Source of the DNA: Lama glama
Lineage: Eukaryota
Length of the DNA: 64,000 bases
Assembly: GCA_028534125.1 (NCBI GenBank)
Contig: CM052816.1
Span: forward strand, 78,990,001 to 79,054,000
Reading direction: 5' to 3'
Below are positions 1-64,000 of this stretch, one piece after another. The translations under genes and the position numbers were made by a program. The notes beneath the pieces are model-generated. The model was not told the origin of the DNA. It did no database searches and saw nothing but the letters and a program-made list of their open reading frames with translations. Positions within the stretch are counted from its first letter, which is position 1. Every line of letters starts with the position of its first letter.

Positions 1-1211
1 AGAGTAGGCAGTATATAACTTCATTTCCAACAAAAACTTAGAGCAGTTCAAAAACTTCAGAATTGAGTTGAAAAGAGCTAATGTTTTCTCCTTTTACTTC
101 ATATACTGTATTGATTACAGCATGCTTGTATTCACAGTACACAAAATTGGTCACAACTTCAGCAGGGATGAGCAGGCTGGAGTCGTTCCAGCAGGGTCCA
201 TTCATCTTGTGTCTCAGGTTGAGCTTTGTGAGTTCAGCCTGACAACTTCCTGTGTAAACTGCCTGTTTCTCTATAGAGTCCCGGTTGTTTTACCTTCCAG
301 TCAGTACAAAGCATCTCCTAAGATAGAATCAAGAGTGGCGCATCAGTTAATAATGTCACTCTATGGTCCTACCGCCTCCTTTTGAGATTTTGGTGGATAA
401 TTTGTTGTTTGGTTTATCCCTTTTGTGTTTTCACAGAGTTCCGTCATAAATGGCTAGAAACAAGTACAGAACGTCTTATGCCTGCGGTTCCTTTGTGAAT
501 TAGCACAGATTCCTCTTTCTTCTGGAGCTATAATTTGTCATTTCTTAAAATTACTGTTGATTATTTTAACATAGATTTGTGTTTCTGGTTTGTTTTTTTT
601 TTAAACTAAGATTGTGATTCAGACCCTCTGTGTCTCTTCTCAGGGTTCCATACAGAGATTAAGGTTACCCACCAGGATTTATCTTTTTTCTACAGAAGAT
701 GTCATTTGTTATGCTTGTTTCAAATTCTTGTTGAAAAATCTTTGAACTATGACAAATGCTTTTGATGTAGTTTATGCTTTCAGGCTACAATTTTGCTTTG
801 CAGAAAAAAAAACCCATTTTAATTGACATTTAATAATCTCAGGCAGAGACATTTTCTAAAAATTTTTCTTCCATGAAAAAGTCAGATTTCAGACATATTA
901 TATTAAAATGGAAGACAAACTTTTGCATCAGAGAAGAAATCATTAATTGCATCAAGTGAAACAGCTGAATGACTGATTTCAATATCAATATCAATATTTC
1001 AATATCCTAACTACAAGCATTTCTTTTAAGTCTTCAGAGTAGCCCACACTGTATCATAATAATCACAGAATGCAATTTGAGCAGTGATTATTTTCTCATT
1101 AATTTTCAGGTTACTCAGAATGTCTGGAGGCTTAGTTACTAACTCCAGGAGTCTTCACTGCGCTGTTCCTAGGTTCGGTTTCAGTTGACAGAACCCTGGA
1201 GGAACTCTAGA

Positions 1212-1388
1212 GAACTGCTTCTCAAACACATATACACATACACAAACGCATATACAACCCCCCTGGGGATCCTGTAAAATGCAGATGTGGATTCTATAGG
1301 TCTGGGGTGGGGCCCGAGGGTCTGCATTTCCACCAAGTCCCCAGTCAGTGCTGCTGGTCTGTCTGGACCACACTTTGAGGAGCAAGGA
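1212..1388. mobile_element. MER5A-like hAT-Charlie DNA transposon remnant
   Basis: Recognised motifs cttctcaaac..., taaaatgcagat, ggtctggggtggggccc...tctgcattt, ggaccacactttgag. Confidence 0.75.
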
Positions 1389-3299
1389 TCTCTAAAACCA
1401 TCTCTGGGCCATGGCCATGGCCTGAATTCAGAAACTTCCTGATATTAAAAAGGGAAAAGAAAGGTAGGAGTGCAATAAGGAGAAGTGAGAAGAAAACTAG
1501 CAGTAAGAATAAGTTAATGAGTGAAAGGAAAAAAAAAAAAACCCTTTGAGGAATAATGAGGAATTTTCCCCAGAGCTAACATACAGCAGCTAGGTGACTG
1601 CATATGACACAGGACAGGAGAGGAGGAGGGAAGGGAAGTTAACTTTTACTGAGTGTCTTCTGTGCAAACTGTGGTCTGAGGCATTGCTATATGTTTAGGT
1701 ATGTATTTATAAATGCATATACATGGATGTATATTTTGGATATATATAGAGAGAACGATGTGTGTATATATGGAGGGTGAATGGATGGATAGATATTCTG
1801 CTTTGTTCCAAAAAGGTTGGAAGAGGAAGCTGTACCAGGCGTCTCTCATGCACACATTGCCTCAATCCTCGTAACAACCCTTTTAAAATACATACCGAGA
1901 GAGACGAAAAAGCTGAGCCTCGGAGTTTTTTTTTAAAGCACAGCTGTAGAATTATTAGACTTCAGAGTTCCACAATCCACTCTTTGACCAGACAGAGAGC
2001 CCGACACAGTGAAAGAGGATGCGGAGGGCAGAGACACAAAGGACAGTGTTGGAACCTGGGGTAGAAAGTGCACAGGGGAAGAAATTAGAAAAGAGGATGC
2101 GGCAGAGACACATGGGAAGATTCAGGAAGAAAGGGAAAGGAAATACAGGGCCTGCCAGGGCTGCAGTCCAAGTGGATAATTCCAGTCCTGGTAGCAATTA
2201 GAGGCGACCCATTTGGCAGTGCCCGTCCCTCCGCAGGGGGTGCTTGCCATCATCTTTCCTGCCAAGACTGTTTCCACAACCTTTTTAGCCCCGGCTAGAG
2301 TAGCCCAGTTCTATCCAGTGTGGAGAACTCGGTTTTCACCTTAACTACCCTAGCCTACCAAGCAGGATGAAGCAGTCTGCCAGACTCTAGGAGGGACGAG
2401 CTATGTAGCAGAAGCTTGAGGCCCCTAGGGCTACCTGCCCCCATGCCCACTGGGACTCTGAGCCAAAGACACCCCATTCTCAGTCTCTTCCTCCTCTTTT
2501 GGATCTCCTTCCAGCTCAGCCAATCCTTCCAAATCTCCTCCTCTGAGATGACTGAAAATCCTCGTTACTTTCCTTCACAAATAGGTTTGTTCATCAGAGA
2601 CTGAGTGTCAATTAAATATATTTTTTAAAAAAGGTAGGAACAAGATCTTACAACATGCTTTTACATTATGCATAATGTTATAGCTGAATTCCTGTCTGGA
2701 GATGTGAAGGAGTGTTTAGAATAAACCAGAAGGACAGAATTTCAGTAGATTGGACGGCATTATAAAGAGCAGCAATTCAGAGGTGTTTTTATTGCACTCT
2801 GAACTCAGTGAATCATCTTGCTCACACCTTTATTTTCATATATTTCTATGAATAGTTAGGCCTAAGAAATAAGATATTGGATGTTTGTCAAGAAGTATAA
2901 CTCAGTAAGATGTCTGTCCTTGGCCAGGAGCTTGGGATGTGTCCTTTAATCATGGGCATCTGACACTACGGTAGGAAAGGAATTATTTTTAAATTTAGTG
3001 TTTATTTTTTTCAGTTATATATATTCATGTGGTTTAAGGGACCAAATGGTCCTATGAAACTTTTTTGGAAAAAACCAGCAATATCCTTGCCCCTTCCTCT
3101 GCTTTCTTTTTTTTTTTTTTTTCTTGGTCCCCAGAGGCAACAGTATCCAACTCATGTAGCTGTTTCTTTTGTACAAACCTCCACATGTCCAAATATCAGA
3201 CATTTAGTGCTATTTCTTTTTATTTATTTTCAGGCACTACTGGTCGGCCACTGTGGAAGAATTAGAATCTCTTTCACAGATTTCTGTGACTCTTGCAAC

Positions 3300-4900
3300 C
3301 ACTGCCACTATACACATGAACACTTTCCATTCCCCCACCTTCCCCAAATCATTGTATCAGCAGCTTGATTAGATCAATACTCAGTATTCACATCATTGTG
3401 ACCATGTACTATACCAGGATTACTTTTCCTTTCCCGCCCAACTTTTTGTTTTCCTTGGATTTAATAATTGTGTCATATGTTTGTTTTGTTTTGTTTTCTT
3501 GGTTCTTTATATACTGATTACCAATCAGACCCCATACTGTCTTCCAGTTATCTAAATATCCTTTAAAATATTCAGTTTCTTGAGGTGTTCAACTGCTTCT
3601 AGTCCCATCTCTTTTGGAGATGTCTTTTCTGGAGTCTCCTCAGGGACTCCCCCACTGTGGGCTGGGTGTTCTTGTGACTGGTGTACTGCCGTCATTCTTG
3701 GGTATCCCCTCACCATCATCCTGAAGGCTGCCTCCATCTCTTCTGAGTTGGTGCCCCTGTTTCTTGGCACCTTAGTTTACCAGCTCTTTTGGTAGAGCAT
3801 CTCCTCCAGGAGCATCCTGAGAATGGGTGCATGTGGGATACATATTTTGAGAGCTTACAGTTTGGAAATTTTTTATCATGCCTTCACATTTAGTGAATAC
3901 TTTATATTAGTACATAATTCTAGATTGGTAATCATTTCCCTTCAGAGTTTCAAAAGCATTGCCCCTCCATTTGCCTTCTGATTTCCAGTGTTGTTGCTGA
4001 GAAATCTAAAGCCCTTTCGTACCTGATCTTTTATATGTAACCTTTTTTATTCCCTTCTCCACGCTATTAGGACCTTTCCTTTGTCTGCAGATTCTTAGAT
4101 TTCATGACGTACGTGGGTAGGGGGCTATTTTCATGTATCGTTCTGAGTATTGGATAGGCTCCTGCAAAACGGAAACTTATATACTTTGATTTCAGAAATT
4201 CTAATGATCTATTTGTTTATCATTTCATCCCCTCTTTTTTCTACCTTCTCTTTTTCTAGAGCTTCTAATAGTGAGGCATTCAAGTGATTCTTGGACTGAT
4301 TATCTGAGTCTTCTTAAAATTTTCTCATATTTCTCATTTCTATTCTTTCTGCTCTGCTATCTGGGCTATTTGCTGAACTTTATTCTCTAAATTTTAAAAT
4401 CAATATTGATTCTACTACCACATTTTAAAGTCTATAGTTCTAAAAGCTTATTTTTGTTCTGTGTTGCTCTTTTAAAAAAATAGTATTCTGCTTCTGCATC
4501 ATGGATGTTCCATATTTTTGAGGATATTAATTATATATCTTGCATATATAATTTTATATATGTTATAAATGAAAATAAATTATAGGTACATGATTTTATA
4601 AAATATATATTAAACTCTCTGCATAGTCTTTTTCATCCAGTTTATCTTCCTCCTGTCTACTCATTCAGTCACTGCTTTTTGTGTCTGGTGACTGCCTGTT
4701 TGTATGTAAGAAAGGGGCGCTCACTACAAAGCTCACTGACAGCTGTGTGCACTTGAGCTCTGACCACTCGCTGAGAAATTCCCTTGTCAGTATGTTTTGG
4801 TCTTTTCTTTTGGGTTGGTCAGACTCTCCAGAGAAAAATTTTATAATTTCCTGCCTGGAGGAAATAAACCTGGCTGTCAACATTCGGTGAACTGAAAACA
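3300..4900 (-). mobile_element. Old L1 (L1M-type) fragment(s)
   Basis: T-rich antisense L1-like text, e.g. ttctagattggtaatcatttcccttcagagtttcaaaagcattg...ttgctgagaaatct. Boundaries approximate. Confidence 0.55.
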
Positions 4901-4931
4901 GAGAGTGCTTAGGACCTCAACATTTCATATA

Positions 4932-5388
4932 TGTGGTAGGTGGAATAACAGCTCCCTGAAGATGGCTATACCCTAATGCCCAGAACCTGTAGGTATGTTC
5001 CAGTGCATGGCAAACCCCACTGCCAGCAGATATGATTCAGTTAAGGATCTTGATATGGAGAGATCATCTTAGATTACTTGGATGGGCACAGTGCAGTCAC
5101 AAAGGTCATCATAAGATGGAGCAGGAGGCAGGAGTGTCAGAGTCACAGAAGAAGATGTGACAGCAGAAGCAGAGGCAGGGTGATGTGGGGCCACAGGCAA
5201 AGGAACGAATGTAACCTTTAGAAGCTGGAAAAGGAAAGGAAATGGATTCCTTCCTGAGCCTCCAGAAGGAACACAGACCCGATGCCCATTTTAGACTGGC
5301 CTCCAGAATCGTAAGGTAATAAAATTTGTATTGTTCAAACCACTAGACTTGAGGTGATTTGTTACAGCAACAACAGGAAACTAATATA
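4932..5388 (+). mobile_element. MLT1 (MaLR) solo LTR
   Basis: Begins tgtggtagg...aat, has internal gaagctggaaaagg...aaatggattc...gagcctccagaagg and aataaa, and ends gttacagcaacaacaggaaactaata. Confidence 0.85.
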
Positions 5389-7199
5389 GTAAGTAAACTT
5401 TCACCCAGTCCCCCGCTTTTCCATACAGAAGCTCCACTTCAAGCTGTGCCTGATGTTCCATCTTTTCCAGGGAGGAACCCCCAGTCTTCTGCTGGAGTAG
5501 AAGGGGAACAGTCACTTTGTCCCCAGACAGACAAAACTACTTCCTATTTTTAGCCAAACTTCACCTCTGCTTCCAGAAGTACTTAGCAGTGCCAGTCCCT
5601 GGACCTTGGTGGTTCTGCAGGAATTACACCAAGCTGCTTCTTAGCATCCCCACTGCTCATAGTAGAAGTATATGTGTATCATCAATCAACATTGACAGAG
5701 TTGAAAAAGTATAAGTGCCATGATTTTGTACTGAGTTTTCTTGGGCGTGGTGCTGCATGGTATATATTATACACTGAGAACATGACATTGTGCTGGTAGA
5801 GTTGTAGATATGTCAGTACGACCTGTGGGAGCTAAAAGCAGTGGTTTCGTAGGAGGGAGGTTTGGGTTTAATTAAAGGCTTTTGTCACTTACTAGTGGTA
5901 TGACTGAGCAAGTTGCTTTACAGAGCCTCAGTTTCCTCATCTGTAAGTAAGTATCTGTAACTATGGTAGAAACTATATTTAACCCACAAATATATTCAAA
6001 GGATTAAGTTAGACAAGATGATGGATAAAAGCACTTGGCCACAATGTACCTCCACTGCAGAAATACAAGTAAACTGAGACTGAATTATATAAATGGTAAT
6101 TTGTGCCCTTCCTGTGTGTAACTTTGAATAATATTTGTGGGATGAATGAATGTCTTCTTTTAATGAAGTTATTTCAGAAAACAACAATGAATACAGGGCT
6201 TCATTAAATGCTACGTGAACCTTAAAACAGATAAAACATAAAAATTAATTTTTAAGTTTAAAAAATTTTTTCCCTATCCCCTCACTTTCATTCCTTTTAA
6301 CAGAAGACTGTATTTTAAACTTTTATTTATTCCATTTGCCTCACAAAATCATGGATTCAAGATTAAGAAAGAAATAAAAAGCAACCTTGTCAGCTCTCCT
6401 CTAGAATTTAGACTAGCCTCTTAATTAGATTTTTTATTTCCTCTCCCTCACTGCCTTCCCCCTCTAATCCATTTACCACACAGCAGGCAAATTGATCTTA
6501 AAAAGCAAAATGTATATCAGAGTGAATCACGCCATCGCTTAAAGTCTCTTACTGGCTTCCCATTTTTCTTGGAATAAAAACAAAACTTCTCAGCACAACC
6601 TACAAGGCTTTGCAAAGCCCCAACTTCATCTTCAGCCTCATCTTGAACTTTTTACTTTGCAAAGTATCTTGTATGTAGTCCCCCTCAATACATATTTGTT
6701 GAATAAGTGAATTGATTAATGAATATATTAGAAAGAAGAAAGGATAAATTTAAAAATATATCATTTTAAGGTCCATGCTCTTATTTTCAAGTTTCCCTAC
6801 TGGGTCAGGTAAGAAAGCCGCTATTAACTGAATGGCTTGACAAATGTTTACTTCTGACTTTGTCTTTGGAGCCAAGAGACTGGCTTGGGACATGGGGAGA
6901 AAATATAAATGGAAGAGGAGGTAAGGAGATTATCTGCTTTCTAAGTAATGAGCTGGGCATTGTGAGGGAGAGAAGGTGGCTGCACCAAGACTAATATACC
7001 TTTAATCAGACAATGTATGCCTAGATCCTAGCACAGTGGCTGGCACAAAAAGATACTCAATAAATATTTGTTGAATTGATGAATAAAAATGGCTTTTCTA
7101 CTTTACCATATGCCTTCCATAAAGTAAGCCTTTATGATTTCCTAATTAATACTGCCGCTGAAGATCACTTTCGCCCGTTTTTAGCTCTATGATTTGATA

Positions 7200-7699
7200 N
7201 NNNNNNNNNNNNNNNNNNNNNNNNNNNNNNNNNNNNNNNNNNNNNNNNNNNNNNNNNNNNNNNNNNNNNNNNNNNNNNNNNNNNNNNNNNNNNNNNNNNN
7301 NNNNNNNNNNNNNNNNNNNNNNNNNNNNNNNNNNNNNNNNNNNNNNNNNNNNNNNNNNNNNNNNNNNNNNNNNNNNNNNNNNNNNNNNNNNNNNNNNNNN
7401 NNNNNNNNNNNNNNNNNNNNNNNNNNNNNNNNNNNNNNNNNNNNNNNNNNNNNNNNNNNNNNNNNNNNNNNNNNNNNNNNNNNNNNNNNNNNNNNNNNNN
7501 NNNNNNNNNNNNNNNNNNNNNNNNNNNNNNNNNNNNNNNNNNNNNNNNNNNNNNNNNNNNNNNNNNNNNNNNNNNNNNNNNNNNNNNNNNNNNNNNNNNN
7601 NNNNNNNNNNNNNNNNNNNNNNNNNNNNNNNNNNNNNNNNNNNNNNNNNNNNNNNNNNNNNNNNNNNNNNNNNNNNNNNNNNNNNNNNNNNNNNNNNNN
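7200..7699. other. Assembly gap, exactly 500 N
   Basis: Direct count. The round length suggests a scaffolding placeholder of unknown true size. Confidence 0.99.
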
Positions 7700-8765
7700 C
7701 ATGTGATTTAAAATTCTATTTACACTAAAAGTTTTAAAATGCAGATAAGATGAATTGATTTCAGTTCAAGATAAATTTTTAAAATTTTCCTTTAAATGTT
7801 CTTTGAAATAAGTTTTGAATTTCACATGAATCAAGACTTTGACGGATATAGAATGTAATATCACACATAGGATTTGAGTGTTGAGTGGTATAGCTGTCAG
7901 TCTAGGCATATGAAATGTAATTACCACAACCTAATCATTTTCAACAAAGCACAGAGTTCCCTTAGGCCTTTTTCCATCCGCTTTTATTCCAAACTCTCTT
8001 CATTCCTATTTTCTTCCCCCGTGATCTGCTGATAACATTTACTGTACAAGTGTGTCTCAAACATAACTCTCATATCAGTTTAATCCCAGATTCACTGCAG
8101 TATCACTAAGGATGGGGCCCTGGCATGCTGTATTTGTAACAAGTCATCTAAGTGATTCTTGTACCCAATAGTATTTGAGAACCACTTGTAAGCATTAAAT
8201 TATAGTACAATACTCTGTGGTATCACATCCTAGTTCTAATGCTGTATTTGTTGAAATTTTTAAAGTACACAAATAGTTCCATGATTCCTTTACTTTCAGA
8301 TAAATTACATCGCTCAAATAACATTGTTTATTTCAAAAGCTGCTATATATAGATACATATTGTTAAGTGAAAAATCAAGATGCAGAAAGTATGTATGGCA
8401 TTCTACCATTTATAGAAAAAAATGGGAGAAAATACATATATTTGCATGTATAGACATACAAATATCTCTAGAAAAATAAGCAAAACATTAGCAACAGTGA
8501 TTACTCGTTGCAGGGGGTGAAAACTGGAAGACTGGGAACTAGAGTTGGTGGGGTATTTTTCACTTTGCATCTTTTTGTTTTTTAACGTTTGACCATTCAA
8601 AAATTGTCCGGTTTTAGAAGTTAGATAAATTTGTAAAGCTGGTTTAGAAATCATTAACAAAGGTTATTCTGATAAAATATCAGACAAATAAAAGTATTAT
8701 AACTGAGGAAAGAAATCATTTTGAAAAATTTCTATATTTTGACATTTAAAAAAATTGTCCTTTAG

Positions 8766-8886
8766 ATCAACTGCAAGCTTTTTATATTCAACAAAACAGC
8801 ACAGTCCTGGATTGAAAGGGGCAGAGGAGCTTTGAGACTGAATGACGCAACAAGCAGTGATTGTGGAACATTCCAGTCAAGACTAA
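8766..8886 (+). CDS. RANBP3L: RANBP3L internal coding exon (RanBD1 domain), 121 nt
   Basis: tttag|ATC...CTA A|gtaag. Translates INCKLFIFNKTAQSWIERGRGALRLNDATSSDCGTFQSRL, with the RanBD signature W.ERG.G.LRLN; matches RANBP3L as I recall it. Confidence 0.95.
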
Positions 8887-9029
8887 GTAAGGAATTATTT
8901 CGTAAAGCAAGTCACTATTTCTTAGGGAAATTTTTCCAATATAGGAACACATCGTGTTCTGGAGATCTGTTGTATGTCAGTAAATTAGACTGCTGAAAAC
9001 AATATTGTTTCCAATGTACTATTGGAGCT

Positions 9030-9260
9030 TCCTGTTTAAAGTCGGCTCTGAGGTCAGACTACACAGGTTCCAGTTCTGGCTCCATCACTAACTGATAACC
9101 TTGGACAAGTTACTTAACCTCCCTCTGCCTTAGTTGCATCAGTTTAAAATGAAGATAACAGTAGCCCATGACTTAGTTTTGTGAGAATTCAGTGAGATAA
9201 TGCATGTAAATCACTTATGACAGAGCCCAGCACACACCTAAATAGTAATCTCATTATTAT
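9030..9260 (+). mobile_element. MIR SINE
   Basis: MIR core: ggctccatcactaactg...accttggacaagttacttaacctccctctgccttagtt...aaaatgaagataa. Confidence 0.8.
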
Positions 9261-10489
9261 TTAAAGGAATAGGATGACATTTTTCTTAAATGCAATAGTT
9301 TTTCTAAAAGAGAATATTTGCCCTATAATTTATTCCTAGCATTCTAAACATGGTGTGTGGGTTGGAATGAAGAGTCAGTTTCCAAGTAAATAAAGGTGTG
9401 TGGTTACTGAATCCTGCAGGCAGAGTGAGTGTTGATCAGAATGTGGTCAAACGGAGAGACTGAGGAGGATTTTGGCATCCAAAAGACACACTGGGCATTG
9501 CTCAGAGGCCCAGACTGAAAGAAAGCACAGGCAGAGCTATTGGCAGGCTGGGTTTACTGGTCAATATTTGGTGGGCAAAGATTGTGGAGGAGACCACAGG
9601 TAGAAGCTGGTAAATGGATATGTGTAAAGTTTCAGGTAACAAGATCAAAAGAGTAAGGAATAGAATTCAGACTAGAGAGTAGGAACAGTGTCCTTCAGTT
9701 CTGTAACAGGCAAACAGGTTTCCAAATAATCCAACCAAAGCAGGTACTACTTGTCTTCTACAATGTTTTCTACATTTTACTCCTTCCACTACCTGCCAAA
9801 AACCCAACAAAACGTTTCTTTTAATTTTGTAGGTAATACATATTCATTACAGAAGACAGAGAACACGGATAAACAAAAAGAAAAAAATTAAATTATTCAT
9901 AGGCTTATCTTCCTGTAGTAGCTAGCCTCTATGAATAAAATATATTTTTCTGGACTTTATATACCATAAATGTATAAAATATATTGAATCATTTGTGATT
10001 CATGGTGTTTATATTGCTTTTTTTCTTTTACATAGTATACCATGGTCACCTTTCTATATCATTAATTATCTTTCTTCAGTATCCTAAATGGGTTCATAAT
10101 ATCTTCAATAGCTGTATCATCATTTATTTAACTAATTCCATTTTTTAAATGCTTAAAGTTTTTGTTTCAGTTTTCTCCATTGTAAACAACTCTTGGATAA
10201 ATATTCTTCAGACCACCAGGTCCTTAAAAGAGTACTAAAATTATAACCATTTTTAATATTATAGTTTAAAAAAATGTAATTCCAGTATTTAAGCTAAAAA
10301 AAGTCTTCCAACATAATAAAGCCCAATTTGAAAGCCAAGTTATAATCTAGTCAAATTGCAATTTAATAGTGAAAACAGAGTCTGAAAACCAACTATAAGA
10401 TTTATTTACTTTCAAAAAATGGCAAAGTCTTCTGGAAGACTAAGGAATCAATTGTTCTGAAATCTGATAAATTCACCTTCTTATTTCAG

Positions 10490-10632
10490 TTATGCGCAAC
10501 CAAGGCAGCCTCAGGCTGATTCTCAATAGCAAACTCTGGGCTCAAATGGAGATTCAAAGAGCAAACCACAAAAATTTACGAATAACAGCTACTGATTTAG
10601 AAGATTATAACATCAAAGTGTTTTTAATTCAG
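10490..10632 (+). CDS. RANBP3L: RANBP3L coding exon, 143 nt
   Basis: tttcag|TT ATG CGC...ATT CAG|gtaag. Translates (I)MRNQGSLRLILNSKLWAQMEIQRANHKNLRITATDLEDYNIKVFLIQ, in phase with the previous exon. Confidence 0.95.
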
Positions 10633-13564
10633 GTAAGTGACAAATTTCAATGGTAGAGTATCACCCTACTATATTTATAGATCTCTGAAATTACTAATTT
10701 TTTTCATTTTATTATAATAACCTGTACCATTGGCAAAAAATCAACCATTTATTATGGTTGTTTGCAGTCTAACATAACACCTAAATTTTTTATGAAATTT
10801 TGAGATTAACACCAATTTAGAGTAGTCAGTTGACACCATCCCTGGACATTTGTACTGGCATATGCCATCAAACCTCCACACCTCACTATTAAAATTATGT
10901 CAACAATCTTATTAAGTTACCAAAGAGGCTATTGTCAGGATTGGCTCCTAGGAGGCCAGGGGAATCCACAGTCTGATGCTTATACTGCATGCTGAAATGG
11001 AGGCTTCAAGATTACTGGAAAGGACCCAGTGAGAAATAGAAAAACACAGGGCTAGCAAGTTGAAACAACCAGTCCAACAGCAATTTCCAATTCTGGACAT
11101 GAATCAGTCTCCAAGGTAACAGAATGGGAACATAGCTGTAGCTGTTCCTGGCAGCAGGAACGCTTGACCTCAAATACAAGATCCAGGCAAAAGAGATAGA
11201 GCTGGCAGGAATCAGGCCAGAATAAAAGGCTGGATTTCCCCCTTAGTCTGAGACCCAGAAGACTGGAGAAGACTGAGTATCCAAGTGACTCAGGCAGAAG
11301 ATGACAATGCAAGTAAATTGGCTTCCAAATAGCAATGAAAAAAAAAAAAAAGTTGGCAAGTGCCCACTGATGAAAAACCAATGGTTTTATTAACTACTAG
11401 TAAGTGCACTGTTAGGTTTAAGTGATGCTGAGTATTAAGATGTTAGAGTAAGACACCCAAACTCTGTTTACCATTTCGGGAGGTAATACTGGATTCTCTG
11501 CTAGGCCAGAGCCCCCCGGCTTTGAGTGGGTAAAGGAGCCTGCCTGAGACTGACAGTGAGACTATGATTAGATTAGATTAGATTTAACTACCATTAGATT
11601 CTGCTGCTTGATATTGGCCCACATGGACTTTTTAAATTGTCGGATAATTTTTAGAGATTAGCAAATGAAATACAATAAAAATCACCCAAAATTCCACTCC
11701 CAGAGATGGTCACTAGTAACATTTTGGTCTTAACTATATTTTAGTATATATATATGGATGTGTGGGTACGTGTATACATATGTACCATACTGTACATACT
11801 GTATGACCATCAGGCAAATTATTTAGCCTTCTTCAACCTGATTTTACTCATCTGCCATAGGAAGACAATAATAATACACTTTATAAAGTGGTTAAGATTA
11901 GATAGCTAGTATTTGATTGTGAAATACACTTTAACCTTTTCACTTATCAATGAAAATGAGTGTTTTCCTTTATTAAATAGTAGTTCATTCTTCAAGAATT
12001 ATTTCATAGGTGAAAATAATTCTATTATGTACCATAATTTATTCCACCAATCCCATTTTGCTAAATACTTAGGTCGTTTACTGTGTTTATTATTACAAAT
12101 TCTACAAGGAAGTTGCAAGAAATTCTCTATGTACATACATGTTAATTCTCTTGGGAAAAGGTTTTGACTTGTTTTGACAAATTTCTCTCCAGAAAAACTG
12201 ACCAATTTTCATTTTCACCAGCATTTTCTTATGGTACTTCTTGGAATTTTTTTTTAAATACTGCAAATTTATTGTTCAAAAAATATATCACTGCTTTTAT
12301 TTTTAACTTCTTGTTCTGAATTTCTTGAATGAAAACATCTGAGTGCATTTGGCAAAAGGAAATACATACTAGTGAAAGGCATATTTAAAATTTAATGTAA
12401 AAAAGTCAAAGTAGCAGAACAGTATCTGTATTTCAATTACAATACTCTTTCAATATTTGTTATTAAATAACTTACTGAAGAAAAATTACACCTTTACACA
12501 TGATGTAAAAAGTTAAATTGGTCAAAAGTCAACAAATATTTATTCAACACCTATTATGTAATATCTAATATAATATGAAAAAAAAATATTTAATATATAG
12601 TTTTTTTCCCTAAAAATAATTAAGGCAACTTAAGAACATGCAAACAAAAAAACATATTTTAAGACCCTCTCCCAAAATGTTGGCATTGTAGTTGGTTCAA
12701 TTCTCAGTTCTTGGCTTTGAAAGATTCAATAGCTCTCTGAAGGATTAGCGAAGAGAAAAAATTTTCCCCAGATTTCCTTTGAAACTGTGAAAAGATACAA
12801 AAATGTAAACCACTGATATGTTACCTTAAAGAGCACTGACTTTGACGACAAAAACCAAGTCCCAGCCAATTCGCCAACCAGCTGTGTACACTCAGACAGG
12901 TCGTGACTTTCGGAACCATAATTTTCTCATCTGTAAAGGGAAGAGGAAACAAGTACCTGTACTATGTGCTTTTACTAACACAGATGAAATAATTAACTTT
13001 GGTTTTATTATAAGAATTGAATAAATTAAAGAACATAACAGCAGCAAATGTTATACTAATGTTATTGTTACCATCAGTTTTTATACTGATAGCAACTCTG
13101 AAAATAGAAAAATACTGAGAGCAAGGACTTCTGATGTGCTTATGGTACAATATCACAGACTATTTGAACGAACTCTGCTTTTCTACAGAGCCATGTAGCT
13201 TGCCAGGGATGTCTAAGCAAGTGATGTAAAGGAAATGAAAGCTTTTCCCCCTCTAACCCTATAATTTTCTACAGTGTAAAACAGTGAAGGAAGTATGGTC
13301 TTAACAAATTTAAATTCATATAGAAATTTTAAATCACAAAATTTCATTTTCTTCGTTTAAAATGCATACATTGGGACCTCATAAAATTACCTGCTTTAGG
13401 ATTCAATTTGGTTCAAGATAAACTGGCTCTTTGCCCTTTTAATTTTTAGGGTTATTTACGTTCCAGATTTACGCCACATAATCCCTTCCTTATTAATAGT
13501 AAAAGATTACAAATCTATAAAATGTGGCTGTTATTAAGTTACTAATTTTCTTAACAACTTGTAG

Positions 13565-13754
13565 GCCAGTGTCAAAGATACAGGATGTCTATATGCAGCA
13601 ATACATCATCGTCTTGTTGCACTTCGAAGCTTCGACAAGCAGCAAGATGTAAATCAAGCTGAAAGCCAGCCAGAAACAGTCCTCCAGCAATTTAACTGTG
13701 ATAGCTGTGATGAGGATGAGGATGATTTCATCCAAGTCACAAAAACTAGATCAG
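13565..13754 (+). CDS. RANBP3L: RANBP3L penultimate coding exon, 190 nt
   Basis: tgtag|GCC AGT...TCA G|gtaaag. Translates ASVKDTGCLYAAIHHRLVALRSFDKQQDVNQAESQPETVLQQFNCDSCDEDEDDFIQVTKTRS. Confidence 0.95.
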
Positions 13755-15511
13755 GTAAAGAACTTTTCTTTTGTCAGTTCAGAGGTTTAAGAAAGAAATC
13801 TTATTCACAACCCTACCATATGAAATAGACATTTAAAAAGTGAAACTTATCTTTTCAAATTGGGCTGGGGTTAGAGCCCTCGATATTTGGATTTGAGAGG
13901 TGGGTTTGAAAATCACTGTCTTCTTCATGTGGCCTTCATTAGAATGTTACCGAAAGTCAGCCTCATTGCTGTATCTGCACATCATTTGCATATTCATTTC
14001 ATAAACGACCATATTTACAATGTAAAGTATTAATTGCTACACTGAAATTAACCATTCATTCATATTTCTCTTCACTTCTCCCCATTCTCCTATTATTGGC
14101 CATAGTAGGAGAAATGATAGATACTCATAATAGAACCAGCAGGCAAATCTGGCTTGAAATATTGAAAAATCCTGTTTATTCCCTTTTTTGGAATTTGACT
14201 GCTTTATTTTCAAAGACCTTCTTTGCCTAGGGCGAAAGTGCTATTTGTTTCATTACATCAGGATTCATGAATTGAGCAAGGCTGCAAGGGAACCATCATT
14301 TAATGGATTTTAGGTTTTAGTGCTTGTCCTGATGAGTGAATTTAAAACTAAAATTCTTCATTATATTTGGAGAAAAACATTGTCAAGGAAATAATCAGCC
14401 CAGTTTGTTATATAGATGTAGCTATTCCAATAAAGTCATCCAAGTATTTTCAGTCTTAATAGTTTTATTTAGCCCTGAATTCTGCTCTACCGAGGACTGA
14501 CAATGGACGTACAAAAATAGTTGGCAGGCATTTTCCCAATTTTTAACCATTTTAAATCTTACAGCTATTTTAATCATACATAATTTAAGAATCTACCAAA
14601 GAACATGTGCCGAACTTGATGAAACAGCTTCCTTGGCCTAATACTAAAAACGTAACCAAGAGGAAAAATGCACAAAACTTGCACAGTGGGACCATAAATT
14701 GCTAGACTCAGTGAGACAGAGAACTAAGTGAATACAGTCTTTCTTGTTGTTCTTAAACAAATGGCTTAGTATTTTTTGAAATGTATGAAATGAATAAAAA
14801 AAATTCTTTTATACTATTATAAAGTTTATATTGTCAACAATAAAATGGGGTGTTTAGAAAATGAGTTGGTATCCATTAAAAATGTTAACTTGCAATAAGG
14901 ATTAAATGGCAAAATTATTTCATCAACAAATGACACATGGTTATGAACACAATGCATATTATACCATATTCCACTTTAAGAAAGAGGTGATATGCAGCTA
15001 TCTTCGTATAAAATGGGAAACAATGGAAAAGAGACAAAGTAAATGTCAATCATATGAACCCTCTTTCCCTGCTACCTCTTCCCCTTTCCACTGAGCACCT
15101 CCTCCAGGAGGGGTTGCATACAAATGTTAAATGTTAGGGAAGCAATCAAATGTCTGATTTTTCAAACTTGTTGCCCATGAATCAAGGGAAGTTTTAATTA
15201 TCTGTCACATTTAAAACTAGTAATATTTCCAAATGTTACTTTTAAAAATGTAGATTCTATATATTTTATCTCCTCACCAGTAGGCATATTTGAGAGTATT
15301 CATGTTCAATTGAATTATATATTAAACTAACCAACTCTGAAAAAAATACGTTATATTTTAACATTTTACCCCATTTTATGCTTCTGATGTTACAATATAC
15401 ATCTTTAACCATGCATTTTACCATTAATAAATTATTGTAGTTATAGTAATTTTGAAAAAATTAAACTGAATATAATATTGTATAATAAATTATTTTAAAT
15501 TTACATCACAG

Positions 15512-15555
15512 ATTCTTCCAGGTGGACCCACAGACAGTCAGTTGCCTGTTCATGA
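15512..15555 (+). CDS. RANBP3L: RANBP3L last coding exon (coding part 44 nt including TGA)
   Basis: cacag|AT TCT TCC AGG TGG...TCA TGA. Translates (D)SSRWTHRQSVACS*, matching the recalled RANBP3L C-terminus WTHRQSVACS. Confidence 0.9.
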
Positions 15556-16326
15556 GCGCTACCTACTATAAATATGACAACATCTACGAAAAGAAAGAAC
15601 TGAAAAAACTAAGCCATCCTAACTAAATGAGAAGATCCTATTCATTCCTTGAGTAGTTTTTATAGAAAAGTTCAAGAAATATAATTTGTTGCAATTAAAG
15701 GGTTTCTCTTATGTAGTCTTATCATTCTAAGGTTTTATATTTTGATTATTGTGGAGAAAATGACAGAATTTAAGAAATACATGGCCTTTAGAAGTTTAAA
15801 ATTTATCATTTTTGAAGAAGTTAATTTAGAATAGGATTTGGAATTAATTTGAACTGTTCATCACATTGATGAATACTATAGTTGAAATTACAAATTGCTG
15901 GATTTGATAAATAACTAAAATATTTATGTTTTTCAGTCATATATTGTCTAGCCATAAAACAATTCTTTTACAAAATTTCCAGAGTCATTTCTTTGAAAAA
16001 CATTATAACTGCATGATAACATTTCATTAAATCATCTTTTTCTTCTGGGAAATGCATATTTTCATTTAGCCTTTGGAGTTCCTAATTCTGTAAGATTATA
16101 TATTCATGGTATGAATTCCTTTAAAGATGCACTTGTATCTATTGCACCTTGTATGTGCTTGACTCACAGTCAGCACCCAAAGTTGTTGAAGGAATGAACA
16201 AAACCTATGTATCAAAACAGTTAAGTATGCAAAAAATGAAATATGGTAACTTGTTCTTCGCTTTATTTATGTAATTAAATTAATTTTGTAATTTATGTAA
16301 TTAAATATTCTAGTAAATGTGGCAAG

Positions 16327-16498
16327 TTCTCTGGTGTCTCTTCTTATAAGGGCATTAATCCTATTAGTCCAGGGCCCTACTCTCACAACCTCATCTAACC
16401 CTAAGTACCTCTCAAAGCCCCATCTCCAAATATCATCACATCGTGGGGTAGGCTTCAACATGTGAATTTTGTGAGAACGCACACATTCAGTCCGTAAT
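16327..16498. mobile_element. MaLR (MLT1A-like) LTR fragment
   Basis: tctcttcttataagggcattaatcct...acctcatctaaccctaa...ccccatctccaaat...cttcaacatgtgaatttt...cattcagtcc. Confidence 0.8.
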
Positions 16499-16737
16499 AA
16501 GGGAATAACATCCACAATTACAAGACGATTTCTGAAAATGTTTTGGACAACAACAATATATTTGGAATACTAGTATAGCTTAATTTCTACTTTGAAGAAC
16601 AATATTCATTTGGAAGTATACATGTGACTATACTTAAAAAAGGTTACATTATTATAGTACCATTTATAGTAGTAAAAGAAATTACATATATGTATTTATT
16701 GTCAAATGTGAGCTAATGCTTAAAAGTTTAGCATATG

Positions 16738-16845
16738 GTGACAATGAATATATATACATGTTCACGTATAACTGAAAAATTGTGCTCTACGCTGGAATTT
16801 GACACAACATTGTAAAATGGTTATAAATCAATAAAGAATGTTAAA
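16738..16845 (+). mobile_element. 5'-truncated L1 3' end with 16-bp TSD
   Basis: Exact direct repeat aaaagtttagcatatg at 16722-16737 and 16846-16861; L1-type end gacacaacattgtaaa...caataaa plus A tail. Confidence 0.85.
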
Positions 16846-19800
16846 AAAAGTTTAGCATATGAAAGTTGAATTACTCTTTTAGACTATAATTTAGCTAGTA
16901 TGTTATAATTGTTCAAAGTTTTGCTCTTTCCCTATAATTCAGTAACTAAAACTTGGTAAAATTTCACTACTAAGAGTAGCTAACTTCCATTCATTCTTCC
17001 AGTGACTATAGAATAGATATAGTAAATAAAATCCTTTACTTCTAAAAATTAAGCAATGACTCAGGAGGTGGAGAAGAAAAGTTAATGTGAGAGAGGAAGA
17101 GAGAAAAGATCAAGAGAAAAAAAAAACAGTAAAGAAAAGCTCTAACATGAAAGGAAGACTACAAAGGATGGAAAAACAGAAGTTTTAAGTTTTTTTCTTT
17201 TTAATTCTAAACGAGTGGCTGATGCAGAACAAACTCGGAAAAATTTTCATTAGAAGTATAGTATAAACAGGGAGACACTTGGAGAAGATATTAAAGAATT
17301 GGTTCTCTTACAAGCTTGTAGCTGATATGGCAACACTGGGGTTATGCTAAATTGTTAAATTCAAGCAGAAAAACAGAGATTTTCTTTATTTTCTTGACAT
17401 GTTTATTCCTGGCCTCTTTTTATGGCAGAGATGAATTTTCTCAATGCCTCAAACATTTTAATATAACTTGAATTTATTCTTTTCATCTGTGATTTTCTTT
17501 GTACTCCTCTGCATATACAAGACAAAAAAAATTATGACTACCTGAATTTCTGATCTATGTAGAATTGCCAGGGCAATAGAACCAAAAATAGTGTTAGAAT
17601 ATCAGGAAGGCAGAGAGAGAAAGAGTGAAAATTTGGGGATTATGACATGGCTACTAACAGCAAAAACATATTTAGCTTAGGACTTTCAATCCATTTCCTG
17701 CCCACTCTACTATTCCTTCTTATAATCTTTATGCAAATATTTAGTAATATTTTGGGGGGCTAATAGAAATATAAACATCTTAGTTTCTTCTTATTCTATA
17801 TCTTCATCTAGCCTTCTCGTTTTTGGTTTTTTAATGTCCTTCCCCCCCCCCTTAATGTAAAGAGATCCATCATACAATGATATTCATTTTCATAGGTTAT
17901 TAGGTAGGTGATTTCAAAGCATACATCTTCTTCCATAGGAGCTGCTTTTATTAAAATTTACTTAGATAAATATTCCCCCAATATACTAACTCTGTATTTA
18001 ACATGATATCCTGTTACATTTTAGGATAATCTAAACATTCTTTTCTATTAACAGGACTTTTATATCCAGTTACTCAGCTTAATTACAAACTAACAAAATG
18101 TTCTCTCTTAAAAGATTATTTTACACCCATTACTGCCAAAGCAAGGAACCCTTAGTTGTCAGGGACTAATATCCTATACAGGCCTTAGATTATGTGGATG
18201 TCATTTTAAAAAAAAGCCAGGGTTGGGGATGTTTATCTTTCACAGAGTCAGAAAGTAAATGAAGTAAACTAGAGGGCATTCTAGGCATTGGGAAGGATAA
18301 ATCTTAACCTTGTAAATCTTCAAGTTGTGAATATCACACTGAGATATAATTTTTTCCCATAAAATGTTGAGAACATTTTAAGCTTGCTTGAGACATGGTA
18401 CCCAGGTGGTTGGGTATGCTTATACACTAGAAAAGCACACCAGCCTTGTCATAGATACAGTTCAAGTTTGAAACTCAATAATATTACAGATTATGTTAGT
18501 TGTTTGAGGGTAGTTGAAACTGATATTAAATCTGTGAATGCCAGCACTTTGGTTTGTTTGTTTTGCAATGGCACACTATACCCACAGTTCTGGGTAATTT
18601 TTGACATAAGACTTGGAACAGACAAATTTGAATACATGAACACATTGGAAGTTTCTAAGATGATATTTGTAAACCATGGCATTGGAGGAGTTACTGAAGT
18701 AACTGGCAAATGTTTAGCCTAACAAAGACTTGATGATGTAACAGCTTTCAAACAATTAGAGGATTATCGACATTTTTAAGTTTCTGCCAATTTTGTGTAT
18801 ATAAAAGACTATTTCACTATTACCTTTTTCTGATTTCTCATAAGGTTGAGTCTTTCAGATATTTGAAAGTGATTGCATTTCTTCTAAGAAATTTCTTTTC
18901 ACAGTCTTTGCAAAGCTAACTATATTGTTTTTCCCCTTTAGTGGCTTCCTAGGATAGGCAGGGTAAAAGCCAAATTCCTAAGCATGGCTGTGACACTTTC
19001 CATGTCTTTCCCCAGTCTACTTCTCTAGCTTCATCTCCCACTGTTGCCTTCCTCCCTCTAAATGTTCTAGGAATTCAGAACTGCTATTTTGTTGCTCCGT
19101 ATCTGTGCTCATACTGTTTGCTCTGTGGAATTCCTTTCTATTTCTTGCTGATTCTGGCAAATACCTAATTCAATCTTTAAGGCTTAGTTTAAGACACTTC
19201 CAGAAAGTTTTCCCTAACTCCTCTTAGGCTGAGTTAAGACCTGTTCCTCCAAATTCCTGTAACACCCTGTATATAATTTCACCACTGCACAGACTTTATG
19301 TTCTTTGAGAGGAGAGACTACCTTTTATTTATCCATTTTATCTCCAGCACTTAGCAGGGTGTCTGGCCCATAGCAAGCAATCTCATAATTTGATCTCCAC
19401 AGACTTGTGTTGTACATATAAGACTCAAAGTATGTTATCCAACAGGAAGCTAGAAATAAGGCTGTGAAACACCTGAGACAATCTGGGCTAAAGATAGTTG
19501 GAGTAGCTGAAGTCATGGGAAAGAGAAAGGGTTAATATTTGCCAAGTGTATACTTTGTAGTGGGCATGCAGCTAGGCATTTGTACATACAGTTACAACTT
19601 AACAAGGTAGCTATTACATTTTGTAAATGAAGAAGTAGGCTCAGAAAAGTTAAGGTACTAGTCCAAGGTTTACAAAGGCAATAAATAGTAAAGCTGGGAT
19701 TTGAAACAAGGTCTTTTTAAATCCCCAACTCAAGCTCCTTTCGTTACACAAGAGTAGATAAACTCAGGCAGGGGAATGGAGAGAGAGAGAAGGGAAGGCA

Positions 19801-21819
19801 AAGCAAGGCAAGGGAAGGATAGATTCTGAAGATAAGCTTAGGAAGAAGGAAACAGAAAAGGTACAGAGAGATGGGAGGGACACTATTAGGGACTGGTGTG
19901 TTGTGAGCCAGAGTAAAAAATTTCAAAAGGAAATGATAACCATTTCAAATGCTGCAGAAAGACCAAGTCATTGAAGGGCTGAAAAATATCTTCTGAGTTT
20001 ACAATCAGCTCTTTGGTCATCATGGAAATAGCCCTAATTAGTAAAGTGGTGGGGAGAAACTAGATGACAACAGGTTGATGAATGAACGGGAAGCAGGGAT
20101 GTGACGATGATGAATAACTACTCTCTCAAGAATCCTAGTTATAAACAGAAGACAAGCAATATATAAAAAGCTGAGGCTTTTTTTTTTAAATTAAAGATGT
20201 CATAGACATCAGCATGTTTAATAGTGAAGAGGAAAAGTCCAACAGAGAGGGAGAATTAAAGGTGTATCAAAAGGGAAAACTTAATGGAATAATAGTTTGG
20301 AAGGAGACAGATAGGACCCAAAATAACAATGGACAAAGTCATATTCCAAATGAGATGTCAATGTAGTTTGTAGCAGAAATGGGGGAAGATCCAAAAATTT
20401 GAGTTCTTTCCTGTGAAATAGGAAGAAAAGGGGTCTGAGATTTTGCATACGTGTGACAAAACTCAAAGGCTGATCCAAAACAGGTTTTCTAGATTTTTTT
20501 TTTTGTCAAATCGATCAACTGACACTCTCCTAGTCACCCAAACTTCAAACCTCAGTGTCATCTGTGACTGCTCCCTTTTCTTCCTTTCTAATATCTAACA
20601 AATTATAAAGTGTTGAAATAGTAAGAACGGAAAAGACCCTGTGGATGACGAAAGTTATAAATGAGTAACTTACATCTCACAGAAGTTGGGGTGTGCTTAA
20701 GGGTCCACTACAAGTTGCTATTAGTAGCTGCTGTGAGGCAAAGCTCCTGGCCAGAAGGGATCAGTGACCTTCTAAAAGCAGACATCTATCAGACTCCACA
20801 GTGTATTTTCCAGTCTAATATACCATCTGGGACACAGTAGGGACTCAAAATATTCAGTGAACTCATGAGTGAATGCTGGTGGTTGGTGGCTTGGTGAAAA
20901 GTAAAAGTGACAGATTTGGAATCAATTTGGGCTTGACAGAATAGTGGAATCACTAGTTCAGTTCCCTCACTTTATAGATGAGGAATCTGAGGCCCAGAAA
21001 GATGAAGCAATCTGTCCAAAGTCCAAAAGCTAGTTACTGATAGCGTCAGGACTACAAAGACGCAATGAGGATGCCAAAGCAAATAAATCTAAAGAGCAAG
21101 AGGAATAAACACTCGGATGTGCACTGCCATTTGATTCTCCTCTTACAACGAGAGCATTTTCTTTCATTTCCACTACTACCCCAGCCCAGGCTCATGCACA
21201 ACTATTTCAAAACCGCTGGAGTCACCCTTCCTCCTCCTGCCTCCTAAGCGCTTCAACATTCCAAAATCAGATCAACGGTCATCAAACATCGCTTCTCAGG
21301 ACTCTTTTCTTTCCAGTTAAAAGCCTTCAAAAGGCCAACTACTGCCTATAGGATAAGGTCCAAATTATTAACATTCCTAACCCTTCAATCTTTTCCTATC
21401 TATTTTTTTAACCATATATGGAAATACTCCACTTGGCTAGACTCGTCTACCCATTATCCTCTAACTTTCTCAAAGGCTACCCTTCTTTCTCTGGGGTAGT
21501 AGTTTTTTGGTGGTTAGCAGGGACTGCCACCTGCGCAGTCCCACGGAACACCCTGCTTTGATGAGCCTGGTACTCGGCTTACTGCTCTCTATCTGAATTG
21601 CAATAATTAATTTCTGAAAAGGCACCCTGCGTTTTCATTTTGCGCTAGGCCCCGCAAATTGTGCATCTATCTGGTCCTGGGTCCATCTCTTCAGCCCCTG
21701 GCCCAGCGTTGGATACACCGGCCATTAAATACCAGGTGGTTGAATGGGTAAACAAAGGGTATATAGTCTTCGGTGTAATAATGAAAGGGTCTAGTCTCAT
21801 GTGCAATAGCGAAAAACAA

Positions 21820-23260
21820 CTGACCCCGCGCAAGGAGCTGCTGCCGTCCATGCTTTCCCGCCAGGTGCTCAAAATCGCACTTGCAGCCCCCACGCCGCCT
21901 CAGACCGGTTCCAACGGGGCTCCTTGGGCAGCTCCAACACCAAATAGAATTCCAGCTCTTCCCCCGGCCGCAGCCAATCCCCGCAGCTCTTCGGCCTCCG
22001 AAACTGCGACAGGCTCTGATTGGCTGACAGGTTGGCCAGGGGCGGGGCGGAGAACACGGGGAAAGGGGTGGGGCTGGCGGTCGGCCCCCGGGCAGGGAAG
22101 CGGCCACTGCGCAGGCGTGGATGGAAAAGGCTACCCAAACAAATACAACCCACCACCCGGAGGTCGCTAGCTCTTCTCCGCCCACCTTTCCCTTGAGTGG
22201 GCTCTCCCGCCTCCGAGTCGCCCGGCTTTCTCCGCCCCCATTAACGTCTGGGCACGTCCCCCTCGCGCCGCGGGCCACGCTCCGCGGTGCACTTAACCTC
22301 TGCCCGCCCAGCACGAACACAGAGGCCGCGGCGGCGCAGAGCGGAGGCGGGAGCCGGGGCCTGCAGCCGCTGCTGGGCGGACGATGACTTGTTACCGAGG
22401 CTTCCTGCTGGGCAGCTGTCGTCGCGTGGCGGGCGGCCGGGCAGCGGCGCTGAGGGGGCCGGGCGGGGGAGGCCCCGCCGCGCGGCCGCAGCTCGGCGGT
22501 GACGGCGGCGGGCGGCGGCACCTGGGGCAGGGGCAGCCGCGCGAGCTGGCGGGCTGTGGCAGCCGCCCGGACGGCGGCTTCCGCCCGTCCCGGGTAGTGG
22601 TGGTGGCCAAAACAACCCGGTACGAGTTCGAGCAGCAGCGGTACCGCTACGCGGAGCTCTCGGAGGAGGATCTGAAGCAGCTGGTGGGTCCCGGCGGCCC
22701 CCGCCCGTTGTGTCTCTGTCTGGCCCTGGTTCGCTCCCCGGCTCGGCGGCGACTTTCGGGGGCGGCCGCGCCCCCTCGGGCGATGCTTCCCAAGGAGTCC
22801 TAGGTGCTTTGCCTGCCCTGCTGGCAGCCCGCCACTCCCTCTGGCTTCGCTTGTAGGCCCTCCTCCGTGTGTGTGTAGAGGGAGAGGGTCGCTGTTATTG
22901 CGGAGACCCCCAAGGCGGGGATGTCTCGAGGAAACCTTGGATGGGGGAAGAGGGGCTCCCACGATGGGAGAGGTTTGGGGATTCATTTGTGCCATCGCCA
23001 CCCCCACTTCTCTTTTGGAAGTAGCAGCAGCAACCCCAAGAAGGGTGGGCCGGTGTCTGAGGTCCGGACGCTCTGCAGACCGCTCCTCAGGCCGCCCCGG
23101 GGGAAGGGGACCCTGGACCAGGCAGCGGGCAGCGGAAAAGAAGGCCTTGGTACCGCGGACACACCCCCTTTTAACTCGGAGGATTGCGAGGATGGGGCAC
23201 TCGGGAAAGCCGGGCTCGGTGAGCCTTTTCCGTGCTGGAACGTGGTCGTCTGACAAGATT
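21820..23260. promoter_or_regulatory. CpG island / NADK2 promoter and exon 1
   Basis: Abrupt GC- and CpG-rich segment in AT-rich background. CCAAT 21974-21978, ATTGG 22019-22023, GC box GGGGCGGGGC 22039-22048, NRF1-like TGCGCAGGCG from 22108. No obvious TATA box. Boundaries approximate. Confidence 0.9.
22384..22683 (+). CDS. NADK2: NADK2 coding exon 1 (300 nt; mitochondrial targeting peptide and start of kinase domain)
   Basis: acgATG (A at -3). Translates MTCYRGFLLGSCRRVAGGRAAALRG...VVVVAKTTRYEFEQQRYRYAELSEEDLKQL then gtggg donor. Arg/Gly/Ala-rich N-terminus. Confidence 0.97.
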
Positions 23261-26074
23261 CTAGGAGTTTGTTTTAAAAGCTCACGTACCTTTGGTGCTG
23301 GGAACAGCAAGGGAGAAAATTTGACTTTGAAAATATGTTACTAAGTAGAAGGGTCCAAACAAAAGGGGGGTAAACCTGGTAATTGCGAAATAAAGCTCCT
23401 ACGTCTATAATGTAGCAGTGCCAACACAATAGACTATATTTGGTATAGGTATTAATATCTTGCAAAGTATATAAATACACCTAAGGAAAAAAAAAACCCT
23501 TATTTTATCTGCCTTCACTCTTTTTTTTAAGCTTCTGATCCCATTTCCCCACCCACTTTGGGGAAGGGGGAGTAATGATGCTACCGTGTCCAGAAAAATC
23601 TCAATTGGAAATCACTAATTGTTGACACTGCATCAAAAAGCTTTGGAATTAATGGCCTATAACCATAATCCTGTAGAATTCTGGAAACGAATAGACAGCC
23701 TATTGTAAACTCCTGGTTAGTAATCATCAGCAATTTTTGGTAATATTTTGTAGGAGTATCAAAATGAAATTGTAAGTCATCTTTAAGTACTGAATCTATT
23801 TTCAGCATTAAACTTCTTGATTGTTTAATGAGCTAATTGAAGAGGGCCCCTGTATTTATCTGATGGAAATGCTAGGTGCGAATTTCTCTTCTTTTCCTCA
23901 AGTGTTTGAAGGTAGCAGTTTATAGAAGACGTTTAAACAGTAAGTTAGCAAACAGCTTGAGCGGGAGGTTGGCGTAGTTGAATTTTTGTTAGGGAGTAAA
24001 ATTGAGGACAAGGCAGGGAGTAATGTCAGAAACGTTTCTGTTTTGGGAAGGAGGTGAGCCCCTTTGTATGTACTCTTAATTTTGCAAGATCTGCTTTTTA
24101 GAAATTGTCAAATGCCAGATAGCCATAATAAGTATGTTCCTCATGAAATCTTAGGGAAGCCTTCCACAACAATTTAAAATCGTATACTTGATTGGCATGT
24201 TCAGAATGTGGGATTGGGCATCAGCAGCTTGGAGCCAGGCCAAGGTTCTCTGTGGTTAACTTCCTCTGCTTCCTTTTAACTTCTTTGGACCTCCTGGGTG
24301 AAAACGATACTTTTTTGTAGTATTGTCAGTTTTCAAAGTGCTTTCACCTAGTTCAGTATGTGAAATACTAGAGTTGGGCTAGACAGTCTCCAAGGCCTTT
24401 TCTGGTATTTTGAAACTCTAAGTAACTTTTTCAAGGCCTCAAGAAAAATGGTGGCATCTGAATTAGATTAATTCCTGGACCTCTGGATTAGATTGCCACT
24501 AATCAAAACATTTTAAAGATAGGCGAATCAGGTCTTTAAAAATCGAATTACCGATAGCAGCCACTCTGAGTATCTAAAGAGAAATCTGTACTAGGTAAAT
24601 ATTTGCCTATTGTGTATGCTGTTTGCAGTAAGAAAACTTTTGAAGTAAAACTTCTGGACTATAGAACACAGTTTTGAAATAGTCGTTTTTGTTATCATTT
24701 CAATTAAATCCTACTGGGTTTATTTACTACTGATTTGAGTTTTATCATTTATATTAAGACCAGTATTCAGAATGGAATAGTGTTAGGTGGAGCCCAGACC
24801 AGAGATCAGGAACAGCCCAAAGAACACTAGGCTGTGTGAAGTTGTTCTAAAATGGGACTCTAATAGGAATGATACGATGATTAATAGATACTGTTTGCTG
24901 TTTTGCTGGAGTAAAAGATACTAAGGTATATGAATCATGTGAATTGGGTATAAAAGAAAGTAGCCAAGTGCTTGCTTGAGTCTTCTGGCATCATGGCTGC
25001 TATGTCTATAGTGTCATGGTAACCTGAAGTTTTGTTATCAGAGGGTTCTCTTTTGTTGTGGTGGTGGTGGTGGTCGTGGTGGTTTTATGGCAAAATAGAT
25101 CTATTACTTTACTTGTTAAAATGCAAATGGAAGATGAGGGTTGAAATGCCAGTATAATTTCATGCCCTGAAGCCTTATGGTTGGTTCTCTATCTTTGTAA
25201 AAACTTAAACAATTAGAGGAAATACTTTTCAGTTGATAAAGCATGTACAAACTGGGTCAAAGTTTGACTTTCAGTTACTCTTTCATATTGGTTACATTTT
25301 AATTTTAATTTCTGCTTTTCTCTTCCCCTAATGGAACAATGACTTTTTTTGTGAATAGAGGATTTCTAGTCCAGGGTTGTACCTCTACCAGCTCAAGACT
25401 TTACAAAGGCTAATTAAACTATTAATATAGTTTACTTGTATCATAAGAGATGTAGCTGTCAGTGGATGTGGAACTTATTGTACCACGGTTGATGACACTC
25501 TACAAACTAGACCTTGAGATGAATCAAAGCTGATTGGAAAGGGTTTTGACATTCTAAACATGCCTTATTGGTCAAAGAGAAGGTTTTATTTCAAAAATTT
25601 TTAATATATGCCAAATTAGAAATGAGCAATTTTCACCCCTCTCTCTTCCCACAGCCCCGGAAGCAACCCCCTTTAATGGTTTCCATTTTTAGATTTTTTA
25701 AAAAACTAGTTTCCTAATGGGATAGAATAATTCCATTTAGTAGTCTCTCAATTATTGGCTTAAATTACTCCTAGTTATTGCCTTCTTGGCAGATTTGGGA
25801 GATGCAGTGTCTTGGGTTTTGTTTCCCTTACCTAGTTTTCTGAAAACAATGGTATAGCTTAGGTTGCAGTTCTGGGGCTGATAGTACTTTTACTTCATAC
25901 GCAGTGAGTGTAGTATGTGCACTGTGACTTTTTATCAAATTAAAGAACATGATCTGGAGTGTTGCCAGAGCCTTCTAACAGAAACTCACTCCTTTCAAAT
26001 CTTCCAGACACAGGAACCAGAGGGGTCTATCCAAAGTGAACATCTGGCCACGTTACTCCTCTGCTTAGAACTCC

Positions 26075-26310
26075 TCAAAAACTCCCTGTAACCTGTGGAG
26101 TCACCCAGGGAATTTGTTAAAATGCAGGTACCTGAACCTCAGCCCCCTCTACCCTGGCTCCAACATTCAGATTCAGTTTGTGGGCACTCCCAAACTCAGC
26201 CTCTCTGTACCATACCTTTAAGGTTGCTGATGCTTTGTCCAGGGATTTGCGTTTTTAACAAGCTCTCCAGTTTTCCAAGTGGTCCCCAGATCACACTTTG
26301 AGAAACACTA
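26075..26310. mobile_element. MER5-like DNA transposon within L2-like sequence
   Basis: ttgttaaaatgcag..., gcgtttttaacaagctc, cacactttgagaaacact terminal motif. Confidence 0.65.
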
Positions 26311-29300
26311 TTGCGGGTGAACCTTTATTATCTTCAGTGTGCTAAACAAGGCTCTTCATGAATTGGCTTCTATCTACCTCTTGAGTTTCATTTCTGATCA
26401 GTTCCTGTCTTGAACGTCATTTTCCATTGATTTCAAATTGCTTTAGTTTCCACTAGATGTTTTGCTTATTTAATTAAATTTATCTGTGGATCAGCACATT
26501 AAAATTGTTCAAAATGTAAAAGATACAGAAGGGTATATGATGAAAAGTTCTTCTCTTATTCTTGTCACTGTGCACTCAGTTTCTGTCTCTGAAAGTAACC
26601 AATGTTAATCAATTTCTTGTGTTTTCCTTCCAGAAATAATCAGTGTATACAAATCAACACAGTGAAATGTTCTTTTTCTTTATCCCATCCCTTTTACTCA
26701 ATGATAACACATTATTTAAGCTATTCTGCACCTTGTTCTTTTTAAATAGTTTTTAATCAATATTCCATTGTGCACAGATGCCTTAATTTATTAAAATACA
26801 TTCTGTAATGAATAACATTTTTGTTAATTCATAGATATGTGGATCAAGCTCTAAAATACCTAAGAGTGGAACTGCTAAGTCACAAGTCATGTGCGTTTGA
26901 AATTTCAATTAAGCATAGCCAGATTGCTTCCCTTAGAGGCTGTGCCATTGTATACCTCCACCAGCAACCTATGAAGATGCTTGTTTTTTCATAAACAGTT
27001 TATTACATTTTGGGGTCTTTTGCCAACTTGGTAGGTGAAAAATGGCATTTCAGGGTGGTTTGATTTGCACCCTTCAGTGTCTTTACTTTCTCAGCCCTTT
27101 TTGCTTTGAATGCACCTCCATCCTCTAGTCAATTTCTGTTCCTTCTGTGAATTAAATATGTTTGAGAAACATGAGCCTAAACAAAAGATTATTTTTAGTT
27201 TTACTGATGAAAATTTTTTTTGGCAGAAAATGTTTTGAATTCTGTGGAACACAACTTGGAAAATAGAGAGTTAAGGTATACTCCCATAATATTCGCAGTT
27301 AAATAGGAGACTCATAAAGACGTAAAAGGATTGCATATCACAGTAGCTGAAATTCCACCATTAACAGAATCATTGACCAATATGCTTCAGGGCCCTGATA
27401 GTCAACTTCCACTTTGTATCAAACTTACCTGGGAGAGGTTTTAAAAACTACAAACATGTGACCAGCCATGAAATTGTAAATAACATGATTTTTTTTACTG
27501 TGATCACTTTTCCTATGTTTTTAATTATATGAATTATACTCTGAGTAAAGAAAAGTGCTTATTAGTGCATGTTAATATCTTCTCAGTTAGTAAAGTATAA
27601 GTTGATTATTTCACTGCCACTTTACTTCGTAATATGTAACAAAAATATGCCTTTCAAAATATCAGCAAGTGTGCCAGTTTTTTCATGCCTTAGGAAAATT
27701 CATTTTTTTATATACATATATTATATATATATAATATCTTTATAATAAACCACTAGGTGTGGATTGTGCAGCATTCTAATGTGCAAGTTAGACGAACCTC
27801 TGTTCTGTAAAGCATTTGCATTCGAGGGAATTTCAGCAATTTGGCGCGCGCTCTCTCTCTTTTTTTTTTTTTTTCATTTGGCTCTCTTCTGACTGAAAGT
27901 TGGTAGAATTAGGACATGATAAGGAACATGATAAGGCCTTTGTAACTTAATCATTATAATTGAGCCTAATGACTTTTTATAGTTCTCAAGCAGGAGTAAA
28001 ATATATGGCTAATGTTGGAATGTTCGCAGGATATAGTGGGGCAAGTCCTGAATTAAGAGCAGGAGATCTGAGTTGTGATCCTGGTATCAATCTGTTGGTT
28101 TTGTAAACTTGAGGAAATATCCAAACCTCTCTCTCATTATCAGCCTCTTTGACTTTGAAATAGGTATAATAATACCTACTTTTTTTCTTGATTTTTAGGA
28201 AGATCATAGTAAATAATCTATAATTTACATAGTGTAAAGTAGCATAACTAATTCTAATTTTACAGCCACAATAATGATTTTGTGAATATCATTGTTAGAT
28301 TTATTAAATTATATACCTATAAATGGCACTGATTTGATCGCTTCAAAATAGTTTCCTTTACTAAGGTAAATCACTGAAGTAACTGAAGATTTGTTGAATT
28401 TGACTCTGCTCAGTATTTTTTAAAAACCAATTTCTTAGAGGAGGTTGTAATTTTTGAATTTTTTACTTTACATTAAAAACAATTTTTGTAATGGAGAAAA
28501 GAGTTATAAAAATTATGATCTGCTTTAGAAATGCTTGCTTGCTTTCAGTGTCACTGTTGCCAGCATTTCAGGAAGTTTGTTGATTGGCTTACTTTGTCTT
28601 AAGTGTCAATTTTAAATATTTATTCACCAGTTCATTCACTGAGCACCTGCTGAGTGCTGGGCATCCTGCTAAGTTCTGGGGAATTATGGTGAACAGACAG
28701 GGTTTCCAAATGCGTGGAGAAAATACATTAAATCATAACTATTTATAAGTGGTTCATGGGAATACAGAAAGGAGAATAATTTGGGGAAGGGCAGAGATCA
28801 AGGGGCAAAAAGAAGACCCCTGAATGCTTTTTCAATTTTTAAGTAGACTTTTTAGTGATCTTTTTAAAGTTTAGATTTTTTCGGTTATGAAACGTTTCTA
28901 CCACATAGAAAAGTTTCAGAACATAACTAGATACCTGTGTATCCAGCTATGTAGACTTAACATATTATTTTGTTGTCTTCAGATATTTTTAAAGGAAATA
29001 TTATAGTTACAACTAAAGCCCTGTCCTTCCAACTTTTTCTCGCCCTCCCTTCTCAGAGGTAACCACTAGTTTGTATCTTTCTCATCCATATATTATATAT
29101 TATATATTTATTAATATGACTATGTCCATAAAGAGTGTAATATTTTGTGTCTTTAAAAAGTTACACCAATAATATCATTCTTTAGAATGTGTTTATTTTT
29201 TAGAAATTTGCTTTTCTTAATTCACTATTGGTTTTCTATGTTGATATATGTGAATTCATTTTAACAGCTGTATATTATTGCATTGTTTGGATAATTAGGT

Positions 29301-32300
29301 TTTTTCCTATTTTTCCACTAGTTAAAAAAATGCTGTAATTAAAGTACAAATAATGTTTCCATAAGCATTGAATGACTTTCTGATCCCTGCGTTCTCATCA
29401 GCACTCCATAGACTGTAATGTTTTTGCCCATGTAATGAGAGTGAAATTGTATCTTTTAATTTTAGGATGTTTAAATTAAGTATTGAAGAATAAGGAAGAA
29501 TTTTTATGTGAAGGAGAGGGAACAGTACTAGCAAGACACTGGGAAAGTTCATATTTTTTGCCAACAGAACTCAAACATTGGTGACTAATTCCCAGTCAGG
29601 AAAAGTTTACATCATGACAAACTCATGTTTGAAATAGAAGAGAACATGAAACAATTTACCCTTGTTACATGTAGTATAGTGTATTTTCTCTTTAGTAATA
29701 GTGCTGGTTGTGGTCATTAGATTGATGTGGTAACTGTTCTAAGGGCAATTTGAAAATCATTACTCAAGAGTGAGTATTATTGAGGCTAAGCAGGTAGGCT
29801 GGGCCTTATAAAGTTGTTAAATGCCATGGTTTTATCTTATAGTGGTTCTCAGTCTTTTAGCAGCAGAACACAACCCTTGCTCAGCCTTACTCTCTTTCCC
29901 CACAGGAGTGGAGTGATGGGTCAGTTTTTCTGAGACTTCACCGTTATGGGACTAGTATGAAAGCAGGCTTGTGGTGGTGGTGGTGGTTAGATGGGGGGAA
30001 TGGGAAATACCTTTTTAAAAAGAAGAACCTGGTTTAGAAATTTGAGAGGCAAGCTATTGCATGAGACCAGATAGGAGCTGATGGTGTCCAGAACTCAAGC
30101 AGTGGCAGCATGACTGTGAAGGACAGATTGGAGGAACAGTTTACAGGTATAATTATTGGTCTTCCTCACTGACTGTGGAGATTTTAAGGGGAAAATTAAA
30201 GGTGACACCTGGGGTTTATTCTGTTGACTGGGTAAATGGAGGTACTTTGGGATTCCAAAGGGCAAATTAGAAGGAGGAATATGTAATCAGATTTTGATGG
30301 TTTTGGGAAGAGGTACCCCGTCTGCCTCTTGGTGGATATAAAGGGTAGGCATTTGAAAATTTGAGCCTATAACTCAAGAAGCAGGCTTGAGCTAACAGTA
30401 TAATTCCATAGTTTCTGGCGCATACTTAGTAGATCAAGTCCCTAGAGAGGGGAGATAACAAAAATGAAATGGGAGCAGATAAGAAAGCCAGAGATGGAAC
30501 CTTGAGCAATCCCAACATACAAGGGGATAGGTAAACAGAAGTAAGAGGAATGCAGAGGTAGGAAGGGAACAGTGGGGAAAGTAAAAGTGAGTGCCTGAGA
30601 GAAAGGGTAAATGGAACTGAAATGATCCAAGGTAAATACCAAATATATCTCAAGAAATATTTAGGGTTCCCTGTACCTAGCTTCATCATGCTCTGTAAAT
30701 AGTTTACTTTCTAGCTGTCAGTTAGGTGGCACTAATCCTTCTAAGGCAATTTGAGTAGTGCTTAGCATACCATTTAAGTGTATTCTTCTAAGAGTGCCTA
30801 AATTATGCTCAGTGAGTTTACATACCAAACTCATTGCCTCATAAGTATGTGCACTTCTTATGTGTTAAATTTAAAAACACCTATTTCCTTCCCTTACTGA
30901 GATTTCATGGAAATTACATGGAGTACAAAATAGTAACACTCATCTGACTCATAAAACAAGTTTAAGAAATTTGTGTTTGTAATGGATTCAATTTTGGTCA
31001 TGTAAAAGTGTCTGTGAAGCTTTAATAGAAGCGTTTGGGCCATTTAGAAAATAGTGTAACTATCACATTTGGCCAAAAGGTGTGGTAAATTTCTGTCTTC
31101 AGAATCTTTTTTTTCTCTTTCATGTTGTATTGTGTTTTAACCTCAGAGGCAAATGGGGAGAAGTGATGGTGGCTTTTTGAAATTTTTAGGAGAAATTGTG
31201 TTGCTTATACTGAAATATATCTACTTGTAGATCTTTTATATTCACACTTTTTTTTCCAAGTATCTTGGTAATCTTAAAAAATTTTTTTAATGCAGATAAA
31301 AACTAACAAGTTTTTTGAGAAAAAAGAAAGAATATATTTAAGACTTTGTTGCTAATATGTAAGGTATAGTATTGCAGAGTTGAGAATGTATTCTAAATTT
31401 CAGTAATTCCTCTAACCTCTTAATTATAAGACATTTTACAGAGGATTCATGTGTTCTTGTTTTTGTCTGATTAAAGTGTGTTTTTAAATATTTGAAGTCT
31501 TATTATTTTCAGAGGGCTAGCTTTTGAATATTAAAACTTTTAAAAATAGAAGAGCCAGTTGAATAAATGATTTAAGACTTTCTAAAAAAAAAAAGACTTA
31601 TGAAATGACATTGCTGCTCCAATATTAAGTATCTCATGTTCAATGAACTTTGTCTTTAGATTTGGAATTTTAGTTTTGGTGGCAAAATGTATTAAAATCA
31701 TGGAAAACTTAGTTTTCTGTTAGTTTTCCAAAATTATTTTCCCCACAAATTCAAATGTCCTTTGCCATCTCAAACCAAAATTTCCTAAAATTCAACTGCT
31801 GAGTAATCTTAATTTTCTGGAGTTTTTTGAGAGCCAGGAACCAAAGCTCCTGAACCACCAAATTAGAATTAACAATACCCATATGTAGGATTTATGTCCT
31901 TTATTCCTGGGCACATGTTCTGTATTGTCCAAACCAAAAATTGTAGCATAAGATTCAATTGCCTGGACAGGGAATTGAAGTCCGAAGGACATTTACCCGT
32001 AAGTTTTATTTATTGCAGGTTAGAAGCAGTAAATCTGATGAAATTATTTTAGTAAACATTGTGCATTTGAATTAGTTCTCACTGTCCTTAGCAGTTTTCA
32101 GTGTTGCATTTAATACATTTGACTGAGCTCAACTAGTGTGTAAATGAACACAGTAGTAGGCACTCAGATATTTTTATGAGTAAGTTTAGTTTTTTAGAGC
32201 TTAATTTCTAGCTATGTGAAGTGCTAACTCTTGAAATGGGCTCATGAGAGGTAACTATTGTAATAAAATAATATACCATGGACACTAATCTGCCAAAAAA

Positions 32301-33109
32301 TCAGGGGCTTGATATTGAGCACATTAATTTTAGATGCCTGTTAGATATCCAGAAAAAGATACCAGATACACAGTTGGGTACATTCACTTGGAGCCCTAAA
32401 GTTAGGACAGGATTAGAGATAGCAATTGGGAGTCATTAGCATTAGCATTCAAGAGCTGTTTTAAAGCCTTGAAACTAGAGATCCTTAGGGAAAGAGCAGA
32501 AAAGAAAATCATTGTGATCCATATTCATTGAGAGGCGGTTAGTGCAGTTTTAGTTAATCTGTGGCTGGGTTATGGAAGTAATAATCTGAGTATTAATGCT
32601 ATGTTCATCCATATTCAGAAATTTCACTCTCAGAATAGTTTTTCAAACCTGATTTGTTGATTAAAGTAAATGAATGATTATCTAATCATTACCTTGGTTG
32701 CTACTTTCCTTTAAAAAATATTCTTGACATTGGTTTTCTCTTCTGAATATAATGAGGGATATGTCTGACTTGTACAGGCTGTCTGACCTTGTATATGTGA
32801 GTTAACATCTGTGGATTAATTTTGAAATAGCCAAATGTATCCTCAGCTCCTCGTTTGAAGAGCATATGTTTCCCTGTAGATTATAGAGTGAGGACAACAC
32901 CATTTTAAAAGTCTTAACCCATTATTCATAAACAAGACTGGAAGGTAGGTATCAAAATATTAACATTAATTATCTGGAAGTAAATAAGATTATATGTAAT
33001 TTTAATTTTTTCAAATATGTATCTTCCATGTTACAACCTTTTTTAAAAAGTGAAATATGTATCATTTAAAATGCTATTGAAAAATTGGTTTAACTTTGTA
33101 ATTCAGTAA

Positions 33110-34435
33110 GTTATGATTTTAAACAAGATTTCATTATTTTTTATGAGTAATATTCCATTGTATCTATAGAGGCAGCATGTATATGGGTCTTGTTTTGTAT
33201 CCATCCATTCTTTGTCTTTTGATTGGAACATTTAGTCCATTTACACTTAAAGTAATTATTTATAGGAATGTGCTTACTGCCATTTTGTTAATTGTTTGGG
33301 GTGGTTTTTGTAGTCCTTTTTTATTCCTTTCTTTTGTTCTTTTCCCTTGTGACTTGATGACTGTCTTTAGTGTTTGGATTCCTTTCTTTTTTCTGTGTGT
33401 GAATCTGTTACTGATTTTTGGTTTGTGTCTACTCTGAGGTTTATATCTAGCAACTTGTATACATATGAAATTTCCTAATCTCTTAAGTTCATTCAGATTT
33501 GATGGAGAGATCAAAAGTTTTACAGACAAGCAAAACTTGCTCATCTACTCCTCTGAATCATCTAATGTAATGTTGATCCCTTCTAGTGTATTTGTCCTGT
33601 GTGTCCCAGTCTAGTCATTAGAGCTGTATGCTCCAGGGATGCCCCCTGTGTGGGCTGCATGGGTCCTTCTGTTGTGATGATCTGGTAGGCATGACTGGCC
33701 CCATGTCTGGTTGGTTATCAGGCCTTGCCTTGTATGATGGCTGCCAACTGTTGTTGAGTTGGGCTGGGTCACAAGGCTACTGGCTGCAGAGCCCTGGGGT
33801 TCCTTTGGTTAGTGCTGGCCCACTAGTGGGCAGAGCTGGGTTCTGGAGTGGGTGGTTGTAGGGCCAGGGGTCCTGGGTCTAGTATTCGCCTGCTCGTGGG
33901 CAGGGCTGGTTCTTGACATGACTGTCTGTGGGGCCAGGAGTGTCCCAAAGCTGGTGTCAGCCTACTGTTGGTGGCATCAGATCCTGAGGCAGCTGGCTGA
34001 GGGGCCCAAGGTGTCCCAGAGCTGGTGTTGACCTGTTGGTGAGTGGGCTGGTCCTGATACAGCAAGCTGTAGGGATGTAGTTGTCCTGGGGCTGGTTTTC
34101 CCCTGGGGTTGGTGTCCCCATGGTGGGCAGGGCTAGGATCAAGGGAATCCAAAGCCAAATGTTCTGGGGACTCATCTTCCCAGTGCAGGGCCAGTGGGCT
34201 GGGGAGCCTAGTGTGAGGCTCAGACTCCTGGCTTCTTGGGAAGAATTTCTGCAGTTGTAATTATTTTCCCTGTTTATGGGTTGCCCACTCGGGGTATGGG
34301 TCTTGACTTTATTGTGTCTCTGCCCCTCTTACCCATCTTGTGGTTCTCTCATATCTTTAGTTGTAGAAGATCTTTTCTGCCAGTGTTCCAGTTTTTCTCC
34401 TCAATAGTTTCTCTGCTAATAATTGTAATTTTGGT
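33110..34435 (-). mobile_element. Rearranged, internally deleted L1 (5' UTR-like, ORF1, ORF2-start and 3' UTR pieces)
   Basis: Minus strand near 33283-33200 reads MAVSTFL*IITLSVNGLNVPIKRQR (ORF2 endonuclease start). Plus strand 33489-33533 reads SFRFDGEIKSFTDKQ (ORF1 C-terminal region). 33600-34435 is a GC-richer repetitive block resembling an L1 5' UTR. Confidence 0.8.
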
Positions 34436-35102
34436 GCTCCCCAAAATAACATGTTTTTTGATTCTAGCATTCACTCTAGTGGACATATTTTCTACTTGAT
34501 GATTAAATGGATGTCTCGAAACTTCTCTCTCAACATTTAACTTTATGGATTACACAGAAGACATACACTTTAAAAATATTAATGATAAGAAATGACATAA
34601 AATGTCACTCCAAATAACTAGGAAAGACAATTCTTGAAGGCTGTATATCTTTATATCTAAAAGTTACCCATTCTCAGGGAGCTAACAAATCCTTTTTTTG
34701 GATTGTGTAAATTCCAAATAAGAGTTCATAAATCTGAACACAAGAGAGCTGCAAATCCATGTGGAACAAAGGTCATCTAACTGCCTTCTGAAATACTAGT
34801 TCATCTTTGGTCTTCAGTAGCTATATACAGTTTGTTAAAAATCCACTTAAAAAATGAAACACTCAAGCTATACAACATACAGTTTTTGCGATCCTGTTGA
34901 TACATTATAGGAAACCTAATGCTGTATTTGGTATTAAAACCAAATTGACTTCCTAGAACCAGACTTTCTAGTTAAGTTTACAATTGTAGGTTTCATAGGT
35001 GGTCATTAATATATACCTTCAAAAAAAATTCTTTTTTAAAAGAAATATAATATGTAATACATATAATATAATAAGACAAAATTTGTTTTATTTTGATAAC
35101 AG

Positions 35103-35191
35103 CTTGCATTGAAAGGCTCTAGCTACAGTGGACTGCTTGAACGACATCATATTCACACCAAAAATGTAGAACATATTCTAGATAGTTTACG
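35103..35191 (+). CDS. NADK2: NADK2 exon 2 (89 nt)
   Basis: acag|CTT...TTA CG|gtaag; LALKGSSYSGLLERHHIHTKNVEHILDSLR. Confidence 0.97.
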
Positions 35192-35997
35192 GTAAGTCTG
35201 TGGGATCAGCCATGGGTGGGCTTTTGTATTTAGGACTTTTAGTTTCTATTTTTACTAGCAGCTAATACATAGATTTTTTAGTAAAGTTTGCCATTATAAA
35301 ATTATTTTCTGAAAAATTGTCCTGGCTCATGGAACTGATATTATAATATTTATAAGTAAATTTTTATTATATTCTGAAAATTTCGCAGATTTTCAATTAT
35401 TATTTGGTCTGCCTGAGAAGTGCCTTTTCTACAGAGTTAATTTTGTACACAGCAGGCTTCAACTGTATGAGTAATGTTTTATTTCTTAGAATTATATAGG
35501 TATTCATTATAATATTTTTTGAATGTCTAAAAATTGTAATTTTAGAAACCGTGGTTAATTCAGGACTAAATGAGTCGATGCATAAGTTTATGTGTATGCA
35601 AGAGAATTGGTATGAGGACATGCAAATTAGAACATACTTTAGTCACAATTTCAGTATCTGACACTCAGTATTTGTTGGGTTAGTCTTCTGGGCCATTTTG
35701 TATTAATGAATTTTAGCTTTAGAAAGAGGAAAGAAAATGAAATTCTAATTAATCAATATTGCTGTTTGTCAGGGGCTTTAAAAGATGTTTTAAAAGCACA
35801 TGGAGATTTGGGATAGTTTATTTACTACTTCCTGGCTTAGTTAATTGGTTGTGTAGTTAAATGAAAATGAAGCTGACTTTACAAAGCTAAACATAAATTT
35901 GTTTATTTTAAATCTTTATTATAATAATCTGCCTTTCAAAAAACATACTCCTTTATGTTAGTGGAAATTTTATATACTCTTTCTTTTTTTATCTTAG

Positions 35998-36086
35998 GAA
36001 AGAGGGAATTGAGGTTCGTCTAGTAAAGAGGAGAGAATATGATGAAGAAACTGTTCGATGGGCAGATGCTGTCATAGCTGCAGGAG
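35998..36086 (+). CDS. NADK2: NADK2 exon 3 (89 nt)
   Basis: cttag|G AAA...GGA G|gtaat; KEGIEVRLVKRREYDEETVRWADAVIAAG; start of the GGDGT motif. Confidence 0.97.
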
Positions 36087-36653
36087 GTAATAGTTTTACA
36101 GAGATAAAGGTGTTTGAATATGGAAGTGCTCTTTAATACTAGTATTTCCAAATACCCTGTGGTCTAGCAGTAGTGAAGCCTTCGGAGTCCTACTACAGGA
36201 CAAATTTTTTTTGGTTTTTAGGTCAGGTTTAAAAAGATGCGCTTCAGAGAACATTCTACTTTTCTAGTGAATGATGTTACTATGAGGTTCTGTGCATATT
36301 TTTCTTGTGTATATTTAAGGTGTACATTTAACTTCAAATATGATTCAAAGGATTATTTACAACTGTGTTTTGATTTAGTTATGTCAGTCTTAAAAAAAGG
36401 TTGAATTTAAGAATTTAATGAAATTAGATAAATTCTGTCCCTCTTTGGCCCCAGTATACTTATGCTTATTTTTTTCCTGAACTTTATTATTATTTTAGTG
36501 ACCATTTTTTCTAAATTTTCACATTTTTTGGAGAGAAAAATCCAAAATTGGACTCTATTGTTGGATATAGTCTCATTAAAATAATTTATGAATTTGGACT
36601 GATGTTATGAGAGAGGGGAAGAGGACTGGCTAGTAGAAGTGGTAGGATTAGAA

Positions 36654-36808
36654 CAGTGGTTCCCAGCTGGGGGATACTATTGGCATCTAATGGGTATAGA
36701 ACAGGGATTCTGCCTCCCATCCTACGATGCTCAGGACAGCCTCCCACAACAAGGAATTATCTGGCCTAAAATTATCTGGTCAATCTTACCACTGTTGAGA
36801 AATTCTTC
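36654..36808. mobile_element. MER20-like DNA transposon remnant
   Basis: cagtggttc...tggcatctaatgggta...caggacagcctcccacaacaaggaattatctggcctaaaat...gttgagaaa. Confidence 0.75.
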
Positions 36809-36974
36809 ATTAGAGCGGGAGAGATAATACAGAAGGGATAGTGTGTAGAAAGGAAGTGGAGTAGACTGTGGCAGCCATCAGGAGGGGGTGAGGGTGTGCT
36901 TGTTAAAAGAACTAGTGTTCAAAATGTTAAAAACTAGTTTTATAACAAGTCTGGTTATGTCTTACATCCTTTAG

Positions 36975-37056
36975 GTGATGGCACAATGCTTTTGGCAGCA
37001 AGTAAAGTCTTGGACAGACTAAAACCGGTTATTGGAGTTAACACTGACCCAGAACG
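36975..37056 (+). CDS. NADK2: NADK2 exon 4 (82 nt)
   Basis: ttag|GT GAT GGC ACA...GAA CG|gtaag; (G)DGTMLLAASKVLDRLKPVIGVNTDPER, completing the NAD-kinase GGDGT motif. Confidence 0.97.
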
Positions 37057-39242
37057 GTAAGGAAAACTTTTTGTGTGTGTGTGTTATACAGACATTTATG
37101 CTTTGCTTTGCATAGTGTCTGTTTATGATAAGTCTTAAATATTGGAAGCTCTTCATTTTGTTGCTGTAAGAAGTTTACTATGGTGCATGCTGTTTAAGTG
37201 GAAGCATCACCATTCCTGGCTATTGTGAATGTTAGAACCATGTTCCAAAATCATTTTAGTGATGAAATTTAGGCATGTAGAATTGATCTCTATCTATAGT
37301 AGATTTCTCTTCTATGTAGTTATTTTCAAGGACATAACTCTCTTTTTTAGCCTAGTATGAGAAATATATATGTATTTAGCTGGCATTGCATGTAGAAAGT
37401 TATATGATAATTAAATGATATGGGATGGACAAGTCCTCAATGTTTGACTTCCCAGATAGTTTGGGAGTAGTGTCTTTGGCAGAATAGATCTGAGCCCTTG
37501 ACCCAGGTGAGGATTGGTGACTTTTGGTGTTGCTGAAGATGGATGAGTTGATGATGTTCCATCTTCTACCCTTCCTATAGCTCTTGTCTACATTCCTGAT
37601 TATGCCTTCACTGATTTCCTGGGTGACTTAATAAACAGACCAAACTCTATTATCATTTTTTTCCCTTTCCTCAGCTTCACTGACATTTATCCCTATTGTA
37701 TTCCAGCCACCCACAGCCATGATCATCCCTGGACTTTGCGATCATCTAGAAGGTCTCCATCTCTCAAAACAGCAGTCTTTATGCCCTCAATCCTAGTAAA
37801 TCTGCCCTTTGACTTTCAGTGTGTCGATCCACTCCATTTTTTTCTCTTAATTCTCCCTCACTTCATTCACTTTCTTGACAAATTTCTTAAATATTTTGTA
37901 CCATTATCTTTCTGCTCAATCATAGATGAGTCTATTATCCTTTCGATTCCTATATCAGCACTGCTGAGGCCATCTGGGAAAAAAAAAATCATAGGAATTT
38001 GGCCTTGGGGGCCAAGTTTGGGCTTTGGTTGCCCAAATTTACTTCCAGTTTGTAATTTCTAGCTCTTAGATCTGAGCACTCAAAGTTACTCAATAGTCTT
38101 TCCCTGTGGCCCAGGTCATCCCTCATCCCCATTCTGTGTGGTAGCTACTTCAGGAGTGGTTCTCAGCTTCCCTGTACCTGTTGCTTTCCTTACCCTTCAT
38201 CCTTTAACACACCCTTCTTTATCTCGGAGGAAATGAAGCTACTGGATTAGAACTTCAACTTTTTCCCCCTTAAAAATTTTTTTTTGTTCTGTCATTTGTT
38301 CCCTTTTTTCCTGTCTCCTTTTTGCACATGATTGCTTACAACCTAAAAACTTGTTCAAGACTGCCATCTTTCAAGAAAATTTAATAAATCTTTTACCCTT
38401 TGCCTCTTCTCTAGGCTGTTATCCCTTTTCCTTCCCTTTACTCCCAGGCTTGGTATCTCCACTTTCTTACTCCACAGTTATTTTCTAAACCTTTGCAGTC
38501 TTTTCTGGATTTTCCCCTAACTGCTTCATTGACACTGGTTTTGCCTTACATAACAGTTGATATCCTGAACTTACTGGATATTCCTTTTCTTCCTTGATTT
38601 CTGGGAAATTTTTGGTGCTTTGTTGCATCTGTACTTCTTTGGCATTTATGACACCCCTTTCTTTTTGTTTATGTAGCTACTTCTTTGTCTCTATGTCTCT
38701 ATCTCTTTTGAAGGATCCTATTTTTTGGTCACTACTCAAATACTGTTGTTTTCACATACTATCTTGATGCATGGATCATCTGCTGAAGCTGTGACAAAAT
38801 GTCCTTCCCTCCTTTAATCAAATTGTTCTAGGGATCTGGTTATGAGTTTTAGAGATGCTACCTTTGAGTTTATTTCTTGCCATCCTCACTGCTATTAAAC
38901 TTAGCTCAGGCCTTTCTAGTTTGTGTTTAAATTACAGCAGTAGCTTCCAGTCTCGTTCTTTCCAACCCATCCTTTATACTTTGCTGTAGTATTCTTTCTA
39001 AAGTACAAATCTGATTGTATCCACTCCTTAATTAAAATCCTTTAGAGCTTCCCCATCACTTTCAGGATACATTGCAAATTCCTTAACATACTATATATGA
39101 TCTTTCACCATCTGTTATCTGTCTGCTTTTCTGGTTTCTTCTAGCCTCATTTACCCATAGGCACTATACATTCTTCAGCTAAAAAAAAAAAAAGACTAGT
39201 GCTACTCTAGGAATATTCTAGAATCTTTCCTAAAGGCTGTTC

Positions 39243-39602
39243 CTTTTTTTAAATTGTATTTTCCCCCAGTTTTATTGAGGTATAATTGGTATCTAAGCAC
39301 TGTATAAGTTTAAGGTGTACATCAGATGAATGACTTGACTTACACATGTTGTGAAATGATCACCACAATAAATTTAGTTAACATCTGTCATCTCTTATAG
39401 CTACAAAAAAGGAAAAAAAGGTTTTTTTCCTTTATGATGAGAACTCTTAGGATCTACTCTCTTAATAACTTTCAAATATACCATACAGTAGTGTTAACTA
39501 TGCCACTGTGTTGTACATTACAACCCTAGTACTTACTTACCTTCTAACTGGAAGTTTATATCTTTTGACTACCTTCATTCAGTCCCTCCTCCCCTAAACT
39601 GG
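39243..39602 (-). mobile_element. L1 3' UTR fragment (L1MA9-like)
   Basis: Poly-T then ttttattgaggtataattg...tttaaggtgtaca...ttagttaacatc; possible TSD aggctgttc at 39234-39242 and 39603-39611. Confidence 0.8.
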
Positions 39603-39941
39603 AGGCTGTTCTAAGTGCAGTGTAATGTGTGAGCATCCTAATGCCATGGTTGGAGGCTCCCATATGGCAGCTTTAACTCTGGTGAGGAGCTTTGTTGATA
39701 TTTAAGATAGCAAGGTGTGAAAGAGTAAGTGCAACTTCTCCAGGAGGCCCATGTTTTTCTCATGCCTTTGCCTAGAGTGTCCTTACACCACTTACTCATT
39801 GTGTAGCTCTTGTTCATTCAAGACTAGTGCCTCTCCTGGCTCTGACTGTGATTCCCTATCAGAGAGCGCTTATCTCTTCATATATTTTCTGCTTATTTGT
39901 CTCTTCCATTACACTATAAATTCCTTAATTATAGGACTTTT

Positions 39942-40068
39942 TTTTAAAAAAAAAGTTGGGTTTATTATTCATTTATTTCTATTTGGAGGAGGTACTGGTG
40001 ATTGAACCTGGGACCTCGTGCATGTCAAGCATGTGTGCTACCACTTGAGCTATACCCTCCCACCCAAA
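39942..40068 (-). mobile_element. tRNA-Ala-derived SINE (Vic-1-like)
   Basis: Reverse complement gggtatagctcaagtggtagcacacatgcttgacatgcacgaggtcccaggttcaatcaccagtacctcc resembles tRNA-Ala with A/B boxes; 12-bp TSD tataggactttt at 39930-39941 and 40069-40080. Confidence 0.88.
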
Positions 40069-40624
40069 TATAGGACTTTTAATTTCTTTATCACTAGCAC
40101 AGTATTACACAGAGTAGGCAATAAACATTTGAAAAATGAATGATTAATTAAATGATTTTAGGGAGCAGGGCTAGGACCCCAAGCTAGCTGGGTAGATATT
40201 TCCTGGGCATAAGTAATTGAGATCATTGATTCAGTAATTATTTTTTGATTGCCTTTAATGTTGGTGCATGTGTATTTTAGAACTTCGTAATGGCATATTT
40301 TTATACTATTAAAGGAAGAGATTCTTTAGTGATCACATTATATACAGTCTGTTGAAATATATTTTCCTTTAAAAGCTGGCTTAATACTCATTAGCTTGCA
40401 GGGATTTTGAAACTGGTAAGTAGAAGGTGTTGCTTCTCTAATTTCTACCTAGAATAATGTATCCTAGAAGTCTTTTGGTTTCTCTTTTTGCCTCCAGGCA
40501 GAAATGTATTAAGCCTCCTAGCTGTAACACAGGTTGCCTGACTTCTTTTTCATAAGCACTGAATTGTCTCACAATCCTTAAATAAGCCTAGAAGTTAAAT
40601 GTTCAACTTAAGTTTCTTCTTCTC

Positions 40625-40865
40625 TGTATTAGTTATCAAATGCACCATAACAAATTATCCCAAAACTTAGAGGCATTAAACAATAATGATCATTTATTAT
40701 TTCTCCTGGTTTCTGTGTGTCAGGAATCCAGGAAGAGCTTAGCTGCGTGGTTTTGACTTGGGATCTCTCTGAGGTTATAGTCAGGTGTCACCTGGGGCTG
40801 CAGGCATCTGAAGGTTTGACTTGGGCTGGAGGATCTACTTCTAAGATAGATCACTCACATGGACT
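40625..40865. mobile_element. MLT1-type LTR fragment
   Basis: tgtattagttatc...cataacaaattatcccaaaacttag...gtcaggaatccagg...ggggctgcag..atctgaagg...ggctggaggatctacttc. Confidence 0.7.
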
Positions 40866-42373
40866 CCTCTAAATTAAATATATAATTTTAGTTATCTCTT
40901 CTGTATTCTGTACCACTATACTGACCCCTGTAAATAATTATGATGTTTAAATGCTTAATAATCAAAATGGTATAGAAGGCATATGATAGCCAACCTCCTA
41001 GTATTTATACCTATGTGGTTCCCTTCCCACTTCTGTATTCAATCAGGGCTGATCTTTGGGACCAATTAGAATATCATATGACAGTGTGTGGATTCCAAGG
41101 CCAGGTCATAAATGGTATTGCAGCTTCTGTATTGGTCTCTTGGATTGCTCATTCTGTAGCAAGTCAGCCATCATGATGTGAGGGTACCAAAGCAGCCCTC
41201 ACGTGGAGATGCTCATACAAAGGGAATTGAGGCCTCTTGCCAGCAGCTAGCACCAGAGAATAAGCCACATTGAAAGTGAATCCACATTGAAAGTGAATCA
41301 GGCCAAGTCTAGATTCTTCTCTCTAGAGTATTTTAGAATTGCAGTTGACCTCAGGTAGGTCAGGTGACTATCAGATGACTGTTGATAACTTATAATCTTA
41401 CCACTGTGTACAAGTATTGCAATAAATATAAAAATTTTAAAAACCTATTCCCTGACTAAGTTTCTTAACCTCAATGTTGACTCTCTTAGGTAAATTATCG
41501 ATTAGTCACAACTTTGTAAAAACCTTTTTCTCTGCTCTTCACATTTGTAAGTTAATTTATAGTCATTAGTAAGGACTTGTTTTGCCAGGCCTACTTTCAG
41601 CCTTTCCCTCAAGATTGAAGCATCATGTAAATGATGATTGGGCTTTCTGGACCCTTTTCCTCACGTTAGATTCTGTATCATCTCATCTTCTATAGCAACC
41701 TGTAGGCAATCTTAACACTTTATAACTTATGATTTTTAAAAAAATTTCTGTCTTCCACATAAAGCCATTAACTCTTTGAAGGAGTTCATCCTTATATATT
41801 TTTAAATAAATGAAGGATTGCATTGTATTAATCTTTCTGAGTTTCTTACTGACCTGGAATATCTTAAATGACATTTAAAAAGAATTTATGGTTTAAAACA
41901 GTTTCTCATAAATTGATTCCTCAGAATAACCTTTTGAGCTTGATAGTTTTATTGCCCTGTTAGAGATGAGGAAGCTGATTAAGCTAAAGTAACTTACCCA
42001 AAGTTAACAGTTAAATAACTTAAAGGTAAGATGCAAACACCACTATACCAATAGATAATTTTGCAGGGAAATCAATCAGTGGCAAATTTGCTGTCATTTT
42101 TAGATTCACTGTAATGTGGAAACTTAGGTAGTATTGTGTATTATGTCATTAAAGCTGAATGTCAACTGTTTCTACCTGGGTTTTTTTTGTTTGTTTGTTC
42201 TTGTTGAAATTGCAGACAATTTTGTGGCAAAATGAAGTCTAGAGTAGAATTTTTTTTTTTTAGAGTAGAATTTTTAAAATTTTATATCTAATTTTTGTAG
42301 TTTAGTGATACCTTTTGAATTAAGTACTTTTTTTTCTTCTTCCTTTTGCACCATCCAAATCCCTTTTAAAAAG

Positions 42374-42457
42374 ATCTGAAGGTCATTTATGTCTTCCTGT
42401 TCGATATACGCATTCCTTCCCAGAAGCCTTACAGAAGTTCTATCGTGGTGAGTTCAG
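42374..42457 (+). CDS. NADK2: NADK2 exon 5 (84 nt)
   Basis: aaaag|A TCT...TTC AG|gtagg; SEGHLCLPVRYTHSFPEALQKFYRGEFR. Confidence 0.96.
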
Positions 42458-43886
42458 GTAGGAATTTCTTACTGTTATTCTGCAAATATCCTATTAAGGT
42501 AATAAGATAATAATAGTAATCTTATTATTGTTATGTACTTATTAATGTGTGCCATTAAAACTGCTGTTAAACAGAACAAATTAGATAATGTTTGGATTAG
42601 TCTACAGTTTCAACAGTAGCCAGAAAAATATTACATAATTTGAGTTACAAACACATCTAACTTGCCTTCTTCCAGTCCAGTTGGAACTGTATGGAGAAAC
42701 TCTGCCAAATGCTACTTGGCCTGTAATGTAATTGCAAATAGAGGTTTCTCTCCTTCAGTGAGAGAGAGGCCATGTCTCTACTTTCCTAAACTTGTTAAAT
42801 GTTTTTAGCAGTTTGGTAGAAGGATGATTAAAACTGGTGGCTAAAATTGAGTGTTCAGATTCTTTGAGTTTGTATATTTTTTTATCCTCATCTTCTCCCA
42901 TCCGGAATGACTGAGAGTTGGAATTTCTCCAACCATGCTGGGATTCCTGCTGTCTCTCTGTTAAGTGTTTCTTAAGCAGTGGATGTGTTTTTTCATATTT
43001 CTTTCACTTAATTTGTTCAGTGGTCAGACGGTCCTGAAAAGAGGAGGGTAGAGGTGGGAGCTGAGATGAGGTTGGCCAGTTGTATTAGAGAGAGCCAAGT
43101 TTGAGTACTTAGCCTGGCTTTTATAGTTTGAGAAAGCTTTTTCTCCAGGTATTTGTGAAATGGTATTAAATCTTCTTGTCTTCTGGAATTGTTTTGTTAA
43201 TAATGATTCTAGTCATTTCAGAAGTTTGGCATCTCTGCAAATAACCAATTTATAGCTACCAAGTGGGAGTATATTTTTGTATACTTATCTACTAGAATCT
43301 GTCCCGTTGGCTTCTTGATACATCAGTATTTGATTTTGAAATCAGTTAAACCTGATTCTTTTTTTTTCTTTACTTTCACCAAAAATGTCATTTAAGTTTT
43401 GGTGTAATCTTAAGTGTTATAGTGTTTGTTATTCTTTTTTCTCTTACTTTAAAAAAAAAAGCATCATTACAGATTTTAGGAGAGGGAAAAGCATCGTTAT
43501 AAATTTTAAGGGATTTTTATCTAATCTGACCACCTTAGCATAGTATCATTTTAAGTTCAGAATGCTTTTTTTTATATGTTATACTTTTTGATGAGCAAAA
43601 CACAACTGTATTTAGCTCAGCATGTTGGGTTTAATGAATACTCAATAAAGAATTTGACTTTAATTCAAGTCATTTAGGCAGTTTTGTATAGACACATTAG
43701 ATAGTTCCATTATAATTGAGAAGAGAAATAAATGCCTAAATCTGTCTTTGAGCAGTACAAAGGTATTTATGATATAATTTGTTTATTGAATAACTAGTTT
43801 TTTAATAGGAGTGTTTTAATTTGGCTAATTATAATCCTTAGTTAATTTATTCTGTGTTAATTTGCTTTTCCCTTCACTCTTTTAAG

Positions 43887-44023
43887 ATGGTTGTGGAGGC
43901 AGCGAATCAGGTTATACCTTGAAGGGACCGGCATCAACCCTGTTCCTGTCGACCTTCATGAACAGCAGCTAAGTTTGAATCAACATAGTAGAGCCTTCAA
44001 CATTGAGAGAGTTCATGATGCAA
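43887..44023 (+). CDS. NADK2: NADK2 exon 6 (137 nt)
   Basis: ttaag|A TGG...GCA A|gtagg; WLWRQRIRLYLEGTGINPVPVDLHEQQLSLNQHSRAFNIERVHDA. Confidence 0.96.
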
Positions 44024-44699
44024 GTAGGTGGACTGGGAATTAGATGTGTTTGGGGTGATATTTAATTTATAGTTCCTTTAATCTCTAATTTCTAGAAGTG
44101 GTCACTTATAATGAACTTATTTGGGGATTTTGGTGCCACTGACAACACTTAGGAAAGTACAATTGGACTACCTGAGTTGTAAAATTTGTTATAATTAGAT
44201 TCTGAAATAAGAAATATAGCATATTTCTATAAGAAATGTTTTCTGGGGTGAATTTGAAAACTAGTTGATTGGGGAAGGACTACAAAATGTCCAAAAGGAT
44301 AGTTGATATTTCGGGAACGATTCTTGGCCTTAATCTTTGAAATGTCAGAAAGGAAAAAGAAAGTGGTAGAAAGAAAGTGAACTAATTTGTGCAAGATTTC
44401 ATACTACTTACACATTTATATACTTATATTTAAATATATTTACCATAGTTCTAGTTATTAAAACTTTTTTATTAGAAAATTTTGTATCCCAGACTTAAGA
44501 TTTGTATTTCAAATATTTGTGTAAGATGCTAAGAGAATGTTAGCATACAATGATATGATATGCAGCTTTTTTGTTGTGTTAAAGTGAATTCTCAGTTTTG
44601 AGCTAATTTGATTATAATTTAGCGATATTTTCCTACTTTTGCTAGTAACTGTGAGACTTTCATGATGCAAGACGATCCCAAGAGATAATCCTATTTGTT

Positions 44700-44826
44700 T
44701 CTTTTTTTGGAAGAGATGTAATTAGGTTTATTTATTTTTTATTTTTTTAACAGAGGTACTGAGAATTGAACCCAGAACCTCAAGCATGCTAAGCACAGTC
44801 TCTACTACTGAGCTGTATCCTCTCAC
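44700..44826 (-). mobile_element. tRNA-Ala-derived SINE (Vic-1-like)
   Basis: gaggtactgagaattgaacccagaacctcaagcatgctaagcacagtctctactactgagctgtatcc is an antisense tRNA-Ala-like head; tail contains gtaattaggtttattt. Confidence 0.85.
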
Positions 44827-45766
44827 CTAGTGTAATCTATCCTTTAACTAGATTGTATTTGTGTACAAGTTAAGGAAGAATTCATTTTTATTACCTTTAT
44901 ACCTTCAAGGGAAATAGGGTTGATTTATTTATTATTTAAAAAAAATCTTAATCGCATAAACTAGCAACTTTCTTATTTGCAAGGCTCATTGTATTAATTT
45001 GAATAAGTTAATTGATTTCATTAACAATCCCAGAATCTTGGTGGCTTAACATACTGAAGATTTATTTCGAGCTCATCTCATTGTCCAATGGATGTTCAGG
45101 CAACCTCCAAACAAGGCTCCTACCATCTTCTAAGGCCTCGAGTCTTCAGTTGGGCCCTCTGTAGCTTGTGGGGAGAAAATGGCTGTGAGAGCCTGGAGGA
45201 CCCTTAGGGAGGGTTTAGGAGTGGGCTTTTTCACTACTTTTGCTCATATTCCACGGCCATTACTAGTCCCATAGGTAGAACATAGTCTAACAGTTGATAG
45301 TGTGGGAGAATTACACAGTGTTGTGGTCTCTGTCACGAGTATAACAAGTCCGTATTTAAAAATACAAATTATAATTAATTTTGTAATCCATTCTCTTAAA
45401 TAGAAAATTGTTTCTTGGTATTGAGTCTATCTTTTCATGTCCTATGGAAGCAAGTTATAAATGAGCAGATTATAAATGAGCATATAAATTCATGAGTAGA
45501 TAATGTTTGGTATTCAATTAGCATGAAAGAAAATATAAGCAGAATTAATGAGATGAAGCAATTTTACATAATCTCTTCCTCCTTTAATAAAGGATTTTAG
45601 GTGAAATTCAGCAAGCATACATCATAAAAGTGCAATACAGAAATGAAAATTAGGATGAGGAAAAATAGGAATAGAGGTAGAAAGTCAAGACCATATAAAA
45701 GAAAAACATGTGGTTACAGTTTGGTAAGATTTTAGATTTATTGGTTAGTAATATTTAGTGAGTACT

Positions 45767-46012
45767 GACAAAGAATACAAACTATGGTTACCAAAGGGTG
45801 GGGAGGGATAAATTAGGGGTTAGGAATTAACAGACACACATTACTATATATAATAGACGAACAACTAGGACCTGTTGTATAGCACAGTTTCTTGTAATAA
45901 CATAATGGAAAAGTAGCTGAAAAGAATAAATATATATGTATGTATATGTATAACTGACTCACTTTGCTATATACCTGAAACATTGTAAATCAACTACACT
46001 TCAATAAAAAAA
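45767..46012 (+). mobile_element. L1 3' end (artiodactyl type) with TSD
   Basis: tatggttaccaaaggg...ggagggataaattagg...tgtatagcacag...cattgtaaatcaactacacttcaataaaaaaa; TSD tttagtgagtact at 45754-45766 and 46017-46029. Confidence 0.88.
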
Positions 46013-46624
46013 AATTTTTAGTGAGTACTTAATGTTAGTTGAGCATTTGCAGAAAATCTGTGGGGAGATGTAAAACATTCCATTAGTAATTACCCTATGT
46101 AAAGAAAAATAATTTAAACAATAAATTTTAGCTATTTAATTTATGAAACTTGTCAGGTATGAAAATGTGAATATATCTAGTACCAAATTAAGGCAGTTCC
46201 GAAAGTTAGATTTTGCAGTTTTAAGTAAATCAGATTTGATTAAAGACATCAAATTTTTTATATACCTTTTTCTGTTAAGTTCTTTCTACTATATTATTCT
46301 GAGATTTAGCTGATAAGGTTAACCCATTATATAATTTGGTCAAATACGTTTTCAAAAGTTCTTTGGTATCGTAGTAACTTGGTGTAATCAAAAGAATAGT
46401 TGGGCTACTTTAGGCAGTTATAATCCAAAAGAAATGAGATACATGCAATCAATGTTCAATAAACGTATAAACAAAAGAATGTAATAGGTCACAAGTCAGA
46501 GGAGAATATTAGATCAGTGGTTGTGCTGGTGACAATGGTGGAAAGTTTTTTTTAGTGTACTAAGTGTCTAATGTGTATTCGATACCTGTGCACTTTACCC
46601 TGAAACGTAGCATCTTAAAACATG

Positions 46625-47090
46625 ACAAATTACCTCAGAATTTAGTATCTTAAAACATAATTATTATGATTTCACAGAGATTATGAAGGTCAAGAATCCA
46701 GGAGTGGCATAGCATGTTAGTTCAGGTTTAGGGTTTCTCAGGAGGTGACAGGCTGTCTGCAGGGACAGCAGTATCTGAAGACAAGACTGGGACTGGAAGA
46801 TCTGCTTCACAACCCTTCATGTGCATGTATGTTAGCAAGAGGCTTCAGTTCCTCACATGTTGACTTCTCCATTGGACTGCTCATAAAGTACCTTCCCCCA
46901 GGGCAAGTGATCTGAGAGAGTGACCAATGTAGAAGTCTTTTTAACTGAATCTTTGAAGTGACGTATTATTACTTCTGCCCTACGTTGGTCCCATAGACCA
47001 ATCCTGGTATGACGTTAGAGGGAGAGTTAGACAAAAATGTGAATACCAGGAGGCGGGACTCCCTGGGGACCGTATTAAGGCTAGCTGCCA
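46625..47090. mobile_element. MLT1-type LTR remnant
   Basis: acaaattacctcagaatttagt..cttaaaaca...ggtcaagaatccaggag...cttcagttcctcacatg...tgtgaataccaggaggcggga. Confidence 0.7.
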
Positions 47091-47951
47091 GAATTGAAGT
47101 GGACTTTTAAGCTTTGACTTAGGAAAAAATGGGAAGGAGACAGAAAAGGGAATTTGTCCCATAGTGCTTGCCCAACAGGAGATACATGGGCGCAATGAAT
47201 CTGCTATTGGTGACGTTGAGAAGATGGGGCTGGCATTTCCAGTTGGAGACTGGTGAAAGATAAGAGAAACCATTTGAAGGTGGCAATTACAAGTTTGATA
47301 CAGAAAGCAGTGGGAATTCTTTGGAGGATTTTGTGTGACGGAATGATGTTTAAATAATCATGAAGGAAGATTACTTAAGCTGTGCGTACAACCTTATAGA
47401 GTAAAAAAAAGATGACTTCTTTTTGGAGTCATAAAAGGGGATGTGGTTGTTTCTCCACTGCTGCCATTGCTAAAAAACACTCAGATTTTTCTGTTTGAAA
47501 AAAATCTGATTTTTAAAGTAACTCATTTGGTGTCCAACATGAACCATCCATGTAACTTGCTGCTTAAATCCAAAATGGCTCTTCAACTTTGGAGTACTTG
47601 ATCATTTCTACTTCTGAAGCCTCCAGAATAAAACTAAGTCAATTTTGACAACGTGAATTTTATGCTATGGATAAATATATTTCATCACTCTTGAAGAATT
47701 GTTTCAAGGAGAACTAAGGTTTATTTTGGAGAGACAGAGGCTTCGTTGCAGCTATAATGTTTAGGTGATTTTGAGGGTTTAAATTGTGAATACTTTAAAT
47801 GAGAGATATTTAATTTAGATGTTAATAATGTTAAAGTATAGATTCTGTTAAGACAAAAATATGAATACTTTAATATTTTATAAATTTATATGATAATATT
47901 TCTAAAGTTTACATCTTGAATTTTTTTTGTTGTTGTTTTCATTATCTGCAG

Positions 47952-48030
47952 GGTTTGAGGCTTCTGGACCCCAGCTTTTGCCAGTGAGAGCACTAAATGA
48001 AGTCTTCATTGGGGAGAGTCTATCATCCAG
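47952..48030 (+). CDS. NADK2: NADK2 exon 7 (79 nt)
   Basis: tgcag|GG TTT...TCC AG|gtact; (R)FEASGPQLLPVRALNEVFIGESLSSR, containing the NE motif. Confidence 0.97.
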
Positions 48031-51000
48031 GTACTTTTAAACCTGTGATTTTGAGTTTGAAATTTAATATTTTAGTAATTTTTATGCTATTTATTCAACT
48101 TATACAACCTAAGATTTGTGAATAATTAATACTGCATAAATAATAGAAATGAATTATTTAATGAAATATTTCCAAACTTCTGTACATATTATTACATGTT
48201 AAAGAGGAAAGAAGGCCTTATTACCAAAAATGTTGTAAAACCCTAGGATAAACAAAGTTATTCAGACTTCTTTACTGCAGTGTTTCCCAGAGCCTTTAAT
48301 CTATCGTATAGGACCTTTATAAATGTCTATGAGAATGATATGTTTGCAATCGATGTAAAACTTTGATCTTATAAAAAGTCCATATTAAAATTTCCCTACT
48401 AACTCTCTTAATAGTGTTTTAAAGCTGATTTATTTGTTTGCTTGTTTTAATCCAGGATCCAGTTAAGGATCATGCATTTGGCCATCATGGCCCTTAGAGT
48501 GAATTAAGGACAATTCGTTAGCCCCACCCCTGTTTTGTCATTTATGATATTAACATTTTTGAATGGTCTAAACCAATTTCTTATGCAGAATGTTCTTTAT
48601 TTTGAATTTGTATGATTTTTTTTCTCTGCATAAGATTAGGACTAAGCATTTTTGGCAGGACTACTGCATAGGTAATACTGATCCTTCTTAGTGTAATAAA
48701 AGGCAAGTGTATTGATAGTTTAAGATTTGTAACCATTATTACCAAAAATTAAGGTCAGTGAAGTTCTTCACTAGGAATATAGAAATATAATATGTGTTTT
48801 ATTGATAAAATCTGTTTTGTGAGTATTGAATATAAATTAGGCTTAAATTGTCAGTAGAATTTTTTGCAAAACTTTGTGTGACATTAGTTACCAGTTATAA
48901 AATGATTTCCATAATGTAAAGTTAATATGATTCTTGGTAGTACTTTAGAACTTTCATTCTCATTTTTGTAGATGTAGGTAAATTAGGGGTGAGGGTTAGA
49001 GATGAATCTGTACCCTACTTTCCTGCTATCAGAACCACATGACCCTTTGAAGGTCATGGAATGATCCCCTAGTTTACTGAGAGTTCCATATATTCTATTT
49101 ATCATCAGTTATATCATTTTATAGGAAGTTTAATGATGGGTGAGAAAAGTTTGTCTTAAAAAAGCCGTATTTTAGCCAATAACTTAATTCAGGTAGTACT
49201 GAAAAGTACAAAGCCTGATTCAACAGAATGCTTTTTGTGTTGTTGTAATTATTTTGATTCATGTAATTTTAAATTTATCAATAAAATATATTGAGCACCC
49301 TCTATGGGATGTAAAGATGTATAAGATAAAGGTAGTGGTATCTTAGTTTTTTGGAAGATAGTAAATAAAATACATCATTAAAAATTATTAAAACTAAAAT
49401 GTATTCTTCAAAGAAATCAAATAAAAAATATTTTTAAAGGACTTAAAAATATAGTAAAGTGATGACACAACATTGTAAACTGACTGTACTTCAATAAAAA
49501 TATATATACAAAAATATAAAAATATAAAGATGTTTATTTTAATATAGTAAAACTTATGCTATATATAAAGGTTTTGCTTTTGCTGCATATCAATTTTGAA
49601 GCAATATGAAAATGAATAATGGATACATTTATGTCATAAGAGAGAAGGAGGGAAATGTAACTCTAATTAGTGATATAATCTAGTCATTATTGCTAAGGAC
49701 ATTGGACAGAAGAGAGCAACAACTTTAAAATGAGATTGGAGAAAGTCTACATTAAAATACGTAGATGATAAAGATGTTTTGTGAGTTTATACTTAACTCT
49801 GGGGAAGCCATTTAATGGCTTACATTATTCTGTTTGTGTATCTTAAAGGTTGTAACTTCTGAGCTTGCACTAGCATTGCTTTATGATTTGTACTTACTAA
49901 AAAATAACTTACAAAAGGAAGAGAACTGGGATCGGTTGATAGACTTTGGGAATTTAGTGAAATCCCATTAGGAGATTTTTAGATAGAATGCTTTTATTTT
50001 CTGTGGCAGTAGTGATTTGGTTGGTTTACCCCTAATATCTGATGCTGGTTCTTTTTGTGGTCTTTGATGCCTCACCTTATATCTTTACTAAGATAAGGAC
50101 AGCAATGGGTTGGCTTCTGATGCTACTGAAAAAGGTTTAATTAACTACTGGAAATATTAGAACTTATTTTTAAAGTTTTATTGACATAGACCCTTAGTAA
50201 AAGGAAATGAGCATTTGCTGGATGCCTGCTACGTCAGGCACTGTGCATATGTGTATGTTATCGTATGTAGCCTCATAGCAACTCTGTAAGAAAGGTAGTT
50301 AGTTATATTTATCAGTGAAAAAATTGAGATTTGGATTAATTTTCCCAAGGTCATGTAATTAGTTAATTAGCATCAGAACTATCATATAAACCCAGCATTT
50401 CTGATTTCAGATCCTGTATTGAGTTACTATGAATAAAACTTGTGAAGTATTGCCTGTTTTTTAAACTGCTGCTTCCTTGTGCAGGCTTTCCTACTGGCAA
50501 TGCTATCTTGAGGCCATCTTGTATTATTTCTTACATAGTATCTTGCTTATTGCTTAAAGCAATAAACAGCACCCTCAGTAGATGGTAATTATTATTTACT
50601 TTAAAATTTCTAACCTACCTAATAGAATAGAAGCTTCAAGAAGACTGTCTATTACGTTTGCCATTAAGTCCCCAGTACCTAGCACAGTGTTTATTAAAAC
50701 ATATTAGGCACTTAATAAATATTTATGGAATGAATAAATGCTGATGGGTCCTGCCAGACGTTCTCATTATCTCCATTTTATAGGGAAGTCTGTGGCTCAG
50801 AGAGCCGAAGTAATTTGCCCCAAGTCACACAGTTAATAAATAACAAAGCCAGGGTAAGCCTGTGCTTTTCTTCAGTGTGTCATACAACAGAATTCTAGTC
50901 TTCCTGAAAACTTAAGTGCTTTGCTTGGAAAATATGAACTGCAGCAATATTGTTCCTGCCTCATTTATAATGTTCTTAAACTTAAGAACATTTTAAAAGC

Positions 51001-51039
51001 CCAATTTTTTTTTCTTTTCTTCTATTTGTTCTAACCTAG

Positions 51040-51105
51040 AATGTCTTATTCTTGGGCTGTAGCAGTGGACAGTTTAAGAAGAAGTATACCCACTCTAAAG
51101 GGACT
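51040..51105 (+). CDS. NADK2: NADK2 alternative cassette exon (66 nt, +22 aa)
   Basis: Long pyrimidine tract and ctaacctag acceptor, CT|gtgagt donor, phase 2-2, no stop: (R)MSYSWAVAVDSLRRSIPTLKG(L). Confidence 0.82.
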
Positions 51106-52424
51106 GTGAGTTTTATTGCTGCCTTAAAAAAATAATTTCCCTGAAACCAAAATTCTATGAGTTGACTATGACTAATCTTGATAAACTTGCATGTGAGAAT
51201 GACACTAAATTTGCTCATTGTTTTGGGTTCATCTCTCACCTGACTGGACCTTTCCTTTTCTCCACCTCTGCTTCTCTTCTATCCCCACTTACCCCTAATC
51301 TCTTGTTTCCGTGTGATTCTGTCATAATAGCAGCCATCCCTATGGATTTGGCTGGCTTGTCTGTGTATAATAGGCTCCTAATGTACCTAAAATTTCTTAT
51401 TTTCCAGGAGGAAATAACAAGGCTATGAAATAGGCTAAATGTGAATATCAGGCTTGTTATCTTTTATTTTTATGAAGAACGCTGACTTCAGAGAGAAAAT
51501 GACAGAGTTGTATCATATAAAACCTTCACAGATTAAGAGCTTGGCAGAAGTTGAAAGGGTTAGAATAAGAGCTAAATTATCCATTGAGTGCTAGTATTTG
51601 CAAGCATATCTAATAATTGTCATTGTTTTGAAAAGATGTATTTCGTTAAGGGATTATTTTAATTTTTTAATTTGCTGTAGAAAAGTAACCCAGTGTTGAT
51701 TAGTGACACAGTTATTTTAAGATATAGCTCACAAAATAGGCTTTTACGTGTGTCAAAATTTCTTTGAATAGTTGCAAATCGTTTATGCATTCATTCAGTT
51801 AAAGAATAGTGTCATTTTTGCTGGTGTCAGAAAACTCATTTGATTCCATATTTATGAAATACTCTAATAGTTTTGTCCACTGATCCAGGACTGGTTGAGA
51901 ATTTTCTTTAGAACTTTATCATCTCTCCTAGCTTACTATCAATTCAAAGGCACATTGGTATATAACATAAGAAACAAGAGTTTAGCAGGAACTATTGGTG
52001 ACTTAAAGGATTAGATACAGATTTAGATATATCAAGGGCTGGCTACCAAGAATGAAACTCACCTAGAAATGATATTTTCTCTTTGAATTTTGAGATAAGG
52101 CTCTGTATGTTTCCATAAAAGCAGTAGCAGCAAAAATTTATAAGAAGCTCCTGTTTGAAATGTTGAAGTATTGATAGAAAGGAGCATATAGGTCAGAGAG
52201 GGAGGCAGACATGCAAACTTTAAAAAAGGTTTTTTTTTGTTTGTTTGTTTTCTTTTACTTACTCAATATTGGAATCACCATCACAATGTGTGTGCGTGTT
52301 AAATCAGGTATGTCTAAGTTAAGCTGCCTACTTAGATTTCATCAGCTCTGAAAAAGACTGTGTTTGTCTTATTTACCATGAGACAGAAGTTCAGCAGATC
52401 CAGTTTTATATTCTCAATTTATAG

Positions 52425-52520
52425 GGCTTCCTACTACGAAATTTCAGTTGATGATGGTCCATGGGAAAAACAGAAGAGTTCGGGGCTTAATTTGTGTACT
52501 GGAACGGGATCAAAGGCCTG
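52425..52520 (+). CDS. NADK2: NADK2 exon 8 (96 nt)
   Basis: atag|G GCT...GCC TG|gtgag; ASYYEISVDDGPWEKQKSSGLNLCTGTGSKAW, the Gly-rich NAD-kinase motif. Confidence 0.97.
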
Positions 52521-55500
52521 GTGAGTAACTTGGGATGTTCCTTATCAACTTTTGTGAAATACTTTAAGTAATGTAATTTACTTGATGTCTCATATCAGTG
52601 TATCTAAGGCCTCTAATACCCAAGAGGTAGCCTGGTGTTGTTATGTTGGTTGGCTCATCAGTTGGGTCCAGGAGTCCAGCTTTGACTTCTTAGATTATAG
52701 CTGCAGCCTGGATTTGGTCATTATTTAGCTTTCTGCACTGGATTTGTAATGGGAAAAAAGAAAATGAGAATGTGTTTAGGGACTATGTGTTTTTTAAAAA
52801 TGAATATTTTATATAATAGTAAAGAAATGAAAACAAAGTACAATACCAAAAATATGCTGGAGTTTTGTGTATTCGAGCCCTAACTGGCAATAACCAGGGA
52901 CATCCTGTAACTTGTTTATCCTGTGACCTTTCTCTGGAAAGTCTCTTCTGCTTCTCAGTACACACATGCACGTGCCTCCCAAACTTTTATCTGTAGCTGT
53001 CTTCTCTCTTGAGTACAAACTCATATTCTAAAATTACCTACTACATAGGATGTTAATAGCAATTCAGATTCAACACATTCAAAACTGAATTTATTGTCAT
53101 CAGTGTTTCTTCCTGCGTTCCCTGTCTTAATGGTGTCACTGTTAACCTTGACTTTGTATTCTAGAGAAAACACATTACTTTCTAAAATCTTGCTCTTATC
53201 TTTGAGTCTCCCTGTTCTCCCCTCTACACACACCAGTTTCTAAATCCTATCAGTTGTACTTCTGAAGTCCTAGCCCCCTAGTTTCTGCTATTTCTTTGGA
53301 ATAGTACCCCATCTTTTGAGTGAGTATTTGTGCTTCACCCTTTATTTATTCTTCAGGCTGTCATTCAGTCTATCACAGAGCAATATTTCCGAAATGTAGA
53401 TATGTCTCACTATTTCCCTTGTGTGCTTTAAAGCTTTCATTGACTCCTGACTATGTTCAGATTACTCAGGTTGTTACATAAGGCCCTTCAAATGTGACCT
53501 AAGCTTCCTTGCCAGCCTATTCCTGCCCGACCTCTAACCTATCTGCACGCTAGCAACACGGCCAGCTGCTTACAATTCTCAGCACAAGCCATATTCTGTC
53601 TGAGCTTTTTGTTTTTGCTCAATGCAACTTCTTCCTGCATTGAATACCTGAACGTTCTCTACTTTCCATCCACTGGCTGAAAAATCCAGTCTTCAAATGT
53701 CATTTTCTATAGGAAATCTTTACTAGGACCTAGTTCCTTTATAAGCCTACTTAATTACTCCCTTTTTATGTCCTTCCCCAGCACTCTTTCCTCATAGCAC
53801 TGTTACAGCACTTAGCACATTAGTACTTTCTGATAAGCTCATACCCAGTTAGTTTGAGCAAGTTGAGGCACAGGGATGGTGACTAGTGATTTTTTTCCTG
53901 CTTAACTTTTTGTGTGCATAGCACAGTACTTAATACATACTCACTCAAATACTTTTGAATGAATGACGCCATGTACACAAACACAGCTAAAGCAGTGCTT
54001 ATCAGACCTTCAGTTTGATTGTTTAAAATGGAGTTTTATTTCCTCTGCCACACACTGTGTAGTTGAATCCTGTGTTGATGTTGCATTTAAATATGGCTTA
54101 GATTAGAAGTTCAGTCTTCTCTTTGTTGCTTGTTAGAGGCTCCCATGTCTGCTGTGCTGTAGTGTAGAACCAGCTCACTGTGTCTGTCTCTCTGTGTCCT
54201 GCCTCTGCCCCCTTGGTTACGCAGTCCCTTTCCCTCTCTGCTCAGCCCTGTGCAGCGTGCTTGCTTCTGACATGTTCTACTCTCCTCCCTCTCACTACTG
54301 ATAATTCTTTGATTATGATTTCATTTCTCATTTATCTTTTGATCCTTTTTCTCTTCAGAAAGTAGAGAGGAAAGAGAAGCCTAGGGTCCAGGGTGCTGAG
54401 GGAAAGCTGTATGTTCTGTATATTAATGATTTCAATTTATAGCACTACCATTTTTGAGCACTTCTTTGTCACTAGTAAGTCTCAAAAATACTCTGAAATT
54501 AGGTGATTTTACTTTTATTAACAATATAAAAAGTCTCAGAAGTTAATTGACTTGCCCAAAGACAAGTGGCTAATTAATGGTGAAGGTAGGATTTAAATTC
54601 TGAACAAACTGTAGACTCCTGAGCCACAGAAGGAGGAAAAGCATGGAGGGTCCCTTGTGGGAGGCTTATGAGACTTGATTAGAAGTGTTGCCCATGATAT
54701 CCACTCTCATGCCTTTAGCTAGAACTTTGTTATGTGTTATATGGCAAGAAGGGATGGAAAATACAGCCCAATTATGTGCCAGGTGGGGAAAATGAGTTCG
54801 GGGATTAGCTGTCTCATCTTTGCATTTCCAAAAATTCTTCCACAAGACATAGGATGTAGGGGCTGTGTTGCATAGCAGGTGTCTGAATTTTTGCATTGTC
54901 ACCTCTGTGCCCTTCCCAGTGTGAACTGTCGCTTGCAGCGTACACCAGGGGAAGCACTGTGGAGGGGGATCGTTTACGTTTCCAGCCAGTCCTGAGGCTG
55001 TTCCCAGTCCTCCTCCATACACTCCGTCCTGGCAGACGTAATTAAGGGTGAGGAGGTGTTCTTAAGTAAGAGTTTTACTAGCTGGTGAGGATATGAGACT
55101 CTCTTTGTCTTTCAAGTTGTTAGTCTTTAATAGAATTTATGTCTAATTTCAAACTGGAACTCAGAATGGTGAAGTTTGTAGATCTAAGCAGAAAAAATTG
55201 TTGTGTGCTAGCTGACATCTGCTCTGGCATATGGTTTGTCTTTGATGTAGAATGTAAACCGTTAGAGTGAATTGGCTGAGATTCAGATTACAGCCACAGG
55301 AATTAGTTTTAATTTAACCCCAATTTAGAGGACTTAGTTTCTGCTGATTTGCGGTATCCCTAATAAGTTCTAGGAATATTAGAGTAAGTCTTATGAATTG
55401 CTCTAATATTGACTAACTGTAGTAAGGAGATATTATCACTAATATCTTTTGCCCTGTATATATTTTAATTCAGTGGAACCCTAATAAACAGTTTGTTTTT

Positions 55501-57113
55501 GTGACTTTTCATTTAAAATAGAATTCCAAAACAGTATCTTTCAGTAGTGCATATATTCAGAGAAAATAGAATATGACTCATACATATTCCTTGCATTTGA
55601 CATTTTCATTCAGTGTTGAGCTCTTGCCTTGAGCCAGGTAGTGCCCTAAGTGTCTTACATCTTGTGTGACAGTAATGCTAATGAGATCGGTATTGGGAAC
55701 CTCGTGCTAAGCAGTAAGAAAGTCAGCACACTCAGAGTATTTTGCCTTATACCACATACTAAGTATGAGCAAAAGTACGGAGGCTGAATGAGCTTGCGGT
55801 GTTTGGAATGTGAAACTGGAGGGTGGATAAAGGTGGAAAAATAGGATAGGCAAGGGCCAGATTTTAGATCTGTCTCCAGTATACAGACGTGATCTGTGAA
55901 TGACCTGAATTTTTTAATGTGAAATTTTGTGTGTCTGCATTTTTCTTAAGAGAACGTCCAAATGTTTTTGGAGGGTATAGGATTAGACGGGTATACACAG
56001 TATCTCTTACTCCTCCTCCTCAAAAGTATTAAAAGCCACTGAATGAGGTTTAGAGTGATGTGACGATGCAGTGTTGTTCCTGGTGTTGGAATTATCTACT
56101 AAGGCCATGTGAGAAGAGTTATGAGACAGAAGAATTCTAAATTCCTAGAAGATTTTGTTTTTAAGCCTTTCCTTAACCATGTTTTTGGACCCCAGCACAG
56201 AGCTACTTTTAAACATTCATGTTTATGTTAACATTTTTTCTTGTGGTTAAGCAAGGCATCATACTGGTAAAAGATTTTTCATTTCAAGAACTACTTTATA
56301 ATTTAAAGAAATACACGTTTTAAAAATATGTTAAGTAGTACAAAAGGGTATACAATGAAAAGCTAGTCTCTCATTTTAATTTCTAGTACTTATCTTGAGA
56401 CACAACCACTCAATATGTGTATAATGTTTTAATATCAATAAAATAAGGAAGTTTTATTTATGTATATCATATAGTGCCTTTGGTTTTTTAACATATGGGT
56501 ATCTTTCTGTATCATTACGTATAGTTGTATTTTAGTCTTTTTAATATCTACATAATACTCTGAGTAGCTATAATATAATTTATTTAACCAGCTTACTATG
56601 GTTTTGCTATTATTTTTGCTTCCTGGTTGTTTTGCTATTATAAATAATGCTTCAGTGAATATCCTTTCTTGTCTTTGCATATTGTATGTGCAAGTGTATT
56701 TTAGAATAAACTACTAGATTGAAGAATATGCTCATTTTAAATGTTGGTATTGCAGAATTGCCCTCCAATTGTGGTTTCTGTAATTCCATAAGTGTATGAG
56801 AATACTTCTTTTCCCATACGCTGTCAATGCATTACTTACCAGTTTTTACTTCTTAAAATCTGAGAAAAATCTTGTTTTAATTTGTATTTCTTCAACTATG
56901 AGTAAGAGTGAACATTTTTTAATGTAGGCCCATGAGGTGTTTGCCCACATACTTTGCCCACTTTTTAAAACTGTGTGACATGGTTATTGTCTTTTGGTTG
57001 CTTTTTCCTCGATAATTTATAAGAATTCTTTGTACATTATGTGGATTATTCCTTTTTCATTTTAGTATGTTTTTAGAATTAAAATTTAAAGTGTATGTGG
57101 TGTTTGTTTCTAG

Positions 57114-57169
57114 GTCATTCAATATTAACAGGGTTGCAACTCAGGCTGTGGAAGATGTTCTAAATATTG
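57114..57169 (+). CDS. NADK2: NADK2 exon 9 (56 nt)
   Basis: ctag|G TCA...ATT G|gtgag; SFNINRVATQAVEDVLNI. Confidence 0.96.
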
Positions 57170-57308
57170 GTGAGTGACAAGATAGCTACTATATTTTATA
57201 ATTATAATATCCTATGTCATATATGTATTTTATTGTATGTTAGCTATATTATATGTTACAGAATATTTTATTTAATCAAGATGTTTTCCCCCTTTCCTTT
57301 TTCAATAG

Positions 57309-57362
57309 CAAAACGACAAGGAAATTTAGATCTTCCATTGAACAGAGAATTGGTAGAGAAAG
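57309..57362 (+). CDS. NADK2: NADK2 exon 10 (54 nt)
   Basis: atag|CA AAA CGA...AAA G|gtcag; (A)KRQGNLDLPLNRELVEK. Confidence 0.96.
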
Positions 57363-59731
57363 GTCAGTGACAAATGATCATAATTACTCACAATTTAAGT
57401 TAAATTTTGTGTAGATTTGGAGGATAGTATTGTGAAGTGTTCTTGTCTATTAGCAAACAGTGCTTTTTTGACTCAAACATGCTCTTAATATAATATCCTT
57501 TTAAATATATTTAAACAATAAAAAGTTTAGAGCTGGAGTCTTATATATGATTTTTGTTAACCATGGAAATACAACCTCTATGTTATATTTCATTGTGACT
57601 GCAAACATATCCTAAGGGATGTGAAAATATAGAAAAATACACATCTGGAAAATAGGAAATGTATACCTAAACTCCATTGCTGTTAACATCCTCTGAATGG
57701 GAAGGAACTCTGAGCTGTGAATGCTGATCTTCATATTCACTACTGTGTTCGCTTTAACCTTCTACTTACTCCGCCCAGTTATTTCGGGGCTCCTTTAAGA
57801 GAACTAGCACTGCTGGGGAAAGGATGCTGACCAGAGAGTTTGAAGACTTAGGTTCCAATCCCAGAACAAACTGGCCTCTCACTGTGAAATGATGGGCAAG
57901 ACTGACTCCATTCCTCCATTTCCTCAACTGTGGAATCAGAGAGTGGAAGGAGCTTGCTGGTGTATAGGAATTCTTGAAATTTATTATTTAAATTTAATTT
58001 AAAAAAATATTTAAATTCTTAAACTGAAAAACATAGTCATTTGATTTGCATCTGAAATTTTAACACACTAAAGTCTACTCATCTACCAGGATCATTTTTG
58101 AAAGTATGGACCTCAAAGCTAAATCTTGTTGTCTCTGTTTAATTGAAGAATATCCTAAGATTTTAAGGTAAATTATTTTTATTGAAGAATATCCTAAGAT
58201 TTTAAAAAATCAACATAAAATCCAAACTTGTTAATGATTGCCTCTACCTACCTTTATAAGAATTTTTCAACATACACAATCAAAACAAAATTAAGACATA
58301 AGGTAGATATTGGCACATTTAAGACTGCAACTGTCATCCATAAATATTTGCATTTGAGAGAGTTATCAGAACAGGCATGTTCTTATTGGTTGCCTTTAGA
58401 GTGATTTAGCAGTACATGATAAAGTATTTTAACAATGTCAGTTAATCTATTTATATATTTTGAATTCCCATATAAGACTTTCTTTGTTGGCGAGATGGTT
58501 TGCCTTTAAAATTGTAAACAGAGCTAAATCTCTGAGGTCCCTTTCAGCCCTCTAAAACAGACTATTTTCTTCTTCTTTCAATTTAAGACCTAAAAGATTA
58601 TTTCAGTCACTTCTTGTAAGCTAAGATTAGTGTTAAATCTGTATCAAAGAAAGGAAAATTAGGCATTTATAATAATTGATTCTTCATTATATGATTTAAC
58701 TTAAAATATAATGTATATAAACAAGTGAAATTTATATCAGGTATATAAACTAATTTAAAATCACTATATATAAAATACAGTGATTGACTTTTCCGTTAGT
58801 AAACATACCACTTTACTTTATGTGAAGGAATGTTAGTCTTCTGAAGATTTGACTGTCTTCAGAAGCAGTTGTGAATGCCAATGGGGCAGTTGCTGTTACA
58901 GACACTTCTAGAGCTACTTCCTTCAGAGCTAGCATATTGTGTGTGTGAGTGTGTGTGTGTGTTCCCAGAGAGGCAAATTTTCATTTTTGAGAATGAGTTA
59001 GATATTTTTATTTAAGAGCCAAATAATTCAAATGAAATTTGGGTATATAACGTAGATTATGTGACAATCTAGTAATGACTTTTAATGTGGTGGTCAATTA
59101 AACACTCTTTCAAGCCCAATTTCTTTGTGCAAGTTGTCTTTAACCACTTTGTACCCTGATGCCAACTCTTGTGTGCCTCTTGGTTAGAGAGAGAGCAGGT
59201 CCCTTTCTAAGATTTCTAAAAATATCTTGAGTAATGGCAGTTTCGTTAGAGAAAGCATACTGCCTGTCATTGTTTGAGACTGCATTTTATACCAAGACTA
59301 TTAATTTATAATTATATTTAGGAACCCTTTGGGATGATATTTTGGAAAGGAACTTATTAGCAAGGGAATATGGTAACTCAAGTTCCATTTTTGAGTGCCT
59401 CAAGCTAGTTTCTTTATTTTCATTTGATTACTATCTTTGTAGTTCCCCCCCTACACACAATGTAGCTATTTCTTCTATATTGTGGTTGATGTAGGCTTCT
59501 GTGGGCTAATCTTGAAACCTACTCCTTACTTATAAGGGTTTTGTTTTGTTTTTTAGTTTTTTAAATGGAATGTATTGTGAGTTCCAAGAAACTTCCTGCC
59601 AAACAGACCTTTGGAATAGAGCTGCGTTTAAGTTGGCGATAGCATCCACTTTCGTTTACCCTTCTCAGAATTGTAAAACACTCAGAAGTCTTTCACTAAA
59701 GGTGCTAATATTCTGCTTTTCTCTTTTATAG

Positions 59732-59855
59732 TAACAAATGAATATAATGAATCACTGCTTTACAGTCCAGAAGAACCAAAAATACTTTTCAGTATTCGAG
59801 AACCAATAGCAAACAGAGTTTTCTCAAGCAGTCGTCAGCGCTGTTTCACCTCAAA
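59732..59855 (+). CDS. NADK2: NADK2 exon 11 (124 nt)
   Basis: tatag|TA ACA...TCA AA|gtaag; (V)TNEYNESLLYSPEEPKILFSIREPIANRVFSSSRQRCFTSK. Confidence 0.97.
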
Positions 59856-60689
59856 GTAAGCTTCCAAAAACCGACTTGTGATTGTTTTCATCTCTTGTAA
59901 TTATAAAGCATACTTGGTTTTAAAGTAATTTCATTAAATTCACTCATTCAAAGGAAAAGGAAAAGTAGGACCTGTGGAGCTAATGAGGTATCATGCTAAC
60001 CTGGCTAAAGTGATATTTTCTTTAAAACTTATTGTGCCATTTTAGAGAAACTAAAATTTAAATGAATAGAAAGGATCTAGTTATTTAATTGGGTGATATG
60101 GGCTTTTTTATTTTTTAAAAATATATTAAGACACAACAAGATCAAATTATCATTATAAAGGAAACTGGAAAGCAACTTTTTTTAATATGCTGTGGAACAG
60201 AAGCATATAAGCCTAACTTGTATAGCAATAACCCTTTAGAGTGGAAGTCATTTCTTTCAGCTTTTCCCTAACATGAGCCCCCCTTCCCACATCTATTGAA
60301 TTTGCCTCAGATTTTCTTTTTTGAGAAGAGGATATACAAAAATGTTTATAATTTCTTATTTTGTAAGAGTTGCCCAGTTTTCCAAACTAACAGGAAAACC
60401 TGTAATTATGAAAAAATGTCATCTATCTCATAGCAAGCAAAGAGCAGTTTAATTACAAATTGCTGCTTATAGTGTCCATCTGTGTGTTTTGAAAATACAT
60501 AATTGATTTTTTCCAAGAGAGACACTAAAAAGGAAACTCATCATACTTAAAAATCGCTTTAGCATTTGAGAGTTAATTTTGGTTAATCAACAAATCTATA
60601 CTCAGTTTGGGTGAGACTGTCTATAAAGATTCATTTAAATGTTTGCTCATATAAATGGGAGAATAGCTTTATGACCTTGGCAGTTGGAA

Positions 60690-61890
60690 AGTATCTCTTA
60701 GCAGCAAGATTGATAAATTGAACTACATTAGAATTAAGTACTTTTGTTAAAGCAAGACACCATTAAGAAAATAAAAAGGCAAGCCAGAGTGAGATACTTG
60801 TAGTACTTGTATCCAGCAATGATTCATACCCAGAATATATTATAAAAATTCGTCCAAGAAATTTTTCAATAAGAAAAAGACAGGCAACCTAGTAGAAAAA
60901 TGGTCAAAAGTCTTGGACAGGCATTTTACAGAAGAGGGTATCAAAATGGCTGATAAGTATATGGAAAAAACATCCTTGAGGGGAGGATATAGCTCGGTGC
61001 TTACATTGCAGGAGGGCATGGGCCTCAGTACCTCACATTAAGTAAACAAACAAACCTAATTACCTCCACCCCCAAAAACAAACAAACAAAAATACAAAAT
61101 TAAAAAAAAAGACCCTCATATAAGGAATAAAGGAAGGCTACAGATTAGGAAAACACCCCCAAAATATTCTTGATCTTACTATTCATCTGGGAAATGCACA
61201 TTAAAACTACATAATATGGTATCAGACACACCCCCCGGAATAGCTAAAATACCAGTTGATGATAAGTGGAGCAACTAGAACTTTATAGACTACTGTTAGG
61301 AATAGTTTGGAAAATTGTTTGGCAGTTACCTACCAAAGCTGAATGTGGCATATTGACCCAGTAACTCCAAGATGTACATCCAACAGGAATGGATACACTG
61401 ACAGAAAGGTGTGCACCAAGAGACATGCTCAAGCATATTCACAGTAGCAACATTCCTAATAGGTAGAAACCCAAATGCCCATGAATAGTAGAAGAGATGA
61501 CTTAAATCCTGGTGTTCTCAAATGGTGCAAGTATTTTCATACAGCAATGAAAGTAAACACAGTACTGCTACATGTAATAACATGGGTGATTTCATAAATA
61601 TCTTAAGCAAAAGAAGCTAGACACAGGCATACCTATTGTATTCTTCTATTTATATAAAGTTGAAGAATACACAAAGCTATTACTGCTGTGGTGATTGAAG
61701 TTAGGATAGTGGATATGCTTGGGAAAGTGGGGCCGGGGTAGTGACTGGGGATTGGAGTAAGAGCATTAAGAGAGCTTCTGGGGAACTAGGTAACATTTGA
61801 TTCCTAATTTGGGGGGTGATTATGTGTGTATGTTTGATTATCGGGTTGTACCCTCATAATTTGTACCTTTTCTGTATGTTAAATATAAGT
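60690..61890 (+). mobile_element. Old L1 (ORF2 end/3' UTR) interrupted by a SINE
   Basis: caagacaccattaagaaaataaaaaggcaagcc...acaggcaacctagtagaaaaatgg...gagcaactagaact...aaacccaaatgccca. Confidence 0.8.
60978..61110 (+). mobile_element. Degenerate Vic-1-like SINE nested in L1
   Basis: ggggaggatatagctc...cagtacctc...aaacaaacctaattacctcc...A-rich tail; shares the acctaattac motif with the copy at 44.7 kb. Confidence 0.75.
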
Positions 61891-62247
61891 AAAATTTTCA
61901 CAAAAAGATAGGTTACATTCTTGCTCAATACCTAAAATAATTGTAATGGTAATAACATTCAAAAAAAGCATATGAGTTCCATCAGATCTGAACTTGTTCC
62001 CTGATAAATGTTTGGGTGAATGGAGCTATCCTGAACATTTAAATTTTGAAATTGTTTTGATAATGTATCCATGTAATCACATAGTCACTAATTGTCTCAT
62101 ACCAAAGAGCAACTTTGATTTTTTAATATCAAGGCCAAATGATCTATCTGCTAGTTTAGATAAAAATTAAGTGTTTTAAAGAAACTATAATTTAGGGGTA
62201 AGAAAACTGTTGATATTTAATGTTGAAAGATGTTTCTTTCTGCTCAG

Positions 62248-62386
62248 GGTTTGTGTCCGTTCTCGTTGTTGGGATGCCTGCATGGTTGTGGATGGAGGAA
62301 CTTCTTTTGAGTTTAATGATGGAGCAATTGCTTCAATGTTGATCAATAAAGAAGATGAGCTTCGAACTGTGCTTCTAGAACAGTGA
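62248..62386 (+). CDS. NADK2: NADK2 exon 12 coding part (139 nt including TGA)
   Basis: ctcag|G GTT...CAG TGA; VCVRSRCWDACMVVDGGTSFEFNDGAIASMLINKEDELRTVLLEQ*. The 12 exons sum to 1329 nt = 442 aa plus stop. Confidence 0.97.
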
Positions 62387-64000
62387 AGGGTTTCCTCAGA
62401 TGACAGATAACTACCGGAAAAAGTTTTACTGCAAAAACAGACTGCCGGTCACAAAGCTACATTTTTTGGTTATTGTCGAGACTGGTTGGCCTTGGGCTCA
62501 AAGGTGACCAAGAAAGTGAGATTTGCATTATTCTTCTGTTGGATTCTGATGGAAAAGATGTTCACTGTGTAAGAAAATGGATGGACTAAACTGATTAGAA
62601 TTCATACCAGTGAAATTTCTATATTGCTCATACTTGGTTTCCAAGAGTGCTGGTATCTTTTTAAATTTAGAGAGGTAGGCTCCAATAAAGGATTAATGTT
62701 CAGGATTTGAAATTTAACTGTACAAGTTTTTTTTCCCCTTACTTTCCCCCCTAACTTTGTGGAATTGGTCAGACCAAACACATATTTAATTAGTATTTTT
62801 TATAGTATCTAAAAATCAAGATTTTTAAAAAACTTTGATGATGGAGAATTTTGATAAATCCTGACATTGACCTAACTGAAGTAGGTAAATGTGTTTTTAT
62901 ATATGCTAGGAGTTTTCTAATTTCAGGACACAATGCTATTGTGATGACTATTGATTTTAAAACTTAAAGCAATCATTTTTGAAATTATTTATAGCTGTTT
63001 TCATTTAATTGACTGTCAGGTTAATTTTGACAATGCTGGGTGAAATATATCTGGACAAAATCATGACACTGTTAAGGGATGTTTTAATTATCCAACAACT
63101 ATATTAGGTCTTAGGTAATTTTTTAAAAATGGTTTGAGTCTAATAAAGTTCTTCCATATTTAAAACTCTCTAACATGGATTCAAAGATTCAAAGGCTGAA
63201 CTGATTAGACATATTCTATTAGGAGTTTGGTAAAACCTTTGAAAAAGATTTTTGTCTAGTGTTAGGAGTATTGTCAGAAAATGGATTACTTAATAAATAT
63301 GCGAAACATATTAGTTTTGGAATTGCCTTACTTAATATCATGGTAGGTTTCACCTAGCTCATATTCCAAGTTTTACATTTTAGCTTTGGAAGATAAAATG
63401 TTACGGCTTTTCTTTTTTCTCGATTATGACAGTTTCTTTACCTAATTCCTGATCTACTTATAAGTAACCCTAGAATTATCACAGAAAGCACCTCTTGCAG
63501 TATCATGAGACAGTTGGTATTCTCATTCCAATTATTCAAAGTTTTATTGGTTTTGTTTTTACTTGCTGCTAGAATTTTTCTTGAGTCATTGACATATTTA
63601 TTGAACACCCACTCTGTGCCATGTACTGTGACAGGTGCTGGATATACACTGGTAAACTAAACAGACTCTGTCTGATAGAACTTGAGTCTAGTGAGCTCAG
63701 ACATAAATTCTTTGAAAGCTAGAATGTATCATCAAATTGAGTGCTCTTAGTTCTGGCAACATTTATCATGTTTTTGTCAAATTCAACATTTTTATATAAA
63801 TGTTACTATACAAGGGTAATTTAGGTTTTGATGTATATCCAGAACAAGAATCTGTTTTCCTTTTCTTAGTTTAGAGTATCTGCATAGACACTCATAGCAA
63901 GGAGTTTACAGGATGCATACAGTAAAAATTAGTGTTTTCCCAGAGATGGATCTAGTTTCTGGTTTGATTTAAAAATGATATACTTAAGATGCCACTTGAT
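62387..64000 (+). other. NADK2: NADK2 3' UTR (end undetermined) with candidate poly(A) signals
   Basis: AT-rich sequence after the stop; AATAAA at 62684-62689, 63142-63147 and 63292-63297. The site actually used cannot be determined from sequence alone. Confidence 0.6.

What the first reader, a model, noticed from the sequence alone, without database searches (positions are those of the whole stretch)
51040..51105. Hidden 66-nt in-frame cassette exon inserting 22 aa into the NADK2 catalytic domain
Seen in sequence: a strong acceptor (long pyrimidine tract, ctaacctag) and a consensus donor (CT|GTGAGT). The length is divisible by 3, the phase (2-2) matches exons 7 and 8, and there is no stop. 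Inclusion gives ...ESLSSR-MSYSWAVAVDSLRRSIPTLKGL-ASYYE... (464 instead of 442 aa). The insert follows R287, between the NE motif (N276-E277) and the Gly-rich motif, which are substrate-binding elements of NAD kinases. The exon is absent from the ORF track. I recall a similar peptide in mouse Nadk2, so the exon is probably conserved and not new. Inference: splicing may switch mitochondrial NADP(H) synthesis by changing activity, substrate access or oligomer state.
Basis: partly seen in the sequence, partly recalled or inferred. Interest (0 to 1): 0.7.

Follow-up and report, generated by a model that had tools for sequence, protein, structure and literature searches.

The report
Known regulated NADK2 loop-extension exon
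This is a real but already annotated optional exon of the mitochondrial NADP-making enzyme NADK2, included more as the human heart develops, and its 22 extra amino acids likely retune the enzyme by lengthening a loop predicted to border the substrate pocket, an effect untested in the papers searched.

Summary
The 66-nt in-frame exon at 51040-51105 is real: the 13-exon gene translates to 464 aa with it and 442 aa without. It is not hidden. It is mouse Nadk2 exon 8, qPCR-validated in print (primers match both junctions), human RefSeq model XP_005248298.1, and a listed human heart splicing event (+0.44 PSI, embryonic to fetal). The peptide was found only in placentals and marsupials. A different 16-aa cassette occupies the same junction in fish, amphibians, reptiles, birds, echidna and marsupials; it has no trace in this intron, which suggests exon turnover. 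The fold model keeps the kinase core and places the insert in a loop that maps, by offset, to a mobile ligand-pocket loop of cytosolic NADK. [quoted passage not shown] Solved structures and the enzymology I read use the skipped form. No junction reads were obtained for this species. The scan's notes held nothing on this exon.

The parts
51040..51105 (+). 66-nt cassette exon of NADK2 (8th of 13; mouse 'exon 8'); adds 22 aa after R287
   Evidence: published junction primers match
50995..51039 (+). Acceptor region: 19-nt pyrimidine run, CTAAC and the AG
51106..51111 (+). Donor GTGAGT
51171..51176 (+). ACTAAT, QKI-type motif 65 nt downstream of the exon (motif identity recalled; function untested)
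51188..51193 (+). TGCATG, RBFOX-type motif 82 nt downstream of the exon (function untested; two RBFOX datasets list no NADK2 event)
47952..48030 (+). Upstream constitutive exon 7 with the NE motif (N276-E277), ends in phase 2
52425..52520 (+). Downstream 96-nt exon with K304, S306 and the Gly-rich motif up to W319
22384..62386 (+). NADK2 coding span, start codon to stop codon

Best explanation
This is a conserved, annotated cassette exon of NADK2 whose inclusion rises during human heart development and which adds 22 residues to a loop predicted to border the dinucleotide pocket, likely giving a still active enzyme with retuned kinetics in mature oxidative tissues. Shown: the exon, its frame, both isoforms in mouse RNA, regulated inclusion in human heart, and peptide conservation across therian mammals. 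Predicted: the core fold is kept and the insert extends the loop between strands 277-282 and 311-317. Inferred: this loop (282-289) is the counterpart of the mobile 290-297 loop of cytosolic NADK, so a longer, basic, conserved loop would change NAD(H) access, affinity or NAD/NADH preference. Inferred and weak: inclusion is driven by QKI- or RBFOX-type proteins binding just downstream.
For: Mouse junction primers match cassette-to-next-exon (23 of 24 bases) and exon 7-to-next-exon (21 of 22) junctions of this gene, and both isoforms were measured by qPCR. Human 66-nt event chr5:36208625-36208690: dPSI 0.4447 towards fetal over embryonic hearts and 0.347 towards postnatal hearts over iPSC-cardiomyocytes (table identity inferred from labels and row number). 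96 of 231 proteins held carry a 22-aa insert, mean identity to human 0.93, with 6 of 22 positions invariant over 21 distinct variants (the set was enriched by my queries). AlphaFold2 with 124 sequences: mean pLDDT 82.8, insert 288-306 under 50, core rmsd 1.3-1.6 A to PDB 7r4j-m. NE-to-Gly-rich spacing is 43 aa in 47 of 54 distant relatives where the pattern matched (54 of 141 examined), so the segment is length-constrained. Offsets from the NE asparagine agree between NADK (D314 +30, Y327 +43) and NADK2 (S306, W319), placing R287/A288 inside the counterpart of loop 290-297, which moves 5.7 A at the ligand pocket. [quoted passage not shown]
Against: No activity data for the included form in any paper I read. 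The insert has pLDDT under 50, so its shape and contacts are not predicted. The loop assignment rests on sequence offset, not on inspected coordinates. The exon is less conserved than its neighbours (0.93 against 0.99; 0.64-0.77 to three marsupials). No NADK2 row in 10 supplementary files of an Rbfox1/LASR study nor in the splicing tables of an Rbfox2 knockout in muscle stem cells, which weakens RBFOX as driver. The event was not found in the prenatal-versus-postnatal heart table. The mouse qPCR gives abundance of included transcripts, not their share. No peptide-level evidence seen and no junction reads for this species.
Confidence: 0.5

Rival explanations
1. The insert is a docking surface. 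It leaves catalysis unchanged and binds a partner protein or the inner membrane through a basic, partly amphipathic helix, localising NADP(H) supply in mature tissues.
For: Invariant V, V, R, R, L, G and a hydrophobic i/i+3/i+4 pattern; net charge +1 to +2; helical moment 0.36-0.48. Low pLDDT fits a segment that folds on binding.
Against: The helical moment beats shuffles at p below 0.05 in only 2 of 21 variants. No partner is known. The site lies in a length-constrained catalytic segment.
Confidence: 0.2
2. Inclusion is a brake: the longer loop blocks the pocket, giving a low-activity or dominant-negative subunit that lowers mitochondrial NADP(H) synthesis in non-dividing cells.
For: The insert splits a segment whose length is nearly fixed in distant relatives. 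NAD sites lie at the dimer interface, so one altered subunit could affect its partner.
Against: Included transcripts are very abundant in mouse liver (about 1/8 of beta-actin) and rise on fasting, where NADK2 is needed. The mouse reference protein is the 452-aa included form. The core model is undisturbed.
Confidence: 0.15
3. The insert is tolerated and nearly neutral for the enzyme; regulated inclusion is a by-product of tissue splicing factors.
For: Surface loop, low confidence in the model; it drifts faster than the flanking exons, notably in murid rodents and opossums; two unrelated peptides have occupied the site.
Against: 42 of 96 insert-bearing proteins share one exact 22-mer across primates, carnivores, ungulates, whales, bats, shrew and rodents. 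The 16-aa counterpart differs at few positions from frogs to marsupials. Such conservation is hard to explain without selection on the peptide.
Confidence: 0.15

Closest known systems
Mouse Nadk2 exon 8 (NM_001085410 includes, NM_001040395 skips; PMC5233452 Fig. S4; 452-aa reference in bioRxiv 2021.12.10.472125)
   Same: Same exon: published junction primers match this gene's cassette and skip junctions; both forms seen by RNA-seq and qPCR in blood stem cells.
   Different: Murid peptides differ at several positions from the window's. The passages read report the event only and no function.
Human NADK2 isoform X1, XP_005248298.1 (464 aa); event chr5:36208625-36208690 in PMC12925949 supplements
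   Same: Same position, length and 21 of 22 residues; flanking intron lengths by my arithmetic 3153 and 1359 nt against 3009 and 1319 nt here.
   Different: One residue (S for N at insert position 11). In human it is a predicted (XP_) model; the studied form is the 442-aa protein.
Human NADK2 structures PDB 7n29 and 7r4j-m
   Same: Same fold; model aligns at Z 42-44, rmsd 1.3-2.6 A over 326-350 residues.
   Different: Both distinct solved sequences lack the insert.
16-aa cassette at the same junction in fish, amphibians, reptiles, birds, echidna and marsupials (database gene models)
   Same: Same insertion point; basic peptide; skipped forms also exist in marsupial, platypus and other models.
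   Different: Unrelated sequence (shuffle p 0.28 and 0.58); absent from this intron (best score 11.4, random mean 11.8, true members 61); marsupial models hold both in tandem.

Membership tests
Conserved alternative cassette exon | Canonical splice sites, frame-preserving length and phase, no stop | tested here: met
Conserved alternative cassette exon | Both included and skipped transcripts exist | tested here: met
   Orthologues only: mouse qPCR and junction primers, human PSI tables
Conserved alternative cassette exon | Junction reads in this species | not tested
   No reads were laid
Conserved alternative cassette exon | Peptide conserved in frame across species | tested here: met
NADK2 (mitochondrial NAD kinase, PF01513) | GGDG, NE and Gly-rich motifs and the dimer extension intact in the included form | tested here: met
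NADK2 (mitochondrial NAD kinase, PF01513) | Kinase activity and dimer state of the included form | not testable with these tools
   Needs purified protein; no data in the papers read
QKI/RBFOX-activated exon | Motifs in the proximal downstream intron | tested here: met
   ACTAAT 51171 and TGCATG 51188; 1 of 12 exons has both within 250 nt
QKI/RBFOX-activated exon | Inclusion falls when the factor is removed | tested here: inconclusive
   No NADK2 event in two RBFOX datasets from cells not shown to include the exon; two QKI supplements unreadable
Exon born by tandem duplication of the next exon | Similarity to the neighbour above chance | tested here: not met
   Protein shuffle p 0.07-0.63 over 21 variants; DNA p 0.72

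The most novel reading that the evidence does not exclude
Vertebrate NADK2 has a splice-controlled lid on its dinucleotide pocket that was built twice: an old 16-aa cassette was replaced in placentals by an unrelated 22-aa cassette, with marsupials still holding both. The included enzyme is the main form in mature heart, liver and brown fat and has different NAD+/NADH kinetics from the 442-aa form on which the structures and enzymology rest, so mitochondrial NADP(H) synthesis is switched by splicing as tissues become oxidative.
Probability: 0.3. Interest if true: 0.65.

Novelty: already known. Interest (0 to 1): 0.33.

Why it matters
NADK2 supplies mitochondrial NADP(H), and its loss causes a severe neurometabolic disease. 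The structures and enzyme assays I read use the 442-aa skipped form, while the included form is abundant in mouse oxidative tissues and rises in the developing human heart. If the insert changes kinetics, the known regulation (acetylation, phosphorylation, dimer element) misses a splicing layer, and mouse and human studies may have compared different isoforms. The exon itself is no discovery; the open and cheap question is what it does.

Tried and rejected
Origin by duplication of the next exon: a visible resemblance was not above shuffles; rejected. Remnant of the 16-aa cassette in this intron: none above random intron windows, ungapped scan only. Amphipathic helix: suggestive, mostly not significant. 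Conserved phosphosite after the RR pair: that serine is G, D, N or T in other mammals; rejected. Single-sequence fold of an included isoform failed (pLDDT 31) and was replaced by an alignment-based model. RNA runs of a close relative were found but no reads were laid, so inclusion in this species is open. RBFOX tables: no NADK2 event (one Nadk2 row in a down-regulated gene list is gene-level only). QKI supplements were too large to read; a myogenesis paper held only one small file, without NADK2. Mary et al. 2022 (PMC10353453) is not held, so its NAD contact list was not seen. Nine answered paper searches on NADK2/C5orf33 with splicing, exon, isoform, inclusion, structure, regulator, heart or proteomics terms, or on regulator knockouts and one more listed no study of this isoform's function or of the 16-aa/22-aa turnover; subscription journals and most supplements are outside that library. 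Earlier scan notes concerned bacterial NADK2-like operons or were empty.

Full report
Observation. The stretch 51040-51105 is 66 nt, preceded by a pyrimidine-rich acceptor and followed by GTGAGT. Homologous proteins map a complete NADK2 gene at 22384-62386. With exact boundaries all internal sites are AG/GT and the gene gives 464 aa with the exon and 442 aa without, N276-E277 and R287 as stated (one search had off-by-one boundaries and was redone). In 37,365 intron bases it is the only candidate passing a simple exon filter at 11 or 12 of 16 pyrimidines; at 13 nothing passes.

It is already known. Database models of 464 aa or near carry the insert in many mammals, among them human XP_005248298.1. 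PMC5233452 (main-text passages, supplement 1 passages and primer table seen) describes a 13-exon mouse Nadk2 with skipping of exon 8, checked by qPCR. Its 'canonical' primer matches the cassette-to-next-exon junction of this gene at 23 of 24 bases and its 'variant' primer the skip junction at 21 of 22; all other pairings among five junctions scored 11-15. The read counts in that figure came out without layout and could not be assigned. bioRxiv 2021.12.10.472125 (passages) gives the mouse protein as 452 aa and notes Ensembl transcripts lacking exon 5 or exon 8.

Regulation. In PMC12925949 (passages and two supplementary rows) a 66-nt NADK2 exon, chr5:36208625-36208690, is more included in fetal than embryonic hearts (dPSI 0.4447) and in postnatal hearts than in iPSC-cardiomyocytes (0.347); I inferred the tables (S5, S3) from labels and row number, and no row appeared in the other four files, including the prenatal-versus-postnatal table. 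In PMC3625872 (passages, sections 5 and 8) the mouse reverse qPCR primer lies inside the cassette (21 of 22 bases at 51050). [quoted passage not shown] Downstream of the exon lie ACTAAT (51171) and TGCATG (51188), recalled as QKI and RBFOX motifs; the gene body holds 15 and 10 such motifs in 39,564 nt, 3 of 1,573 overlapping 100-nt windows hold both, and 1 of 12 exons has both within 250 nt. Against RBFOX: no NADK2 row in 10 files of PMC11874969 (supplement search only) or in the splicing tables of PMC12925963 (6 files held). QKI supplements of PMC10202634 and PMC9122611 could not be read and may bear on this.

Conservation and history. Of 231 proteins then held, 96 had a 22-aa insert, 67 none, 7 a 16-aa insert, 5 a 25-aa, 2 a 38-aa, 2 other lengths, and 52 lacked one flank; the set was enriched by my queries. 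42 of the 96 share the human 22-mer, the window differs at one position, and mean identity to human is 0.93 against 0.99 for both flanks. A search on the insert gave 37 hits: 30 strong, 29 of them named placentals or marsupials and one unnamed, and 7 weak ones from birds, a fish and one mouse model, without this peptide. A search with a marsupial protein that carries two inserts gave 55 hits; all 22 new ones (frogs, caecilian, lizards, snakes, alligator, ratites, echidna) carry an unrelated 16-aa peptide at the same junction and none the 22-aa one. Two marsupial-type models hold both in tandem. No placental protein held shows the 16-aa form and this intron has no ungapped remnant. The simplest reading is gain of the 66-nt exon in the therian ancestor and loss of the older 48-nt exon in placentals; it rests on gene models and on word-limited searches, not on genome alignments. 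Duplication of the next exon as origin was tested and rejected.

Structure. Both distinct solved NADK2 sequences lack the insert. AlphaFold2 on the human included form with 124 sequences gave mean pLDDT 82.8, with only the targeting peptide and residues 288-306 under 50; the insert sits between strands 277-282 and 311-317, and the core matches 7r4j-m at rmsd 1.3-1.6 A. Among 141 distant relatives, 54 matched a pattern spanning the NE and Gly-rich motifs; the span was 43 aa in 47, 44-46 in 5, and 59 in 2 with the 16-aa cassette. PMC11759006 (passages) gives N284/E285, D314 from the other monomer, Y327 and a loop 290-297 that shifts up to 5.7 A at the ligand pocket of cytosolic NADK. The same offsets give N276, S306, W319 and loop 282-289 in NADK2; W319 stacks on nicotinamide according to PMC9245612 (parts 1-2 of 4 read). 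K304, at +28, corresponds to the adjacent-subunit residue that sets NAD/NADH preference in a bacterial enzyme (PMC8553519, passages) and is an inhibitory acetylation site (PMC9873681, passages and section 6). So the insert most likely lengthens a mobile loop at the pocket edge. Whether it faces its own or the partner's site was not determined here.

Mechanism. Shown: a regulated, conserved exon giving two isoforms. Predicted: intact fold with a longer loop. Inferred: the included enzyme is active, since it is abundant where NADK2 is needed, and differs in substrate access or affinity (0.5). Rivals: docking surface (0.2), brake (0.15), near-neutral (0.15). The recombinant enzymes in PMC3535332 and PMC3625872 (passages) and PMC9245612 derive from the 442-aa form. 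Ten paper searches listed no functional study of the isoform; Mary et al. 2022 was not held.

Verdict. The exon is real and already known, so novelty is low. What remains of interest is that its function appears untested, that it is developmentally regulated, and that the same loop seems to have hosted two different cassettes in vertebrate history. Interest 0.33.

Noticed in passing
window 22121-22387: An upstream ATG opens an 88-codon frame whose stop overlaps the NADK2 start codon (ATGA). The homologous ATG is modelled as an in-frame extension of 94-99 aa in horse, fur seal, bats, pika and pocket mouse proteins, but is out of frame here; likely a promoter-region artefact or an overlapping upstream ORF.
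   Followed up: partly
window 52425-52520: The next 96-nt exon is also phase 2-2 and is skipped in many 410-aa models, including human isoform 2; that removes K304, S306 and the Gly-rich motif and would probably kill activity. One horse model keeps the cassette but drops this exon.
   Followed up: partly
window 48031-52424 (orthologous intron in other vertebrates): A second, unrelated 16-aa cassette occupies the same junction in fish, amphibians, reptiles, birds, echidna and marsupials and was not found in placental models or in this intron.
   Followed up: yes
window 51050-51071: The reverse primer used for the published mouse tissue and fasting profile of the gene (PMC3625872) lies inside the cassette, so that profile reports included transcripts only.
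   Followed up: yes
window 42374-42457: Exon 5 (84 nt, phase 2-2) is another frame-preserving exon; mouse papers report transcripts lacking exon 5.
   Followed up: no
window about 7200-7700: An assembly gap of 500 N upstream of the gene.
   Followed up: no
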